Shown here one piece after another: positions 1 to 64,000 of a stretch of DNA of 64,000 bases. Numbering within the stretch: the first letter of the stretch is position 1; each line of letters opens with the position of its first letter. The notes beneath the pieces are model-generated. The model saw only the letters and a list, made by a program, of their open reading frames with translations, was not told the origin of the DNA and did no database searches. A program made the translations under genes and the position numbers. Source of the stretch: Pseudomonadota bacterium (GTDB lineage Bacteria > Myxococcota_A > Polyangia > Polyangiales > JAFGIB01); contig JADGRE010000002.1 of the NCBI GenBank assembly GCA_017881185.1, positions 9,158 through 73,157 of the forward strand. Direction: 5' to 3'.

Positions 1-65
1 CGCCCCCGATCAGTATTCGTGCAATAAGCGAGCGATGGCGGCGCGATCGGCGATCTTCCGCCGGC

Positions 66-1325
66 TCACTGCGCCCTGCGTGCTTTGGGCTCTTCCAGCT
101 TGGGCAGCACGAAGTGCAAGGTGACGTCGAGCGGCGCGACATCGGACCACGCGTCGGAGCCGAAGTCGTCTTTGAGGTCTTCGCCGACCGACCACAGCGT
201 CAGCTCGGTGCCGTCGGCCGATACGCGAAAGCTCAGCGACTTGCCGCGAAAGGGATCGAGCAGCGCGACGTCGTGCAGGCTCACGGGCTCGCTCGGCAGC
301 TTGCCGCGGTACACGCGCTCGGCGAGGGTTGCGACACCCACGGTCAAGCCGCGCAGCAGCGCCTGGCCACGCATGTCGTCGTAGAGAAAGTCGACGAGCG
401 AGCCAGCGTCTGCTGCCACCGATCCGGTCTTCGATTGCTGACGCAGGTCTTGCTGGCGTTTGAGGTCGTCGAGACCGTCGGGGTAACGCTCCGGCGTGAT
501 CTCCCGGAAGCGGGTAGGGCCATCGAACAGCGCCCAGTCTTTGAGCAACGCGGGACGGGCCATCAGCGTCTGCCAGACCAACGCTGCCGTGGGCTTGTTG
601 GTGAGCGCAGCCAGCGCGCGCAGCTTCATGGCGCTCACGATGTCGGTCAGCTCCAAGGCCGCCCCGCTCGGTGGCGGATGGGTAGCGAGCGTGTGCAGCT
701 CGTGGGCGGCGCGTCGCAGCGTGGTGAGGTCGGCGCGCGCCGCGCAGTGCGCGATGACCGGGCTCGCCACGCTCGTGAGCCGCATCGACACGCTCACGGC
801 CTCGAGCGGTCCACCCGGCACGAGATCCTGACCGAGCCGAATCACGTCGGTTGCCAGGCGCAAGCACTCGTCGGGCGCAGCTTCCTGGCCGCGGGCCAGC
901 AGCAGCACCGCGACTTCGACCGCCCGCGGATACGCCGGCACGCGCATCTGCGCGCCGCGCTCCGGCGTCAGCTCGGTCTGAGCCCAGCCGTGTTGCGTGG
1001 CGTTGCGTACGCGCTCGAGCAGCCCTTTGCGCGCTTCGAGCAGCGCGTGCTCGGCGGGGCTGAGCGCGGTGCCGTAGTAGAGCTTCTGCGCGATGCCGTC
1101 GCGCGCGTCGTCGCCGATGGGCGTCCAGTCCGCGAGTGCAGCGGCGGCCTCGGCGGCGGCGTTCGCCTCGCCCGGTTGGCCGCGCACCACGGGCCGCTCC
1201 CAGCGCAGCCTGCGCAAGGTGCCCACGTCGGCGTCGAGCTGACGGCACATGCGCTGGTACGCAGACTCGTAGAAGCCTACATAGCTCGCCAAGCCGAGCA
1301 GGCCGAGGGTCAGGAGCACTGCCAA
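66..1325 (-). CDS. Hypothetical membrane-anchored protein (419 aa)
   Basis: Only ORF in this interval with a balanced amino-acid composition; the overlapping frames are Arg/Ala-rich shadows. N-terminal hydrophobic helix MAVLLTLGLLGLASYVGF. No family recognised. Confidence 0.6.
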   Translation of the reverse strand: MAVLLTLGLLGLASYVGFYESAYQRMCRQLDADVGTLRRLRWERPVVRGQPGEANAAAEAAAALADWTPIGDDARDGIAQKLYYGTALSPAEHALLEARKGLLERVRNATQHGWAQTELTPERGAQMRVPAYPRAVEVAVLLLARGQEAAPDECLRLATDVIRLGQDLVPGGPLEAVSVSMRLTSVASPVIAHCAARADLTTLRRAAHELHTLATHPPPSGAALELTDIVSAMKLRALAALTNKPTAALVWQTLMARPALLKDWALFDGPTRFREITPERYPDGLDDLKRQQDLRQQSKTGSVAADAGSLVDFLYDDMRGQALLRGLTVGVATLAERVYRGKLPSEPVSLHDVALLDPFRGKSLSFRVSADGTELTLWSVGEDLKDDFGSDAWSDVAPLDVTLHFVLPKLEEPKARRAQ

Positions 1326-1583
1326 TTGTCTACGGATGTCCAGGCCCTCCGTGCGGAGCCGCCTGCCGAAAGGCAGGTCGGGGAACGCCGATGATCTCTC
1401 AGGTCGGGCCCATGGTGCAAATGCTCCGCGCCTCTACGACACCACCGGCGCGTGACCTCCGGCCGGGCTTGTGCTTTCATGCGCGCCGCCCCGTTTTTTG
1501 GGCTCGGGAGGCACACCTGGCCGTACGGCTCGACGAGCCGGCCACGACACTGCTTGCCCCCGTATGACTCGGCCACGACTTTG

Positions 1584-1616
1584 CACGTTACCGACACGTT
1601 ACCGACACGTTACCGA
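1584..1616. promoter_or_regulatory. Three perfect head-to-tail copies of the 11-nt unit CACGTTACCGA, just upstream of the 1634 CDS
   Basis: Read directly: cacgttaccga x3 at 1584-1594, 1595-1605 and 1606-1616, then a partial 'ca'. The ATG at 1634 follows a purine-rich ggacagaggaag. The 11-bp period is about one helical turn. Confidence 0.5.
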
Positions 1617-1633
1617 CAGGACAGAGGAAGACC

Positions 1634-2818
1634 ATGAGCATCACACGCGCGTACTCCATCACTTCTGAGGCCGTCGCCAAGGAGCGCGAGCGCACCGGTG
1701 GTGACACCTCGCAGGTGGACATCACGAAGGTCCTCACGCTCGACACGTTGACCTTGCCCGAGCTGGGCCCCAACGACGTCAAGCTGAAGATCCTCGCCGC
1801 TTCCGCCGAGCACAACATCGACCACGCCGCCACGGCCGACACCATCGACATCACCAAGGTGCGCGGCGGCAAGATGTACCCGGGCAACTCCGCCGTCGGC
1901 GAGGTCATCGAGATCGGCAGCCTGGTCAAGCGCTTCAAGGTCGGCGAGATCGTGGCCACGCACTGCAATGGCGAGCCCGATCAGTACGGCTATCCGCTGC
2001 GCATCTGGGCTTACGACCAACCGGACTCCATCGGTTGGTACAGCGAAGAGGCTGTGGTCGGTGAGTGGCAGATCGTGCACGTGCCGCTGCACTGCGGTCT
2101 GTCGCTGTGGGAGATGGCTGCGTTGCCGCTGCGTGCGCCAACCGCCTATCACCTGTGGCGCCGCGCGCTGGGTATCTACCGCTTGAAGGTGTCGACCGAG
2201 CGCCGCGCCGTGCTCAACGTGCTGTCGTTCGGCGGCGGCGTGGGTGAGCTGTTCGTGATGCTCGCCAAGTCCGAGGGGCACAACGTGTACTTCTGCTCGG
2301 GTAACCCCGAGCGTCGCGCGGCGCTCGAGGAGATCGGTATCACGGCGATCGATCAGCAAGCGTTCAACCGCTTCAAGAGCAAGGACGACATCAAAGCCTT
2401 CAGCAAGAAGTGCAAGGACCTGACGGGCGGCGAGAACATGCACGTCGTCTGCGACATGCTGCGCGGTCCAGTGTTCGACGCGGGCCTGGCCGTGGCGGCG
2501 CGCCAGGGCGTGAACGTCAGCTCCGGTTGGCAGCTGTCGCAAGTGGTCAGCTACAACTCCACGGTGCAGTCGGTGAAGCAAGTCACCATCGACCACATGC
2601 ACTACGAGACCATCGAGGGCTGCCAGGCCGCCACCGAGCTCTACGGCCGCGTGTTCAAGCCCACCATCCACAAGGAGATCTACTCCTTCGAGGATCTGCC
2701 GCGCTGCATGCAGGAGTTGCACGACAACACGCAGACGGGCATCCCCATCATTCGCATCGCCAAGGAGCTGCCGCCGGCTGTGAAGACCCTCAGCATGGCG
2801 CCACCCAAGGGATTTTGA
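1634..2818 (+). CDS. MDR-superfamily (zinc-ADH / enoyl or crotonyl-CoA reductase-like) oxidoreductase
   Basis: 394-aa ORF. GroES-like N-terminal part (LPELGPNDVKLKILAASAEHN) and a Rossmann-like segment (VLSFGGGVGELFVMLAKSEGHNVYFCSG). Substrate is not assignable by eye. Confidence 0.65.
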   Translation: MSITRAYSITSEAVAKERERTGGDTSQVDITKVLTLDTLTLPELGPNDVKLKILAASAEHNIDHAATADTIDITKVRGGKMYPGNSAVGEVIEIGSLVKRFKVGEIVATHCNGEPDQYGYPLRIWAYDQPDSIGWYSEEAVVGEWQIVHVPLHCGLSLWEMAALPLRAPTAYHLWRRALGIYRLKVSTERRAVLNVLSFGGGVGELFVMLAKSEGHNVYFCSGNPERRAALEEIGITAIDQQAFNRFKSKDDIKAFSKKCKDLTGGENMHVVCDMLRGPVFDAGLAVAARQGVNVSSGWQLSQVVSYNSTVQSVKQVTIDHMHYETIEGCQAATELYGRVFKPTIHKEIYSFEDLPRCMQELHDNTQTGIPIIRIAKELPPAVKTLSMAPPKGF

Positions 2819-2824
2819 GCCAGC

Positions 2825-3904
2825 TCAGATGCTCTGCGTGAGGGAGCGCTTGCGGCGTAGCTCGACATTGCCGAGCTGCCCGCAGGCGGCCATCACGCTC
2901 TGGCCCTTGGTGATGCGTCTGCGCACGGGCAAGCCCTCATCGCGTAGCCAGCCGATGAATGTCTCGATCTCGTCCTCGGTCGCCGCGCGCGTGATGGGCA
3001 GGCTGCCGGGGTTGTAGGGGATCACGTTCACCATCACGCGTCCGATCGGCCGGCAGAATTCGGCGACCTCGCGTGCGTGCTGTTGCGTGTCGTTCTTGCC
3101 AGGCAATAGACAGTAGTTCACCCCGAGCACGAAGTTCGCGCGCGGCCGGTAACGCATGAGCGCTGCCTGCAGCTGCGCGAGCGGCAGCTTCCGGTTCACC
3201 GGCATCAGCTCGCTGCGCAGCGTGTCGTTGGCGGCGTTCAAGCTGATCGACAAGTTCAGCCGCTTCATGCCCAGCGTGCGCAAACGCTCGATGCCGTCGA
3301 TACGCCCGACCGTGCACACGGTGATGCGCTCCTGCGACATGCCCAGGCCCACCGGATCGGTGATGACGTGCAGCACCTGCACGAGCGCGTCGGCATTGTC
3401 GAGCGCCTCGCCCATGCCCATGAACACCACGTTGCGAAACTCCCAGCCCAGCACGTAGCGCGCGACCAAGAGCTCCGCGACGATCTCCGCTGCGCTCAAG
3501 CTGCGTAGCAAGCCCATGCGGCCGGTCTCGCAGAACTGACAGCCCATCTTGCAGCCGACCTGACTCGACACGCACAAGGTCTGGCGGCCGCGGCCCATGG
3601 GCAAGAGCACGCACTCGTACTCGAGGCCGTCGTGGGTCGCGAGCACGGCTTTCGCCGTCATGCCCGTCTCCGCCGCTTCGCTCAGCGTGCGCACCACGCG
3701 TGGCAGCTGCAAGCGAAAGGCTGCGCGCCACGCCTCGACGCTCGTCTGTCGCAAGCCGAGCGCTTCGGGCTCGAAGCTGCCGCTGTGCATCACTTGCTTG
3801 TAGATCTTGCGCGCGACGCCGTGCCCCACGGGCAAGCGCTCACGCGCGGCGTCGGCGAGCTGGGCGGCCGTCAGTCCGCACAGGTCCAGCGGGGCGTCAT
3901 GCAC
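2825..3904 (-). CDS. rlmN: Radical-SAM 23S rRNA/tRNA adenine C2 methyltransferase, RlmN/Cfr family
   Basis: Radical-SAM box CKMGCQFC within LCVSSQVGCKMGCQFC, then VVFMGMGEALDN and the C-terminal AACGQLG catalytic-Cys context. GTG start at 3904. Confidence 0.85.
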   Translation of the reverse strand: MHDAPLDLCGLTAAQLADAARERLPVGHGVARKIYKQVMHSGSFEPEALGLRQTSVEAWRAAFRLQLPRVVRTLSEAAETGMTAKAVLATHDGLEYECVLLPMGRGRQTLCVSSQVGCKMGCQFCETGRMGLLRSLSAAEIVAELLVARYVLGWEFRNVVFMGMGEALDNADALVQVLHVITDPVGLGMSQERITVCTVGRIDGIERLRTLGMKRLNLSISLNAANDTLRSELMPVNRKLPLAQLQAALMRYRPRANFVLGVNYCLLPGKNDTQQHAREVAEFCRPIGRVMVNVIPYNPGSLPITRAATEDEIETFIGWLRDEGLPVRRRITKGQSVMAACGQLGNVELRRKRSLTQSI

Positions 3905-4025
3905 GCGCGGATGGTGACGCAGGATGCCGTGCGGTGCCAGTCAGCGCGCCATGCCGGGCGCAGGGGCCAAGGTGCTCGGCGCGGGCTTGGCCGCGTTCGA
4001 CGCTGTCATGTGGCGTTGGATGAAG

Positions 4026-4159
4026 CGCACCTGGAAGTTTTCACATCCCGGGTCTCTGCCATGAGCGGGATCTGTTGGCCTTCGGACCAGAGTTTCTGGC
4101 GGGTCGCGATCCGAGGGTCTCGGCGTTGTTCTTGGTTCATTGGCAAACTTCCAGGTGCG
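4026..4159 (-). other. 15-bp perfect inverted repeat bracketing about 104 nt in the rlmN upstream region
   Basis: cgcacctggaagttt (4026-4040) is the exact reverse complement of aaacttccaggtgcg (4145-4159). The region is lower in GC than its surroundings. It encloses a weak 44-codon ORF (4006-4140, minus strand). Confidence 0.4.
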
Positions 4160-4422
4160 TCGAGCATTTCACAGCGGCTCAATGACGTTTCCAGTCTGAC
4201 AGAATAATTATACCCGCACTCGCGGCGGTCGCCATTCTGCGGGCATGCGAGCGCTGCACATGAGCCGGTCTTGCCGCCGTGCGCGCAAGCACGTACATGC
4301 GCACCGGCATGCGCGCGCCGCCTACGCGCAAGCTTCGTGCGTGCCGCGCAAAGTGACACCCCGCGTGCGATTGCGTAAGCTGGGATTTGGAGCGCTTCTT
4401 GAATGCGGTAACGAACAAGTCG

Positions 4423-5820
4423 ATGCCTAAGATCGGCGACGTTGTCGCCGATAAGTACGAGGTCGAGCGCATCATCGGTGAGGGCGGCATGGGAGCGGTG
4501 TTTGCCGCCATGCACAAGCTCACCGGCAGGCGCGTCGCGCTCAAGTGGATGCTGCCCGAGCTGGCGCGTGACGCCGACGCCGTGCAGCGCTTCATGCGCG
4601 AGGCCCAGGCCGCCGGCCGCATCAACCACCCGAACGTCGTCGACGTCTACGACGTGGGTCAACACGACGACTCGTTCTTTCTCGTCATGGAGTTTCTGCA
4701 AGGTGAGCCGCTCACCGCCGCGCTCGAGCGACGCAACCTCACCGTCGGCGAGGTGGTCGACCTGCTCTTGCCGGCGATGCGCGGCGTCGCAGCCGCGCAT
4801 CGCGGTGGTGTCGTGCACCGCGATCTCAAGCCCGACAACATCTTCCTGTGTCGCGACGAAGAAGGCAGCATCGTGCCCAAGGTGCTCGATTTCGGCATCT
4901 CCAAGCTCGCAAGCCACGACGGCTCGACCGACATGCACCTGACCAAGACCGGCGCGGTGGTCGGGACGCCTTACTACATGTCACCGGAGCAGATCCGCGG
5001 CTCCAAGCAGGTCGACAAGCGCTCGGACGTCTACGCGTTCGGAGTGATCTTGTACGAGGCGCTGACCGGACAGGTGCCGTTCAATGCCGACACCTACAGC
5101 GCGTTGATTCTCGAGATCGCTACAGGCACGGCCAAATCGCCGCGCGACATCGTGCCGACCTTGCCGGAGCCATTGTCGCAGGTCGTGCTCAAGGCGATGG
5201 CGCGCGAGCTTGGCGATCGCTTCCCGGACATGGAGAGCTTTGCCGTCGCGCTCGAGCCCTTCGCATACACGCCTTCGCTGCGCGGCGAGCGTCGCGATCC
5301 AACCGGTCGCCAGGCGAATTCACTCGCCACGGGTGCCACGGTCAACGCGACTCCGTTCACGTCCGAAGCGCCCGGGGTGCCTAGGCAGAAGACGGGCGGG
5401 CGAGTGGCCGTGGCCCTCGTCGCTTTGGCGGTGCTCGGTGCCATCGCTTGGTTCGCCACGCGTGGTGCAGGGCCTGTCGCCGAAGGCGCGCACGTCGTCG
5501 CGCCGGCCGCGGCGAGCCAGCTGGCGCCCGCGGCACCCGCACCGGAAGAAGGCCCTGGCGCGCCCACGCCGCCGCCATCCGCTGCAGCGGTCGCGGCACC
5601 TGCAGCAGCGCCGGAACCCACGGTGGCTGCACCGCCGAATGCTGCCGCGTCTGTCGCACCCGTCGCGCCCGCGCTCAGCCCGCGCGAGCGCAAAGCCCAT
5701 GCGTCGCGCCATGCCGCCGCTGCAGCAGTCGCTGCACCCGTTGCCGCACCCGACAGCGCGCCGCGTGCACCTGCGGCACGCCGTGCCCGCTCTGGCACCC
5801 TGAGCGTCGACGATTTCTGA
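4423..5820 (+). CDS. Hanks-type Ser/Thr protein kinase with TM segment and Ala/Pro-rich C-terminal tail
   Basis: Motifs GEGGMGAVF, VALK, HRDLKPDNIFL, DFGISK, GTPYYMSPEQ. TM segment VAVALVALAVLGAIAWF. Start is ambiguous: ATG at 4423 is preferred over TTG at 4387. Confidence 0.85.
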   Translation: MPKIGDVVADKYEVERIIGEGGMGAVFAAMHKLTGRRVALKWMLPELARDADAVQRFMREAQAAGRINHPNVVDVYDVGQHDDSFFLVMEFLQGEPLTAALERRNLTVGEVVDLLLPAMRGVAAAHRGGVVHRDLKPDNIFLCRDEEGSIVPKVLDFGISKLASHDGSTDMHLTKTGAVVGTPYYMSPEQIRGSKQVDKRSDVYAFGVILYEALTGQVPFNADTYSALILEIATGTAKSPRDIVPTLPEPLSQVVLKAMARELGDRFPDMESFAVALEPFAYTPSLRGERRDPTGRQANSLATGATVNATPFTSEAPGVPRQKTGGRVAVALVALAVLGAIAWFATRGAGPVAEGAHVVAPAAASQLAPAAPAPEEGPGAPTPPPSAAAVAAPAAAPEPTVAAPPNAAASVAPVAPALSPRERKAHASRHAAAAAVAAPVAAPDSAPRAPAARRARSGTLSVDDF

Positions 5821-5861
5821 ATGCCTCGACTGGCGTGCCCGCTGCGCGGCCTAGCTCGGTG

Positions 5862-7100
5862 TCACGCCGCGCTGGGCGACGGCATCGAGCCGCCGTCCGA
5901 CTGACCCGTGAGCAGCGACGGATGGATGTGCGAGCGCGGCTGCGGTTTCACTTCGTCGTTGCGGAAGGGCCCCAGGCCCTTGCGCTTGAGCTCGGCCGTG
6001 GCCAGCGCCATGTAGCGGCCGTTGTCGAGCATGGCCAGGAGCACGGTGCCGTAGTAGCCCGCGGGCATCTTCGCGGTCTCGGGGAAAAACCGAAGCTTCT
6101 GGAACTCGCGCGACGCCTGTGCGTGATGGTCTGCGTGGCGCGACAGACCCACCAGCGTGTAAAGCGTGAACCAGTTGTCGGTGTCCCACGAATCGATGGA
6201 CACGACCTTCTTGCCCACGCGCGAAAGCCCCCAGTGCTCGATGTAATTCACGGTCTCGAGCAAGGTCACCGCCGTGCGGGCCTGCAAGAGGAAGAACACC
6301 ATGGCCAGCGGGCCGAAGAACACGGCGTACGCTGCAATGATGGCCAGCTCGGCCACCACGCCTTGAAACACGCGGTGCCGCAGCATGCGCGGATCGGGCA
6401 GCTTCATCTTCGGGTCGCCCAGGCGCACTTTTTCGAGGCGCCAGGCGCTGCGGAATTGCGCGGGGATGGTGCGGCGCACGAACTCCTTCTGCGTCTCGCC
6501 GAAGCGCGCCGTGGCCGGGTCTTCGAGCGTGCCGATGCGCGGGTGATGGCCACGCACGTGCTCGGTCGCGAATTGCTCGTAGAGCACGCCCATGAGCAAG
6601 ATGCGGCCCATCAGGAACTCGATCGGGTTCCTGCGATGCACCAGCTCGTGCGCGAGCACGATGCCCGAGTAACCCGCGGTGGTGCCAGGCACGACCAACA
6701 CGGCCACGAGCGTGGCGAGTGTCTGCACGAAGCCGTGGAAGTTGCTGACCGACAGCTGCGAAATGCCGTAGCCGAGCAGCACGTGGTTCGCGATCTGAAT
6801 GGCGAACAAGAGATAGAGCTGCAGATTGAACGGCCAGCTGGGGATGTCTTCGCGCGGCTGACGGAAGTCTCGCGGCGCGCGATTGTCGATGTAGATCAAG
6901 ATCCACACGGGCATCGTCCACAAGAGCGACGACCACCACGCGTGTGGTCCGGTGAGCCAGAACGCGAGCGTAATCAGCGGCAGCACGAACGCCCACAGGT
7001 GCAAGGTGAACGCACGGGCGTTGGACATCGGTTGGGTGGTGCCTTGGAGGTCTTGCGCGACTTGGGCGACTTGGGCCTCGTGCGCATCTGCGGTCTGCAT
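5862..7100 (-). CDS. alkB: Integral-membrane alkane 1-monooxygenase-like (AlkB / fatty-acid desaturase superfamily) di-iron hydroxylase
   Basis: His boxes HELVHR, EHVRGHH and LSRHADHHA, plus NYIEHWGL. Several hydrophobic helices. The ATG at 7100 (MQTADAH) is preferred because the 39-codon upstream extension is Arg-rich. Confidence 0.8.
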   Translation of the reverse strand: MQTADAHEAQVAQVAQDLQGTTQPMSNARAFTLHLWAFVLPLITLAFWLTGPHAWWSSLLWTMPVWILIYIDNRAPRDFRQPREDIPSWPFNLQLYLLFAIQIANHVLLGYGISQLSVSNFHGFVQTLATLVAVLVVPGTTAGYSGIVLAHELVHRRNPIEFLMGRILLMGVLYEQFATEHVRGHHPRIGTLEDPATARFGETQKEFVRRTIPAQFRSAWRLEKVRLGDPKMKLPDPRMLRHRVFQGVVAELAIIAAYAVFFGPLAMVFFLLQARTAVTLLETVNYIEHWGLSRVGKKVVSIDSWDTDNWFTLYTLVGLSRHADHHAQASREFQKLRFFPETAKMPAGYYGTVLLAMLDNGRYMALATAELKRKGLGPFRNDEVKPQPRSHIHPSLLTGQSDGGSMPSPSAA

Positions 7101-7215
7101 CGTTTTGTTCCTAGTATGCCTTCGGCTCGCTCGCCAGTGCCGTCCACGCCAGCGCGCCCGCGCCAGCGCATGACAGGCGCGTGGTGCGGTTGACCAGCCG
7201 GCTCTGACATGCTTC

Positions 7216-7252
7216 ACATACGCATCCGTATGTCACATACTGGTGCGTATGT
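7216..7252. promoter_or_regulatory. Two adjacent palindromes (ACATACG-n4-CGTATGT and ACATAC-n6-GTATGT) in the alkB / ferredoxin divergent intergenic region
   Basis: Read directly. Arm pairs are 7216-7222/7227-7233 and 7235-7240/7247-7252. This is a local low-GC patch. CGTATGTCA also recurs as a direct repeat 19 bp apart. Confidence 0.5.
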
Positions 7253-7333
7253 CAATCCCACGGCGAGGTCTCGCGGCATTGGCTATAGTCGGTCGCCGCG
7301 CGCCTCACGCGCAGCGCATCCCAGGAGGAGCCG

Positions 7334-7528
7334 ATGAGAATCATTGTAGATTTCGATTTGTGTCAGAGCCACGGGCTGTGCACCGAAGCGGCCCCGGAGC
7401 TCTTCCAGATCCGAGACGATGGCTTTCTCTACGTGCTCAACGAGACGCCCGGCAAGGAGCTCGCGGGCAAGGCCCAGAAGGCCGCGATCGAGTGCCCCAC
7501 GGGTGCCATCACGCTCAAGGACGACTGA
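7334..7528 (+). CDS. Small single-cluster ferredoxin (CxxHxxC...CP type)
   Basis: 64 aa. Motifs DLCQSHGLCTEAAPELF and ECPTGAI. AGGAGG lies 5 nt upstream of the ATG. Confidence 0.85.
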   Translation: MRIIVDFDLCQSHGLCTEAAPELFQIRDDGFLYVLNETPGKELAGKAQKAAIECPTGAITLKDD

Positions 7529-7531
7529 GCC

Positions 7532-8743
7532 GTGGACACGGTGGTGGTGGTCGGGGCCTCGCTCGCGGGCCTGCGCTGCTGCGAAGCCCTGCGCCGCCGC
7601 GGCTACAGCGGCAAGCTGGTGCTCGTGGGCGAGGAGGCGCACAAGCCCTACGACCGGCCGCCGCTGTCGAAGCAGGTGCTGTGCGGCGAGTGGGAGCCTG
7701 CGCGGACCGAGTTTCGACGCAAAGAAGGCTATGCGCCGCTCGCGCTGGAGCTGCAGCTGGGCCGGCGCGCGCTGGCGCTGCACGCGCAAGCGCGACGCGT
7801 CGTGCTCGACGACGGCAAGGAGCTTGCCTACGACGGCTTGGTGATCGCGACCGGGGCACGCGCGCGCACGCTGCGCGGCAGCGAAGCGCTCTCGGGCGTG
7901 TTCACGCTGCGCACGCTGGACGATGCGTTGCAGCTGCGCGTGGCGCTGCTGCAGCAACCACGCGTCGTCGTGGTGGGGGCGGGGTTCATCGGTCTCGAGG
8001 TGGCGTCGGCGTGTCGCAAGCTAGACGTCGCGGTCACCGTCGTGGAGTCGATGGCGCTGCCGCTCGACAACCCGCTCGGCAGCGCCGTGGGGCAGGCGGT
8101 GCAGCGCCTGCACGAGGCGCACGGCGTCAGCTTCCGTCTGGGCGTGGGCGTGGCCGCGCTCGAGGGGCACGGGCGCGTGGAGCACGTGCGCTTGTCGGAC
8201 GGCACAGCGGTTCCAGCTGACGTCGTGGTGGTCGGCATCGGCGTCACGCCGAACACAGCGTGGCTCGAAGGCTCCGGCGTCGCGGTCGGCGATGGTGTGC
8301 TGTGTGACCCGACGCTCGCGACCAGTGTGCCGGGCGTCGTCGCTGCCGGTGATGTCGTGCGCTGGGAGAACCCGCTCTTCGGAGAGTCCATGCGGGTGGA
8401 GCACTGGTCGAACGCGGTGGAGCAGGGACAAGCTGCCGCGGCGCGTCTGCTCGCGGGACCCACCGGTGGGGAGCCGTTTTCGTCGTTGCCGTACTTCTGG
8501 TCGGACCAGTACGACCTCAAGTTGCAGTTCGCCGGGCGCGTGCGCGCAGACGACGAGCTGGTGCTGGTGGAAGGCACACTGGCCGATCGCAACTACGTTG
8601 CCCTCTACGGGCGCGCGGGCAAGTTGCGCGGCGTGCTCGCGAGCAATCGGCCACAGCAATTGCTGCGCTACCGAAAGTTGTTGTCGGAGCAGGCGAGCTT
8701 CGACGCTGCGCTCAACGCTGCCCGCCCCTCGGCCGGTCCTTGA
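7532..8743 (+). CDS. FAD-dependent NAD(P)H:ferredoxin (rubredoxin/putidaredoxin-type) reductase
   Basis: VVVVGASLAGLRCCE (GxGxxG), PYDRPPLSK, a second dinucleotide fold VVVVGAGFIGLEVAS, and AAGDV. The GTG start is 3 nt after the ferredoxin stop. Confidence 0.85.
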   Translation: MDTVVVVGASLAGLRCCEALRRRGYSGKLVLVGEEAHKPYDRPPLSKQVLCGEWEPARTEFRRKEGYAPLALELQLGRRALALHAQARRVVLDDGKELAYDGLVIATGARARTLRGSEALSGVFTLRTLDDALQLRVALLQQPRVVVVGAGFIGLEVASACRKLDVAVTVVESMALPLDNPLGSAVGQAVQRLHEAHGVSFRLGVGVAALEGHGRVEHVRLSDGTAVPADVVVVGIGVTPNTAWLEGSGVAVGDGVLCDPTLATSVPGVVAAGDVVRWENPLFGESMRVEHWSNAVEQGQAAAARLLAGPTGGEPFSSLPYFWSDQYDLKLQFAGRVRADDELVLVEGTLADRNYVALYGRAGKLRGVLASNRPQQLLRYRKLLSEQASFDAALNAARPSAGP

Positions 8744-9002
8744 GCCGCAGCAGCCAGTGCTTCCGCGCCGACCAGTGGCTGCTCTTCGAGCAGACGAGCC
8801 CGGCCAGTTTCGGTGGTCGGGGCCGGGGGCTCGGCCATTTGTTCACGCAGCAGGGCGTACTGGTCGCGAGCGTGGCGCAGGAAGGCCTCTTGCGGCAGGT
8901 GGACCCGTCGCGTTCCGCCTAGCTTGGGGTCAGTCGCCGGCTCGACAATTGCCGTCGAATCCGTTACTTCAGCGCCGTCAATCTCGCTTGGTGAGGACCG
9001 CT

Positions 9003-10293
<1,291 letters not shown>

Positions 10294-10310
<17 letters not shown>

Positions 10311-11922
10311 GCTCGTTACTGGCGAAGTACTCGCCGAGCTTGGCCTGGGCCTGCGGACCGAAGAGGATCTCGCAGGCCTCGACCAGTCCGGGTGCGTCGC
10401 GAATGCGATCGGGCCGCGCGATCAGCGCGATCTTGCTGCGACGACGCAGGAAGTCCTCGAGCTTCTCCACCATCTCGCGGCGCGCGGCGTGGTGCAGCTC
10501 GCAGCGGATGTATTCGGTGCCGCGGATCAGCACCTGCGCCATGCGTGGGTCCTGACGGATGTCGTCGAGTAGGGCCAGCGCGGCCGCTTGGTAGCGACGC
10601 CACAGCCGCGTGCTGAGCGGCTCGTACGACTCTTTGGCGGTCATGGCGTCCAGCTCCATGAGCCGCGCTTGGTGGAAGAACTCGTCGCGCACTTCGTCGG
10701 GTGGCTCGCCGTACCAGCGCCGGTCGGGGTAGGGCAAGTCGATGCCCAGCGCGTGCACTGCCCTCGCGACCTCGCTGCCGACGTTCAAGCAATCGGTGAG
10801 CTTGCCGCCGAAGATGCTGATGTGGCGCTGCACTTCGTTCACGTCGACGGCGTGCTTGCGCGACAGTGAGGTCCAGTCTCGGCCACCGGTGCCGGAGGCG
10901 CCCGCGTCGACGACCAGCGGTCGTGCTCCGCAGCGCTCAGCGATCACGTCTGCCGCCGTCAGCGGCCGCGCGAGCTTCAAGCGCTTGTTGGCGTTGTCCA
11001 AGATGAACTGGCGGTCTTCGTCGGTGACGTGTGGCGGCAGCTCTTCGATGCGTGTGTCGGTTGTGCCGATGCAGGACGAAGGCCCCAACGGAATCACGAA
11101 GAACAGGCGTCCGTCGTCGGCGAAGAAGGTGAGCACACGCGTGGCCTCGGTGATGCGTGGCACGATCAGGTGCACGCCCTTGGAGAACACGTGTTTGTGC
11201 GCCGTGGTCTGCCCGGCAGCCGCGTTGTTCGCGTCGACATAGGGGCCGGTCGCGTTGATCAGCACGCGCGAGCGGATGGTGCGCTCGCGGCCATCGATTG
11301 CGTCGCGCACACGCGTGTTCCACAGGCCATCGAGGTTGCGGTTGGTCTCCACGCAGCGCACGTAGTTGACGGCGATGGCGCCGCAGTCGAGCGCGGCGCG
11401 GATGAAGCCGAACACGAAGCGCGCGTCGTTGTCGACCAGGTAGGCGTCGGAGTATTCGAAGCCGCCGGGGCCGCGGGGTCGCACCACCGGTTCGTCGCGC
11501 ACTAGTTCGTCTTGTGTGAGCAGGCGTGGTCGGCGCGTGAAGAAGCCGCCGATGGCCCAGTACAAGAGCGTGCCCAGAAAGAGCTTGAAGCGGCTGTGCC
11601 GAAAGCCGCTCTCGACGCTGGTCAGAAAGCGGATCTCGCGCACCGACGACGGATACGCACGCAGCAAACGGTTGCGCGAGCGACACAGCTTGCGCACGAG
11701 GCCCAGCTCGCCGCTCTCCAGATACTTGATGCCGCCCCAGACCAGGTTCGACGACTCTTGACTGGTGAAACCCGCGAAGTCGCCTTGGTCGATCAACGCC
11801 ACACTCGCACCGCGCACGGCGAGCGCCGACGCGCTCACCGCGCCGTTGATGCCGCCGCCGACGATGAGCACGTCGTAGACCTTCCGGTCGAGCTTCTCGA
11901 GGTTGTTCTGCCTCAGCTTCAT
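10294..11922 (-). CDS. glpD: FAD-dependent glycerol-3-phosphate dehydrogenase
   Basis: MKLRQNNLEKLDRKVYDVLIVGGGINGAVSA dinucleotide-binding N-terminus, then GFTSQESSNLVWGGIKYLE. The ATG at 11922 lies within a longer shadow-extended ORF. Confidence 0.8.
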
Positions 11923-12005
11923 GATGCCAGCACCCGCGCTGCCCAGAATGCTACACGCCCCGCCGCCGGGCGCTCGCTTTCTTGCGTGGGCTCGCGCGCC
12001 TGTCG

Positions 12006-12845
12006 CTACGCGAACTTCTTGTGGGGGACCAGGTCTTCGAACACGGGCTTGCGCTTCTCGCTCTTGGCCGCGAACGACTCGAACATGTCGGCCGGTTGAA
12101 ACATGCCCGTCTGCCACGCCGCCATGTAGCTCAAGCTGTCCTGCACGCTGTGGTCGCGGGCGTAGTTGAGCATCTCCTTGGTGCCGTGGATCGCGAGCGG
12201 CGAGTGCTCGGCGATCTCTCTGGCGATGTCCATCACTGCGCCGAGCATGGCCTCGTGCGTGTCGAATACTTCGTTCACCAGGCCCACTTCCTTCGCGCGT
12301 GCCGCGGGCAGGCGTCGGCCGGTGAACGCCAGCTCGCGCACCACGCCCGCGGGGATGAGCTTGGGCAGACGTTGTAGCGTGCCGCAGTCGGCGACCATGC
12401 CGAGGTTGGTCTCCTGGATGCAGAAGAACGCGTCCTTGGTGCAGTAGCGCGCGTCGCACGCGGCGATCATGTCGACGCCGCCGCCGATGCAGCCGCCCTG
12501 GACGGCCGCGAGCACCGGCATGCGCGCTTGTTCGAAGGCGTTGAAGCTGTCTTGCAGCTCGAGCACGGTGCGCCGAAGCATCTCGCGCAAGCGGCCCACT
12601 TCGGTCGTGCCGACCGGTGCGAGGCCTTCGCCGCTGAACACGCTGAGATCCATGCCGGCGGTGAAGTGCTTGCCGCTCGAGGAGATCACGAGCACACGCG
12701 CGGTGCTTGCGGCATCGAGCGCGCGGACAGCGGCCGGCAGCTCGACCCAGAACTTGCGCGTCATGCTGTTGAGCTCGGTCGGGCGCTTGAAGCGCAGGTG
12801 AGCGATCTTGTCGGTGAGCTCGATGTCGAAGCAGGTGTAAGTCAT
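12006..12845 (-). CDS. Enoyl-CoA hydratase/isomerase (crotonase) family protein
   Basis: Motifs VLVISSSGKHFTAGMDL and AAVQGGCIGGGVDMIAACD. Start is at MTYTCFD (12845). Confidence 0.8.
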   Translation of the reverse strand: MTYTCFDIELTDKIAHLRFKRPTELNSMTRKFWVELPAAVRALDAASTARVLVISSSGKHFTAGMDLSVFSGEGLAPVGTTEVGRLREMLRRTVLELQDSFNAFEQARMPVLAAVQGGCIGGGVDMIAACDARYCTKDAFFCIQETNLGMVADCGTLQRLPKLIPAGVVRELAFTGRRLPAARAKEVGLVNEVFDTHEAMLGAVMDIAREIAEHSPLAIHGTKEMLNYARDHSVQDSLSYMAAWQTGMFQPADMFESFAAKSEKRKPVFEDLVPHKKFA

Positions 12846-12970
12846 GGGTCCTCGGTTGCCCATCGCATACCATGGATCCACGCGCCGGCCCACGGGCGAG
12901 CCGTGACGCTTGCGCTGCGGACGTAGCGCTAGGACAATGCCCGCCGCATTCGCCAGAAGGAGCACGCTGC

Positions 12971-13528
12971 ATGGCCATTCGCAAAGTCGCTCGGCTCGGC
13001 CACCCGGTCTTGCGCGAGAAAGCGCGCGAGCTGACCCGCGAGGAGATCTCCACGCCCGAGATGCGGCGGCTGGTGCGCGACATGGTCGAGACCATGCACG
13101 AGTACGGCGGAGTAGGCCTGGCGGCACCGCAGGTTCACGAGTCGGTGCGCCTGGCCGTCATTCAATTCGAGGCGGACAACGAGCGCTACGAAGGCGAGGG
13201 CAAGCAACCACTGCTGGTGCTCTTCAACGCACGCGTGAAGGTGCTCGATGCCACGCTCTCCGGCTTCTGGGAAGGTTGCTTGTCTGTGCCGGGGCTGCGC
13301 GGCTACGTGGAGCGGCCGAGCAAGGTCGAGGTGAGCTACCTCGACGAGCGCGGCAAGCCCAAGACCATGCAGGCCGAGGGCTTCCTGGCGACCGTGTTTC
13401 AACACGAGCTCGATCACCTCGACGGCGTGCTGTACGTCGACAAGATCGCCGACAAGGCCAAGCTCGCGTTCATCGAAGAGTACGGTCGCTACCACGCGCC
13501 CGAGGGCGAAGACACGCCGCCCGAGTGA
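12971..13528 (+). CDS. def: Peptide deformylase
   Basis: The three PDF motifs are present: GVGLAAPQV, EGCLSVPG and HELDHLDG. Start is at MAIRKVARLGHP. Confidence 0.9.
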   Translation: MAIRKVARLGHPVLREKARELTREEISTPEMRRLVRDMVETMHEYGGVGLAAPQVHESVRLAVIQFEADNERYEGEGKQPLLVLFNARVKVLDATLSGFWEGCLSVPGLRGYVERPSKVEVSYLDERGKPKTMQAEGFLATVFQHELDHLDGVLYVDKIADKAKLAFIEEYGRYHAPEGEDTPPE

Positions 13529-13567
13529 GTGGTTGCCTGCCCTGCGCGCCCGCTGCTGGTGCGCTGC

Positions 13568-14146
13568 TCAGCGCTTGCGGTTGGTGCGCACTTTCACGAG
13601 ATTCACGTCGCCGCCGCAGTAGATGTCGAGTGCGCTGGCGGCTGCCACCGCTTTGCGCGCGGCTGTCTCGGCATTCACGCGCGGTGCGTAGACCGTGTGC
13701 AGGGCGCCGAGCGCATAGGGTGCGCCCGAGCCCACGGCGTAGTAGTTCGCGAACTCGGTGACGCTCATGTCGCACGCGACGTAGAAGATGCCCTTGGGGC
13801 TCGCCACCAGGAACGCGGCGTCGAGATCGCCGAACGGCGAATCGGTCTCACTGCATTGATCGTTCACGAAGGCGTAGCGGTCGTGCAGCGCTTTCCAGAA
13901 GTTGCGAAAGAACGAGAAGATCGATGCGCTGTCGGTGAGACGCGGCGTCCGACCCGATTTCAGGTAGTCGTCCAGGATGTTCGTGTAGATACCCCAGCCC
14001 GTGGTCGCGATGTATGCCGCGCCAATCTTGCGAAGCTTGATGTCGCGCAGGTTGGCTTCGGGCACGGCACCTGAGCCGAAGGTGCGCTTGCTGTCGGTGG
14101 CAAGCACGATTTCGTTGTCCGCGCGAACGGCTACGGCGATGGACAT
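13568..14146 (-). CDS. Stand-alone proteasome-beta / HslV-like Ntn-hydrolase family protein
   Basis: MSIAVAVRADNEIVLATDSKR matches the N-terminal strand plus the Asp17-like D and Lys33-like K context (IKLRKIG). YAVGSGAPYALGAL matches the GSG..YA.G motif of beta subunits. Confidence 0.6.
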   Translation of the reverse strand: MSIAVAVRADNEIVLATDSKRTFGSGAVPEANLRDIKLRKIGAAYIATTGWGIYTNILDDYLKSGRTPRLTDSASIFSFFRNFWKALHDRYAFVNDQCSETDSPFGDLDAAFLVASPKGIFYVACDMSVTEFANYYAVGSGAPYALGALHTVYAPRVNAETAARKAVAAASALDIYCGGDVNLVKVRTNRKR

Positions 14147-14315
14147 GTAACAGAGTCTCCTGGCTCGGGTGAGGCGTGCGGGTCGCGCAGACTACACCCG
14201 AGTCGTGCGCCAAGATACCCAAGACACAGCGGCTTTTTAGCGGGCCGGAAGCGTCGTGGCTTAGCATCGGCGCGGCCGAGATCAAAGCGTTCTTCTCATG
14301 ACGGGGCAGGGCAGT

Positions 14316-15113
14316 ATGCAAGTTCGCATCGGAACCAGCGGTTACCAATACAAGCAGTGGCGCGGCTCGTTCTACGGCGAGAAGTGCAAAGACGCCGACA
14401 TGCTGGCCGCGTATGCCACGCAACTCGACAGCGTCGAGATCAACAACACCTTCTACCGGATGCCCAAGCGCGAGGTGCTCGCGCGCTGGGCGCAGCAGGT
14501 GCCCGAGAGCTTCCGCTTCGCCATCAAGGCGCCGCAGCGCATCACGCACGTGCAACGCTTGAAGGCGGAAGATGACTCGCTCGAGCTCCTGCTCGAAAAC
14601 TTGCAGGTGCTCGGGGACAAGCTCGGCGTGGTCTTGTTCCAGCTGCCGCCATTTTTGCGCAAGGATGAAGAGCGGCTCGGCAAGTTCCTGGAGCGGCTGC
14701 CCAAGGGCCTGCCCGTGAGCTTCGAGTTTCGCCACGAGAGCTGGAACGACGCTGCGGTGCATGCGCAGCTGCGCGAGCATGGCGCTGCGCTGTGCACGGC
14801 CGATGTCGATGAGGGTGACTGCGAGCTCGTCGCGACCGCCCGCTTCGGTTACTTGCGCTTGCGTCGCGAGCTGTATTCCGACGCCGAGCTGGCCGCCTGG
14901 GCTGCGCGCATCGAGGCGCAGGCATGGGAGCGCGCGTTCGTGTACTTCAAGCATGAAGACGACGCCACGGTGCTCGCTCGGCGTTTGCGCGCGTGCTTCG
15001 AAGGCTCGGCGCGAGCGCTCGCCAGCGAGGGACCCGATGCGCGGCCTGACGTGCGGCCCAGCGTGGCTAAGGCGCGGCCCAAGCCCGCCAAGGTTCGCAA
15101 GCAAGCCGGCTGA
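14316..15113 (+). CDS. DUF72 (YecE/UPF0759) family protein
   Basis: MQVRIGTSGYQYKQWRGSFY ... INNTFYRMP ... FRFAIKAP ... FEFRHESW. An upstream ATG at 14298 is also possible. Confidence 0.75.
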   Translation: MQVRIGTSGYQYKQWRGSFYGEKCKDADMLAAYATQLDSVEINNTFYRMPKREVLARWAQQVPESFRFAIKAPQRITHVQRLKAEDDSLELLLENLQVLGDKLGVVLFQLPPFLRKDEERLGKFLERLPKGLPVSFEFRHESWNDAAVHAQLREHGAALCTADVDEGDCELVATARFGYLRLRRELYSDAELAAWAARIEAQAWERAFVYFKHEDDATVLARRLRACFEGSARALASEGPDARPDVRPSVAKARPKPAKVRKQAG

Positions 15114-15184
15114 CGGCTGGCGGACGGCCGTGGCCTGGTCGCGCGCCTTGAAATCGCAGCAAAAGCGGGTCATGAACTCCCCCC

Positions 15185-16183
15185 ATGTCGGGTGATTTCA
15201 ATCCCAAGGTCGCGCTGGTCACCGGCGCCAGTGGTTTCGTCGGTGGACGTCTGCGCCAGGCGCTCTTGCGCGATGGCTGGGACGTGGTCGCACTCACGCG
15301 TGCCGGCTCGCCCGCACCCAAGGAAGGTCGTGCGGCCGCGGTCGATTACGCTGACCCCGCGAGCTTGCAGCGCGTCGTGGAGCGCGAGCGCCCCGAAATT
15401 GTCTACCACGTCGCCGGTGCCACCAAGGGCGTGCACTACGACGACTTCTTCCGCGGCAACGTCATGCCTACGCGCAACCTGGCGATCGCGCTGCGCAACG
15501 CGCATCCGACGGTGGGACGTCTGCTGCATCTGTCGTCGCTCACGGCCTACGGCCCCTCCACACCCGACGAGCCACGCGTCGAGACCCACGAGCGCAAGCC
15601 TGTCGAGCACTACGGTCGCAGCAAGCTCGAAGCAGAGCTCGTGCTCGAACGCGAGATCGGCAGCAGCGTGCCTTGGACGATCATTCGTCCCGCCGCCGTG
15701 TACGGTCCCGGTGACGTCGACAACTTCGAGCTGTACAAGCTGGCCGTGCGTCGCCTCAACCTGTTCTACGGCAATCGCGAAGGTTGGCTGTCGGCGGTGC
15801 ACGTCGATGACGTGGTGCGCGCGATTCGCGACGCCGCGCACAGCCCCGCGAGCATCGGCAGAGGCTACTTCATCTGCGACGGCAAGCCGCTCACCTGGGA
15901 GCAATATCAAGGCGAGATCGTGCAAGCCACGGGCAAGCCGGCGTTCAATCTGAACTTGCCGGCCGCCAGTGTCGACCTCGCCGGGATTTTCGGCGAGCTC
16001 GCGACGCGCATCGACGGCAAGCCGCGTTTGTTCAACCGTCAGAAGGCCAAGCTCGGCAAGCAAGTTGCGTGGACCTGCCGCCACGACGCCGCACGCAGCG
16101 ACTTCGGCTACGTCCCGCAGATCCCTCTGCGCGAAGGCGTGGCCGACACGCTGCAGTGGTACCGCTCGCAGGGTTGGCTCTAA
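15185..16183 (+). CDS. NAD-dependent epimerase/dehydratase (extended SDR) family protein
   Basis: VTGASGFVGGRL (GxxGxxG) and YGRSKLEAE (YxxxK). Confidence 0.8.
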   Translation: MSGDFNPKVALVTGASGFVGGRLRQALLRDGWDVVALTRAGSPAPKEGRAAAVDYADPASLQRVVERERPEIVYHVAGATKGVHYDDFFRGNVMPTRNLAIALRNAHPTVGRLLHLSSLTAYGPSTPDEPRVETHERKPVEHYGRSKLEAELVLEREIGSSVPWTIIRPAAVYGPGDVDNFELYKLAVRRLNLFYGNREGWLSAVHVDDVVRAIRDAAHSPASIGRGYFICDGKPLTWEQYQGEIVQATGKPAFNLNLPAASVDLAGIFGELATRIDGKPRLFNRQKAKLGKQVAWTCRHDAARSDFGYVPQIPLREGVADTLQWYRSQGWL

Positions 16184-16207
16184 GCTCACAAGCGGGTCGA
16201 GCCACGC

Positions 16208-16558
16208 ATGATCGAAGGCCTCTTCGTGTTCGGCGTGGTGGGGCTCTTGGTGGTGCTCGGGTTCAGCGCGCTGTTTCTGTCGCTCGAGACCATCGTGATC
16301 GTGGGCGTGGCGTGCGTGGCTGTCGGCATCGCTGTCGGCTTGCCCGCCGGAACCTACTACCACCTCAAGCTCTATCGCTGTGTTGCAGCGCGCGGCCCCG
16401 TACCACGGCGCTTCTGGCTATCGCCCACGCAATTCCACGCCGACCTCGAGCCCGCGCAGTGGCGAGACGTCGCGCCCTGGTTCGTCATGGGCGGCGCCGG
16501 CTTCATGTTGATCGTGCTCGGCTGCTTGATCGTGATGGTGGGCGTGCTGCGCGCTTGA
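16208..16558 (+). CDS. Small integral membrane protein (116 aa, about 3 TM)
   Basis: High GC3 and three long hydrophobic stretches. No family recognised. Confidence 0.6.
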   Translation: MIEGLFVFGVVGLLVVLGFSALFLSLETIVIVGVACVAVGIAVGLPAGTYYHLKLYRCVAARGPVPRRFWLSPTQFHADLEPAQWRDVAPWFVMGGAGFMLIVLGCLIVMVGVLRA

Positions 16559-16609
16559 CGCGCCGCCTGCCCACTGGTCCTCGAGAGCTGCCAGCCCGCG
16601 CGGCCGTCG

Positions 16610-18139
16610 CTACTTGTTCAGCGCCTTCATCGCCACGGCACGCACCGTAGCGTCTTCGTCTTGCGTGGCGGCCTGCAGCGCTGCACCGAAGAGCTCGGGG
16701 TCCAGCTTGCTCATCGCGCGCACCGCGTAGTAGCGGATGAGCGAGTTGTCGGACTTCTGGTCCTTCTCGAGACGCTGGCTGACGCGCTTCTTTACGTCTT
16801 CCGAGTCGCTCTCTTTGAACTCTTTGACCAGCTGATCGTAGGCGTCACGGTCGGGCATCGACGCCGTGTGTGGCGGCGGGATCGACGCGGCCGGGCGCGT
16901 GGTGTCGCGCACGGTGGTGATGGGCGTCGCCGCGGGCTTACGCACAGGCGCCGGCTTCGGCGGCAAGCGCGACGGGATGTCGCCCGACGAGGTGTCGGTG
17001 AGGCGACGACGCACGGTGCCTGGGCTCGTGCGGAACAGCTCATACTCTTCGATCTCGCCCAGATCGAGACCCGACAAACCGCGCTGCAACTTCGCGCGCA
17101 GCTGGCCGCCCTCACGCTTGGCGGCAGCGACCATCTCCTGGATGCCGTCGGGCAAGGCCTGCGACGAGCAGAACACCCGCAGCGTGGCCAGGCCCTGCTT
17201 GTCGCTCGTGCGGTACACGCCCATGTGGATGGCGGCGCCGCCGGTCTCGTCCTTCAGCTGTTCGTTGATGTGCTCGAAGAAGGTGTACGGTGTGTCGGCG
17301 AGCAACGAGTCGGGCGCTTCGATGACCACGCCCATGTACGAGACGTTCTCGAGCTGAAAGCCTTCGGGGTTGATGCTGCTGTGCAGGATGCCGTCGCGCA
17401 CGGCCTGGACCACGGCGTCGACCGACAGCCGCGGCAGCGTGGTGGACGCGAAAGTGATGATGCCGCCCGAGAGCAGCAAGGTGCGGAAGTCTTCGCCATC
17501 GAGCGAGCGGATCGCCGTGATGTCGTCGCGGCTGTTCAGCTGGTTGAGCGCGTCGAGCGGCTCGGCGATGATCTTGTTGATCTCGGCGTAGTACTTGTCG
17601 AGTGACACCGCACCGTGGTTCTTCGCCAGGCGCGCGTTGTCGACGAACACCCAGCCGAGCAGGTTCTCTTTGACCAGCTCGTTCACGGCGCGCACCGCGT
17701 TCACCTTGGCGATGCCGCTCTCGTGCTCGTTCGGCAAGGTGGCGAGCACCAGCAAGGGCAATGAAAGATCGGCCAGCGTGCGGATGAGCTCGGCCACGGC
17801 CGAGCCGGTGCCACCGCCGAGGCCGGCGGTGATGAGCACTGCGTCTGCGCCCGCGGCGTGCTCCGAGATGCGCTCGCGGATCTTGCCGGCGTGCACCGTG
17901 ATGCACTCGCGGCCGTAGCTGAGATCCGAGCCAGCGCCGTCGTAGCCGTCGATGCCGATGTACATGCGCTGCTCTTCGGGCAGCGACAGGCCGCTCCTGG
18001 AGAGCGACTTGAGGTCGGTGTCCGCGGTGTTGAGCGCGATGGCGCGGTAACCGCGACGCGCGAACTCTGCTGCGAGGTTTCCACCCGCTTGGCCCAGACC
18101 CACGATGACGATCTCGATAGCTTTCCCAGCTGGCTTCAC
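16610..18139 (-). CDS. Divergent tubulin/FtsZ-superfamily GTPase with Pro-rich linker and C-terminal HEAT-like repeats
   Basis: Motifs IVGLGQAGGN, TAGLGGGTGSA (tubulin signature), NEHESG, FVDNARL and SLDGEDFRTLL, with tail YYAVRAMSKLDP...DEDATVRAVAMKALNK. The GTG at 18139 follows GGAGGAA; the track ATG at 18169 has no SD. Confidence 0.75.
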   Translation of the reverse strand: MKPAGKAIEIVIVGLGQAGGNLAAEFARRGYRAIALNTADTDLKSLSRSGLSLPEEQRMYIGIDGYDGAGSDLSYGRECITVHAGKIRERISEHAAGADAVLITAGLGGGTGSAVAELIRTLADLSLPLLVLATLPNEHESGIAKVNAVRAVNELVKENLLGWVFVDNARLAKNHGAVSLDKYYAEINKIIAEPLDALNQLNSRDDITAIRSLDGEDFRTLLLSGGIITFASTTLPRLSVDAVVQAVRDGILHSSINPEGFQLENVSYMGVVIEAPDSLLADTPYTFFEHINEQLKDETGGAAIHMGVYRTSDKQGLATLRVFCSSQALPDGIQEMVAAAKREGGQLRAKLQRGLSGLDLGEIEEYELFRTSPGTVRRRLTDTSSGDIPSRLPPKPAPVRKPAATPITTVRDTTRPAASIPPPHTASMPDRDAYDQLVKEFKESDSEDVKKRVSQRLEKDQKSDNSLIRYYAVRAMSKLDPELFGAALQAATQDEDATVRAVAMKALNK

Positions 18140-18455
18140 GGCTTCCTCCGTTTCACACCCCCGGTACATTGGGGACGGCCACTATAGACCCGGCTTTTGG
18201 CCGGAGTCCATCGCCACCGGCTCGTGTTTCAGAGGTTGGGACGGGGGCCGTGAGAAGAAGCGATCACGGCGCCGTCTTGCTGCAGCAGTGGAAGCCGACG
18301 TTGGGCAGGCGCAGGTCGGCCGCGCCGACCGGGCAGTCGAAGTCGCAGCGCAGGCCCGCCGGCAGGTTGTTGCCGCACGCCGGGTCGATCGTGTCGGGCT
18401 GCCGTTGTCGGCTTCGTCGCACCCTTGGGTTTCGGGATGTTATGCTGCTTGAGCC

Positions 18456-18806
18456 ATGTCGAGTCAGACCACGATTCCGAAGCCGAACGCCATCGTCGTG
18501 GTCGTCGGGGGCCCCGCCGATCTCATCGCCGCAACGCGCCAGGCCGCCGGCGTTGCAGCAGCGGCCCGGCTCGAGACCGCGGAGATCGGCAACGCGGCCA
18601 CGGTGGTTGCGACCCACCGGCCCTTCGCCATCGTCATGAGCGAAGACGTGTATGCGTTCGATTCCGCGGAGTTCGAGGCGCTGGCGCGCGACGTCAACGC
18701 CGTGCTCATCCGCATCGACATCGACAACGCAACCAAGGCGAAGCTCGAGCGCACGCTCATGCCGAAGCTCGGTCAGGCGCACCGCAAGCGCTCGGCGCTC
18801 GAGTAG
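18456..18806 (+). CDS. Hypothetical 116-aa protein (alternating beta/alpha pattern)
   Basis: High-GC3 ORF with plausible composition (IVVVVGGP ... PFAIVMSEDVY ... VLIRIDID). Divergent from the tubulin-like gene. No family recognised. Confidence 0.55.
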   Translation: MSSQTTIPKPNAIVVVVGGPADLIAATRQAAGVAAAARLETAEIGNAATVVATHRPFAIVMSEDVYAFDSAEFEALARDVNAVLIRIDIDNATKAKLERTLMPKLGQAHRKRSALE

Positions 18807-18808
18807 CT

Positions 18809-20155
18809 CTAGAGCGCGCCTTCGATGGCGGGGCCGTCGCCGAGGTGCCCGCCGAAGAGGCGCCCCTGTGCAACGTAGGCCCAGTGCTGCGAGCCGTCGG
18901 CTTGCGGCACGACAGCCAGCTGCGAGCCGTCGGCGGGCGGCAGCTCACCATCGAGCAGGCGCTGGCCGATGTCGCCGCGCGTTCCACCCGGCACCCGTAG
19001 CGTGGTGCTGCGACCGTCGCTGCCGTGCACTGCGTATTCGGTGAACAGCAGCCCGTCCACTTCGAGGGTTTGCAGCTGCTTGGCCTCGCCCACGCGCAAG
19101 TCGCGCGGCTGCGCGTTGCCGAGCAGCGCACGCATGCGCTCGGCGCTCTGCGGCAGGCAGAGCGCGACCGCGTTGCGTGGCGCACGCGCCAACAGCTGGC
19201 CCAGCACCTGGTGCGCCCGCATCGCCACCTGCTCGTCCGGGCTGCTGCACAGCGCCTCGGCCAGAGCGCGCTCGTCGCGCGTGCCGTTGCTGACCAGCGC
19301 CTCGGGGCTGAGTGTGAGCGGCTCGCCGAAGCCAAACAGCAAGCCGAGCACGCACAGTGGCAGTAAGCGCAGCGCCGCGCTGCGGGCGCGTCGCAGTCGG
19401 CCCGACAACGGCCGCAACGCCAGCGCCAGCACACCGAACGCGAGCCAGCTGCGACCCGCGTGTGACTTGCCGGCGATCGTCAGCGCGCCGCAACCCGACG
19501 CCGATGCCGGCGGCGAGCTGAGGTAGTTCTCCATGACGCCCTGTTCATCGTCGTTCGCGAGGCTGCGCTTCTTGGTCTCGCCCGGCATGGCATACGGCCA
19601 CATCGTCGCGCCGCTGTCGGCGGCACTCTCGCCCAGACCGAGCACGTGGCCGGTCTCGTGCGTGAGCACGGCCGCGATGTCGTAGCTCGTGGTCTGCTGC
19701 TGCGAATGCTCGTCCAGCAACGCAAACTTGGTCTCGCCGTTCACGAGCACGTCGGCGTCGAGCAAGCGCCCGGTGGTCATCTCGTAGGTGACGACCGTGA
19801 TCGCGAGCTTCGCGCGCTCGTACGGCCACGACTCGAGCAGATAGACCCCGTTGGTCGGCGCCTTGCCGTGGTGGCCAGGCGACGCGCTCGGTGCTCCGGG
19901 CTGCAGCACGAGGTCGGGCACACGCGGCAGCCCGCGCCACGCCTCGAAGCCCATCTCGACGGCGGCGTAGGCGTCTCCGGGTGGCAGCCACTTCTCGAGC
20001 GCAGGATCGAGCTGCAGCCCGACCGTGTCCACGCTCCAACGGATGCGCTTGCCGCTCTCGGTCGTGTTGATCGTGTACGCATGCACCGGGCAGCAGAAGC
20101 CGACCAGAACGGTGGTGGTCAGCAAGACCGTGACGACTGCGATCGATAGCCTCAT
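18809..20155 (-). CDS. Secreted metzincin-like zinc metalloprotease with internal Cys/TM/Arg segment and C-terminal extra domain
   Basis: Signal peptide. HETGHVLGLGES is an HExxHxxGxxE variant, with a Met-turn candidate GATMWPY. An internal SGCGALTIAGKSHAGRSWLAFGVLALALRPLSGRLRRAR is followed by a second hydrophobic segment and about 170 aa. Confidence 0.7.
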   Translation of the reverse strand: MRLSIAVVTVLLTTTVLVGFCCPVHAYTINTTESGKRIRWSVDTVGLQLDPALEKWLPPGDAYAAVEMGFEAWRGLPRVPDLVLQPGAPSASPGHHGKAPTNGVYLLESWPYERAKLAITVVTYEMTTGRLLDADVLVNGETKFALLDEHSQQQTTSYDIAAVLTHETGHVLGLGESAADSGATMWPYAMPGETKKRSLANDDEQGVMENYLSSPPASASGCGALTIAGKSHAGRSWLAFGVLALALRPLSGRLRRARSAALRLLPLCVLGLLFGFGEPLTLSPEALVSNGTRDERALAEALCSSPDEQVAMRAHQVLGQLLARAPRNAVALCLPQSAERMRALLGNAQPRDLRVGEAKQLQTLEVDGLLFTEYAVHGSDGRSTTLRVPGGTRGDIGQRLLDGELPPADGSQLAVVPQADGSQHWAYVAQGRLFGGHLGDGPAIEGAL

Positions 20156-20378
20156 CTAGCTAGTTAGATGGTTGTCACGTATCCCGCTCTTTGTCTATTG
20201 AAGGCATAATCCTACACATATATAGGAATCCATGGTTTCCGGAAGCTGGAATCGTGGCGGCCGCTTGCAGGTCGCGGCCCGCACGCGTGCAGATCCCGCG
20301 CCCGTTGGGGTACCGTCGTGGCACCCGCAGCTCGGGCGCACAGTGCGCCGCTTGGGAGCGGGTCAACGAGGGGGCTCG

Positions 20379-21053
20379 ATGAACGCCACGATCAGCGCGC
20401 GTGCGGTAGTTGCCTTGCTCTGGGCGGTGGCCGTGGGCTGCGGTGCCAGCGCCGCGCCGGCCGCGCCGTCGCCGTCAGCTGCAACGAGCGCAGGCGCAGA
20501 GACAGCCCGCGTGACGCCCGAGCCCGCGCCACCACCGCGAGAAGCAGCTCCCGCGCCGGTCGCGGCTGGACCCGCCTCGCTCGCCGTGCATGCGACGGTC
20601 GGCGGCAAGCGCGTGGCGGCCCACGTTCGCGCGACCACGCCGAGCGGCGAGCTGGCAGCGGAATCGGACGGCGACGCCGCACTGTCGTTGCCTTCGGGTG
20701 AATACAAGATCTCAGTTCAAGTCACCGACGCCACGGCGCTGCTCGACAAGCCCACGCAGACTCGCCAGATCACGCTCGAGCCGGGCAACAACGCGGAGGT
20801 CGAGCTCAGCTTCGCGTGGGCCAAGGTGCAACTGGTGGTGAAGGTCAATGGCCAGCCACAGACTGGTGCCGTGGTCACGCTGCTGCGCAAGGGCGCCGCG
20901 CTGTGCGAGATCCATCCGGGCTCCGAGTTCGTGCCCGTGTCCCCGGGGCGCTACGAGGCGCAGGTGCAGGTGAAGGGGACCTCGATCAAGATCCCGAACA
21001 TCCTGTTCCCCGAAGGCGCCACCCAGACCGTGCCGGTGGAAGTCCAGCTTTGA
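20379..21053 (+). CDS. Hypothetical lipoprotein (beta-sandwich-like, Ala/Pro-rich linker)
   Basis: MNATISARAVVALLWAVAVGCG lipobox. The sequence upstream of 20379 in the track ORF is Arg/Gly-rich shadow. Ends 56 nt before the AAA+ gene. Confidence 0.65.
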   Translation: MNATISARAVVALLWAVAVGCGASAAPAAPSPSAATSAGAETARVTPEPAPPPREAAPAPVAAGPASLAVHATVGGKRVAAHVRATTPSGELAAESDGDAALSLPSGEYKISVQVTDATALLDKPTQTRQITLEPGNNAEVELSFAWAKVQLVVKVNGQPQTGAVVTLLRKGAALCEIHPGSEFVPVSPGRYEAQVQVKGTSIKIPNILFPEGATQTVPVEVQL

Positions 21054-21109
21054 CGATCCGTGGCAGCTGACGGAAGCTGCTTTCTGCCCGTACCCGTGGA
21101 GTCACGAAA

Positions 21110-22519
21110 GTGAGAAAGCCGCCCAGTCCGAAGACCGTCGCCGAGGCCCGTGAGGCCGGCTTCCGGCCACGCAGCGTGCGTGCCGAGATCCGCGACAACT
21201 TACTGCGCAAGCTCGCCGCGCGCGAGCCGCTGTTCCCTGGCATCCACGGCTACGAAGACACCGTGTTTCCAGCTGTCGAAAACGCGTTGCTCGCGGAGCA
21301 AGATCTGCTCTTCCTCGGCGAGCGCGGTCAGGGCAAGTCGCGGCTCATTCGCAGCTTGCTCGGGCTGCTCGATGAGTGGATCCCGGAGCTTGCAGGCAGC
21401 GAAGTGCACGACGACCCGGCCGCACCGATCTCGGCGCAGGGGCGTCTCTTGCTCGCCGAGCACGGAGAGCGCGCGCCGATCCGCTGGCTGCACCGCGACG
21501 AGCGCTACGGCGAGAAGCTCGCCACGCCCGACGTGTCGACTGCCGACTTGATCGGCGACGTCGACCCCATGCGCGTGGTCGAGGGCCGTTCGCTCGGAGA
21601 CGAGCTCACGATGCACTACGGGATCTTGCCGCGTACCAACCGCGGCATCTTCTGCATCAACGAGCTGCCGGATCTCACCGAGAAGATCCAGGTCGCGCTG
21701 TTCAACGTGATGGAAGAGCGCGATGTGCAGATCAAGGGCTACCGCGTGCGCTTGCCGCTCGATGTGTTGGTCGTCGCCAGCGCCAACCCCGAGGACTACA
21801 CCAGCCGCGGGCGCATCGTCACTCCGCTCAAAGATCGCTTCGCCGCGCAGATCCGCACGCACTATCCGCGCACGCGCGCCATCGAGCTGCAGATCGTGGA
21901 GCAAGAGGCGGTGCCGTTGTCGGTGCCCGGCGTGGAAGTGGTGGTGCCTTCGTTCATGAAGAAGATCCTCGCCGAGATCACCTTCCAGGCGCGGCAGAGC
22001 CCCGATGTCAGCCAGAGCTCGGGCGTGTCGGTGCGCATGACCGTGGCCAGCTACGAGACGCTGGTAGCCAACGCAGTGCGCCGCGCGCTGCGCAACGGGG
22101 ATCGCCATGCCGTGCCGCGCATCTCGGACCTGTGGGCGCTGCATCACTCGATGCTCGGCAAGATCGAGCTCGAGTACGCCGGCAAGCGTTCGGAGGACGA
22201 GCTGGTGAAGAACCTGATCGCGCGCGCGGTGAAGGTAGTGTTCGACGGCGCGGTGAGCGACGCCGCGAGCCTCGATGCCATCGCCGCTGCGTTCGGTCAG
22301 GGCTGGATGGTGGAAGTGTCCGACATGACGCCGGCAGCAGAGTTTCTCGCCGGCCTCGACAAGATCCCCGGGCTGCGCAAGGCCGTCGCTCAGCTTGCCG
22401 AAGGCGAGACACCCGCGATGTATGCTTCGGCAGTGGAGCTGATCTTGGAGGGCCTGCACTTGAGCAACCGCTTGAACAAGACCACTTCCGAGCACGCCGC
22501 CACCTACGCACACAAGTGA
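21110..22519 (+). CDS. AAA+ ATPase of the Mg-chelatase (ChlI/BchI) / MoxR-like type
   Basis: Walker A LGERGQGKS, Walker B-like GIFCINELPD, then VVASANPEDYTSRGRIVTPLKDRF. GTG start. Confidence 0.75.
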   Translation: MRKPPSPKTVAEAREAGFRPRSVRAEIRDNLLRKLAAREPLFPGIHGYEDTVFPAVENALLAEQDLLFLGERGQGKSRLIRSLLGLLDEWIPELAGSEVHDDPAAPISAQGRLLLAEHGERAPIRWLHRDERYGEKLATPDVSTADLIGDVDPMRVVEGRSLGDELTMHYGILPRTNRGIFCINELPDLTEKIQVALFNVMEERDVQIKGYRVRLPLDVLVVASANPEDYTSRGRIVTPLKDRFAAQIRTHYPRTRAIELQIVEQEAVPLSVPGVEVVVPSFMKKILAEITFQARQSPDVSQSSGVSVRMTVASYETLVANAVRRALRNGDRHAVPRISDLWALHHSMLGKIELEYAGKRSEDELVKNLIARAVKVVFDGAVSDAASLDAIAAAFGQGWMVEVSDMTPAAEFLAGLDKIPGLRKAVAQLAEGETPAMYASAVELILEGLHLSNRLNKTTSEHAATYAHK

Positions 22520-24153
22520 AGGTCCATCGCTACAGCAAGTGGGACGCGACGCAGGCGGAGCTCTCGCTCGATGCCGCGGACGCGCTCGACGCGCTGGCGG
22601 ACGTGATGATGCACGGGCTGTCACCGCGCGACGCCATGCAGTACCTGGAGCGCTTCGGCTTCGAGCTGGCAGGCAAGGACTTTCGCGTGCTCGGCAGCCA
22701 GGAGCTCTCGCGCGAGCTACGCAAGCAGGCGCACGAGCTCTACGAGGGTCACAAGCTGGACGACCCGTTCGCGCAGCTGCGGGAACGTTTGCAGCAGCTG
22801 CAGGCGATCGAGCAGCAGACCTTGCGCGAGCGTCATGGTTACGAGTCGCGCGCGATGAACGAGTTTCTGGAGCGGCGACACGCACCCGCCGCGAACCTCT
22901 CGCAGGCGATTGCGCGCTTCGAGGACTACGACTTCCAGGACGACGACGCGCGCGAGCGCTACGACGAGCTGCGCTCCGAGCTGCCACAGCTGCGTGAGCT
23001 CGAGCGCTTCACGCAGGAGCAGGGCGCACGTTTTCGCGGTCGACCGCAGGCCGACTACGAGACCGCGCAAGCGCTACGCAAACGCTTGCAGACCATCGAG
23101 GCCATCACCCAAGCCATCGAGGCTGGCGAGCTGGGGAACATCGATACGAGCCAGCTCGCTGAGCTGCTCGGCGACGGCGCAGCGCGCTCGCTCATGATCT
23201 TGCGCGACCTTCCATCGCGCCTCGCCGACGAAGGGTACCTGCGCGAGCAGGGCAGTGTACCCGAGCTCACGGCCAAAGCCGTGCGTCGCATCGGACAACG
23301 CGCGCTCGCCGACGTGTACACCATGCTGCGCAAGGGCCGCAGCGGTGAGCATGGCACGAGCGATCGCGGCGCCGGCAGCCCACGGCCCGACGAAACGCAT
23401 CCGTACCAGTTCGGCGATGCGTTCGAGATCGACGTGACCAAGACCGTGCTCAATGCGCTGCGCAGCGCTGCCTCGCGCGCCGTGAGTGACCCGCATCCGC
23501 GCAAGCTGCGCGTGTCGGTGTCGGACGTGGAAGTGCGGGAGCACGACTTCAGCACCGACACGACGACCGTGCTGCTCTTGGATCTATCGTGGTCCATGTC
23601 GTTCGAAGGGCGCTTTCCCGCAGCCAAGCGCGTCGCGCTGGCCATGGATCATCTGATTCGCACCCAGTTCCCCCGCGACCGCTTCTTCATCGTGGGCTTC
23701 TCCACGCGCGCGCGTGAGCTCTCCATTGCAGAGCTGCCGGCCGTGTCGTGGGACCCGTCTGATCCGTTCACGAACCTGCAGGAGGGGCTGCAGCTGGCCG
23801 AGCGCTTGATCGCCGCGCACCCGTCACGCAGCCCGCAGGTGCTCGTGATCACCGACGGCCAACCGACCGCGTACTGCGCCGGCAACGAGCTGCACGTGGA
23901 GTGGCCGAGCGGTTACGGCGGCATCTCTCCCAACGCCGTCGCCTACACCCTCGAGCAGGTGCACCGCATCACACGCCGAGGCGTGGTCATCAACACCTTC
24001 ATGCTGCACGACTCGCCGGAGCTGGTGGGTTTCGTGGAGCGCATGACCGAGATCAACCACGGTCGAGCTTTGTTCACCGACCCGAGCCAGCTCGGCTCGT
24101 ACGTGATGGTCGATCACCTCAACCAGAAGCGTCGGTCGCGCGCGCGCTCGTAG
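22516..24153 (+). CDS. von Willebrand factor A (vWA) domain protein, partner of the preceding AAA+ ATPase
   Basis: MIDAS motif VLLLDLSWSMS ... VITDGQPT. Long helical N-terminal region. The GTG start overlaps the upstream stop (GTGA). Confidence 0.7.
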   Translation: MKVHRYSKWDATQAELSLDAADALDALADVMMHGLSPRDAMQYLERFGFELAGKDFRVLGSQELSRELRKQAHELYEGHKLDDPFAQLRERLQQLQAIEQQTLRERHGYESRAMNEFLERRHAPAANLSQAIARFEDYDFQDDDARERYDELRSELPQLRELERFTQEQGARFRGRPQADYETAQALRKRLQTIEAITQAIEAGELGNIDTSQLAELLGDGAARSLMILRDLPSRLADEGYLREQGSVPELTAKAVRRIGQRALADVYTMLRKGRSGEHGTSDRGAGSPRPDETHPYQFGDAFEIDVTKTVLNALRSAASRAVSDPHPRKLRVSVSDVEVREHDFSTDTTTVLLLDLSWSMSFEGRFPAAKRVALAMDHLIRTQFPRDRFFIVGFSTRARELSIAELPAVSWDPSDPFTNLQEGLQLAERLIAAHPSRSPQVLVITDGQPTAYCAGNELHVEWPSGYGGISPNAVAYTLEQVHRITRRGVVINTFMLHDSPELVGFVERMTEINHGRALFTDPSQLGSYVMVDHLNQKRRSRARS

Positions 24154-24736
24154 CCGGCGACCACTCGCTGACGAAGTCTTCCGGCACTGGCCGCACGACT
24201 TCGGGCGCGGGCTGCCTGGGCGTGCCCGCGTAGAGGAAGCCCACGATGGCGTCCACACCGAAAGCTTGCTGCACCTGCGGGTCGTAGGCGGAGTCTCCCG
24301 TGCGCCAGATTCCCGCATAGCCGCGTGCATGCAGCGTGAGCAGGATGGCGTGTGCGGCCGCAGCGGCCGCGAGTAGCTGTTCGTTGACGGGCACTTTGTG
24401 GTCTTTCGTCAGCTGCGCACCGACCATGAGAATCAGTGGGGCTCGCAGCGCCTTGCCGCGCAGCTTGTCGAGCTCCTCCGGCGTGGCGCGCGGGTTCTTG
24501 CCCGCCAGCGTCTGCGCCATCAGCTCGCCCAGCGCGTTGCGTGCCTCGCCGCGCACCATGCGCACACGCCACGGGCGCAGCATGCCGTGGTCCGGCGCGC
24601 GCGCAGCCGCTGCGAAGCACAGCTGCAGCGTCTCGGTGTCAGGCGCGGGCTCGGTCAGCTTGCCGTTGGAGGCGCGGGTGGTGAGCGCGTGCAGGGCGCT
24701 CATGTGTGGGGGTGCAGGCGGATGTGTCGTCGTCAT
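24119..24736 (-). CDS. Nitroreductase family protein
   Basis: 205 aa. ALTTRASNGKLTEP ... RAPDHGMLRPWR ... layout typical of the NfnB/NfsA-like fold. The 3' end overlaps the vWA gene convergently by 35 nt. Confidence 0.65.
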   Translation of the reverse strand: MTTTHPPAPPHMSALHALTTRASNGKLTEPAPDTETLQLCFAAAARAPDHGMLRPWRVRMVRGEARNALGELMAQTLAGKNPRATPEELDKLRGKALRAPLILMVGAQLTKDHKVPVNEQLLAAAAAAHAILLTLHARGYAGIWRTGDSAYDPQVQQAFGVDAIVGFLYAGTPRQPAPEVVRPVPEDFVSEWSPATSARATDASG

Positions 24737-25019
24737 GAGCGTTGTCCTCGTCGTCGGACGTGCGGTCGGCAGTGCGGCAGTCGCGAGCAGTCGCCCGCGG
24801 AATCCAAGCTATGCGGCGTGCGTTGACTCCAATACATCAGCCTCGCCGGCATGTCGCGGGCGGAGCTGACAAGTGTACGTGTCAGTGCGTTGTTGTCCGT
24901 ACCCAGGCGCAGTTCGACGTAATGAACGAGTTTGCCGAATCACCACAGTTTTCAAGTGTTGTGCTAACCTCAGTGCATACGTTGATCGTGCCGTATTCGT
25001 ACCGCCATGAGGATGCCTA

Positions 25020-26882
25020 GTGGGAGCCGTGTCGATTGACCAGCGCGCTCCGGGGGGGCCTCTCGCCGCGGGCGCAAAACTTGGACGCTACGAAATACTC
25101 GCCAAGCTGGCTGCTGGCGGCATGGCCGTGGTGTACGTCGCGCGTGCTTCCGGTGTTGCGGGCTTCGAGCGCTTGGTTGCGATCAAGGTGCTGCACGCGA
25201 ACCTCGCGCACGAAGAAGAGTTCATCAAGATGTTCCTCGACGAAGCGCGGCTCGCTGCGCGCATTCGTCACCCGAACGTCGTGCCCACCATCGACATCAG
25301 CGACTCCGATGAAGCGGGCTACTTCATCGTCATGGACTACATCGAGGGCGACCACCTCGGTCAGATCCTCGGGGCGGCGCACAAGGCAAACGAGAAGCTG
25401 CCGGTGCCGGTCACGCTGCGCATCATCGGCGACGCGCTCGGCGGTCTCGGTGCCGCGCACGACCTGACTGACGAAAACGGCAAGCACCTGCACTTGGTGC
25501 ACCGCGACGTGTCTCCGCACAACATCATGGTCGGCCGCGATGGCGTGGCTCGACTCACCGACTTCGGCGTGGCCAAGGCCGAAGACCGGCTCACGCACAC
25601 GCGTGACGGTCAGGTGAAGGGCAAGCTCGCGTACATGGCGCCCGAGCAAGCGGCCAGCGGCCAGACCGACTCGCGCTCCGATCTGTTCTCGATGGGCGTG
25701 ATCCTCTGGGAGTCGATCACCGGTCGGCGTCTGTTCCGCGCCGAGAGCACGGCTGCCACGCTCCACAAGCTGCTGCACGATGAAATTCCGGCACCGTCCA
25801 CCGTGGACCCGGCGCTCGCACCGCTCGATGGCGTGTTGCAGAAGGCGCTGGCGCGCGATCTCGCGCAGCGTTACCAGACCGCCGAAGAGTTCGCGAACGG
25901 CATCGAGGAAGCGGCGTCGGCCGTCGGCGGCATGTCGTCGTTGCGTGCGGTCAGCAAAGCCGTGAAGCAGCACGCTGCGGTCAAGATCAAGCGCGACAAG
26001 AAATTGATCGACGACGCCATCAGCTCGCTCAAGGCCATCGACGCAGAGGCCAGCGCGTTTTCGGCCGACGCGCTGTCGGAGCCGTCCAATCCGTCGGCAT
26101 CCGACGCTTCGATCGGCTCGCTGAGCATGTCGAAGGTCAGCGGCGTGTTCTCCCATGCAACCATGCCGGGCGCACGCGTGCGTGGTGCTGGTGCGCGCCA
26201 ATCCGAGGGACGCCCGCCACCGGTTGCCGGTGCGTTACCACCGCCGCCTCCGATCGGCACGCTGCCGTCCACCATCCCCGAGCCGCTCGAGCTTTCCGAT
26301 CTGGGCATGGAGCTCGACGAGCATGGCAACCGGCCCGGTGGTCGTTCTCGCGTGGTGCGCGCGACAGTGTTCGCGCTGGGGTTGATCGCCGCCGGCGCAG
26401 TGCTGTGGTTCATGCGACACGGCGATGGTGACACCGTGGGCGACACCGTGCGCGTGCACTCGATCGACAATCCGACGGTTGCGCCGTCAGCCGCCACTTC
26501 GCCGGCTCCGAGCGCGCCCCAGCCCAGCGTTCCGCCGCCCGTTGCCGAGCCCGCTGCCGAGCCCGCGGCCCAGCCGCCCGCCGAAGCCAACAGCGCGCCG
26601 GCGGCCGTCGCCGCTCCGTCCGTTCAACCCCAACCGACGGCGGTAACGCCGCCCGCCGTCGCGCCCGCAGAGCCGACCGCTGCACCTTCGCGCTCTGCCA
26701 ACGCGGTGCGCAAGCCACGACGCGAGACTGGACGCGAGACTGGACGCGAGAACGCGGTCGAGGCGGTGGGCGCACCAAAGCCGGTGGTCGCGGCACCCAA
26801 GCCCGTCGAAGCGCCGCCCAAGCCTGCCCCGTCGCGACACGCCGAGCCGGGCGACTTCATCCCCAACCCTTACCAGAACTAG
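25020..26882 (+). CDS. Hanks-type Ser/Thr protein kinase with TM segment and Pro/Ala-rich tail
   Basis: Motifs AAGGMAVVY, VAIKVL, HRDVSPHNIMV, DFGVAK, YMAPEQ. TM segment VFALGLIAAGAVLWF. GTG start. Confidence 0.85.
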   Translation: MGAVSIDQRAPGGPLAAGAKLGRYEILAKLAAGGMAVVYVARASGVAGFERLVAIKVLHANLAHEEEFIKMFLDEARLAARIRHPNVVPTIDISDSDEAGYFIVMDYIEGDHLGQILGAAHKANEKLPVPVTLRIIGDALGGLGAAHDLTDENGKHLHLVHRDVSPHNIMVGRDGVARLTDFGVAKAEDRLTHTRDGQVKGKLAYMAPEQAASGQTDSRSDLFSMGVILWESITGRRLFRAESTAATLHKLLHDEIPAPSTVDPALAPLDGVLQKALARDLAQRYQTAEEFANGIEEAASAVGGMSSLRAVSKAVKQHAAVKIKRDKKLIDDAISSLKAIDAEASAFSADALSEPSNPSASDASIGSLSMSKVSGVFSHATMPGARVRGAGARQSEGRPPPVAGALPPPPPIGTLPSTIPEPLELSDLGMELDEHGNRPGGRSRVVRATVFALGLIAAGAVLWFMRHGDGDTVGDTVRVHSIDNPTVAPSAATSPAPSAPQPSVPPPVAEPAAEPAAQPPAEANSAPAAVAAPSVQPQPTAVTPPAVAPAEPTAAPSRSANAVRKPRRETGRETGRENAVEAVGAPKPVVAAPKPVEAPPKPAPSRHAEPGDFIPNPYQN

Positions 26883-27002
26883 TCAGCTGTAGGTGTAGGG
26901 TCGGTCCTGCGGCGCGGCAGTGCGAATACACAGCGCTGCGGCACAATTGCGCCCGATGCGCCCACGCTTCTATCATACTGAAGACGGGGATTCGGTCGAC
27001 GC

Positions 27003-27896
27003 ATGCAAGAGGATTGGGAGGACAAGACCATCATCTCGACGGACGTTGCGCCGACGGCCACGTCGGGTCGCAAGCGTGCCCAGCTCATCGTCGTGGCCGG
27101 GGCCAACGTCGGAGAGATGTACGACCTCAAGGGCACGCTCATCATCGGGCGCGGCCGTGAGGCCGACATCCGAGTGCAGGGCGACGGCATCTCGCGCAAG
27201 CATGCGCGGCTGCGCTTGTCGGGCGAAAACGCCGTGCTCGAAGACCTCGGGTCCACCAACGGCTCGTTCGTCAACGGCGAGAAGGTCAGCAGTCGCGTGT
27301 TGGCCGACGGCGACAAGATCCAGGTCGGCACTGCGACCATCCTGAAGTACACGCACCACGACGAGCTCGACGAGGACTTCCAGCGCCAGATGTTCGAGTC
27401 GGCGTCGCGCGATGGGCTGACGCAGAGCTACAACAAGCGCTTCTTCCTGGAGCAGCTGAACAGCGAGTACGCCTACGCCGCACGCCACAGTGCGGAGCTG
27501 TCGTTGATCATGTTCGACATCGATCACTTCAAGCAGGTGAACGACACCTACGGGCACCCGGCCGGTGACTTCGTGCTGTCGCAGCTCACGCGCGCGGTGA
27601 TTCCGGCGATCCGTACCGAAGACATCTTCGCGCGCTACGGCGGCGAAGAGTTCGCCATCCTCTCGCGCACCACGCCGCGTGCTGCGGCCGCGCTCGTGGC
27701 AGAACGTGTGCGCAAGACCATCGAGCAGCACCAGTTCGTGTTCGAGGGCAAGCGCATTCCCGTGACGGTCAGCATCGGCGTGGGCTCCATGCCCGATGCG
27801 AACGTGAAGTCGCCGGAAGACTTGGTCTCGGTGGCGGACAAGGCGCTCTACCAAGCCAAGCGCGGTGGCCGCAACCGCGTGATCGCAGCGGCCTGA
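27003..27896 (+). CDS. FHA domain - GGDEF domain protein (putative phospho-Thr-responsive diguanylate cyclase)
   Basis: FHA part: IIGRGREADIRVQGDGISRKHARL ... STNGSFVNG. GGDEF part: DIDHFKQVNDTYGHPAGD and RTEDIFARYGGEEF, that is an RxxD I-site 5 residues before an intact GGEEF (27612-27653). Confidence 0.85.
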   Translation: MQEDWEDKTIISTDVAPTATSGRKRAQLIVVAGANVGEMYDLKGTLIIGRGREADIRVQGDGISRKHARLRLSGENAVLEDLGSTNGSFVNGEKVSSRVLADGDKIQVGTATILKYTHHDELDEDFQRQMFESASRDGLTQSYNKRFFLEQLNSEYAYAARHSAELSLIMFDIDHFKQVNDTYGHPAGDFVLSQLTRAVIPAIRTEDIFARYGGEEFAILSRTTPRAAAALVAERVRKTIEQHQFVFEGKRIPVTVSIGVGSMPDANVKSPEDLVSVADKALYQAKRGGRNRVIAAA

Positions 27897-29677
27897 TGTC
27901 AGCGTTGACCGCAGGCGACCTGATCGCGGGGCGCTATCGTCTGGAGTCGTTGATCGGCGAAGGCGGCATGGCCAGCGTGTGGCGCGCCGAAGACCTGACC
28001 TTGCGGCGCCCGGTGGCGATCAAGCTCCTGTACCTGCGCGGTCATCGTGACCCGACCGTGATCGTCGATCAGTTCTTGCGCGAAGCACGCATCGCGGCGT
28101 CGGTGCAGCACCGCAACGTGATCCACACGGTGGACTTCGGCGTGGTCGACGACATGCCGTACATGGTGATGGAGTTGCTGTCGGGTGAGAGCCTGCACGA
28201 TCGCATGCAGCGCGAGCCGCGGCTGCGCATGGAAGAGGTCGTGCACTTCGCCAGTCTCACGCTGCGCGGGCTGGCGGCCGTTCATGAAGCGGGCATCGTG
28301 CACCGCGATCTCAAGCCGCAGAACATCTTCCTGCACCGTGACACCGACACCGTGTATCCGAAGATCCTGGACTTCGGCATCTCGCGCAGTCTCGATGGCG
28401 ACCACGAGCGTCCGTCGGCGATCTCGACGCAAGACGGCATGATCGTCGGCACGCCCGACTACATGTCGCCCGAGCAAGCGCGCGGCGAGAAGCACATCGA
28501 CAAGCGCGCCGACATCTACAGCATGGGCGCGATCATCTACGAGGGCATCACCGGTCGCTTGCCGTACGAGGCCAACACCGTGGGCGAGCTGATCGTGAAG
28601 ATCGTGACCACCATCCCGCCGAAGATGATCCAGCTTCGGGCCGACGTGCCCGAGCTGCTCTCGGACTGTGTGGCGCAGGCGATGGCGCACGATCGCGAAG
28701 AGCGCTTCGTCGACGCACAGGTGTTTCGACGCGCGCTGATCTCCGCGGCGGAGAAGGCCTTCGTGGCAGCATCTGGGCCCGCGGGCTCGGAGCGGCCAGC
28801 GCGACAGGCCGTCGCGGCGCCCATGCCTGCGCCCGTGCCCGCCACCGCGGTGCCGTTGCCCTTGCCACCGCCGCCATCAGCGGCGGCGGTGGCACCCGCT
28901 CCGCTGCCCGCTGCGGCCGCTCAAAACGGCTGGGGCGACTTCGAGGGTCTGGCGCAGCAGGCCAGCCGCGAATCGCCGCCGCTGCTGCGCGATCTCCACA
29001 ATCCCAATCCCGCGCTTGCACCCGCGCCTGTGTCTTCCGGGCGCGAGCCCAGCTCGGCGCGCATACCGCTCGGGCCCCGCCCAGCGGAGCCGATCGCTCC
29101 GCTCGCGCTGCCCGCGAATCCCGTGCGCAGCAGCCACGGACACAAGGAGCCGGGCCGACCGAGTGGGGCGCGATCAGCGCCAAGAATCGGACACTCGGCG
29201 CCAGACGACTCGGCGCTCCTGGGCAATTCTCTCGACGGGCTCGGCGGCGGCTTCAGCGCGGACGCGCTCGATCTCGACTACGGCCAAGGTCCCGGTGCCG
29301 CGGCGGCACGATCGCGTGCAGCGCAGAAATCGCCCGGCGCCAAGTCGCCCGTGCAGGCGAAGATCACTGCGGCCAATGCGCGGCCGGCAGCTCGCAAAGC
29401 AGGCCCTGCAGTGGCGCCGGCGGGTGTGGTCGTACGCCGGCCGGCCACTCGTCAACGGCCAAGCGTGTGGTGGCTCGTGCCTGTGGCGCTGGTGATCGGC
29501 CTGCTTGCGCTGCTGCTTTCGCCGGGTTTGTTCTCGGCGCCGGCCCCCGACAGCGCCGCCGCTGCTGCGCTCGAGGCTCGCAACCCTGCCACGGCGGGCT
29601 CCGATCGCCGCATGCAGTACAGCCGTCGGCGCAACGTGGGCGCGCGTCCGGTCGCGTTGCGCGATGTGGGCTTCTGA
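27896..29677 (+). CDS. Hanks-type Ser/Thr protein kinase with long Pro/Ala-rich region and C-terminal TM
   Basis: Motifs GEGGMASVW, VAIKLL, HRDLKPQNIFL, DFGISR, GTPDYMSPEQ. The ATG overlaps the FHA-GGDEF stop by 1 nt (TGATG). Confidence 0.85.
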   Translation: MSALTAGDLIAGRYRLESLIGEGGMASVWRAEDLTLRRPVAIKLLYLRGHRDPTVIVDQFLREARIAASVQHRNVIHTVDFGVVDDMPYMVMELLSGESLHDRMQREPRLRMEEVVHFASLTLRGLAAVHEAGIVHRDLKPQNIFLHRDTDTVYPKILDFGISRSLDGDHERPSAISTQDGMIVGTPDYMSPEQARGEKHIDKRADIYSMGAIIYEGITGRLPYEANTVGELIVKIVTTIPPKMIQLRADVPELLSDCVAQAMAHDREERFVDAQVFRRALISAAEKAFVAASGPAGSERPARQAVAAPMPAPVPATAVPLPLPPPPSAAAVAPAPLPAAAAQNGWGDFEGLAQQASRESPPLLRDLHNPNPALAPAPVSSGREPSSARIPLGPRPAEPIAPLALPANPVRSSHGHKEPGRPSGARSAPRIGHSAPDDSALLGNSLDGLGGGFSADALDLDYGQGPGAAAARSRAAQKSPGAKSPVQAKITAANARPAARKAGPAVAPAGVVVRRPATRQRPSVWWLVPVALVIGLLALLLSPGLFSAPAPDSAAAAALEARNPATAGSDRRMQYSRRRNVGARPVALRDVGF

Positions 29678-29769
29678 GCAACGACACGCTCGCCATCCAC
29701 CTTTTCGCGGGCGGCCCGTGCGGTTAGAGTGCCGCGCAACTTCCGCCCCCGCAGAGCACCAGGAGCACC

Positions 29770-32666
<2,897 letters not shown>

Positions 32667-32670
<4 letters not shown>

Positions 32671-33227
32671 CGCAAGGCGCAGCTGCGCCGGCGGTGGTCA
32701 CGACGCGCTTGGTGATCGCTTCGCGCTGGGATGGCGTGCCGCTGTTGGCGGCCGAGCATGCAATGGTCGAGCTGACGTTGATTGCAGGACAGTGCTGCGT
32801 GATCAGCGTGGATGCTCCCGACTACGGGGACCAGCCGCCGCCGAGCCCCGTGGGGCCGACAGACCGGCTGTGGGAGTACGCGGTCGTCGAGGTCTTCATC
32901 GCGGACGCCGGTGAGCACTACCTGGAGCTCGAGCTTGGGCCGCACGGCCATCACCTGGTGCTCGAGCTGCAAGGCGTGCGGCGCATCGTACGCAGCAAGC
33001 TCGCCATCGAATACCACGCCGAGCGGGATGCAGCGGCAGGGCGCTTTCGCAGCCGCGCGGTGGTGCCGTGGGCGCTGCTGCCTGCGCAGGCGTGTCGGGT
33101 GAACGCGTATGCGATCCACGGCGCGCCCGGCGCGCGCTGCTACGATGCGCATGCTCCCGCGCCGGCTGGGGCGAGCGCACCGGACTTCCATCGGCTCGAG
33201 ACCTTCGTGCCGTTGCCCATGCCGTGA
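32667..33227 (+). CDS. Hypothetical protein (possibly CBM9/DOMON-like beta-sandwich)
   Basis: High-GC3 frame continuing after gcvP. The candidate GTG start overlaps the gcvP stop (GTGA). [27 protein letters not shown] resembles that fold family. Start is uncertain. Confidence 0.45.
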
Positions 33228-33279
33228 GCCGAGAGCGCAGCGTTGCCGATCAGCGGTCCGCGGATCGGACAAAGCTCGT

Positions 33280-34422
33280 TCACGCGATGGCTCGCACGCT
33301 GCGCAGCTGCGCGATTTCCTCGGCACAAAAGCCATGGCTGCGCAGCACGGCGTCGGTGTCGGTTCCCGGCTGGCAGGGCGGCTCGGGTAGCTCGGGCTGG
33401 CTGCGGCTGAAACGCGGCGCGGGTGCAGGTTGGGTCACTCCGGCAATCTCCACGAAGCTCTGGCGCGCACGCATGTGAGGATGCTGCGTCGCGGCGTGCA
33501 GTCCGAGCACGGGGGCGACACAGGCGTCGCTGCCGTCGAAGATCTCGCACCACTGCGCCTGCGTCTTGGTCTTGAAGAGCGCGGCGAACCGGTCCTTCAT
33601 GGCCGGCCAACTGTTGCGGTCCAGCTGACGCGGTAGAGTCGTGGCATCGAGGCCTAGCCGCTGCACTAGCTCCGCGTAGAACTGCGGCTCGATGGCACCG
33701 ACGGCCATGTGCTTCTGGTCGACCGTCTCGTAGGTTTCGTAGAAGTGCGCGCCGCTGTCGAGCATGTTCACCCCGCGCTCGTCGCGGTGCATTCCCATGG
33801 CCTGCATGCTGTAGAACATGGTCATGAGCGATGCGGCGCCGTCGACCATCGCTGCGTCTACCACCTGTCCGTGGCCCGAGCGTTGGGCCTCGTAGATCGC
33901 GCACAGCACGCCGAACGCCAGGTACAGCGCGCCGCCGCCGAAGTCGCCGACCAGGTTGAGCGGTGGTACGGGCTTGTCTCCTGCGCGACCGATGCCGTGC
34001 AGCGCGCCGGCGATGGCGATGTAGTCGATGTCGTGGCCAGCGGTGTCGGCGAGCGGGCCCGTCTGCCCCCAGCCTGTCATGCGCCCGAACACCAGCCGCG
34101 GGTTGCGCGACATGCACAGCTCGGGTCCGAGGCCGAGGCGCTCCATGACGCCGGGGCGAAAGCCTTCGATCAGCGCGTCGCTCTGCTCGATGAGCCGCAG
34201 CACGCACGCGACGCCGTCAGGATGCTTGAGGTCCACGGCGAGGTTGGGTCGGCCGCGGGCGAGCAGATCGAGCGAAGGTCTTGCCGCGGCGTCGCTGCGC
34301 ACGCGATCGGTGCGATCGATACGGATCACGCTCGCGCCCATGTCGGCGAGCAACATGGCGGCGAACGGTCCGGGGCCAAGGCCCACCAGCTCGACGACCT
34401 TCAATCCACGCAGCGGTCCCAT
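33280..34422 (-). CDS. Family III CoA-transferase (alpha-methylacyl-CoA racemase / CaiB-BaiF type)
   Basis: [37 protein letters not shown] closely matches the racemase N-terminus. The track ORF upstream of 34422 is shadow. Confidence 0.85.
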
Positions 34423-34454
34423 GGCAGCCGCCAAGTCTACACCGGACGCTGCGC

Positions 34455-35408
34455 TCAGGACATCTCGAGCAGCACCTTGAGCACGCCGGGCTCTTGCGCC
34501 TTGGCAAATGCGCTCACGGCATCGCGCAAGGCAAACACGGCGTCGATCAGCGGCGCGGGCGAGATGCTCTGCTGTCCGAGCGCGGCGATGGCGGGCGGCA
34601 TGGGCCCGCAGCGTGAGCCGACCACGGTGAGCTCGTCGATCACGAGCGGCGCGGCGTCGAGCGACAACTTTCCGTGGTAGGTGCTCTTGAGCACGAGCGT
34701 GCCGCGTGGTCGCAAGAGCTGCATGGCCAGCTCCATGCCCGATGACGAACCGGTGGCCTCGATGACGGTATCGAAGGTATGTGCGGTGAGATCCGCCGCG
34801 CTGGCGCTGCGAATGCCTGCGGCGTGAGCAAGCTCGAGCTTGCGAGCGTGCTTTCCTACCAGCACCGGGGCTGCACCCGTTTGTTGCAGCACGCGCGCCG
34901 CCAGCTGACCGAGCTTGCCATCGCCGAGCACGGCAATCCGGTCGGTCGGTTGCACGGCGACCTGTTCGAGGATCTCGTAGCAGGCGGCGAGCGGCTCGAC
35001 GAAACACGCGGTGCGGTCGTCGATGCTGTCCGGCAAGCGATGCAAGTTGCGCACTGGCAGGCTGACGTACTGCGCGAAGCAGCCGTCCTTGCCGAGGATG
35101 CCGAGCACGCTGCGCGCGCGGCAGTGGCGCCCGAGACCGCGCTCGCACATGTCGCAGTGCTGGCAGCTCAGGTTGATCTCGCCTGCTACGCGCGCGCCGA
35201 GCCAGCTTGAATCGTCGGCGTCTTCGACCTCGCCCACCAGCTCGTGGCCAAGCACGCCGCGGAAGCCCATGTAGCCGCGTGCGATTTCGAGATCGGTGTT
35301 GCAGATGCCCGCCATGCGCACTCGCACCAGCGCTTCGCCCGGCCCTCGCACGGGCACGGGGAGCTCGCGCACTTGCAGCAGGGTTCCGTCGAAGCACAGG
35401 GCTTGCAT
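34455..35408 (-). CDS. Zinc-dependent alcohol dehydrogenase (MDR) family protein
   Basis: Motifs [17 protein letters not shown], and structural-zinc cysteines [15 protein letters not shown]. Confidence 0.8.
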
Positions 35409-35429
35409 GGGATTGCAGCTTACGACTGA

Positions 35430-36656
35430 CTACAACGGCAGATCGCCGGTGGCGCGGCGCACCGAGCCGCTCTCGCTGTAGGCCTGCATCAGCATCTGGG
35501 CGATACGCATCTGGTGGATCTCGTCGGCGCCGTCTGCGAAGCGTGCCCAGCGGGCCTGTGCGAGCATCTTCGCCAGCGGTGTGTCGTTCGAGTAACCGAG
35601 CGCGCCGTGGACTTGCACTGCGCGATCGATCACGCGCCACAAGGTGTTGGCCACGTGATGCTTGCAATACGAGACCTCGGTCTTGTACGGCAGCTTGTTT
35701 TCGATCTTGTACGCGGCGTGCAGCACCATCAGCTTGGCGGCGTACAGCTCCATGCCGCTGTCGGCGATGAGCCACTGAATGCCTTGTTTCTCCGACAGGA
35801 GCGAGCCGTGTGAGAAGCGCTTTTGTGCGCGGTCGATCATCATTTCGAGTGCGAGCTCGATCTGTCCGAGCCAGCGCATGCAGTGCGCCAGGCGTGCGGG
35901 CCCCAGCCGCGCTTGCCCCAGCTCGTGACCGCCACCGATGCGCCCCAGCACTGCATTGTTCGGCAGACGCAGGTTCTCGATGCGGATCTCGCAGTGGTTG
36001 TGTCCGCCCGACATCGTCTCGATGTCGCGCACCACCGTCCAGCCAGGCAGGTTCGTGTCCACGATGAACGCGGTGTTGCGCTCCTGCGGCACGTCGGCGT
36101 CGGGGTTGGTGCGGGCGATCAAGATGGCGAACTGCGCGCCGTGTGCACCGGTGATGAACCACTTGTGACCGTTGACCACCCAGTCATTGCCGTCGCGCAC
36201 CGCGAGTGTCTGAATCAGGGTGGGGTCGGAGCCCGCAACTTCGGGCTCGGTCATGGCGAAGCAGGAGCGCTGGATACCCTGGCACAGCGGCTTCAGATAC
36301 TTGGCCTTCTGCTCGGCCGTACCGAAGTGCAAGAGCGTGTGCATGTTGCCTTCGTCGGGCGCCTGGCAATTCAAGATGAAAGCGCCGAGTCGTGTGCGCG
36401 CGGCTTCCGACGACACTGCGGCGACGGCAGTAGGCCCCAGGCCCATGCCGCCCCATTCCTCGGGCATGTGCGGCATCCACAAGCCCGCCTCGTGCGCCTT
36501 CTTGCGCAGCGCGATGATGGTCTCGACGAGCTTGCGACGGTTGTGCTCCGCCCACAGGTCCTCGGTTTCCGCCGGCTTCACTTCAGCTTCCATGAAGGCA
36601 CGCACGCGCTTGCGGACGTCTTCGACCTCGGGCGGGAAGCAGAAATCGATGGCCAT
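35430..36656 (-). CDS. Acyl-CoA dehydrogenase family protein
   Basis: 408 aa from [33 protein letters not shown] and a C-terminal ...[10 protein letters not shown]... layout typical of ACADs. Confidence 0.8.
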
Positions 36657-36852
36657 GCAGCGTCTCCTTCGTAGCGGGGCGGAAGGCTCGACGAGTACCA
36701 ACGGGGCAGGGGGGCGTCAATGGTTACGCGGCGGGAGCAAGCGCGTGAGAGCGTGGCCCACGGTGCGCGGGGGCGTTCGCCAGCACCGGTGCGCTGTGCC
36801 TGTCGCCGCAGCTTGACGTCTCGCCGGACATCCGCTTTGATGCCCGGCACAG

Positions 36853-37095
36853 GTGACCGCCTTGCCGAATACTGTCGAACAGCTGATGGCGATGGCCGCG
36901 CGCCGCTTCAAGAAAGACGTCAGCGTCCTGCGCGCCGACGCCGACGTCTTCGAGAGTCTCGGCATCGACAGCATGCGCGTGCTCGAGTTGCTCAGCGAGC
37001 TCGAACAACACTTCGACGTCGAGATCCCCGACTACGAGCTACGCGACGTAAAGACCTTCGCCCAACTCGCCGCCTGCATCGACCGCCGCCTATAG
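36853..37095 (+). CDS. Stand-alone acyl carrier protein
   Basis: 80 aa. The LGIDSMRVLELL motif holds the phosphopantetheine-attachment Ser at about residue 40. GTG start. Divergent from the ACAD operon. Confidence 0.7.
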   Translation: MTALPNTVEQLMAMAARRFKKDVSVLRADADVFESLGIDSMRVLELLSELEQHFDVEIPDYELRDVKTFAQLAACIDRRL

Positions 37096-37234
37096 CACCG
37101 TCGTGCGCCCCAATTTCGTCGACGCGCTTGACTGCGACGCCCCATTAGGGCGAGCCCCACCACGAGAATGCCGAGCCACGTGGCGCTCTCTCCGCCTTCC
37201 GGATTCCAGCTGACAGACCGCGTTTGATGCTGGA

Positions 37235-37361
37235 GCGCGCGGGGAGGGCGGGTCGCTGCTGGGCGAGTTCCGCAGGCCCAGCCGCATTTCATGGCGTGGC
37301 CCACCAGCCCCACCCGCCGAGGACTGTCTGAGCCCGGCAGCGACCCGCCCTCCCCGCGCGC
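37235..37361. repeat. Perfect 25-nt inverted repeat (arms 37235-37259 and 37337-37361) separated by 77 nt, between convergent genes
   Basis: gcgcgcggggagggcgggtcgctgc and its exact reverse complement gcagcgacccgccctccccgcgcgc. Pairing extends inward by 4 more bp after one mismatch. Confidence 0.8.
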
Positions 37362-37399
37362 CCCTCAGGTCACGCTCTGCTCTCTTCTCGTCTTCTCGC

Positions 37400-38083
37400 C
37401 TACCGAGCCGGCAACCCACGAGCGCCCCGGTGGATCCAGTCGAGCACCAGCTTGCCGCAGCGCTCCGCCGCCTTGCGTTGATGCTTGGCCCACTGCGCTC
37501 GGCCGCTGCTGCCGACCGTGTTGGTCACCGCCAACACTGCAGCAAAGGGCAAGGGCACCGCTGCGCACGCGACCGCGACGGAGAACGCTTCGAGATTCTC
37601 GGTCTGGCATTCGCTCTTGCGACCGAGGCGACCGGCCAGCACGTCGTCGATGGTGATCGCCAGTGTCGTCGCCAGGTTGCCGCGATGTACTTCGTGCTCA
37701 CAGCTCGCCAGGCCGTGCGCGAGCGTGGCGTCGGGGACTGACACGGTCTGCATCGGCGCAGCAAACGCAGCCTTGCCGCCGAGCACGGTGGCGTCGACCA
37801 GGCTGATGCGTTCGGGCACGACCAGATCGAGCGGAGCATGCGCGGCTTGCTTGGGGTACACGCCGCAGGAGCCGACCAGCAGCACGGCGCGTGGCTTGGC
37901 GTCGCGGACGTGGCGCACCGTGCCTGCGCCGGCGACAGGCATGCCCACGCCCACCGTGGCGCAGACCACACGTAGCCCGCGCACCACGCCCGCGAGCGAA
38001 GTGCCCAGCGCCCCGCGAAAGCCCACGAGCTCCGGCGCGTGCGCGGCGAGAATCAAGATGTCGGCGCTTTTGGAGGTCGACAC
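37400..38083 (-). CDS. Nucleoside phosphorylase-fold protein (MTA/SAH nucleosidase / futalosine hydrolase-like)
   Basis: ILILAAHAPEL ... VGVGMPVAGAG ... LVGSCG ... ENLEAFSVA pattern of the PNP_UDP_1 fold. The GTG at 38083 is chosen because the upstream part of the track ORF is shadow-like. Confidence 0.6.
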   Translation of the reverse strand: MSTSKSADILILAAHAPELVGFRGALGTSLAGVVRGLRVVCATVGVGMPVAGAGTVRHVRDAKPRAVLLVGSCGVYPKQAAHAPLDLVVPERISLVDATVLGGKAAFAAPMQTVSVPDATLAHGLASCEHEVHRGNLATTLAITIDDVLAGRLGRKSECQTENLEAFSVAVACAAVPLPFAAVLAVTNTVGSSGRAQWAKHQRKAAERCGKLVLDWIHRGARGLPAR

Positions 38084-38173
38084 GGCGTGGACGATAGCGG
38101 AAGCGTCGGTGCTTCTCCAGCCGGGCGTGTCGCTTCCTGACCGCCGCTGCGATGCGCGTGCTAGCCTCGGCCT

Positions 38174-39232
38174 GTGGAGCATCCGGGCACAGCGCTCGGC
38201 CGCAGCGTCGATCGCGCACGGCTGGTCTACCGCTGGGACCTCGACAAGACCTATCTGCGCACGGAGTTCGACACGCTGCGCGACTTGGTCACGCGCGCGT
38301 TCGAGCGCGCCAAGGACAAGCACACGGTGCCTGGCGCGGCTGCGTTGTTACGCGAGCTGCGCGCGACCGGTCCGCTCGGCTTGTACATACTGTCGGGTAG
38401 CCCCGAGCAGATGCGCCGCGTGCTCGAGGCAAAGCTGCGGCTGGATGGTATCCGCTGGGACAGCCTGACGCTCAAGCCCAGCTTGAAGAACTTGCTGCGC
38501 GGGCGCTTCAGCTTCTTGCGCGATCAAGTGGGCTTCAAGCTCGGGGCGCTGCTCGATTCGCGCGAGACCATGCCTGCGCAGGCCGACGAGATCCTGTTCG
38601 GCGACGACGCCGAGACCGACGCGTTCGTGTACTCGCTCTACGCGGACCTGTGTGCGGGTCGAGCGAGCCTCGAGGTGCTCGCAAGCGTGCTCGAGCAAGC
38701 CGCCGTCACCGACGACGAGGCGCCGCGCTTGCTGCGCCTGGCGGCCGACCTGCCGCGTCGCGATCACTGCTTGCGTGTGTTCATCCATCTCGATCGGGTC
38801 TCGCCGCTCGAACGCTTCGACGACTACGGCGCGCGCGTGTGTCCGTTCTACAACTACTTCCAGCCCGCGGTCGTGCTGGTGCAGATGGGAGCGATCGACG
38901 CCAAGGCCGCGCTGCGCGTGGCCGCCGAGCTCGTCATCGAGCAGGCGTTTTCGCCCGAAGCGTTGCTCGCGAGCTTCGTGCAGCTCGCGCAGCGCGGCTA
39001 CGTCGCGAAGGCCGCCCAGCAGGCGTTGGTGGCGGCGCTGCAGACCCCTGCCGCCAACGAATTCGCCACGGCCACACGCGTGCTGTGTGCATTCGGTGTC
39101 GAGCTCGCCAGGGCCGAGATCCCCGACGCTCCGCGCTTGGACATGCCCGCGGCTATCGACTACGCGTCGCTCTTGCAGCGCGAGCGCACCCGGGCACGCG
39201 CCGCCAAGCTGCGCGCGCTGCGCAGGCTGTGA
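38174..39232 (+). CDS. HAD-superfamily phosphatase-like protein (App1/DUF2183-like)
   Basis: DxDxT motif WDLDKTYL, motif II ILSGSP, motif IV FGDDAETDAFVY. GTG start. Confidence 0.55.
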   Translation: MEHPGTALGRSVDRARLVYRWDLDKTYLRTEFDTLRDLVTRAFERAKDKHTVPGAAALLRELRATGPLGLYILSGSPEQMRRVLEAKLRLDGIRWDSLTLKPSLKNLLRGRFSFLRDQVGFKLGALLDSRETMPAQADEILFGDDAETDAFVYSLYADLCAGRASLEVLASVLEQAAVTDDEAPRLLRLAADLPRRDHCLRVFIHLDRVSPLERFDDYGARVCPFYNYFQPAVVLVQMGAIDAKAALRVAAELVIEQAFSPEALLASFVQLAQRGYVAKAAQQALVAALQTPAANEFATATRVLCAFGVELARAEIPDAPRLDMPAAIDYASLLQRERTRARAAKLRALRRL

Positions 39233-39236
39233 GCCC

Positions 39237-40196
39237 ATGAACGAGCCCACGAAACCACAGCTCCCGGACTCGCAGCGGCCAGACGGGCGCTGCGCCGTGC
39301 ATCCTTCGCTGACCGCCATCGCCACCTGCGCGCGCTGCGGCAATTTCGCTTGTGACAGCTGCATCGGTGAGCAAGCGAACGGCTTGTGTCTCGCCTGCCG
39401 CGCGCGCGCCGGGCAGGGCGGTGCGTTTGCGTACTCACGCGAGCACTGGACACTCGATGGCCTCCTCAGCTTGAGTCTGACGCGCTTCAAGCAACACTGG
39501 CCGCCGCTGGCGCTCTTGTGCGGAGGGGGCGTGATGGTGCTCTACGGCTTGACGGTCGGCGCGGCGCTCTGGATCGGCACGTTTGCCGGGGCGTCGAGAA
39601 GCTCGTCCTCCGACACGATCTGGCGCAGCGTCGCCGTGCAAGTCGTCACGCACGTGCTGCAGCTGTGTTTCGAGCTCAGCAGCTTCGGGCTGTGCCTCGA
39701 TATCCTCGAGGGCCGCCCGGCCAGTGTGTGGGCTGCGCTAGCTCGGGTGCGACGTTTGCCGGCCGCACTCTTGCTGACCTTGATCGTGTACTCGCCGATG
39801 CTCGGCTTCGGCGGCGGCATCGCGCTGCTGTTTTGGACGCTGGGCAAGGCCATGTATTGGCTCGCGGGCCTCGCGTTGTTGCTCGGCATGCCGGTTGCGC
39901 TCTACGTCATGCTGGGCCTGGCGTTCTGCCAGATCAGTCTCGTCGCAGACCCAGCCCTTCGCCCGCTGGGCGCCGTGCGTGCCTCCTGGGCCATCGCCCG
40001 CGGTCAGCGCTGGCACGTGCTGGGTGTGGGCCTGGTTGCCGGCATCCTGTCACTGCTCGGTCTGCTCGCATGCGGCGTGGGCATCGCGGCAACGCTGCCG
40101 CTGAGCTTCTTGCTCTACGCGGCGTTCTACCTCGCGCTCAGGACACCGAGCCCACCCGACGCGGGCGTGCTCGGCAGTGCGCAGTGGCGCGTGTGA
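39237..40196 (+). CDS. Polytopic membrane protein with N-terminal B-box-like zinc ribbon
   Basis: CAVHPSLTAIATCARCGNFACDSCIGEQANGLCLACR (C/H-x-CxxC-x-CxxC-x-CxxC), followed by at least 5 hydrophobic helices. Confidence 0.7.
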   Translation: MNEPTKPQLPDSQRPDGRCAVHPSLTAIATCARCGNFACDSCIGEQANGLCLACRARAGQGGAFAYSREHWTLDGLLSLSLTRFKQHWPPLALLCGGGVMVLYGLTVGAALWIGTFAGASRSSSSDTIWRSVAVQVVTHVLQLCFELSSFGLCLDILEGRPASVWAALARVRRLPAALLLTLIVYSPMLGFGGGIALLFWTLGKAMYWLAGLALLLGMPVALYVMLGLAFCQISLVADPALRPLGAVRASWAIARGQRWHVLGVGLVAGILSLLGLLACGVGIAATLPLSFLLYAAFYLALRTPSPPDAGVLGSAQWRV

Positions 40197-40206
40197 ACAG
40201 ATCGGA

Positions 40207-41190
40207 TCAGTTCTTCAGGCAATACGCGGGCTGCACGCCCGACTCGACGCACTTGCCGCCCTTGCAGAAGAACGACGCGCACTCGTTCGGATTGACGCAC
40301 GGCGTATTGGGCGCTTTGCGGGCCGCGCACTTGCCGATCACCATCTTCGGGTTGTCGCAGAACAGGCCCTCGCTGCAGTTGGTGTCGACCACGCAGATGC
40401 CGCCTGCCGGATGCTTCGCCGTGCAGGTCCACTTGCCCGCCGGCACGTTGGCGATGACGCTCGGCTCACACGAGTTGGTGTCGAGGCCCGTGCATGAAGC
40501 CAGGGCGGCGCCGATCTTGGCTTTGTCGCTCGGGTTCGTGGTGGCCGGCGTGCACGATGCGTCGTTGGCACGCGTGCCCTTCAGGATGCCGCGCAAGCCG
40601 GTGATGCTCGAGCCCCAGTCGGCGACGGTCGGGTCGCACGTGGAGGCCTTCATCTCGTAGGTGTCGAACGTCATCTTGGCATAGGGGGCGTCGAAGCCGG
40701 TGATCGGGTCCATCGCCACGGCGTCGAGCTGCAACGTGTTCATGCAGCCGCTGAGCATCTCCGTCTTGCATTGCGCGCGCGTGCGACCAGGGTTGTCGCA
40801 GCAGTGCTCTTCGCCTGCGCACTGAATCTCGGAGATGCGATCGCAGATCTTGCCTGGCATCACCGCATTGCGGTTGGGGTCGGTGCCCGGGGTGAAGATC
40901 GGCTTGGGGCCGACGGTCGCGCCGCCATCGACGCCCGGCATGGCCGTGCCAGCAGCGCCCGCGCCTGCCACCGCGATGCCCGCGCCGCCGGCCACGCCAC
41001 CACTGGTGCCGGCCTGCACCGCGCTCGTGCCCGCGCTGCTGCCCGCGCCGACGCCTCCAGCGCCTACACCGCCGCCGCCTTGTTGGTTCACGCCGTTGTG
41101 AGTCGGTGTCGCGGCGTTACAAGCGCCCAGCGACCACACCAAGAGTCCAGCACCCACGGTCCACCGAAACTCGCAGATAACGCTGCGCAT
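40207..41190 (-). CDS. Cys-rich secreted lipoprotein with Gly/Ala-rich linker
   Basis: Lipobox LLVWSLGAC. Gly/Ala low-complexity linker. More than 20 Cys, including CVVDTNCSEGLFCDNPKMVIGKC and CVNPNECASFFCKGGKC modules. Confidence 0.7.
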   Translation of the reverse strand: MRSVICEFRWTVGAGLLVWSLGACNAATPTHNGVNQQGGGGVGAGGVGAGSSAGTSAVQAGTSGGVAGGAGIAVAGAGAAGTAMPGVDGGATVGPKPIFTPGTDPNRNAVMPGKICDRISEIQCAGEEHCCDNPGRTRAQCKTEMLSGCMNTLQLDAVAMDPITGFDAPYAKMTFDTYEMKASTCDPTVADWGSSITGLRGILKGTRANDASCTPATTNPSDKAKIGAALASCTGLDTNSCEPSVIANVPAGKWTCTAKHPAGGICVVDTNCSEGLFCDNPKMVIGKCAARKAPNTPCVNPNECASFFCKGGKCVESGVQPAYCLKN

Positions 41191-41420
41191 ACGTCGACTT
41201 CCAAGCTCATGCATCGTTTCGCGCCTCTCCGACTAGGGTGCCGGTTGGCTGCGGATGTGGCTCACATCGGCCACGATCCGCCAGCGAATTTTCCGGCCGT
41301 TCTGCGTTCACCGCACCCATCCACTGTTATGACCTACCGCGACGCGGGCCCGTGCTCAATAGAACAGTGGACGGAAATTGCACCGCGCGCTCTGCCATGC
41401 CGCACTGCGCCCGATTTTGC

Positions 41421-42047
41421 TCACTTGCTCAGGGTCTCGATGGCTTCGCGGACGAGCTCGCCCAGGGTGGCGTCGAGCTCCTCGTCGGCGTCCTCGATCG
41501 TGACCTCGCGCGGGTCGTCTTTAAGTTTGCTAAGAGCCGGCACCGCGCTTGGATCGCCAAGTGAGGCCAGCGCTTCCACCGCGGAACCCACGACTTCGCC
41601 GTCGGGGTGGTCGAGGAAACGCGTGATGAGACCCACCGCGCTCGGCTCGGCGACCTCGGCCACCACCCAGGGTAGCTCGCGCAGCGCGTTGTAGGCTTTG
41701 CCGTTCGCGAGCGCGCGTTCGATGCCTCGCGCGACCTCGGCGTAGCGTTCGTAGGCCACGTCCACCAGTGCCTCGGCGGCCTGCACGCGCACGGCGGGGC
41801 TCTCGTCGTCGAGGATTTGCACGAGGGCGTCTGCCATCTCGGGCGTCGCGACTTGCGCACACAGATCGGCCAGGCGCGTCAGCCGCAGCTCGGCTTCTGG
41901 CCGGTCTTTGAGCGCGCGCGCAGCCGTGACCGCGGCCGCGAGCACGCGCGACACCTGCTTGGGGTCCTCCCGCATCAGCGCGGTCTCCGCCGTGCGCAGC
42001 GTACGTTCGGCGTCGAAGATGGTTTCCAGCTGTCGTTCCAGGGCCAT
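41421..42047 (-). CDS. HEAT-repeat protein
   Basis: Repeats ILDDESPAVRVQAAEALVDV and FLDHPDGEVVGSAVEALASLGDPSAVPAL. Lies 60 nt downstream of mfd on the same strand. Confidence 0.7.
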   Translation of the reverse strand: MALERQLETIFDAERTLRTAETALMREDPKQVSRVLAAAVTAARALKDRPEAELRLTRLADLCAQVATPEMADALVQILDDESPAVRVQAAEALVDVAYERYAEVARGIERALANGKAYNALRELPWVVAEVAEPSAVGLITRFLDHPDGEVVGSAVEALASLGDPSAVPALSKLKDDPREVTIEDADEELDATLGELVREAIETLSK

Positions 42048-42107
42048 GGTGCGTTCCGTTCCTCGGTGGGGTTTCGCTGTCAGTGTAGGCGGCGTGCCAC
42101 TGGCCTG

Positions 42108-45100
42108 CTAGTGTTTGGGTTCTTGTCGCAGGGGGCGCAACTCGTCGAGCACCTGACGCACGCGGTCGACCGTGTCGCCGCCGCCCGGAGCGTTGAAGCG
42201 GCGAGTCAGGCGCAGGTCGGGGGTGAATTGATAGCCCTTGCCACTCTGGACGAGCTTGATCACCTGTTCGGGGTCGAGCGGGGTGTCCTGGCTCAAGTGC
42301 AGGGTCACCCGCGAGGCGGTGGCCTCGCAGCCGAGCGCCTGCAGCGCCCGCAGCTGCGGCTTGAGCGCCATGGCGCGCACGAATGCCAGCGCGGGGGCTG
42401 GTGGTGGGCCGAAGCGGTCCTCCATTTCGTTGGCGATGTCGGCCACGCCGTCTTCGTCGTCGGCCGAGGAAAAGCGCTTGTAGAGCGACAGACGCAGGCC
42501 TACGTCCGCCACGTAATCGTCCGGCAGGTAGTGCTCGAGGTCCAGCGTGAGCTCAGGGTCGATGTCGTGCACCACGGGCTGGCCGCGCAGCTCGGCCATG
42601 GCCTCTTCCAGCATCTGCACGAAGAGCTCGAGGCCCACCGCGGCCACGTTGCCGCTTTGCTCGGCGCCGAGCAGATCGCCGGCGCCGCGCAGCTCCATGT
42701 CCAGCGACGCCACCTGAAAGCCGGCGCCGAGCTGCGAGAAACGCTCCAGCGCCTCGATGCGTGTGCGCGCTTCGTCCGACAGCTGGCTCTCGGGCGGCGC
42801 GATCAAATAGCAATACGCGCGCTCGCGCGAGCGGCCCACCCGCCCGCGCAGCTGGTAGAGCTGCGACAGTCCGAAGGTGTCGGCGCGATCGATCAAGATG
42901 GTGTTGGCACGCGGGATGTCGAGGCCGTTCTCCACGATGGCCGTGCAGCACAAGAGATCGAAGCGACCGGCCACGAAGTCGGTCATCACGCGCTCGAGCG
43001 TGTCTTCGCGCAGGCGGCCGTGGGCCACGGCGATGCGCGCGTCGGGCACGAGCTCGGCCAGCTGCGCGGCGCGTTCGTGCAGGCGCTCGATGCGGTTGTG
43101 CACGAAGAACACCTGGCCGCCGCGCGACAGCTCGCGCCGGATGGCTTCGCTGATGACGTGATCATCCCAGCGCGTGACGAAGGTGCGCACAGCGCGTCGG
43201 TCGGTCGGCGGCGTGGCGATGATCGACAGCTCGCGCATGCCGGCGACCGCCATCTGCAAGGTACGCGGGATGGGCGTCGCGCTGAGCGTGAGCACGTCGA
43301 CCTCGTTCTTGAGCTGCTTGACGCGTTCCTTGTGCGCCACGCCGAAGCGCTGCTCCTCGTCGACCACCAAGAGGCCCAGGTTCTTGAAGCGCACGTCTTT
43401 GGACAGCAAGCGATGCGTACCGATGACGATGTCGCACTTGCCTTCTTTGAGCTTGGCGGTGATCAGCGTCTGCTCTTTCTTCGGCACGAAGCGCGACAGC
43501 ACTTCCACGCGCAGCGGGTAGTCGCGCAGGCGCTCCTCGAAGTTCAAGTAGTGCTGTTGCGCGAGCACGGTGGTGGGGCACAGCACGGCCACCTGATGCC
43601 CGCTCATGGCCACGCGGAACGCGGCGCGCATGGCGACCTCGGTCTTGCCGAAGCCGACGTCACCGCAGACCACGCGATCCATCGGCATCTTGCCATCGAG
43701 ATCGCTCATCACTTCCTCGATCGCGCGAGCTTGATCCACCGTTTCCTCGAAGGGGAAGGTGGCCTCGAGCTCGGCGTAGTGGCGGTCGGGCGGCGGGTAG
43801 GGCGGTCTGCTCTGGGCGCGGCGCGCGGCGTAGAGCGCGAGCAGATCGTCGGCCAGCTTGCGCACCGCGCTCTTGACGCGCGCCTTGGTGCGCTCGAAGG
43901 TTTGACCACCGAGGCGATCGAGCTTGGGGCTGCTGTGCTCGCCGCCCGCGAACTTCTCGATCTGCCGCAGGCGCGTGACCGGCAAGTACAGCTTGTCACC
44001 GGCGTTGTACTCGAGGACCAGCACTTCGACGCGCTTGGGCGTGAGGCCTTGCAGCTGCTCGAAGCGCGAGACCGGCACTTCTTTGTAGTCGAGGCCGAGG
44101 TAGCGACCGATGCCGTGCTCGGCGTGCACCACGTAGTCACCGGCGCGCAGCTCGCGCAGGTCCTCCACGAAGGCACGCGTCTTGTCACGGCTCTTCTTGT
44201 GCGTGCGCGAGCGCGAGGCACGCTCGCCGAAGATCTCGCGCTCGGTGATGACGGCGAGCGCTTCCGACGGCAACACGAAGCCGTCTTCGAGCGGACCGAC
44301 GAGCAGCTTGGGCTCGCCGGGCAGCAGCGTGTCGAAGCTCTCGGGCAACGCAGGCTCTAGCTTGGCGAGCGCAAGACCGTAGCCGCGCAAGAGCGCCGCC
44401 ATGCGCTCGGCCTGGGTGTTGGTCTTGGCCGTGAGCACCACGCGCAGGCCTTCGTCCATGAAGCGCTGCACGTGCGCGACCAGCGGGGCGAGCGGGGCCT
44501 CGCCGGTACGGCTTTGGCGCCGCGCCTTCAGCTCGCCGGCGAGCGCGCTCTGGTCGGTGGCGGACAGTCGCAGCAGCGCTTCGGGCTTCACCTCGAAGAG
44601 CGGCGCGAGCGTCGGGCTGTCTTCCGGGCTCGCTTCGCCGCCCATCGCGAGCTTGTGCACCACGGCGAGCGCGCCTTCGGTGAGGCGCTGCGTCAGCTCG
44701 CTGTGCGCGAGGTACAACGCCGTGTGGTCGAACACCGGCGCCTTGGCTTCGAGCTTGGCGCTGCGATCGAGCTCGGCGCTGTGCAGCTCGTCGTCGAGCG
44801 CGGCGCGCAGCTGCGCCGGATCGAGCGCGACCAGCTGCGTCTGCGCGGGCAGGTAGTCGAAGAGCGTGTCGAGGCGCTCGTAGAAAGCAGGCAACAGACC
44901 CTCGAGCCCCAGAAAAGCGCGGCCGGTGCCGAGCTCTTCCACCAGCTGCCGGCGCCGACTCGACGGCATGTTCAGCGAGTCGCACAGATCGCCCAGGCGC
45001 GTCTTGGCGCGCTCCAGCTCGGGGCCGCTGACCAGTGTCTCGCGCACCGGATGGATGCGCACGTCGGGTGCTTCGCCGAGCGTGCGTTGGTCGTCGGGAT

Positions 45101-45821
45101 CGAAGCGCCGGATCGACACCACCAGCTCGTCGTCGAGCTCGATGCGTGAGGGCTCGCGTGCATGGGGCGGGTAGACGTCGAGCAGCGAGCCGCGCACAGC
45201 GAAGGTGCCAGGGTCTTCAACCACCGGCACGCGCAGGTAGCCGCTCTCGCTCAACATCTGCAGGAAGCGCTCGCGCGGCAACTCCACGCCCGGCTCCACG
45301 CGCAGCGAGTGACTGGCGATGGCGCTCTTGGGCGCGACGCGGCGCACGAGCGCTGTGACCGGCACCACCAGGCAAGACCACGGTAGCTCGTGCGCCAGGT
45401 GAAAGAGCACCGACAGGCGGTGCATCGACGCGCGTCGATCGGGCGCGACGTCTACGAACGGCGTGGTCTCGGCCGCGGGGTAGAGCAGCACGCGCGGTGG
45501 ATCGGCGTCGCCCTCGAAGAAGCGCAGGTCGGCTGCCATGCGCGTGGCGCTGGCCGAATCCGCGGTGATGATGAGCAGCGGCTTGCCCAGGTTCTTGCGC
45601 GCCGCGTGCAGCAGGTATGCCAGCGCGCCCGACGGGGCCGAAGTGAAGTCGGTGCGGCGCTGGGAGCGCAGACGCGCCAGGATGTCGGCGACCGGCGTGG
45701 GCGCGGTGCCGAGGCTGCGCTCTAGGGAGAAATGCTGTGCGAGCTGGGACACCGAGGGCTGCGGTCTAGACGATCTCGTGCTCCCTCGCAACGCGACCGG
45801 GGGCTCACTCGGGGTCGGCAC
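42108..45821 (-). CDS. mfd: Transcription-repair coupling factor
   Basis: 1237 aa. Motifs CGDVGFGKTEVAMRAAF, LLVVDEEQRFGV, ATPIPRTL, and LYQLRGRVGRS within the TRG/helicase C-terminal region. Confidence 0.95.
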   Translation of the reverse strand: MPTPSEPPVALRGSTRSSRPQPSVSQLAQHFSLERSLGTAPTPVADILARLRSQRRTDFTSAPSGALAYLLHAARKNLGKPLLIITADSASATRMAADLRFFEGDADPPRVLLYPAAETTPFVDVAPDRRASMHRLSVLFHLAHELPWSCLVVPVTALVRRVAPKSAIASHSLRVEPGVELPRERFLQMLSESGYLRVPVVEDPGTFAVRGSLLDVYPPHAREPSRIELDDELVVSIRRFDPDDQRTLGEAPDVRIHPVRETLVSGPELERAKTRLGDLCDSLNMPSSRRRQLVEELGTGRAFLGLEGLLPAFYERLDTLFDYLPAQTQLVALDPAQLRAALDDELHSAELDRSAKLEAKAPVFDHTALYLAHSELTQRLTEGALAVVHKLAMGGEASPEDSPTLAPLFEVKPEALLRLSATDQSALAGELKARRQSRTGEAPLAPLVAHVQRFMDEGLRVVLTAKTNTQAERMAALLRGYGLALAKLEPALPESFDTLLPGEPKLLVGPLEDGFVLPSEALAVITEREIFGERASRSRTHKKSRDKTRAFVEDLRELRAGDYVVHAEHGIGRYLGLDYKEVPVSRFEQLQGLTPKRVEVLVLEYNAGDKLYLPVTRLRQIEKFAGGEHSSPKLDRLGGQTFERTKARVKSAVRKLADDLLALYAARRAQSRPPYPPPDRHYAELEATFPFEETVDQARAIEEVMSDLDGKMPMDRVVCGDVGFGKTEVAMRAAFRVAMSGHQVAVLCPTTVLAQQHYLNFEERLRDYPLRVEVLSRFVPKKEQTLITAKLKEGKCDIVIGTHRLLSKDVRFKNLGLLVVDEEQRFGVAHKERVKQLKNEVDVLTLSATPIPRTLQMAVAGMRELSIIATPPTDRRAVRTFVTRWDDHVISEAIRRELSRGGQVFFVHNRIERLHERAAQLAELVPDARIAVAHGRLREDTLERVMTDFVAGRFDLLCCTAIVENGLDIPRANTILIDRADTFGLSQLYQLRGRVGRSRERAYCYLIAPPESQLSDEARTRIEALERFSQLGAGFQVASLDMELRGAGDLLGAEQSGNVAAVGLELFVQMLEEAMAELRGQPVVHDIDPELTLDLEHYLPDDYVADVGLRLSLYKRFSSADDEDGVADIANEMEDRFGPPPAPALAFVRAMALKPQLRALQALGCEATASRVTLHLSQDTPLDPEQVIKLVQSGKGYQFTPDLRLTRRFNAPGGGDTVDRVRQVLDELRPLRQEPKH

Positions 45822-47691
45822 CGGGCGGTGAGCGCCCCAGCACGCGCAGGTCGCGCAGCTGGGCCTTGGGCAAGCGCAACACCTCGCCGACCTTCGGCAT
45901 GTGAATCCGGCGCAGACCTTCTGCCGTGCACTGCAGAAACCACATGTGCTCGTCGTCGAGGTCTTCGTCGAAGCGGAAGCGCACTACGAACGGATTGCCC
46001 AGCAGCGTGCGCATCACTTGCACCGACAGGCCCGGTAGCTGCGCGCGCATGCCATCGACCATGGGGTGGTTGTCGTCACGGTAGAGCGAGGGCACGGCGT
46101 CACCGCGCACGTCGCCAGTGAGCACGGTGATCTCCAGCGTGTGCGCATCGAGGCGCCGCAGGTCGAAGGGCTCGGACCCGGGCATGAGACGCCGGTACGA
46201 GCGCGACAGTGGCAGCCCGTGCATGAGCCGCAGCCAGGGCAGGTTCACGGAGGTGGTGAAGTCGGCTGTGGCAACTACGTAGATGCGCTGCGCTGCGGCG
46301 TTGGTCACCGGCAAGTCGGCGTCCAGCGACCAGACACGCAGCGCGTCTGACTCGTGCGCGAACCAGCTGCTCTGGCCGCGCGCCTGCGCCACGCTCTGCA
46401 GTCCGAGCACCCACAGCACCCAGAGCGCGAGGCAAGATCGGCCGACCCGCCCCAGCCACGGCACTCCGCGCGCCAGGGGTGACAGCTGCATCAGCAGCGT
46501 GGCGCCCACCGCGCACACGCCCAGCGCGGCGCCGCCGACCAGTCGGCCTCCCGGCAGTGCGCTTGCGCTCGGCGCGAGCGCGAGCAACATCCCCAAGCCG
46601 AGACAACGCAAGGCGGGGCGCTGCTCTTGCGGCAGCGCGCGCAGGAGCGTGCGCAACAGCCAAAGATACCCGAGCAACGCCGCCCAACCGATGAACGCGT
46701 GTCCGGTCGTCCAGTCGGGCAGGCTTCGCCAAGCGCTCGGACTGAACCAGTGGTGTGAGAGCACGTAGCTGCGAAACGGCGAGCCCATGTTGTAGTACGC
46801 CGCAGGAAAGCCGAGCACGAGATCGGCGACGAGCACGGGCACGCGTACCAGCGCTGCCATCGCGAAGCTGACGGGGCTGGAGATCGGGCTGATGTAGTAA
46901 CCCGAGCCGACCACGTCGCGACCCAAGGTGGCGTGCAGGAGCAGATACACCAGCGTCGGCACGAGCACGGGCAGGCTGGCACGCACTCGCTCGCTCGCTG
47001 CGCCCTGCGCCACGAGCAGCTCGTACGCCAGCACGTAAGTGAGCGCAGTGAAGCTGTACTCGCCCGACAGCAGAGCCAAGCTCGTGAGCAGCGCAACGAA
47101 TGCAACGCGCGCCATGCGAGACACGTGCGTGCTTGCAGCCGATTGGCGGACGCGCACGTGCGCCGCGCACGCCAGGAACGCGAAGGTGGTCGCGACCAAC
47201 GTGCTGCGGTTGGCGAGCCACGCGACTGGCACGGCGTGGCCTTCTTCCATGGCGAAGAACACGCACGCCAGTGCGGCGATCGACTCGGGCAGCAGCGCTC
47301 GCAAGAGCAGCGCTGCCGACAGCAGCATCGCGACCAGCCAAGCCAGCGAGTGCAGGTGCTGCGGGCGGGCGTGCTCGCCGAAGACAGCGTAGTCGGCCGC
47401 CATCAGGGCGCTGGCGAGCGGACGCCACATGCGCAGGCGCAGATCCTGAACGCTCCACCAGGGCAGGTAGCCGAAGTCGCGCAAGGCCGCGGTGTCGGCG
47501 CGCTCTCCCGACGCGAAGTCGAACAAATCGAAGCGGCTGCGTTCGACGCTGAAGTCGCCGCGCAGCATGGCGGCTTGTACGTAGTCGTCGCCGCGGAAGC
47601 CGGAGTCGACGCTCGGCCAGTGCAGCCAGACTCCGACCGCGCAGGCCAGCGCGACCGATGCGAAGAATGGCCAATGGCGAAGGAAGCTCAC
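45805..47691 (-). CDS. Large polytopic membrane protein of unknown function
   Basis: More than 10 hydrophobic helices, then a soluble C-terminal part of about 190 aa. The 3' end overlaps the mfd start by 17 nt. Start is ambiguous: the GTG at 47691 is preferred because 47784 would overlap the divergent gene. Confidence 0.6.
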   Translation of the reverse strand: MSFLRHWPFFASVALACAVGVWLHWPSVDSGFRGDDYVQAAMLRGDFSVERSRFDLFDFASGERADTAALRDFGYLPWWSVQDLRLRMWRPLASALMAADYAVFGEHARPQHLHSLAWLVAMLLSAALLLRALLPESIAALACVFFAMEEGHAVPVAWLANRSTLVATTFAFLACAAHVRVRQSAASTHVSRMARVAFVALLTSLALLSGEYSFTALTYVLAYELLVAQGAASERVRASLPVLVPTLVYLLLHATLGRDVVGSGYYISPISSPVSFAMAALVRVPVLVADLVLGFPAAYYNMGSPFRSYVLSHHWFSPSAWRSLPDWTTGHAFIGWAALLGYLWLLRTLLRALPQEQRPALRCLGLGMLLALAPSASALPGGRLVGGAALGVCAVGATLLMQLSPLARGVPWLGRVGRSCLALWVLWVLGLQSVAQARGQSSWFAHESDALRVWSLDADLPVTNAAAQRIYVVATADFTTSVNLPWLRLMHGLPLSRSYRRLMPGSEPFDLRRLDAHTLEITVLTGDVRGDAVPSLYRDDNHPMVDGMRAQLPGLSVQVMRTLLGNPFVVRFRFDEDLDDEHMWFLQCTAEGLRRIHMPKVGEVLRLPKAQLRDLRVLGRSPPGADPE

Positions 47692-47725
47692 ACGCGGGTC
47701 CGCACGGTTGTCGCGAGTATACGGG

Positions 47726-48874
47726 ATGGTGCCTGCTGTGTATGCTCGGGAAGTGACGACACGGCCCACACTGGACGCCGTCAAAGCCTGCGCAGGCGCG
47801 TTCGCGGTGAGTGGCGCGCCAGAGCAGGTTCGCCCCCACGGGACCGGTCACATCCACGACAGCTTCGTGGTGAGCTACGGCAACGGTGTGGCTGCGCGTC
47901 GCTTGCTGGTGCAGCGCTTGAACCAGCGTGTGCTACCCAATCTCGATGCCGTCATGGACAACCTGGCGCGCGTCACCGAGCACCTGCGCGCGCGCCTGCA
48001 GCGTGCGGGTGTTGGCGACTTGGGCCGACGCGTACTGCAGCTGGTGCCCACGCGCGCTGGCCAGTCGTACCTGCGCGCTGCCGATGGCGAATGTTACCGC
48101 GCCTTCGAGCTGATCGAGGACAGCGTGTCGGGCGAGCTGATGTCGGGCGAGCGCGCAGCGTTCGAAGCGGGTCGCGCGTTCGGGGACTTCCAGCTCGCGC
48201 TGCTCGATCTGCCCGCGCCGCCTTTGCGCGTGACGATCCCCGGGTTTCACGACACCGCCGCGCGTCTCACGGCGCTGCGCGTGGCAGCGCAGAACGATCC
48301 CTGCGCGCGTGCGGCAGACGTACTGCGCGAGCTCGACGAGGCGGAAGCGCACGCGCCGCTCGCCACGCTGCTGTCGGCGGCGCAGGCCAAAGGTGCGCTA
48401 CCTGAGCGCATCGCGCACAACGACGCGAAGCTCGGCAACTTGCTCTTCGATGCGCGCAGCGAGCGTGCGCTGTGCGTGCTGGATCTCGACACCGTCATGC
48501 CCGGCTTGTGGTTGCACGACTTCGGCGATTTGGTGCGCGTGCTCGCGTGCTCGGGCGCGGAGGATGCACGCGATCTCGACAGCATCCAGCTGCGCGAGCC
48601 GATGTACGCCGCGTTGGCGCGAGGCTACGTAGAGGCCGTGGGCGCTCAGCTCTCGGACAGCGAATGGGAGCTTTTGCCCGTGGCGGGTGCGGTGATCAGC
48701 TTCGAGCTCGCGCTGCGCTTCCTGACCGATCATCTACAGGGGGATCGCTACTTCAAGATCGCGCACCCGTCGCACAACCTGCAACGCGCGCGCGCGCAGC
48801 TGCGAGTGCTACAGCGGCTCGAACACGGGGTGGGCGACCTGCGAGCGCTGACGCAGGCGCTGCGCGTGCAATAA
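47726..48874 (+). CDS. Aminoglycoside-phosphotransferase-fold kinase (APH/choline-kinase/sugar-1-kinase-like)
   Basis: GTGHIHDSF near the N-terminus, catalytic loop IAHNDAKLGNLLFD, and LDLDTVMPG. Start is uncertain: TTG 47708, ATG 47726 or GTG 47753. Confidence 0.65.
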   Translation: MVPAVYAREVTTRPTLDAVKACAGAFAVSGAPEQVRPHGTGHIHDSFVVSYGNGVAARRLLVQRLNQRVLPNLDAVMDNLARVTEHLRARLQRAGVGDLGRRVLQLVPTRAGQSYLRAADGECYRAFELIEDSVSGELMSGERAAFEAGRAFGDFQLALLDLPAPPLRVTIPGFHDTAARLTALRVAAQNDPCARAADVLRELDEAEAHAPLATLLSAAQAKGALPERIAHNDAKLGNLLFDARSERALCVLDLDTVMPGLWLHDFGDLVRVLACSGAEDARDLDSIQLREPMYAALARGYVEAVGAQLSDSEWELLPVAGAVISFELALRFLTDHLQGDRYFKIAHPSHNLQRARAQLRVLQRLEHGVGDLRALTQALRVQ

Positions 48875-48888
48875 TCGCCCGTGCGTCC

Positions 48889-51222
48889 ATGTTGAGAGCA
48901 CTCGTGATTCGCATCCGCCAGCGCTGCGCCACCCTCGTTTGGCTTGCCGCCTTTTGGGCGTTGGCGAGCCAAGCGCACGCGCAAACCCTGCAGGCCCCCA
49001 TCGGTGGCCAGCCGATTCCGCTGGGCGGGGGCGTGGTGGCCTGTGGTCCGGTCGACGGTTGGAGCATCGAGGCGGGCGGCCATGCGCTACGGCCACCGAG
49101 CTCGCACGACGCCATCGGCCGCGCGTTCGAGCTGCGCGTCGCGCCCAGCGCCGAAGCCTGCGCGACCAGCGGCGCGACGCTCACGGTGCTGGCCACCGAC
49201 AGCTGGCCCCAGCTCGACGCGGCCTCGGTGGTGTGGAGTCCGGACGACGGCCGCCTCGATCTCAAAGGCCACAACCTGGCGGGGGTGAGCGTGACGTGGC
49301 GCGGTGCAACGCAGGCGGGCAGCGACGTGTGTCGTGATCCGAAGCTCGAAGGCGGCTCCGAGCGCTGCGGCTTCGCTGTGGGCGCGGGGGCGCAAGCCGT
49401 GGCCTTGGTGGCCACCAGCTTCAGCTGGTGGCCCGCAGGGGCGCGCACGAGCGCCGACGTGACGAGCTTCGACAGCGACGGGCGCCGTGTCGGCAGCGAC
49501 GCGTTCAGTCTCGTTCCGGCGCGCATCGTGTTGCGGCGCCTGCTACCTCTCGACGCGAGCCTCGATCTGTCTGCCGGCCAGGGCGAGGCGCCGCTGATCC
49601 ATCCGGAGGCCATTGCCTCGGCAGAGTGCAGCGCCCCGCTGCAGTGCGAGATGGCTGCCGGCAAGCTCATCGTGCGCGGCGCAGCCAGCCTCGCGAGCAC
49701 GATCGAGCTCAAGCTGCGCCTGCGTCCGCACGTTTGGCTGGCTGTGAAGGATGGGCTCGACGCGCAGCCGAGCGTGAAGCTGCCGGTGCTCTACTGCCCG
49801 ATGACGGTGGTTTCCGGTGCCCCGCTGCGCAACAACGCCGACGCGGCGGTCATCGTTCGACTCGATGGCGCCTGCGCGCGCGATCTCTCGGGTGTGCAGT
49901 TCACCACGGACCACTCCGTGCTCAAGGTGTTGCAGACGCTCCATACCCAAGACTCCGCCTACGCCGTGCTGCGTCTGGGTAGCGTGTCGGATGACGACCT
50001 CAGCATCACCGCGCTGCGCGGCCAGTCGAACGCCGTGGCGCTGGCGATCGCGCACACCCCCACGCGCAGCGCACCCCACCTGCGCGCTTCGCTCGAGCTT
50101 CCGGGCTTCCCGAACCTGGACTTCGTGCCGAACAATCGCCCGGCCGTGGTGCATGTCTCCGCCTTGCCGGCGCCGGAGCGCTTGCAGCTCTTGCCCAGCG
50201 AAGGCGTGTACGAAGTGGCGGGCGAGGGCACCACCGTGACGATACGCGGCGATCCGAACGCCGCCGGCCTGACCGATCTGCGCTTCGGCGTGCGTAACAC
50301 GGCCTTGCCGGATGGCTTGTCTGCGATCGACCTCGCCGTGCTCACCGACACGCTGCAGCGGCCCATCCACGAGGCCAACATCCCTGCGCCGATCGGTGCC
50401 AGTGTGCACGACGGCCACGCGCTCATCGAGCTGCAGTGCGGCGGTGGCGCCGTGCCCCTGCAGACCGTGCGCATCGGCGTGACGGCCCACTTGCCGTACG
50501 GCCTGCGCGACACCTGCCGCATGATCTTCCACCGCGAGCGCTTGTCGCCAGAGTATGGCAGTCAGAAGCTAATCTTCGAGGTCGACGTCATCAAGCCCGA
50601 CGGTGGCACGCGTAGCGATGCGCACGTCTCCGAAGTGTTCACCTTTCGCGCCGGTCACGAGCCGCGCTACGCGTACATTCACGGGGTGACCGACCCGTTC
50701 GACCGCGTGGTCGTGCGCGTGTCCCATGAAGCCGACGAAGCACACTACATCGGCGCCTCCGAGCTCAAGACCGGCTCGCCAGCGGCACAGTGGTCGGCGG
50801 TGCTCGGCAACGCTAGGGCGCGCTTGTATGGCACCACGACCATACCCACCGGCCTGTATCGCTTCAGCACCCACGAGTACAGCGGCGCGCTCGCGCTCAA
50901 CTTCGGCGTAATCTCGCGGCTCACCTGGCTCGACGCCGAAGGCCACGAAGGCTTCCTCGGCGCTGAGGGCGGCGTGCTCGTGATGGGTCTGGCCAACTCC
51001 ACCAGCACCACGGGCAAGTCGCTTACGCAGGTGGGCGGCGTGGTGGGCCTGGGCGTCAGCGTGCCCATCGCCAACCGTTCTTCACTCACGCAGGCATCCA
51101 TCAGCCTGCACCTCTGGTTCGAGTCCGACATCACGCGCGACCCCGGCGCCAGCTCGCGCGGCCGCTATGCGATGATCTTCGGGCCGAGTATCTCCATCGG
51201 TAACGTCGGCACGAATCTGTGA
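48889..51222 (+). CDS. Large secreted hypothetical protein (777 aa)
   Basis: Signal peptide LVWLAAFWALASQAHAQ. Beta-rich composition, and a C-terminal Gly/Ser/Val-rich alternating segment. No family recognised. Confidence 0.65.
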   Translation: MLRALVIRIRQRCATLVWLAAFWALASQAHAQTLQAPIGGQPIPLGGGVVACGPVDGWSIEAGGHALRPPSSHDAIGRAFELRVAPSAEACATSGATLTVLATDSWPQLDAASVVWSPDDGRLDLKGHNLAGVSVTWRGATQAGSDVCRDPKLEGGSERCGFAVGAGAQAVALVATSFSWWPAGARTSADVTSFDSDGRRVGSDAFSLVPARIVLRRLLPLDASLDLSAGQGEAPLIHPEAIASAECSAPLQCEMAAGKLIVRGAASLASTIELKLRLRPHVWLAVKDGLDAQPSVKLPVLYCPMTVVSGAPLRNNADAAVIVRLDGACARDLSGVQFTTDHSVLKVLQTLHTQDSAYAVLRLGSVSDDDLSITALRGQSNAVALAIAHTPTRSAPHLRASLELPGFPNLDFVPNNRPAVVHVSALPAPERLQLLPSEGVYEVAGEGTTVTIRGDPNAAGLTDLRFGVRNTALPDGLSAIDLAVLTDTLQRPIHEANIPAPIGASVHDGHALIELQCGGGAVPLQTVRIGVTAHLPYGLRDTCRMIFHRERLSPEYGSQKLIFEVDVIKPDGGTRSDAHVSEVFTFRAGHEPRYAYIHGVTDPFDRVVVRVSHEADEAHYIGASELKTGSPAAQWSAVLGNARARLYGTTTIPTGLYRFSTHEYSGALALNFGVISRLTWLDAEGHEGFLGAEGGVLVMGLANSTSTTGKSLTQVGGVVGLGVSVPIANRSSLTQASISLHLWFESDITRDPGASSRGRYAMIFGPSISIGNVGTNL

Positions 51223-51292
51223 GCCGCTCTACGCCGCCCGCGGTACGCATTGCGAGGTTGACAGCGGTCTGGAGCTTGGCTGTGATGCACGC

Positions 51293-53188
51293 ATGCCAAG
51301 CGCACGCCTGTGGGTTCCGGTCGGCTCGCTGCTTCTACTGCTGCAGGCGCGCACGGCGTTGGCCGACGTGAACGTGAGCATTGACCCCAGCGCCGATGCG
51401 CATCTCATCTCGCCGCTCATCTACGGCGTGAATTTCGCCGACGCTGCACAGTCCGACGCCGGCAAGCTCACGGTCAGTCGGCGCGGCGGCAACAGTACGA
51501 CGCGCTACAACTACGAGATCGACGTCCACAACACCGGCAGCGACTGGTACTTCGAGAACATCTCCGATTGCACCGGCACCTGTCCGCCCGCCGACGCCAA
51601 GGAGAGCAGCTCGGCGAACGCATTCTTGATGGATGCCAAGAGCCGCGGCATGACCGCGCTCTTCACCATTCCGACGATCGGCTACACGCCCAAGGCACCA
51701 CCCAAGTACAGCCACCCGTACGATTGCGGCTGTCCGGCGACCGTCACGCCACAACAACACAGCTTCGACCAGTGGGACAGCAACTGTGGCGACGGCAAGC
51801 CGCCTTCTGGCAACGGCTGGATCACCTGCGCGTCGCCCAGTGCGACCAGCACGCCGGTCGATCCGGCGTGGGCGAAGACCTGGGTGAGCTACCTCGTGAC
51901 CAAGTTCGGCGCCTCCGCGGGCAAGCGCATCTACTCGCTCGACAACGAGCCCGCGCTGTGGAGCTCCACGCACCACGATCTACGTCCGGGTCGCCTTGGC
52001 TACGACGAGCTGTGGCAGCGCATGCGCGACTACGCCGTGGTCATCTTGCAGGCCGATCCGACGGCGCAGGTGTCGGGACCCGCGGAATGGGGCTGGCCCA
52101 ACTACCTGTGCTCCGACCTCGACGACGTCTCCAAGGGTTGCAGCGATCAATCACCCGATCGCAAAGCCCATGGCGGCGAAGAGCTCGTGGCGTGGTTGCT
52201 CGATCAAGCCAAGGCTTACGAGCAAGCCCACGGCCAGCGCATCTTGCATTTCCTCGACCTGCACTACTATCCGCAAGGCGGCAACGTTCCAGACAACACG
52301 CGCTCACTCTGGGACAAGAGCTACCCCGACCCCTCGTGGATCAACGACAAGATCTATCTCTTGCCGCGCATGCGCGCTTGGGTCGATCAACACTACCCGG
52401 GCACCAAGCTCTCCATCAGCGAGTTCGACTTCGGCGAGCACGACAGCGCGCTCGGTGCCGTCACCTACGCCGACTTGCTCGGCATCTTCGGTCGCGAGGG
52501 GCTCGACATGGCCACGGCGTGGGGCGCGCCTGCAGCCACCGAGAAGGCGTTCTCGGCGTACCGGCTGTACCGCAACTTCGACGGCAAAGGCGCCCACTTC
52601 GAGAGCGTGGGTGTGAAGACCACGGTCACGGGCAGCGGCGTGCAAGCGTTCGCGGCCGTCAGCAAGACCCGCGTCACCGCGGTGCTCGTCAACGAGATGG
52701 GCAGTGCGCAGAAGGTGCAAGTCAGCTTCGGCAATTTCATGCCGGGCACCAGCGGCCAGGTGTTCACGAACAATGGCGGCGCGATGATCGTGAAGCAGGC
52801 CGACGTCACCTTGAGTGCAGGCATGGCGAGTGTCGCGTTGCCAGCGACCTCCATCACGATGTTGGTGGTCGACGGTACCAACCCGAACAAGCTGCCAGTA
52901 GCGCCGCCCTCAGGCAGTGGCACGGACGCGGGCGTCACTCCCGGGACAGGGGTGGATGCAGGTGCTCCTGCCGTCACGCTGGACGCGAGCCTCTCGCAGA
53001 ATGTCGATGCTGGCGGCGGTAGCGGTACCAGTGCCGACGGTGGACTGAGCCCCGCTGCACATCGCAATGCCGGCTGCGGCTGCGAAATGGTGTCGAGCCA
53101 GCGCGATCGCGGGCTGTTCGCAAGCGGGGCGCTCTTGTTCGGTTTGGCGCTCGTGCGCCGGGCTGCGCGACGCCGCGCTCGGACATAG
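51293..53188 (+). CDS. Glycoside hydrolase family 44-like endoglucanase/xyloglucanase with MYXO-CTERM-type tail
   Basis: Signal peptide. Motifs RRGGNSTTRYNY, YSLDNEPALW, PAEWGW, SISEFDFG. C-terminal NAGCGCEMV...LLFGLALVRRAARRRART (53054-53185). Confidence 0.75.
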   Translation: MPSARLWVPVGSLLLLLQARTALADVNVSIDPSADAHLISPLIYGVNFADAAQSDAGKLTVSRRGGNSTTRYNYEIDVHNTGSDWYFENISDCTGTCPPADAKESSSANAFLMDAKSRGMTALFTIPTIGYTPKAPPKYSHPYDCGCPATVTPQQHSFDQWDSNCGDGKPPSGNGWITCASPSATSTPVDPAWAKTWVSYLVTKFGASAGKRIYSLDNEPALWSSTHHDLRPGRLGYDELWQRMRDYAVVILQADPTAQVSGPAEWGWPNYLCSDLDDVSKGCSDQSPDRKAHGGEELVAWLLDQAKAYEQAHGQRILHFLDLHYYPQGGNVPDNTRSLWDKSYPDPSWINDKIYLLPRMRAWVDQHYPGTKLSISEFDFGEHDSALGAVTYADLLGIFGREGLDMATAWGAPAATEKAFSAYRLYRNFDGKGAHFESVGVKTTVTGSGVQAFAAVSKTRVTAVLVNEMGSAQKVQVSFGNFMPGTSGQVFTNNGGAMIVKQADVTLSAGMASVALPATSITMLVVDGTNPNKLPVAPPSGSGTDAGVTPGTGVDAGAPAVTLDASLSQNVDAGGGSGTSADGGLSPAAHRNAGCGCEMVSSQRDRGLFASGALLFGLALVRRAARRRART

Positions 53189-53339
53189 CACCGACTTGAA
53201 CAGCGAGGCCGGGGACACGCAGCCCAGTGGCTCGCAACGACGCGGAGGCGGCGCCGAATCGCGCGGCGCGCGCCAGTAGCCGAGCGCCGCGTCCTCGGCC
53301 CTGGACGCCTGCACGTTTCGCTGCCAGGCTCCTCCGACG

Positions 53340-54533
53340 ATGCTCGCGCGACTCGGTGATCGCAGCTTGTTCAGTTCGCTCGCGCCTGCGGTGTATGCGA
53401 ATCACGCGGGCATCGCGCCCCCTTCGGATCCGGTGCGTGCCGCCGTCACCACGCTCACCAGTGAGCTCGGCAAGCAGGGCTCGCTCGGGTTCGGCGCCTG
53501 CATCGAGCAGCGCGAGCGCTTGCGCGCCAAGCTCGCGACGCTGCTCGGCGCGCAGGCACAAGAGATCGCGCTCGTGCCCAACACCATGTACGGGCTGTCG
53601 ACGGTGGCGCTGAGCCTGCCGTGGTTGCGCGGTGACCGCATCATCGCGTTCAGCGGAGAGTACCCGACCAACGTTGCGCCGTTTGCGCGCGCCGCGGAGC
53701 TGTTCGGATTGCAGTTGGTGATGCTGCCGGTGTCCGACTTCGCAGCCGACGGCGGCCCAGACTTCTCGCGCCTGGCAGAAGAGTTAGCCCGCGGTGGCGT
53801 GCGGCTGTGCTGCGTGAGCGCCGTGCAATTCCAGACGGGCTTGCGCATGCCGCTGCAAGAGATCGCTGCGCTGTGCCATGCGCACGGCGCCGAGCTGGTG
53901 GTGGATGCGGTGCAAGCGGCAGGCGCCGTGCCGCTCGACGTTGCAGCGTTGGACATCGACTACCTCGTGGCAGGCGCACACAAGTGGCTGATGGGCCTCG
54001 ACGGCGCTGGCGTGCTCTACGTGCGCCAAGCCTGTCTGTCGCAGCTACGGCCGGCCATCGCGGGTTGCATGAGCTACGTCGACGCCACGGACATGTTGCT
54101 GACAGGTGGCGGCAAGCTGCGCTACGACCGCGCGCTGCGCTCTGACGCCAAGCTCTTCGAGGGCGGCATGCTCAGCAGCGTGAGCTGCGCGGCGCTCGAG
54201 GCCTCGCTCGAGCTGATCCTGAGTCTCGGCGTCGACGCCATCCACCGGCACGTCAACGCCTACCACGATCTGCTCGATCCCCAGCTCGTGCAGCGTGGCT
54301 TCAGCTCGCTGCGCACTGCCGACGCGGCGCGGCGCTCCTGCACGCTCTCGTTGCAACCGCCCGAAGCTTGGCCTGCACCGCGGCTGGCCAGCGCGCTCGG
54401 TCAGCGTGGTGTGGTGTGCTCGTGTCCCGACGGGCTCTTGCGCTTTTCGCCGCACTGGCCCAACGCGCACGCGGAAGTGGCGCGCATCACGCAGGTGGTC
54501 GACGACGTGATCGCCGAGCTGCTTACGGCTTGA
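53340..54533 (+). CDS. Class V aminotransferase / cysteine desulfurase-like PLP enzyme
   Basis: LVVDAVQAAGAVPLDV ... AGAHKWLMG (PLP Lys context). Confidence 0.75.
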   Translation: MLARLGDRSLFSSLAPAVYANHAGIAPPSDPVRAAVTTLTSELGKQGSLGFGACIEQRERLRAKLATLLGAQAQEIALVPNTMYGLSTVALSLPWLRGDRIIAFSGEYPTNVAPFARAAELFGLQLVMLPVSDFAADGGPDFSRLAEELARGGVRLCCVSAVQFQTGLRMPLQEIAALCHAHGAELVVDAVQAAGAVPLDVAALDIDYLVAGAHKWLMGLDGAGVLYVRQACLSQLRPAIAGCMSYVDATDMLLTGGGKLRYDRALRSDAKLFEGGMLSSVSCAALEASLELILSLGVDAIHRHVNAYHDLLDPQLVQRGFSSLRTADAARRSCTLSLQPPEAWPAPRLASALGQRGVVCSCPDGLLRFSPHWPNAHAEVARITQVVDDVIAELLTA

Positions 54534-55497
54534 GGTCGATCACCGCGGCGCGGCGCAGCTCGGCCAGGAACAGGTCCTGCTGCTTGGCCATCTGCTTGTC
54601 GAGCAGCTCGCGGTAGATGGTCTCTTTCGCCTGGGCGAACGGCGGCACGCTGATGCCGCCAGCCTGGCGCTCGCGCAACCAGAACACGTGCACGCCGGAA
54701 GGACCGCGCACCGGCTCGCTGATCTGACCGGGCTCGAGCGCCAGCAGTGCATTCTCGAGATCTTCGGGCAGGTCGCCTTGATCGAGCCAGCCGAGATCTC
54801 CGCCGCCGTGCGCGTTCATGACGGCCTCGAAGGTCTCGGGCGACAGGCCCTTCTTCAGCTCTTGCGCGCTCTTCATGGCCTTGACCACTTCCGTGGCCGA
54901 AGCCGTCGCGGCCAGCGGCAGGAACAGGTGCTCGGCGTGGAAGCGCTGGCGGCGTCGCGCCGAGCGCACGCGGTCGTCGTACTCGTCTTTGACGGTGTCT
55001 TCGCTGATGTTGACGCGGCTGCGCACGCGCTGGTTGGTGACCTTCAGGCGCAAGAGCTGCTTGCGCACGTCTTCGCGGTACTGCTTCTCGGTGAAGCCCT
55101 GGCCTTTGACGGCTTCCCAGAACTGCTCGGTGCTGAGCGTGTTCTGGTTGCGCACGTTCTCGATGGCTTGGTCGACGTCGACGCTCGAGACGTTGATGTT
55201 CATCTTGCGCGCGGTCTGCTGAATGAGCTGCTCGTCGACCAGCTCGCTCAAGAAGTGATCGTAGAGCTTCTTGATGTGCGCCTTGCGCTCGTTGGCATCG
55301 GGGTCCGCGGCGACCTGCTCCAGGAACGGACCGGCACGACGCCGCAGCTCGGACAGAAAGATGGCGTCGTCGTTCACCACGGCGACCACGCGTTCCACGA
55401 TCTCGGCGCTGGCAGCGACTGGGGCAGCGACTGGCAGTGTGCACAGCGCAAGCAAGCACGCACTCACCACGACGCAGCTGGAACGCGACAAGCTCAT
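54523..55497 (-). CDS. SurA-like periplasmic chaperone / parvulin-type PPIase
   Basis: Signal peptide. SurA-N-like helical region (VVAVVNDDAIFLSEL), then a parvulin part with FHAEHLFLP and GGDLGWLDQGDLPEDL. Confidence 0.75.
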   Translation of the reverse strand: MSLSRSSCVVVSACLLALCTLPVAAPVAASAEIVERVVAVVNDDAIFLSELRRRAGPFLEQVAADPDANERKAHIKKLYDHFLSELVDEQLIQQTARKMNINVSSVDVDQAIENVRNQNTLSTEQFWEAVKGQGFTEKQYREDVRKQLLRLKVTNQRVRSRVNISEDTVKDEYDDRVRSARRRQRFHAEHLFLPLAATASATEVVKAMKSAQELKKGLSPETFEAVMNAHGGGDLGWLDQGDLPEDLENALLALEPGQISEPVRGPSGVHVFWLRERQAGGISVPPFAQAKETIYRELLDKQMAKQQDLFLAELRRAAVIDLKP

Positions 55498-56675
55498 TTC
55501 TCGGGCGCCTTGCCGGGCTTGCTGCCACCGGCTTTGTGTTTGTCAGCGGCTTTGTCGCCTGACTTGTCGCCCGCTTTGTCGCGCGCCTTGTCGCCGTCGA
55601 CCTCGGACTCGTCGACGGCTTCGTCGTGATCGTGCTCGTGCTTGGCTTCGGCCTTCCCGGCTGGCGTCGGATCGGGCTGCACCTGAACCTTGGCGAGCAA
55701 CTCGGGGCTTTCTTTCACTTCGGCCTTCTTGCGCAGCTCGGCCACGAAATTCTCGATCGCGTCTTCACGCTTCTTGCGCCAGATCCGGTTTTGAATGAGT
55801 CGGCGCGCATCTTCGAGCGTGCGCGTCATGGCCTCGCGCTTGCCGGTGAGCTTGAGCACGTGGAAGGCGTGCTCGGTCTGCAAGATCTCGGGATACACGT
55901 CGCCCACGTTCTTGAGCGTGAATGCGGCCTTGCGCAGCGCGTCGGGCCGCTCTGGGCCACCCACGTCGGTGGCGTCTGCCGTCTCGGAGAAGAAGCGCAG
56001 GTCGCCGAAGTTGTCTTTGGTTTCGGGGTCCTGGTTGTACTGCTCGGCGAGCTTTCGGAAGGCTTGCATGTCTTCCGGATGCTGCTTGGCCAGCTCGAGC
56101 ACCTTGCTCGCGGTCGCCTTGTCCTTGCACTGGATGTGGCTCGCTCGCACCTGCGCCGGCTTCTCGAACTCGGCCTTGTTGCCGTTGTAGTACTGCGTGA
56201 TCTCGAGATCGGTGATGTCCGCCAGCTGCACGCCGTCCTTCTCGAACAGCTCCTGCATCATCTGCTGGACCATCATCTGCTTGCGCACGCGCACGACATC
56301 GCTCTTCTGGTTGTAGCCGCGCTTGTCGGCTTCGCTGGCCAGGAGCTCGAAGCGCACCATGTTGTCGAGGAACTCGCGGCGGCGCTCGGGGCTGTTGTAG
56401 CGCGCACGCAGGTAGGGCGACTGACCGCCCAGGCGGTCGGCGAATTGGCCGAGCGTGATGGTGGTGTCGCCGACCTTGACGAGCGGCTGTGCGGCCTGAG
56501 CCTTGGTGAGGCCGAAGCTGAGCTCTTCCGCAGCCGGCGGCGGCGTGGGCTTGGACCCCAGGTCTTTCTTGTTGCCGCAGCCCGTGCTGGCCAGTAACAG
56601 GGCCAGCAAGAGGGCTTGCACCACGAGCACTCTGGCTAGCCGGCGCAGCACACGCGCTCGCCGATGCCTGACCAT
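55494..56675 (-). CDS. PpiC/PrsA-type parvulin PPIase lipoprotein with charged C-terminal tail
   Basis: Lipobox LLLASTGC. Motifs VRASHIQCK and FGDLRFF. K/D/E/H-rich tail. The stop overlaps the downstream start (ATGA). Confidence 0.75.
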   Translation of the reverse strand: MVRHRRARVLRRLARVLVVQALLLALLLASTGCGNKKDLGSKPTPPPAAEELSFGLTKAQAAQPLVKVGDTTITLGQFADRLGGQSPYLRARYNSPERRREFLDNMVRFELLASEADKRGYNQKSDVVRVRKQMMVQQMMQELFEKDGVQLADITDLEITQYYNGNKAEFEKPAQVRASHIQCKDKATASKVLELAKQHPEDMQAFRKLAEQYNQDPETKDNFGDLRFFSETADATDVGGPERPDALRKAAFTLKNVGDVYPEILQTEHAFHVLKLTGKREAMTRTLEDARRLIQNRIWRKKREDAIENFVAELRKKAEVKESPELLAKVQVQPDPTPAGKAEAKHEHDHDEAVDESEVDGDKARDKAGDKSGDKAADKHKAGGSKPGKAPEK

Positions 56676-56742
56676 AGTTTCAGCTCCCAACATGACGCGG
56701 CTCACGGCTAGCACACTTGGGGCGCGCAGCATATCAGCTTCA

Positions 56743-57138
56743 TCAGAAGCCGTGCTTGGCCAGCACTTTGGTCACGGCGGCGTCGAGCGCGGTCAGCTCG
56801 AAGGGCTTGTCGAGGAAGGCATCGGCGCCGTACAGGGGCGAGGTCATCTCGTTCAGGTGCTCGCCGATGCCGGTGAGCATGATGACGCCGGTCGCCTTGA
56901 GGGCGTCGTCTTCGCGGATGGCCTTGCAGATTTCCCAGCCGCTCTGGCCGGGCATCATGACGTCCAGCACCACCAGGTCCGGGTGGTTGTGGCGGATCAG
57001 CTTCATGGCTTCGTCGCCGTCGCTGGCTTCGAGCAGGTGAACATCGCGACGGCGCAGCAGCGTGCGCACCATCGTGAGGATCTCGAGATCGTCATCGGCG
57101 ATGAGCACCGTCGGTTTTTTTCCGCTCTTCTTGACCAT
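56743..57138 (-). CDS. Single-domain response regulator (CheY-like receiver)
   Basis: VLIADDD, DLVVLDVMMPG (phospho-acceptor Asp), IMLTG, FLDKPF. The ATG at 57138 is preferred over the TTG at 57177. Confidence 0.8.
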   Translation of the reverse strand: MVKKSGKKPTVLIADDDLEILTMVRTLLRRRDVHLLEASDGDEAMKLIRHNHPDLVVLDVMMPGQSGWEICKAIREDDALKATGVIMLTGIGEHLNEMTSPLYGADAFLDKPFELTALDAAVTKVLAKHGF

Positions 57139-57173
57139 GGCGGCGCCGATCCTGTTCTGCCCTCTGCGGACTG

Positions 57174-57977
57174 TCAATCCTGAGCTATCACGCCCACGTC
57201 GCTTCCTTGGAGCCAGCCCTCGGCGCCCCCCGCGACCCGCACGCGCAGGAAGCTGCCGTCGCGCCGCAGGACTCGGGCGCTCTGGCCTTCGTGTGCATGG
57301 CCGCGGCTGCGGGCGCGTGGGTCGGGGCCTTCGCGCAGCTCCGCGTTCTCGCGCAGCACCACGGCGGCCTGGCCTTCGTCGAAGATGCCGCGCTTGACCG
57401 CCAACGCGCCGGCGGCGCTGCCCAGGCCCAGCAGGGTGGTGGCCGCGAGCATGGCGATACCGGCGCGCAGGCTGTCGCCGCGCAGGCGCGGACGCAGCAA
57501 GAGCAGCCCGAAGAATAGCAGGTTCAGCGCCAGCACCCAGCCCGCCAGGGTGTCTTCTCGGTAAGGGGCGACCAGTGCCTGTAGCAGCGGTGGCCGTGTC
57601 TCAATGGTGGCTTCACCCTGGGCCTGAGCCCGGCGCTTGCCTAACGCAGAGCGCGCCATGCCGAGCGCAGTGGCAATCTCGGTGTCCTGCGGTGCGAGCA
57701 GCTGCGCGCGCTCGAAGCAGAGGATTGCGCGGCCCAGCGCACCCAGGCGCGCTTGGGCGGTGCCCAGGTTGAAGTACAGGTCGGCGTCGTGAACGCCGGC
57801 ATCGACCAGCTCCTGGTAGCGTGCCGCGGCGCTGGCGTAGTCGCCCTGGAAGTAGGCCGAGTTGCCGGCGGCGAACAGGCTCTCGAGGCTACTGGCAGCG
57901 GTTGCATGCGCAGCGACGCCGACGCATGAGAGCAGCGCCAAGGATACAACAATGCGTTGCATGGAGGGCCAGCTCAT
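57174..57977 (-). CDS. batE: BatE-like TPR + SH3b protein
   Basis: Signal peptide, TPR (YFQGDYASAAARYQELV), TM helices, and a C-terminal SH3-like AVVLRENAELREGPD...VLRRDGSFLRVRV...GWL. ATGA overlap with batD. Confidence 0.65.
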   Translation of the reverse strand: MSWPSMQRIVVSLALLSCVGVAAHATAASSLESLFAAGNSAYFQGDYASAAARYQELVDAGVHDADLYFNLGTAQARLGALGRAILCFERAQLLAPQDTEIATALGMARSALGKRRAQAQGEATIETRPPLLQALVAPYREDTLAGWVLALNLLFFGLLLLRPRLRGDSLRAGIAMLAATTLLGLGSAAGALAVKRGIFDEGQAAVVLRENAELREGPDPRARSRGHAHEGQSARVLRRDGSFLRVRVAGGAEGWLQGSDVGVIAQD

Positions 57978-59890
57978 GTCGGAGCCTCGCTCTTGGGGGC
58001 GCTACGCGCGAGACCGTCTACGAGGCTTGTGCCGCGCGCCAGCAGCGCCTGCATGTCTTGCGCGCTCACGGCAGCGGAGCTGAAGCGGGCGAAGTCGCAG
58101 CGCTCGAGCACGTCGAGCAGCTCGCGGATGGCGCCATCGGGCACGCCGTGTGCATCGAGCGCCGCCCGCAGCTGCGGTCGCGTGAGGCCGGCCGCCACCA
58201 CCGACAGGCGCGCGTCGAGCGCGGTATGCAGTGCTGCCGCAAGCTCGGCATGGAAGCGCTTGGCGTCCTGCGCTTCGAGGCCGGCTTTGGCCTGTGCGAG
58301 CTTGGTGCGGGCGACGCGCAAGGCTTCGCGTGGGCCGCCGCGCTGTCTGCGCTCGCGCACACGACGCTGCATGGCGGGTACGCTGATGCTCAAGAGCCAC
58401 AAGAACGGCGCCGCACCGAGGCCCCAGGCATACGAGGGCTGGTCCGCCAGCTTCGCTTGCTTGCGCGCGAAGGCGGCGTGTGTGCGGATCGGCGGCCAGC
58501 TCTCTTCGTCGCCCGGCACTGCGACGTCCGGCGCGGTCTGGCTCGGGGTCGGCTCGGTTGGCGCTGCTGCGCGCGCGTTGCCGGCCGCAGTCAGCGTGAG
58601 CGCCGCGCTGCTCACGCGCTTGTAGCTCTGGCTTTGCGGGTCGAAGAAGTCCAGCTGCACGGGCGGAATCGTGTACGTGCCCGGAGCGTTGGGCACGATC
58701 AGCCATGCGAAGCTGCGCGTGCCTTGCACGAGATCATCGGGTGACTCCACCACTTCGTGCGTCTCTGGCTGCAGCACCTCGAGCTTCGGCACACTCGGCG
58801 TGGCGAGCGCGAGTGCACGCACGTTGCCTCTGCCGCGCACAGTGGCTGTGAGCGTCACTGCGTCGCCCGTCACTACCTGGTTGCGGTCGAGTTGTGCCGC
58901 GAGCTCGAAGTTGCCCACGGCCACGTCACCCGCCGGCTTGCCCGTCTCGGGCAGCGGCTTCACGTGCAAGAGCAGGGGTACACCCGTGCGTTGCAGGTTT
59001 GGCTCGGCGTGCGAAGGGTCGAGCAGATCGAAGATGGTCTCGTGGCTGAGCGTGAGGCTCATCGCGCCCAGCACGAGATCGCCGGGCTGGAGGGGGAAGG
59101 CCGCGAAGCGTCGCAGCACGTAGACCCAGAAGCCATGGCCGTTGACCACCTGGCGCGTGGGCTCCATGGAGCGGCGCGCGGCGAGCAGGTCGTGGGTCCA
59201 GAAGCCGTCGGTGGAGGCTTCGGTACGCACCTCCGGCATCTGTTGCAGGTTACGGTGCGTGTAGAGGTAGATCGTGGCGGTGACCTGCTCGCCCTGGTAC
59301 GGCGAGGTCTTGTCGACGACGGTACGCAGGAACGCGTCGGCGTCGAAGGTCGCGGCGTCGCCGGTGGCTTGCGGTGTCGTGGTGGGCGGCTGGACCTGTG
59401 CAGCTGTTGGCGGCTGCTGGCCCGGAGCTTGCTGATCGGGCGGTGCGCCCTGGCCCGGCGGCTCTTGGGCGCCTGCGCCGTGCACGGTCAGCGTGAGCGC
59501 CTGGCTCTGGAACACCTTCTGGCCGACCGTCACGCGCACGGGCTTGATGGGAAAGCGGCCCGGGGCGCGCGGCACGAGCACGAAGATGTACTGCGTGGTC
59601 GAGGTGACCATGGGCGCCTGCTGGCCGAAGCCGAAGGAGAACTGCATCGGGCGCTGCACGCTGCGCTGTACGATCTGAAAGCCGCCAAACTCCGGCACTT
59701 CGATGCGTGGTGAGTCTGCACCCTGCAGCTGCACGCTGATGTTCAGGACGACGCTCTCGCCCATGCTCAGCTCGGTGCGATCGGCCGACATCTCGACCTG
59801 CACCTGAGCTTGCGCCTGCACCTGCGCCGCGTATCCGGCACACGCGGCGACCAGGCATCCTGCAAGCAGCCAGCTGTGGCCCGTGCGCAT
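57974..59890 (-). CDS. batD: BatD-like (oxygen-tolerance) protein
   Basis: Signal peptide. Repeated beta-sandwich segments (LSMGESVVLNISV ... GRFPIKPVRV; GDAVTLTATVRGRGN ... PGTYTIPPVQL), TM, and a helical C-terminus. The ATG at 59890 overlaps the batC stop (TGATG). Confidence 0.7.
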   Translation of the reverse strand: MRTGHSWLLAGCLVAACAGYAAQVQAQAQVQVEMSADRTELSMGESVVLNISVQLQGADSPRIEVPEFGGFQIVQRSVQRPMQFSFGFGQQAPMVTSTTQYIFVLVPRAPGRFPIKPVRVTVGQKVFQSQALTLTVHGAGAQEPPGQGAPPDQQAPGQQPPTAAQVQPPTTTPQATGDAATFDADAFLRTVVDKTSPYQGEQVTATIYLYTHRNLQQMPEVRTEASTDGFWTHDLLAARRSMEPTRQVVNGHGFWVYVLRRFAAFPLQPGDLVLGAMSLTLSHETIFDLLDPSHAEPNLQRTGVPLLLHVKPLPETGKPAGDVAVGNFELAAQLDRNQVVTGDAVTLTATVRGRGNVRALALATPSVPKLEVLQPETHEVVESPDDLVQGTRSFAWLIVPNAPGTYTIPPVQLDFFDPQSQSYKRVSSAALTLTAAGNARAAAPTEPTPSQTAPDVAVPGDEESWPPIRTHAAFARKQAKLADQPSYAWGLGAAPFLWLLSISVPAMQRRVRERRQRGGPREALRVARTKLAQAKAGLEAQDAKRFHAELAAALHTALDARLSVVAAGLTRPQLRAALDAHGVPDGAIRELLDVLERCDFARFSSAAVSAQDMQALLARGTSLVDGLARSAPKSEAPT

Positions 59891-60852
59891 CACCAATCCT
59901 TCTCGGGTGCCCGGCGCTCTTGCGCGGCGCGTTGTCGGGCCCTGATGCGCTCGAAGTTTTCCTCACCATCCTGCAGCGAGTCCAGTGCTTGCTTCACGGC
60001 GGCGGGAATCGGCTTCTCGGGCGTGGGCTTGTCCTTCTTGGCTTGCCCTTCCTGTGCCTCGGTCGGCTTGTCCTGCTTCTGCTCTTGCTGCTTCTGCTTG
60101 GCGGCTTGCTCCTGTGCTTGCTTCTGCGCATCGGTCTGGTCGGGCTTCTTCTGCGCGTCTTGCTGCTTCTGCTGGTCTTGCTTGCCGTCCTTTTGCTGAT
60201 CTTGGTCGTCTTTGTTCTGATCTTTGTTCTGGTCTTGGCTCTGGTCTTTGTTCTGATCTTTGTTCTGATCTTGGTCCGGCTTCTTGTCGTGATCCTTCTT
60301 CTGCTGGGCCTGCTTCTTCTTGTCGTCTTCCTGCTTCTGCTTCTGTTCTTCTTCGCGCACGCGGCGCGCGGCCAGCTCCAGGTTCCACGCGGCGTTCGGG
60401 TCGCCCGGGCGCATGCGCAGCGAGCGCTTGGCGGCGTCGACGGATTCCCGGAACAGGCGCTGGGCCTCCTCGTGCTTGTTCTGACTCGCCAGCGCATCGG
60501 CTTGCCGATAGTACGAGAGCGCGAGGTTCTCGTAGGCATCGGCGCGCACGTTTCCGGGCGCCGACGGGCCCGCCGCTGCCAGCAGCGCGTCTTTGGCTTT
60601 TGCGAATTCGCCGAGTCGCAAGAGCGCCAGGCCACGGTCGAGGCTCACGCCGGGCGAGTCGGGCAGCGTGCGGGCCGCGCGGTCATAGCTTTCGAGCGCG
60701 CCCTTGGCATCGCCCTTGGTGAGCTTCTCGTTGCCTGCCTGCACATCGCCGTTGTCGGTGCGCAGCCATGACGGCAGCTCGGCCTGCGCGCTGCCAGGCC
60801 AGAGCAGCGCGAGCACACCTGCGTAACAGAGCGTTGCAGCGCGTCGCCTCAT
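59890..60852 (-). CDS. batC: BatC-like TPR protein with long K/Q/D-rich low-complexity region
   Basis: Signal peptide and TPRs (GDAKGALESYDRAARTLPD ... YENLALSYYRQ), then about 130 aa of KQ(D/E)-rich sequence. Confidence 0.65.
   Translation of the reverse strand: MRRRAATLCYAGVLALLWPGSAQAELPSWLRTDNGDVQAGNEKLTKGDAKGALESYDRAARTLPDSPGVSLDRGLALLRLGEFAKAKDALLAAAGPSAPGNVRADAYENLALSYYRQADALASQNKHEEAQRLFRESVDAAKRSLRMRPGDPNAAWNLELAARRVREEEQKQKQEDDKKKQAQQKKDHDKKPDQDQNKDQNKDQSQDQNKDQNKDDQDQQKDGKQDQQKQQDAQKKPDQTDAQKQAQEQAAKQKQQEQKQDKPTEAQEGQAKKDKPTPEKPIPAAVKQALDSLQDGEENFERIRARQRAAQERRAPEKDW
60207..60277 (-). repeat. About six imperfect tandem copies of a 12-nt unit (gtctttgttctg / atctttgttctg) encoding (D/S)Q(N/S)K repeats
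   Basis: Read directly in gtctttgttctgatctttgttctggtcttggctctggtctttgttctgatctttgttctgatcttggtc. Translates to DQNKDQNKDQSQDQNKDQNKD on the minus strand. Confidence 0.7.
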
Positions 60853-61916
60853 GGGCTCGGCTCCTTGCGCTTGCCGAGCAAGCCGCCGAACAATGCTTCC
60901 GGCAGCAACGCCTCGAGCAACACCAGCAAGAAGGCGATGAGCAGCACCGGCGCGTAGCGTTCCTCGTGCACGGTCACTTTGCGCGCCTTGAGCTCGGTCT
61001 GCTTCATGCGTCGCATCTCGGCGCGAATCTGGTCGAGGCCCACGCTGCCGCGGCCCGCGGCGAAGTACTTGCCCCCCGTCGCTTGCGCGATCTTGCGCAG
61101 CTGGGTCTCGTTGTCGGCGGTCAGCGAGCTGAGCACCGGGTTGCCGGCGTTGTCGCGCATGTAGCCGGTCCAGGTGCCGTCGTCGGTGAGCGTCGGAATC
61201 GGCTCGCCGGTGCGCGTGCCGATGCCCACGGCGTAGACGCGCGCACCGATCTTCGCGAGCTCTTCGGCGGCAGCCACCGGGTCGCCTTCGTGGTCTTCAC
61301 CGTCGGTCAGCAGGATCACCACGCGCGCGCGCTGAGCCTTCTCACCTTCGGTGGTCTGCGTGGTGGAGCGCTCCAGCAAGCGCTTGCTCGCAGTGAGCGC
61401 GCGACCGATGGCCGTGCCGCCCACGGGCATGTCGTAAGGGCCCAAGTCGCGGAAGAAGAGCGTGGCCGCCGAGTAGTCCACCGTCATCGGGAACTCCATG
61501 GTCTCGCCCGCGAACGCCACCATGCCCACGCGGTCGCCGCCGAGCTCGTTCAAGAACGCGGTGACCTCGGCCTTGGCGCGATCGATGCGACTGGGGCGCA
61601 CGTCGCGCGCGAGCATGCTCTTGGAGAAGTCGAGCGCGATCACCACGTCGACGCCGCGCTTGCGCAAGAGGCGCGTGCGCGAGCCGTACTGCGGGCGCGC
61701 CAGCGCGATGACAGCGAAGGCGACGCCCAGGAGAATCACGATCGCACGCGTGGCACGCATGCCGGTCGGTCGGCCAACCTGCAGGCGTTGCAGGGCCTCA
61801 CGCGCACCGAAGCGTTGCGTTGCGCGCTGCCGCAAGCGAAAGCCGATGAACATCGCGACGCCGAGCAGCGGCACCAGCAACAGCAGCCACAAGAGCGATG
61901 GCGAATGCCAGCTCAT
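60849..61916 (-). CDS. batB: BatB-like membrane vWA protein
   Basis: Two N-terminal TM helices. MIDAS motif VVIALDFSKSM ... ILLTDGEDH. The ATG at 61916 follows GGAGG and overlaps the batA stop (ATGA). Confidence 0.75.
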   Translation of the reverse strand: MSWHSPSLLWLLLLVPLLGVAMFIGFRLRQRATQRFGAREALQRLQVGRPTGMRATRAIVILLGVAFAVIALARPQYGSRTRLLRKRGVDVVIALDFSKSMLARDVRPSRIDRAKAEVTAFLNELGGDRVGMVAFAGETMEFPMTVDYSAATLFFRDLGPYDMPVGGTAIGRALTASKRLLERSTTQTTEGEKAQRARVVILLTDGEDHEGDPVAAAEELAKIGARVYAVGIGTRTGEPIPTLTDDGTWTGYMRDNAGNPVLSSLTADNETQLRKIAQATGGKYFAAGRGSVGLDQIRAEMRRMKQTELKARKVTVHEERYAPVLLIAFLLVLLEALLPEALFGGLLGKRKEPSP

Positions 61917-63028
61917 GGCCACCTCCGCTGCAGCAGGTTCGCGGCGAAGATCTCGAGCAACAGTAGCAAGAGCGCCGGCGCTAGAAACGCGGGAAATAGC
62001 TCGCCGTACACGCGCCCGGCGTCTTCGATCTGCGACTTCTGCAAGCGGTCGAGGATGACGTGGAACGAGCGCTCGAGCGCTTCGCGGTTGGCGACCTGGA
62101 AGGCCTCGCCACCCGTCAGCGCGGCGACCTTCTTCAGCAGCTCCGGGTTCACCGGGAAGTTGCCTTTGTCGAAGAGCGGGCGGCCGAAGAGATCGAGCCC
62201 GGACTGCACCGGCGCGTCATCGGTGCGCCCCATCAAGATCGTGTAGACCTTCACGCCCAGGGTCTTGGCGAAGTCCGCGGCTTGCAGCGGCGAGACGTTG
62301 CCGCTGTTGGAGTCACCGTCGGTCAACAGGATGACCACCTTGCTCTTGGCATCGGAGTGGCGCAGCCGGTTGAGCGCGACGCCGATGCCGTTGCCGATGG
62401 CTGTGCCGCGGCCTTCGATGACGCCCAGCTGCAGCTCGTTGATCATGCCGCGCAGCGCTTCGTGATCGGTGGTGAGCGGCAAGAGCGTGTGCGCGTCGCG
62501 GCCGAAGATCACTGCGCCGATGCGGTCGTTCGGGCGCTTGGAGATGAAGTCGTCGACCACGGCTTGGGTCGCGTTGAAGCGGTTGGGGCGAATGTCGGCC
62601 GCTTGCATCGACAGCGAGAGATCCAGCGTGAGCACGATGTCGATGCCCTGCACCTCGGTCACGTCCCGCGCGTGGATGCTCTGCGGACCCATCAGCGCCA
62701 GCGCCATGAGCAGCACCGCGACCACGCGCGCAGCCACCAGCGCCGGCTCGAGCCACACGCGCATGCCCTGCGGCAGTGCAGCCAAGTCGCGCGCGCGCGA
62801 CATGCGCAGGCGCGGTGCGCGGCGCCGGCGCAGGTGGCCACGCACTACGAGCACGAGCAGCGCTGCGCTCAGCAAGCAACCGGCCAGAGGCCGCTCGAAG
62901 CGCAGGTTGTGCGTGGTGAGCGGAACCTCGTAGTAGCTCTCGACGGTCCACGCCACGAGCATGCCGGTGAGTGCGGCAAGCGCGAGGCTCAGCAGTGCGG
63001 GACGTAAAATCGGAAGCCAGCGGCTCAT
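61913..63028 (-). CDS. batA: BatA-like membrane vWA protein
   Basis: N-terminal TM helices. MIDAS motif IVLTLDLSLSM ... ILLTDGDSNSG. C-terminal TM. ATGA overlap with the upstream gene. Confidence 0.75.
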   Translation of the reverse strand: MSRWLPILRPALLSLALAALTGMLVAWTVESYYEVPLTTHNLRFERPLAGCLLSAALLVLVVRGHLRRRRAPRLRMSRARDLAALPQGMRVWLEPALVAARVVAVLLMALALMGPQSIHARDVTEVQGIDIVLTLDLSLSMQAADIRPNRFNATQAVVDDFISKRPNDRIGAVIFGRDAHTLLPLTTDHEALRGMINELQLGVIEGRGTAIGNGIGVALNRLRHSDAKSKVVILLTDGDSNSGNVSPLQAADFAKTLGVKVYTILMGRTDDAPVQSGLDLFGRPLFDKGNFPVNPELLKKVAALTGGEAFQVANREALERSFHVILDRLQKSQIEDAGRVYGELFPAFLAPALLLLLLEIFAANLLQRRWP

Positions 63029-64000
63029 GGCTCGCCTCCGCGCTCACCGGGCGCCGGCTCGGGTGTGCTGCTGACGGCGGCGGGCGTCGCAGGCGCGACT
63101 GCTGCCCCTGCTGGACCGACCGGCGGCGCGACCGGCACAGGCCGGTTGCCCTGCACGAGATCGTGCGCCTTGCCGAAGATCAGATCGGCTTCGTCTTGAT
63201 CCGGTTCCACCTTGGCGAACTTCACGAGGTCGCAACGCCCGAGAAACACCGAGACTTCTTGCGTGAACGCGACGCCGGCGTTGCGTTGCCGCAAGAGACC
63301 GAGCATCTCGTCGCTGGTCGTTTCGAGGCCCTCGAACCCATAGCGCCCGCCCAGGTACTCGCGCACCACGTCGCTGACCTGATCCACGAACAGCCCGCCG
63401 CGGCCCTCTTCCAGCATGCGTTGCTTCTGCCGGCGCAGCTCGCCCAGCTTCTCGACGGCGATCTCCCACGCTGGCCGCTTCGGCACGGGTGGCGGCGCCG
63501 GCTTCGGCCGGCGTTGCAGGTAACGCGACACCAGCAAGGTGAGCCCGGCGATCAGCGCGATGGCCGCGAGGCCCGACGCGATGTACACGGGCCACCAGTT
63601 GTCCTGCTTCACGCCGACGGGCTTGGTCTGCAGCTTGGGCTGGGCGTTCGGCTCGTTCGCGATCCAGGAGCGCACCGCGTAGGGCAGCTCCTGCGTCTTC
63701 ACCTGCGCCACCACGCCGTCTTTGGTGACGACGCGCAGCTCGATGGCTGGCACGGGCTTGTCGGTCGGCTCGAGCGCGAGCAGCTCCAGATCGAAAACGA
63801 AGCGCTGGTGATTGCCGCTCGGCGGTTCCACGCGCGCGCGCTTCTGGTGCACCTCGAAGGGCGCGAAGCTCTGCTCGGAGACCGTGACGTCGTCGCCGAG
63901 CAGCGCGTCGGCTGTGATCTGAAGATGCGCGAGCTCGCCGGTGTGCAAGGTGTGCGATGGGTCGAGCGTCACGTGCAAGCGTGGCTGGTGCTCCGGCGAG
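63025..64000 (-). CDS. Bat-operon membrane protein (DUF4381-like C-terminal half), 5'-truncated by the window edge
   Basis: The frame stays open to position 64000. Single TM WWPVYIASGLAAIALIAGLTLLV, followed by PPPVPKRPAWEIAVEKLGEL...CDLVKFAK. The N-terminal part is beta-rich. Confidence 0.6.
   Translation of the reverse strand, partial: SPEHQPRLHVTLDPSHTLHTGELAHLQITADALLGDDVTVSEQSFAPFEVHQKRARVEPPSGNHQRFVFDLELLALEPTDKPVPAIELRVVTKDGVVAQVKTQELPYAVRSWIANEPNAQPKLQTKPVGVKQDNWWPVYIASGLAAIALIAGLTLLVSRYLQRRPKPAPPPVPKRPAWEIAVEKLGELRRQKQRMLEEGRGGLFVDQVSDVVREYLGGRYGFEGLETTSDEMLGLLRQRNAGVAFTQEVSVFLGRCDLVKFAKVEPDQDEADLIFGKAHDLVQGNRPVPVAPPVGPAGAAVAPATPAAVSSTPEPAPGERGGEP

Follow-up and report, generated by a model that had tools for sequence, protein, structure and literature searches.

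A Polyangia-specific tubulin/FtsZ relative with a disordered linker and a HEAT-like tail

The stretch of DNA analysed here (64 kb, hereafter the window) carries an open reading frame in which the motifs of a tubulin/FtsZ-type GTPase are followed by a Pro/Thr/Ser-rich segment and a helical repeat. The locus raises the question of what kind of tubulin relative this is, and what it might do outside the setting of the division genes. The frame yields a stop-free translation of 509 residues, and its GC3 of 0.88 matches the expectation for a coding frame in a window of 67% GC, so that the gene can be taken as real. The initial annotation had placed its start at the GTG at 18139 with GGAGGAA ahead of it, and this is what the sequence and the homologues support: the N-termini of homologues align at the same M/V-K-P-A-G as the window protein, because of which the GTG is favoured over the in-frame ATG at 18169. 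The putative sigma-70-like promoter upstream is consistent with a monocistronic gene driven from its own promoter. The features of the locus are collected in Table 1.

Table 1. Positions of the tubulin-like gene, its parts, its upstream signals and its neighbours in the window
Feature	Positions	Strand	Residues	Basis or remark
Whole gene, A-type member of the Polyangia-specific tubulin/FtsZ family	16610..18139	(-)	509 aa	stop codon included
Putative sigma-70-like promoter, TGGACT-18-TATAGT	18181..18210	(-)		consensus match, 1 site vs 0.2 expected
Shine-Dalgarno-like GGAGGAA	18143..18149	(-)		3 nt 5' of the GTG, read from sequence
N-terminal GTPase domain	17621..18115	(-)	9-173	Pfam PF00091, 63.4 bits vs cut-off 33
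T1 loop GLGQAGGN	18077-18100	(-)	14-21	read in translation
T4 loop GLGGGTGS	17801-17824	(-)	106-113	GGGTG(S/T) signature
T5 NEHESG		(-)	137-142	in GTPase domain
T6 VDNARL		(-)	within FVDNARL, 165-171	in GTPase domain
T7 loop SLDGEDFRTLL, acidic pair D214/D217	17474..17506	(-)	212-222	alignment
Activation (C-terminal) domain of tubulin fold, TubZ-like type	17132..17506	(-)	212-336	AF2 pLDDT 77-93
H11-like long helix, then GLDLGEIEEYELFRTSPG..RRR motif	17003..17149	(-)	331-354, then ~355-379	AF2
Disordered Pro/Ala/Ser/Thr/Arg-rich linker	16853..17002	(-)	about 380-429	pLDDT 28-43
Tail, 80 aa, five helices	16613..16852	(-)	430-509	~3 PBS-lyase-type HEAT-like repeats, in order ...SEDVKKRVSQRL..., ...SDNSLIRYYAVRAM..., ...QDEDATVRAVAMKAL...
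SDR epimerase	15185-16183			convergent with tubulin-like gene
Small protein, hydrophobic N-terminus	16208-16558			
116-aa unknown protein	18456-18806			
Matrixin/M10 protease	18809-20155			

Profile searches of the window protein gave a divided answer. Pfam Tubulin (PF00091) was matched above its gathering score (E=4e-17); FtsZ_C was unlisted in the Pfam scan even at E<=10; TubZ-like_C (PF22453; 23.2 bits) lay just below its cut-off of 26 and HEAT_2 (PF13646; 20 bits) under its cut-off of 27.7. Among proteins of known structure, CetZ, RepX/TubZ and FtsZ were matched by sequence at E about 1e-13, and a profile of the family improved the best value to 1e-18 (RepX/TubZ, 4ei7). The AlphaFold2 (AF2) model of the core is confident (pLDDT mostly 80-96) and contains the two-domain tubulin fold, that is, a Rossmann-like GTPase domain, helix H7 and an activation domain. 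With this model, Foldseek returned CetZ 3zid (6e-22), TubZ 4ei7 (4e-21) and FtsZ (about 1e-19) at target TM-scores of 0.74-0.81 (0.77 for TubZ), with further CetZ matches near the top (4b45, 4b46). Judged by these sequence matches and by the predicted fold, which is FtsZ-like, the protein belongs to the tubulin/FtsZ superfamily, far above chance, as had been proposed.

Each motif that the initial annotation had quoted, including the glycine-rich loops, the T5, T6 and T7 segments, the Pro/Thr/Ser stretch and the tail, is found in the translation; for the two glycine loops, the stated positions (18077-18100 and 17801-17824) span eight of the ten and eight of the eleven residues quoted, respectively. 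When the protein was aligned with FtsZ, CetZ-like and TubZ-like proteins, D214 and D217 of the T7 loop fell on D209 and D212 of E. coli FtsZ. In 34 aligned family members (56-92% identity to the window protein), N21 of T1, G108-S113 of T4, D167/N168 of T6, N188 of H7 and D214/D217 of T7 are invariant, and the invariance of the two T7 acids holds across the A-type family, as we denote the main group of homologues. The T7 acidic pair represents the predicted GTP-hydrolysis residues, which would act on the neighbouring subunit. With a median net charge of -15, the A-type core is markedly acidic.

The activation domain is of a type that Pfam recognizes more readily in distant relatives: PF22453 scores above its cut-off in the tail-bearing P0152 (29.1 bits) and in the tailless P0161 (33.3) and P0169 (43.7), and, among close homologues, about one in two carries TubZ-like_C in precomputed tables. 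The domain is followed by a long helix and by the short motif GLDLGEIEEYELFRTSPG..RRR, with which the disordered region of the window protein begins. In the family alignment, K350, L351, L358, L360 and R377 of this helix and motif are invariant, and a related motif aligns in tailless relatives and in one plasmid TubZ-like protein of Brevibacillus.

Residues 354-429 are predicted to be disordered (AF2 pLDDT below 50), in agreement with the Pro/Thr/Ser-rich linker read from the translation. Across 159 A-type members, linker length ranges from 15 to 476 aa (median 56) and the sequence lacks conservation; 78% of these linkers carry a net positive charge. The tail (YYAVRAM...DEDATVRAVAMKALNK in the translation) is conserved in sequence across the family, unlike the linker. 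Some homologues have precomputed HEAT_2 matches, and the family profile matches chains of alphaRep, a designed HEAT-like protein, at E 1e-14 to 1e-8. Modelled alone, the tail folds into five helices with high confidence (AF2 pLDDT 93, pTM 0.83). Its best Foldseek matches are alphaRep, AP-1/AP-2, COPI, CLASP2 and PP2A-A; TM-scores reach 0.76, and the E-values for these 85 residues are weak (7e-3 or worse). Family profile and predicted model together indicate a HEAT-like alpha-solenoid of paired antiparallel helices, consistent with the earlier assignment to the HEAT type.

A search at E<=1e-3 yielded 484 homologues, all from uncultured MAGs or metagenomes; among the best 120 of the 484, identity to the query was 51-92% and nearly all matches covered 93-100% of it. 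The architecture of core, linker and tail recurs in at least 150 homologues, every one of which comes from uncultured Polyangia (Sandaracinaceae, Polyangiales); this recurrence refutes a local fusion or assembly artefact; 159 A-type sequences combine all three parts. In a neighbour-joining tree with bootstrap and a small reference set, the tail-bearing group forms one clade (75/100). Two haloarchaeal CetZ-like references form a clade of their own (100/100) apart from it, and the deep nodes that place the tail family relative to TubZ and CetZ have support of 24% or less. Literature searches found no description of a tubulin core joined to a linker and a HEAT tail, an architecture that the initial annotation had been unable to place in a described family, nor any description of a second tubulin homologue in myxobacteria. 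The gene is a Polyangia-specific tubulin/FtsZ relative for which we found no published description.

Within the superfamily, a hidden Markov model of the family core scored plasmid TubZ-like proteins highest (85-91 bits), followed by CetZ-like proteins (68-70 bits), and gave E. coli FtsZ the lowest score of all references (51 bits). The T6 motif of the window protein reads D-N, as in TubZ, CetZ and tubulin. By sequence and by modelled fold, the protein is thus nearer the TubZ/CetZ side than FtsZ. With CetZ, the archaeal cell-shape protein that supplied the top Foldseek matches, it shares about 24-28% identity, the T1 G-x-G-Q-A-G-G as well as the T6 D-N, and a location away from division genes, probably as an accessory non-division paralogue. 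It differs in being bacterial rather than archaeal and in the lower HMM score of CetZ-like than of TubZ-like proteins, and the aligned CetZ-like proteins have neither a HEAT domain nor a long linker.

The neighbours named in the initial annotation (SDR epimerase, small protein, 116-aa protein and metzincin) are all present, and the absence of a division-gene context was confirmed: none of the dcw genes (ftsQ, ftsA, mur) occurs among the about 40 genes scanned in the window, and none was seen in 20 related loci. Synteny among close relatives extends to the convergent SDR epimerase, the gene for the 116-aa protein and a proteasome-like gene. Members at <=60% identity and the B-type sister subgroup lie in wholly different surroundings; the synteny of close relatives is therefore inherited rather than functional. 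The conservation of gene neighbourhood among homologues that had been looked to for a clue does not materialize, as no neighbour gene is kept beyond close relatives. Chromosomal housekeeping genes flank the gene, with a synteny that extends across MAGs; the GC content stays level over the region, and the window flanks showed no mobile-element genes. Two candidate partners were rejected. A large secreted gene with MopE-motif and FGE-sulfatase features lies directly upstream in five related loci (L001, L003, L006, L010, L012); the window, L007 and L011 lack this gene, which is therefore a variable insertion and no partner. A 470-aa gene upstream of B-type genes is a non-tubulin and limited to L026 and L033. 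PADLOC models of anti-phage defence returned nothing relevant. A MoxR-vWA pair is located 3 kb from the tubulin-like gene, a linkage absent in other loci.

We propose, with a probability of roughly 0.6, that the gene encodes a chromosomal, Polyangia-specific protein of the TubZ/CetZ side that assembles with GTP into filaments and carries an adaptor on a tether; polymerization, turnover and the role of the adaptor are the inferred parts of this reading. The two-domain core would bind GTP via T1-T6 and polymerize head to tail, with the T7 pair D214/D217 completing the GTPase site of the next subunit to give dynamic, polar protofilaments. The post-core helix and the short motif (LDLGEIEEYELFR) would probably add a subunit or regulatory contact. 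The disordered, usually basic linker of variable length would serve as a flexible tether, and the three-repeat HEAT-like domain at its end could act as a docking module that couples the filament to a partner, be it a protein, a membrane anchor or cargo. The tail would thereby take the role of the C-terminal peptide of FtsZ and of the C-terminal tail of TubZ. A role in shape, in positioning or as an accessory cytoskeletal element is more likely than one in primary division.

Of the alternatives, the one that survives best assigns the tail to the filament itself: the HEAT domain would bind its own core or neighbouring protofilaments, and would either inhibit the protein itself or cross-link filaments into bundles. 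In eukaryotes, HEAT/TOG domains are binders of tubulin, and the HEAT repeats of CLASP2 are among the closest structural analogues of the tail; moreover, the acidic core faces a basic linker, and no nearby partner gene is conserved. The span of linker lengths suits a tether that reaches out better than a fixed intramolecular latch, however, and we consider self-binding unlikely. Complexes of alphaRep with tubulin in the PDB contain designed binders and are therefore uninformative on the natural function of the tail.

A second alternative casts the protein as a DNA-segregation motor of the TubZ/PhuZ type, left by an integrated plasmid or prophage, whose tail binds a centromere-adaptor complex. 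Several features are shared with TubZ/RepX, which serves type III segregation of Bacillus plasmids and phages: among solved structures it is the one closest to the family profile, plasmid TubZ-like proteins head the references of the family HMM, the C-terminal domain is of the TubZ-like_C type (with the window protein just below cut-off), T6 has the form xDNAxL, and in both proteins a post-core helix leads into a flexible C-terminal region. In TubZ this region carries the partner-binding function. The linker of the tail family is mostly basic, which favours this alternative. Identity between TubZ and the window protein is only 20-27%, however, and where TubZ ends in a short basic peptide, the window protein has a long disordered linker that leads to a folded, HEAT-like domain; the tail family is, in addition, restricted to Polyangia. 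Neither tubR nor tubC accompanies the gene: the 316-bp upstream region, which ends at a divergent gene, holds no co-directional small ORF resembling tubR, and no tubC-like iteron array or other repeats were found upstream. The housekeeping flanks with their order-wide synteny and unbroken GC content and the completely different contexts of family members speak against a mobile origin, and plasmid and phage collections gave only distant matches, none above 34% identity. A segregation motor is accordingly improbable.

We grant just as little weight to a bolder version of the proposed filament, a new cytomotive system in which the HEAT tail is a built-in cargo or anchor adaptor and A- and B-type duplicates of Sandaracinaceae co-polymerize in the manner of alpha/beta-tubulin or BtubA/B. 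The B-type is a rarer sister subgroup that keeps the tail, has lost the catalytic T7 acids and shows degenerate T1 and T6 loops. Bearing on co-polymerization are the tail common to both types, the nesting of B-type within A-type in the tree and the Sandaracinaceae labels found on both. Searches for A- and B-type genes from the same genome through locus tags, accessions and sample identifiers gave no overlap, which decides neither way.

It is very unlikely that the protein is a non-polymerizing GTPase or pseudo-cytoskeletal scaffold in which the fold is kept as a regulatory switch. Such a switch could be recognized in the fusions of distant relatives, which join the same core to HD-GYP, to a glycosyltransferase or to YkuD with Cds6_C, and in the loss of the T7 acids from the sister subgroup; the invariance of all polymer-dependent catalytic residues in the A-type, however, would be difficult to account for if the protein did not assemble head to tail.

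FtsZ shares with the window protein the fold, the GTP-binding loops, the aligned T7 acidic pair and an overall plan of globular core, disordered linker of variable length and C-terminal docking element. It differs in its T6 motif (N-D rather than D-N), in its FtsZ_C domain, in its dcw setting and in its docking peptide of ~10 residues, the place of which is taken here by an 80-aa HEAT-like domain. Myxococcus xanthus and other myxobacteria possess a normal, essential FtsZ. That the gene is a divergent but orthologous canonical FtsZ driving cell division, as the shared fold and loops and the label 'cell division GTPase FtsZ' given to many homologues by JGI pipelines might suggest, is scarcely credible given a score of 64.4 bits against the 295.2-bit cut-off of the NCBIfam ftsZ equivalog (TIGR00065), on which the claim of non-orthology holds, together with the missing FtsZ_C, the T6 order, the exchanged docking element, the bottom rank of E. 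coli FtsZ in the family HMM, the absence of ftsQ, ftsA and mur from the window genes scanned, and the FtsZ already present in myxobacteria.

The Pfam family Tubulin_2 (PF13809), which we take to be FtsZl1, scored 11.1 bits on the window protein against a cut-off of 27. FtsZl1 and FtsZl2 are orphan bacterial FtsZ-like families that emerged from a motif and profile search and have non-FtsZ C-terminal regions; in FtsZl1 the T6-H7 elements are unidentifiable and a coiled coil and a vWA/OmpA operon are present, and FtsZl2 ends in a mixed alpha/beta region of about 300 aa (Makarova & Koonin 2010, PMC2875224). A survey of 2023 names its Tubulin_2-bearing group 'FtsZ-like' (PMC9871819). The window protein is likewise an orphan FtsZ-like protein with a non-FtsZ C-terminal region; it differs from FtsZl1 in keeping T6, H7 and T7 and in having no vWA/OmpA operon.

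Proteins of the tubulin superfamily form the chief filaments by which cells generate force, and to our knowledge each bacterial clade studied so far (TubZ, PhuZ, BtubA/B, CetZ) turned out to put the same polymer to a new use. The tail family is set apart from these clades by its chromosomal location, by its restriction to the Polyangia, a group with complex cell biology, and by the folded domain for protein interaction that it bears at the end of an entropic tether instead of a short docking peptide. It therefore constitutes a natural test of the combination of filament, linker and adaptor. The function of the linker as a tether is still debated for FtsZ, and the range of 15-476 aa found here represents a natural experiment on this question. 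Fusions of the same core in the wider clade to actin-fold (PilM/FtsA-like), HD-GYP and cell-wall enzyme domains suggest, furthermore, that there are largely unexplored bacterial machines based on tubulin.

The tubulin homologue of the window is encoded by an uninterrupted open reading frame of 509 codons, whose GC3 of 0.88 fits a real gene, the window having 67% GC. We favour the GTG at 18139, with GGAGGAA immediately ahead of it, over an in-frame ATG at 18169 because homologues begin at the same M/V-K-P-A-G. One sigma-70-like match was found on the strand of the gene. All motifs quoted in the initial annotation were recovered from the translated protein, including both glycine-rich loops; the coordinates it gave for these loops span eight residues each, not the quoted 10 and 11. 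The neighbours are also as it had named them: an SDR epimerase, a small membrane protein, a 116-aa protein and a matrixin-type metalloprotease.

The assignment to the tubulin/FtsZ superfamily, proposed from these motifs, is borne out by profile and fold. The Pfam Tubulin/FtsZ GTPase domain covers residues 9–173 (63 bits versus a cut-off of 33), and TubZ-like_C matches residues 212–336 with 23 bits, below its cut-off of 26. An AlphaFold2 model of the protein (34-sequence alignment; mean pLDDT 78.5) yielded a confident two-domain core, a helix at residues 331–354, a disordered segment at residues 354–429 (pLDDT 28–43) and a confident C-terminal five-helix domain. Foldseek searches against the PDB returned CetZ (3zid; 6e-22), TubZ (4ei7; 4e-21) and CetZ1/2, followed by many FtsZ chains; target TM-scores for the CetZ, TubZ and FtsZ matches were 0.74–0.81, and phage tubulins of the PhuZ type were more distant. 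When solved structures were searched with the single sequence, CetZ2, RepX/TubZ and FtsZ scored about equally, near 1e-13; with the 34-member family profile, FtsZ (about 1e-14) fell behind RepX/TubZ (1e-18) and CetZ (7e-18). A core-only HMM gave 85–91 bits for TubZ-like proteins of Bacillales plasmids (Bacillus, Brevibacillus, Planococcus), 68–70 bits for haloarchaeal CetZ-like proteins and 51 bits for E. coli FtsZ. The NCBIfam ftsZ equivalog model yielded 64 bits versus a cut-off of 295, and no FtsZ_C domain was found by Pfam scan, which argues that, judged by sequence, the protein is not an orthologous FtsZ.

The nucleotide and catalytic loops were aligned with those of E. coli FtsZ, CetZ-like and TubZ-like proteins. 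T1 reads GLGQAGGN and T4 reads GGGTGS. The T6 loop is of the D-N type, as in TubZ, CetZ and tubulin, whereas FtsZ has N-D; the T7 pair D214/D217 aligns with D209/D212 of FtsZ. The protein combines the tubulin fold with a complete nucleotide-binding site and the trans-acting T7 acids; all three are invariant across the main tail-bearing family to which it belongs (denoted A-type).

The C-terminal tail matches Pfam HEAT_2 at residues 431–507 with 20 bits, below the cut-off of 27.7. Modelled alone (residues 425–509) with 20 homologous tails, it forms five helices with a pLDDT of 93 and a pTM of 0.83. Its best structural matches are alphaRep proteins, AP-1/AP-2 adaptins, COPI, CLASP2 and the PP2A A subunit, at TM-scores of ≤0.76 and with weak E-values of 7e-3 or worse, the domain being small. 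The alphaRep proteins were designed from thermostable HEAT-like repeats; their sequences are matched by the family profile at 1e-14. Three copies of the PBS-lyase HEAT-like signature are present in the tail (SEDVKKRVSQRL, SDNSLIRYYAVRAM and QDEDATVRAVAMKAL). Taken together, the alphaRep matches, the five-helix model and the three signature copies justify the term "HEAT-like" at the fold level, which is borderline by the Pfam threshold.

Over 159 A-type sequences, the linker between core and tail measures 15–476 aa (median 56). Pro, Ala, Ser and Arg abound in it, and 78% of the linkers carry a net positive charge; the core, by its median net charge of −15, is acidic. The linker cannot be aligned across the 34 members, whereas the tail and a post-core motif, GLDLGEIEEYELFR...RRR, are strongly conserved, indicating that the core-linker-tail architecture is old and selected. 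In the window protein the motif (GLDLGEIEEYELFRTSPG..RRR, residues about 354–379) lies inside the region that AlphaFold2 leaves disordered. Tailless relatives, and a TubZ-like protein from a Brevibacillus plasmid, have a related motif.

A first search yielded 484 homologues, of which the best 120 share 51–92% identity with the window protein, nearly all over 93–100% of its length. The named sources among these 120 are Polyangiales, Sandaracinaceae or "Myxococcales" MAGs, and 12 loci found among GTDB species representatives agree with this taxonomy; every family member is from an uncultured organism. When 1.84 billion cluster representatives were searched exhaustively with the profile, 172 proteins were returned at E ≤ 1e-30. 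About 45 of these 172 50%-identity clusters combine core, linker and tail according to local core and tail HMMs, with lengths of up to 945 aa. Given this spread and the conservation across the alignment, the HEAT tail is not a fusion or assembly artefact, a possibility raised in the initial annotation. In a neighbour-joining tree of core domains, the tail-bearing sequences and one tailless sequence form a clade (75/100 bootstrap); the tree leaves the deeper order relative to TubZ-like and CetZ-like proteins unseparated. More distant core relatives, with scores of 135–370 bits against the family core HMM, have no tail; Pfam Tubulin is present in all those scanned, and TubZ-like_C in most. Several carry other domains or extensions (see table), and one cluster member of the YkuD plus Cds6_C type is from a Zixibacteria MAG. 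These module swaps place the window protein in a broad and essentially unstudied group of TubZ/CetZ-like tubulin homologues that are chromosomally encoded and whose terminal modules are interchangeable.

A search with a divergent tail-bearing representative revealed about 20 clusters of a sister subgroup (denoted B-type), rarer than A-type; those that are named are Sandaracinaceae or "Myxococcales bacterium". The B-type proteins retain linker and HEAT tail, but the terminal Asn of T1 is replaced by Arg, the Asn of T6 is lost, and both T7 acids are substituted, usually by Arg or Gln. They form a clade nested in A-type (77/100 in neighbour-joining; 98/100 without homologue P0154), which, with the altered loops, suggests duplication followed by loss of catalytic function. 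Two possible readings of the B-type protein are a partner subunit that has lost catalysis and a degenerate orthologue. At two loci only, a 470-aa protein is encoded directly upstream of the B-type gene; this protein is not homologous to tubulin and matches no Pfam family, and it seems to combine a zinc-ribbon-like CxxC pair near its N-terminus with a helical central part and predicted transmembrane segments.

As initially proposed, the window gene is an orphan outside any division-gene context: no genes of the division and cell-wall (dcw) cluster are among the window genes scanned. Upstream of it there is neither a tubR-like gene nor a repeat array, defence-system models gave no match, and plasmid and phage records yielded relatives at ≤34% identity only. 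Elsewhere the window is ordinary chromosomal DNA, with gcvP, mfd, an acyl-CoA dehydrogenase gene, several Ser/Thr kinases, an FHA-GGDEF protein, a MoxR-vWA pair and a Bat-like operon. Two of three kinases cluster with the diguanylate cyclase at 25–30 kb, and the third lies about 19 kb off; such signalling density is typical of myxobacteria.

In close relatives the flanks are syntenic, including the convergent epimerase, the proteasome-like gene (62–88% protein identity in six related loci) and the 116-aa gene (71–93% in seven); around members at ≤60% identity and B-type genes the neighbours are wholly different. No operon partner is conserved across the A- and B-type loci examined, where the family gene usually follows an intergenic gap of roughly 100–600 bp. 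In five related loci a gene directly upstream on the same strand encodes a secreted protein of 1190–1390 aa with MopE metal-binding motifs and an FGE-sulfatase domain, and wherever this gene is present the 116-aa gene does not adjoin the tubulin gene. The window and two other loci lack the MopE gene. Yet the window tubulin gene is 92% identical to that of L001, a locus that has it; the difference is a recent insertion or deletion.

Features of the window, of related loci (L) and of homologous proteins (P)
Feature	Position	Strand	Remarks
Tubulin homologue	16610-18139	-	A-type
Post-core motif	17003-17080
GGAGGAA	18149-18143
Sigma-70-like match	18210-18181
Gap matching MopE/FGE-sulfatase gene	18140-18455
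116-aa protein	18456-18806	+	divergent from tubulin gene; no Pfam or PADLOC match
192-aa protein	13568-14146	-	partial Proteasome-subunit Pfam match (C-terminal 65 residues only)
Ser/Thr kinase	4387-5820
MoxR-like AAA+ ATPase	21110-22519	+
vWA-domain protein	21376-24153	+	mechanical ORF overlapping MoxR gene in other frame; true start probably near 22520
Ser/Thr kinase	25020-26882
FHA-GGDEF diguanylate cyclase	27003-27896
Ser/Thr kinase	27896-29677
Gene run	57174-63978	-	resembles Bat (aerotolerance-type) operon
BatD-domain gene	57974-59896		in gene run
vWA/DUF58 gene	61913-63028		in gene run
MopE/FGE-sulfatase gene (4 of 5 loci)	L001:3686-7858, L006:4155-7724, L010:4312-7881, L012:4114-7863
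B-type gene	L026:8001-9458		protein P0285
B-type gene	L027:8001-9527		protein P0276
B-type gene	L028:8001-9497		protein P0273
B-type gene	L033:6001-7464		protein P0281
470-aa protein	L026:6477-7898, L033:4487-5899
Distant tailless relative	P0169		PilM/FtsA-type actin-fold domain (tubulin-actin fusion)
Distant tailless relatives	P0196, P0201		YkuD + Cds6_C NTF2-like domain
Distant tailless relative	P0211		HD-GYP (phosphodiesterase) domain
Distant tailless relative	P0248		glycosyltransferase at N-terminus
Distant tailless relatives	P0228, P0239		N-terminal extensions

The window protein scores 11 bits against Pfam Tubulin_2, which we take to be the FtsZl1 family. It is clearly unlike both FtsZ-like families described by Makarova and Koonin (PMC2875224), in which FtsZl1 has no identifiable T6-H7 elements, a coiled coil and a vWA/OmpA operon, and FtsZl2 ends in about 300 aa of mixed alpha/beta structure. 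A 2023 family survey (PMC9871819) notes CetZ-like sequences for Chloroflexota and TubZ for Firmicutes; in its text "Myxococc" and "Deltaproteobacteria" do not occur, and "heat" is seen only within "heatmap". Full-text literature on myxobacteria, Sandaracinus, HEAT repeats and chromosomal TubZ-like genes yielded no description of this architecture, in keeping with its suspected novelty.

By analogy with FtsZ, TubZ and CetZ, the window protein would assemble head to tail into GTP-dependent protofilaments, with hydrolysis triggered by polymerisation. The helix that follows the core and the conserved acidic-hydrophobic motif are probably involved in a contact between subunits or in a regulatory one; the motif may act as a linear interaction site. 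TubZ touches the adjacent subunit through the stretch beyond its final core helix, and binds TubR through the very end of its tail. The variable, disordered and mostly basic linker would serve as a flexible tether, and the conserved HEAT-like domain as a docking module that recruits a partner. This core-linker-docking logic would be common with FtsZ, which has a peptide where the window protein has a folded adaptor. A CetZ-like role in shape or positioning seems more likely than one in primary division or plasmid segregation. The proteins described here constitute an undescribed, lineage-specific clade of the tubulin superfamily with a new domain architecture.

Follow-up and report, generated by a model that had tools for sequence, protein, structure and literature searches.

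A DgcB-type FHA-GGDEF diguanylate cyclase gene flanked by two Hanks-type kinase genes in a Polyangiales-type myxobacterial MAG

Organization of the locus and its two kinases

The window, i.e., the entire 64-kb stretch of DNA analyzed here, comes from a Polyangiales-type myxobacterial MAG. ORF calls place three co-directional genes on its plus strand (25020-29677), encoding a Ser/Thr kinase (STK-A), an FHA-GGDEF cyclase and a second Ser/Thr kinase (STK-B). The features of the locus are as follows:

24119-24736, minus strand: nitroreductase gene, divergent from STK-A
24850..25019, no strand assigned: divergent intergenic region between the nitroreductase gene and STK-A (composition profile)
25020..26882, plus strand: STK-A, Hanks-type Ser/Thr kinase, membrane-anchored (ORF of 620 aa, Pfam)
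26947..26976, plus strand: promoter-like element TTGCGC-N18-TATCAT in the STK-A/cyclase spacer (spacer alignment)
27003..27896, plus strand: DgcB-type FHA-GGDEF diguanylate cyclase (ORF of 297 aa, Pfam, phmmer, Foldseek)
27896..29677, plus strand: STK-B, canonical Hanks-type Ser/Thr kinase, membrane-anchored (ORF of 593 aa, Pfam)

Coordinates and Pfam matches agree with an earlier note on this DNA, which had proposed the same three ORFs with Hanks kinase, FHA and GGDEF domains. The window holds three Hanks kinases, only one FHA and only one GGDEF domain, and the kinase-cyclase-kinase order is seen again in relatives whose cyclases are as little as 62% identical; together, these two observations suggest that the cassette is more than a chance arrangement. 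No phosphatase was found among the scanned predicted genes of the window.

STK-A matches Pfam Pkinase (1.8e-30) with a kinase domain at approximately aa 24-284 (nt 25089-25871), followed by a long Ser/Thr-rich cytoplasmic linker with a conserved SKxSGVFS motif, one TM helix predicted by hydropathy (aa 445-463, nt 26352-26408) and a Pro/Ala-rich extracytoplasmic tail with a conserved NPY motif at its end. The VAIK, alphaC Glu, HRD, DFG and APE motifs are in place. The catalytic loop is non-canonical, as it reads HRDVSPHN (nt 25500-25523), with Ser replacing the catalytic-loop Lys. This sequence is invariant in STK-A orthologs and common to nearly all of 80 retrieved relatives, which indicates a family trait rather than decay. 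Alignments show that both the catalytic loop and the activation loop (LTHTRDG) do not vary among orthologs, and on the grounds of this conservation we assume that STK-A is putatively active. A tree of kinase domains groups every kinase adjacent to a cyclase into a single clade, with look-alikes that have no cyclase beside them as its sister clade of paralogs.

STK-B, 32% identical to STK-A, retains the full Hanks motif set (GEGGMASV, VAIK, FLREA, HRDLKPQN, DFG, SPEQ), also conserved in its orthologs. Its kinase domain (Pfam Pkinase 1.4e-46) spans approximately aa 14-272 (nt 27935-28711), and similar to STK-A it is followed by a long Ser/Thr-rich cytoplasmic linker, here with a conserved WGDFEGL motif, one TM helix predicted by hydropathy (aa 523-541, nt 29462-29518) and an extracytoplasmic tail of approximately 50 aa terminating in RDVGF. 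The cyclase stop codon (TGA, 27894-27896) and the STK-B start codon (ATG, 27896-27898) have one A in common (TGATG), precisely the 1-nt overlap noted earlier. This overlap is kept or nearly kept elsewhere, with a junction gap of -1 to 45 nt in seven loci, window included.

The stop codon of STK-A is separated from the cyclase ATG by 120 nt, as reported before. The same spacer had been described as AT-rich and promoter-like. The former does not hold (62% GC vs. 67% for the window), and a consensus scan of the spacer detected no plus-strand promoter. Yet, a conserved TTGCGC-N18-TATCAT element is present, which the scan missed because its -35 hexamer fits only 3/6 positions; its -10-like box ends 26 nt ahead of the cyclase ATG. 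The element recurs with identical 18-nt spacing in three further loci (L081, L096, L098), TATCAT without the rest of it occurs in L083 and L094, and TATCAT lies in the last 60 nt of 6/10 orthologous spacers as compared to 0.04 expected from shuffles. We therefore regard it as a conserved promoter-like element, with its function inferred from this conservation. A scan for terminator-like sites between STK-A and the cyclase found none. GC content truly dips at only one place in the locus, positions 24850..25019 (49-56% GC), which on this account probably hold the STK-A promoter, with possible read-through from there into the cassette.

The cyclase resembles DgcB over its full length

The cyclase combines an FHA domain (Pfam 1.1e-19, aa 47-109) with a GGDEF domain (1.4e-45, aa 134-292). 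The FHA domain extends over approximately aa 27-117 (nt 27081-27353) and the GGDEF domain over nt 27402-27878. The first 23 residues form a disordered acidic tail, and hydropathy of the protein revealed no hydrophobic segment. In the AF2 model, pLDDT exceeds 90 for GGDEF and falls below 50 for the tail, the latter being consistent with the disorder expected of a phospho-dependent ligand. The protein closest in structure is DgcB (Bd0742) of Bdellovibrio bacteriovorus, an obligate predator. Its PDB entry 6hbz matches aa 34-294 in phmmer (E 1.9e-59), and 6hbz_B is the best Foldseek match (E 4.7e-30, 40% identity, 280 columns). The two proteins are alike in size and domain order (tail, FHA, a short helical DxLT linker, GGDEF with GGEEF), and both have the residues that bind pThr, the Thr in the tail, the RxxD I-site and the secondary Arg (R235 here, R249 in DgcB).

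Residues R61/S75/R76/T96/N97 of DgcB align with R50/S64/R65/T85/N86 of the cyclase at a constant +11 offset, R218/D221 with R204/D207, E229/E230 with E215/E216, and R249 with R235. The cleft residues R50, S64, R65, T85 and N86 do not vary across 22 relatives in the alignment. In a broader set of 149 representatives with pairwise identity below 50%, R50 is kept in 148, S64 in 149, R65 in 147 and N86 in 148; T85 is less conserved than the other cleft residues (Thr in 78/149). The FHA Arg/Ser/Asn set, on which the earlier note had made its proposal depend, is thus intact and near-invariant.

As for the GGDEF domain, GGEEF occupies aa 213-217 (nt 27639-27653) and the I-site RTED aa 204-207 (nt 27612-27623), five residues ahead of it. 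The intact GGEEF, the I-site and the FHA peptide quoted earlier all lie exactly where the earlier note had put them. GGEEF, D172, D174, N180, D189, K286, R290, R204-x-x-D207 and R235 are all in place and conserved in alignments; among the 149 representatives D172 is kept in 147, D174 in 149, N180 in 147, D189 in 148, R204 in 147 and D207 in 145. Beyond the GGEEF motif, these residues bind metal (Asp), guanine (Asn and Asp) and phosphate (Lys and Arg) or make up the RxxD I-site and its secondary Arg R235, and D189 marks a canonical c-di-GMP-specific GGDEF domain. With this full set of catalytic and I-site residues the domain is predicted to be competent. Judged from architecture and the presence of all residues that define DgcB, the cyclase is a full-length DgcB homologue.

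The tail carries a threonine (T9, nt 27027-27029) in the context WEDK-T9-IIS. T9 is unchanged throughout alignment A1 and is Thr in 138/149 representatives. An acidic-T-hydrophobic tail motif is found in 93/149 representatives vs. 38.7 +/- 4.8 in shuffled tails, and also in distant loci, among them one in a Corallococcus genome. In DgcB the corresponding tail, LEK-pT-SIV, carries at pT+3 a Val that fills the FHA pocket, whereas this position is Ser in the cyclase and Ala in the clade consensus.

Searches retrieved 269 FHA-GGDEF proteins, none of which (0/269) contains a kinase domain, and 50%-identity cluster representatives yielded 11,099 matches at E <= 1e-30, GGDEF-only matches possibly being among them. 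To our knowledge, DgcB is the only studied member of what is a large family of FHA-gated diguanylate cyclases.

Conservation of the kinase-cyclase linkage

We found that STK-A orthologs adjoin the cyclase upstream, on the same strand, in 11/12 clade loci, and the adjacency is kept even in L094, where both flanks have been replaced. STK-B lies directly 3' of the cyclase in seven of the 11 scorable loci (window, L081, L083, L084, L096, L097, L098), is displaced in L092 and absent from L086, L094 and L095. The evolutionarily persistent partner of the cyclase is STK-A, not the translationally coupled STK-B, on which emphasis had previously been laid.

The syntenic block has the order FGE-sulfatase, MoxR, VWA, nitroreductase, kinase, cyclase, kinase, gcvP. 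As neighbors, the kinases are conserved to about the same degree as the divergent nitroreductase gene and gcvP, and relatedness confounds the synteny. The linkage is not obligatory. One locus (L099) has an STK-A ortholog, recognized by position, with neither a cyclase nor a cyclase remnant, and in another (L095) no kinase lies within 8 kb of the clade cyclase. Outside the clade (55-58% cyclase identity), the cyclase sits after xseB-ispA and an adjacent kinase is absent. Among distant FHA-GGDEF loci, 19/25 are without a kinase within 2 kb. A kinase is nearby in 6/25 of them vs. 1/54 GGDEF-only loci (p = 0.003), although myxobacteria are dense in kinases, which confounds this enrichment. In three distant FHA-GGDEF loci (L003, L005 and L025, the last from a Pirellulaceae MAG), the kinase is immediately adjacent to the cyclase and no other neighbors are in common. 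Since synteny is about equal for unrelated neighbors and the majority of distant FHA-GGDEF genes are without an adjacent kinase, a real functional partnership of kinase and cyclase is no more than plausible. The synteny between cyclase and kinase invoked by the earlier note is conserved within the clade and falls short of proving the pair.

Activation by tail phosphorylation and competing explanations

In DgcB the FHA cleft holds the pThr14 tail, a mutant with its tail locked by a disulfide is constitutively active and I-site inhibition is dominant; the authors did not identify the kinase acting on DgcB and report no kinase gene adjacent to dgcB, its operon instead containing a calcineurin-like phosphatase gene (Meek et al., 2019, Nat Commun 10:4086, PMC6733907). 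The myxobacterial gene differs in being flanked by two Hanks kinase genes. The presence of all DgcB-defining residues, T9 included, makes the tail-pThr mechanism the likeliest one for the cyclase. We consider it moderately probable that Thr phosphorylation activates the cyclase in the manner of DgcB, with STK-A as the likeliest kinase and STK-B as a second input. Here, the cytosolic FHA-GGDEF protein would be inactive at rest, until Thr9 of its disordered, acidic tail is phosphorylated by a Hanks-type kinase and its own FHA domain (R50, S64, R65, T85, N86) captures pT9, in cis or across a dimer. The re-packing of FHA would then let two GGDEF domains meet productively to make c-di-GMP, which in turn would bind the RxxD I-site (R204, D207, together with R235) and shut the enzyme off. 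Membrane-anchored STK-A would most probably be the kinase, STK-B likely providing a second input in this lineage. We infer the phosphorylation of T9, the kinase responsible and the ensuing activation from the observed homology, residues and gene order.

The general claim of the earlier note, that Ser/Thr phosphorylation read by FHA leads to c-di-GMP synthesis, is well supported, since the cyclase is homologous over its full length to DgcB, where this was demonstrated experimentally. The relay itself would not be new, as it appears to be a myxobacterial copy of the published mechanism.

Related systems follow a similar logic. A Sorangium kinase-tail-FHA-GGDEF fusion, described in the literature in 2019, joins a Hanks kinase to tail-FHA-GGDEF in a myxobacterium and implies a like kinase-to-cyclase route; all its parts sit on one polypeptide, unlike the separate genes and two kinases of the present locus, and the comparison draws on its published description. 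In actinobacterial GarA/OdhI, FHA binds the pThr of its own N-terminal tail after phosphorylation by PknB/PknG, as proposed here, and these tails resemble the acidic-T-hydrophobic tail of the cyclase (FHA similarity E 1e-13; NCBIfam OdhI 1e-15). However, binding of the tail in GarA/OdhI turns off the contact between FHA and metabolic enzymes, and neither protein has an enzymatic output domain such as the diguanylate cyclase fused here. PleD and WspR are likewise phosphorylation-controlled, dimerization-dependent GGDEF proteins with RxxD product inhibition, but their input is receiver Asp phosphorylation by a histidine kinase instead of pThr via FHA.

The strongest competing explanation, which we hold to be somewhat unlikely, accepts the DgcB-type switch and attributes the adjacency of STK-A and STK-B to inherited gene order, the acting kinase being encoded elsewhere or several kinases serving the cyclase. 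The whole block is indeed syntenic with its unrelated neighbors, the pair is separable in both directions, 19/25 distant loci and DgcB itself manage without a nearby kinase, and kinases are dense here (three in 64 kb). Nevertheless, the STK-A/cyclase adjacency has outlived the replacement of both flanks in L094, the genes share a strand with short gaps and a 1-nt overlap between cyclase and STK-B, L003, L005 and L025, which have no further gene in common with the window, acquired kinase adjacency independently, and a kinase-FHA-GGDEF fusion is published. Moreover, by our own estimate kinases on both sides are improbable by chance (~0.1-0.3%, taking ~3-5% of genes as kinases).

The earlier note had favored another arrangement, in which kinase autophosphorylation or substrate phosphorylation recruits or gates the cyclase. 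In a docking model of this kind, FHA would bind autophosphorylated STK-A or STK-B, at the activation loop or juxtamembrane linker, and thereby recruit or allosterically gate the cyclase at the membrane, with no switch in the tail. FHA docking onto an autophosphorylated kinase is established for GarA with PknB, both kinases offer long Ser/Thr-rich linkers with SKxSGVFS or WGDFEGL, the LTHTRDG activation loop of STK-A is invariant, and a physical complex would be consistent with tight gene linkage. Pure docking leaves unaccounted for both the near-universal tail Thr and its conserved motif context, this Thr being the very ligand seen in the DgcB structures. Furthermore, most family members are missing an adjacent kinase, and the linker alignment displays no standout conserved pT-x-x-hydrophobic site. 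We judge this arrangement distinctly unlikely and the T9 tail, overlooked earlier, the probable FHA ligand. The two models are compatible, since FHA could first dock onto the kinase and the tail be phosphorylated afterwards, as in the case of GarA.

Membership in a PD-T4-6-like or MADS-like anti-phage system, with the cyclase giving a nucleotide signal, was rejected as extremely improbable: PADLOC hits both kinases with its models for PD-T4-6 and mad6 (E 1e-50 to 1e-83) and NCBIfam antiphage_MADS6 does so at 140-146 bits, but the former matches are confined to the generic kinase domain, with no PADLOC match for the cyclase, the latter lie far under the 460-bit cutoff, D189 denotes c-di-GMP specificity, and the context is no defense island but stable housekeeping genes (gcvP, nitroreductase, mfd, surA) conserved over deep divergence.

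What the locus adds to DgcB is modest, namely two candidate kinases encoded next to a DgcB-type cyclase, the kinase of DgcB being the missing step. A specific kinase orthogroup kept beside the cyclase through genome rearrangements offers a handle on this upstream step, and such a clade lets the generality of the tail-pThr switch be judged beyond Bdellovibrio. A bolder version, which we regard as unlikely, is that the STK-A orthogroup represents the dedicated, co-inherited kinase of Polyangiales DgcB-type cyclases and the first identifiable cognate, with STK-B, an unrelated membrane kinase, translationally coupled to the cyclase in this lineage as second sensor acting on one tail Thr in a two-input gate for c-di-GMP. 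If both kinases act on T9, this would be a clean case of convergence of Hanks-kinase and c-di-GMP signals in myxobacteria; if adjacency reflects inherited gene order only, the locus is merely one more annotated GGDEF gene. The closest STK-A paralogs lie upstream of pilC and pilS within clusters for type IV pili; in the bolder version, the module could hence link surface or motility sensing to c-di-GMP.

Gene layout of the cassette and likeness of its cyclase to DgcB

The three ORFs that the earlier note had described were recovered by our ORF check, and Pfam placed an FHA and a GGDEF domain in the middle protein with a kinase domain on either side, so that this observation is confirmed. The cassette reads as follows:

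25020-26882, + strand: STK-A, the upstream Hanks kinase, 620 aa (Pfam Pkinase 1.8e-30)
27003-27896, + strand: the FHA-GGDEF cyclase, 297 aa (FHA 1.1e-19, GGDEF 1.4e-45)
27896-29677, + strand: STK-B, the downstream Hanks kinase, 593 aa (Pkinase 1.4e-46)

The 1-nt overlap of the last two genes is real: in the raw sequence, GCC TGA TG, the cyclase stop codon and the STK-B start codon have one A in common. Likewise, RTED (aa 204-207) lies five residues ahead of GGEEF (aa 213-217), with matching nucleotide coordinates. The window (67% GC), part of a Polyangiales-like myxobacterial MAG, encodes three Hanks kinases, a single FHA domain and a single GGDEF domain. The cassette proteins had no public names in an exact-sequence look-up; the closest named relative, with 88% identity, carries the annotation Polyangiales bacterium.

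By a wide margin, the closest solved structure of the cyclase is 6hbz, the full-length FHA-GGDEF cyclase DgcB (Bd0742) of Bdellovibrio (E 1.9e-59, aa 34-294), which was also the top Foldseek match of the cyclase AlphaFold model (40% identity, 280 columns). The mean pLDDT of this model is 78, with the GGDEF domain above 90 and the tail (aa 1-23) below 50; the tail is not positioned in the FHA cleft and, being of low confidence, is uninformative on docking. The cyclase possesses no hydrophobic segment. DgcB has an FHA domain of the consensus pThr-reading type, whose ligand is pThr14 of the protein's own N-terminal tail; DgcB with the tail locked in the cleft is constitutively active, and the RxxD I-site overrides activation (Meek et al., 2019, PMC6733907). 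We found that every DgcB functional residue is matched in the cyclase at a constant offset in the alignment.

Functional residues of DgcB and their counterparts in the cyclase
FHA cleft: R61, S75, R76, T96, N97 = R50, S64, R65, T85, N86
DxLT motif = D137-T140
I-site: R218, D221 = R204, D207
E229, E230 = E215, E216
R249 = R235

A Hypr (cGAMP-producing) GGDEF was ruled out, as D189 is the canonical Asp, which we take to mark a c-di-GMP-specific domain. The outline of the relay from phospho-threonine to c-di-GMP proposed in the earlier note is thus correct, but its mechanism is not new, having already been published for DgcB, and both the FHA ligand and the persistent kinase partner have to be revised.

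The tail threonine as probable FHA ligand

The N-terminus of the cyclase, MQEDWEDK-T9-IISTDV, was overlooked previously. It resembles the DgcB tail, NLEK-pT14-SIVASDT, yet the +3 position, where DgcB has a Val that fills the FHA pocket, is occupied by Ser or Ala in the window and its immediate clade (the clade being the cyclases closest to that of the window), in which hydrophobic residues are found at +1 and +2 of T9.

With E <= 1e-30 as the cutoff, a cyclase search of 1.84 billion cluster representatives retrieved 11,099 clusters. The 150 top-ranking ones are all full-length proteins of ~300 aa, and the family alignment comprises 149 of these 150 representatives. T9 is invariant among 22 relatives of 54-88% identity, and its column is Thr in 138/149 aligned proteins. 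The FHA residues R50, S64, R65, H67, S84 and N86 hold as well (each in 147-149/149), as do the catalytic and I-site residues (140-149/149). Of the 149 tails, 93 carry an acidic-T-hydrophobic motif, as against 38.7 +/- 4.8 in shuffled tails, at a median of 17 residues N-terminal to the FHA domain. A strict tail regex had matched 36/149; it was superseded by the looser rule, the shuffle control and the alignment column count. The motif is also present in the most distant loci (distant loci being FHA-GGDEF genes beyond the clade), a cultured Corallococcus genome among them. The conservation of T9 and of the tail motif throughout points to a predicted self-tail pThr switch as a property of the whole family. 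Acidic residues ahead of the threonine, together with hydrophobic ones at +3 and +5, also recall the substrate motif reported to be preferred by mycobacterial Hanks kinases. Accordingly, where a phosphorylated kinase had been proposed as the FHA ligand, the cyclase's own predicted pT9 tail is the most likely one, given that T9 is near-universal and the ligand would be of the same type as in DgcB.

One Polyangiaceae MAG encodes two FHA-GGDEF paralogs on the same strand, 3.5 kb apart (L010:5410-6366 and L010:9908-10882), both with acidic-T tails (DFDEKTRVTQV and LEQKTLTTE).

The flanking kinases as candidate partners of the cyclase

STK-A and STK-B each have one predicted transmembrane helix (aa 445-463 and aa 523-541, respectively), short or low-complexity extracytoplasmic parts and no recognizable sensor domain. 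Their kinase domains share 32% identity, so they are not recent duplicates. The STK-B motifs are fully canonical (GxGxxxxV, VAIK, HRDLKPQN, DFG, SPE). The catalytic loop of STK-A, HRDVSPHN (25500-25523), carries Ser in place of the canonical Lys; this loop and the entire activation loop are invariant among STK-A orthologs, and the form HRD[VI]SP[HQ]N is kept in nearly all of the best 80 STK-A relatives. Such wide retention indicates a trait shared across a large family of myxobacterial kinases rather than pseudokinase decay, and STK-A is a predicted kinase. Our literature search returned nothing on the HRDVSP loop. A third Hanks kinase (4357-5817, + strand, Pkinase 5.2e-49) is unlinked to the cassette.

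The clade loci, from other genomes and metagenomes, were sampled via the cyclase, except for L098 and L101, which were found via the kinase.

Clade loci, with identity of their cyclase to that of the window (full order: nitroreductase on the - strand, STK-A, cyclase, STK-B, gcvP)
L081, 88%: full order
L083, 66%: full order
L097, 65%: full order
L084, 64%: full order
L098, 64%: STK-A, cyclase, STK-B, gcvP; the contig begins ~190 nt before STK-A, the nitroreductase position lying outside it
L096, 62%: full order
L092, 59%: STK-A upstream; an opposite-strand ion-channel gene between cyclase and STK-B
L095, 58%: kinase absent within 8 kb
L086, 57%: STK-A only; unrelated genes downstream
L094, 57%: both flanks replaced (upstream Mur ligase and FtsQ, downstream MreB-like and OmpA); STK-A ortholog 79 nt upstream

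Synteny of kinases and cyclase is kept across the clade: STK-A immediately precedes the cyclase in 11/12 loci and STK-B immediately follows it in 7/11 scorable ones, with a cyclase-to-STK-B gap of -1 to 45 nt where the full order is present. The persistent partner is therefore the upstream STK-A, not the overlapping STK-B that had been stressed earlier. By neighbor joining, the cyclases linked to STK-A group as one clade, outside of which cyclases of 55-58% identity come after xseB-ispA with no adjacent kinase. At the L095 locus, the kinase-less clade cyclase (L095:7012-7656) is divergently paired with a response-regulator gene in exopolysaccharide-type surroundings (glycosyltransferases, a sulfotransferase, UDP-glucose dehydrogenase). 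Just upstream of the full order in L097 lies a gene, absent from the window, whose 324-aa product gives a weak PilZ match (L097:4174-5148) and is possibly a c-di-GMP receptor.

Synteny within the clade proves less than appearances imply: nitroreductase and STK-A, and likewise STK-B and gcvP, remain neighbors to about the same extent as kinase and cyclase do, so function and inheritance are inseparable by it. Several other lines argue for more than inheritance. The STK-A/cyclase adjacency outlasts the change of both flanks in L094, whose kinase clearly belongs with the STK-A orthologs (51% identity across 92% of its length; both HRDVSPHN and a C-terminal NPY present). The genes share one strand and are separated by short gaps or overlap. 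An adjacent kinase arose independently at L003, L005 and L025 (the last a Pirellulaceae MAG), where it sits immediately beside a very distant FHA-GGDEF gene and no other gene is common with the window. A kinase-tail-FHA-GGDEF fusion has been published for Sorangium (BE21_29150; PMC6733907), while none of the 269 family proteins that we retrieved is kinase-fused. Finally, a pThr-gated enzyme requires a Ser/Thr kinase.

Against the pairing, 19 of the 25 distant loci among the matches listed have no kinase within 2 kb, and no kinase gene borders that of DgcB (Meek et al., 2019, PMC6733907). The contig profile search with the full-length alignment amounted to generic GGDEF patterns, its relatives among the matches listed having <=52% identity, and the 54 GGDEF-only loci among them were reused as an imperfect, taxonomy-confounded control. 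Among these matches, and with the same confounding, a kinase is near 6/25 distant FHA-GGDEF loci vs. 1/54 GGDEF-only loci (p = 0.003), and immediately adjacent in 3/25 vs. 1/54 (p = 0.09).

On balance, we lean modestly toward STK-A and/or STK-B being the physiological kinase of T9. The kinase acting on DgcB was not identified by Meek et al. (2019, PMC6733907), nor is it named in any paper found by our literature search; what the cassette adds is a candidate, amenable to testing, for the kinase that is missing from the picture of DgcB-type cyclases.

When metagenome loci were reciprocally sampled by STK-A, a full adjacent cyclase was found among the best 80 relatives only in L098 (downstream genes confirmed), and L101 has the first 122 aa of a cyclase at the contig end. 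The low number is explained by the kinase-domain tree, in which all cyclase-adjacent kinases form one orthogroup and the very similar cyclase-less kinases, with the same HRDVSPHN loop and NPY tail, constitute its sister clade. For members of the latter, the genes that follow immediately in the same orientation are pilC (T2SSF) and one for a PilS-like histidine kinase (L103:5268-10829, L106:5887-10833, L111:5674-8858, L116:5608-10539). Thus, the closest paralog clade of STK-A, composed of Polyangia Hanks kinases, sits inside type IV pilus gene clusters. A positional STK-A ortholog in L099 (L099:5149-13532; 57% identity over 548 aa), which belongs to the STK-A orthogroup, retains the divergent nitroreductase and is followed, where the cyclase would be, by MksE/MukB-like condensin genes; tblastn detected no cyclase remnant at this locus.

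Transcription and genomic surroundings

The STK-A/cyclase spacer, described earlier as AT-rich and promoter-like, is not AT-rich (62% GC), the sole GC trough (49-56%) being upstream of STK-A, but it does contain a conserved promoter-like element, TTGCGC-N18-TATCAT. A consensus scan of its plus strand found neither promoter nor terminator; the element was detected by comparative spacer alignment only, as TTGCG(C/G)-N18-TATCAT in the window (26947-26976), L081, L096 and L098 and as TATCAT alone in L083 and L094. Together these are 6/10 otherwise divergent spacers vs. 0.04 expected, which suggests that cyclase and STK-B probably have their own promoter; read-through from STK-A is possible. An Rfam E-value scan of 24500-30200 returned zero families, leaving both spacers without a riboswitch, including a glycine riboswitch ahead of gcvP, where the STK-B/gcvP spacer is just 92 nt (29678-29769).

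The scanned genes of the window are of housekeeping type (tubulin/FtsZ-like, M10 peptidase, MoxR and VWA, nitroreductase, gcvP, acyl-CoA enzymes, mfd, SurA-like PPIases and Bat-like genes), with no PP2C phosphatase, EAL, HD-GYP or PilZ among them. An anti-phage defense reading was rejected, as the PADLOC and NCBIfam matches reflect a generic kinase domain and fall under the family cutoffs. Tubulin-like proteins are uncommon in bacteria; the window encodes a tubulin/FtsZ-family GTPase of 523 aa with a TubZ-like C-terminal domain and HEAT repeats (16610-18181, - strand), and a tubulin-family gene is also found in the flank of L081. An overlapping gene pair for a MoxR-like AAA+ ATPase and a VWA protein (21110-24153, + strand; Rv0959_3rd domain in relatives) is conserved ahead of the cassette in L083 and L084 and, in inverted form, in L086.
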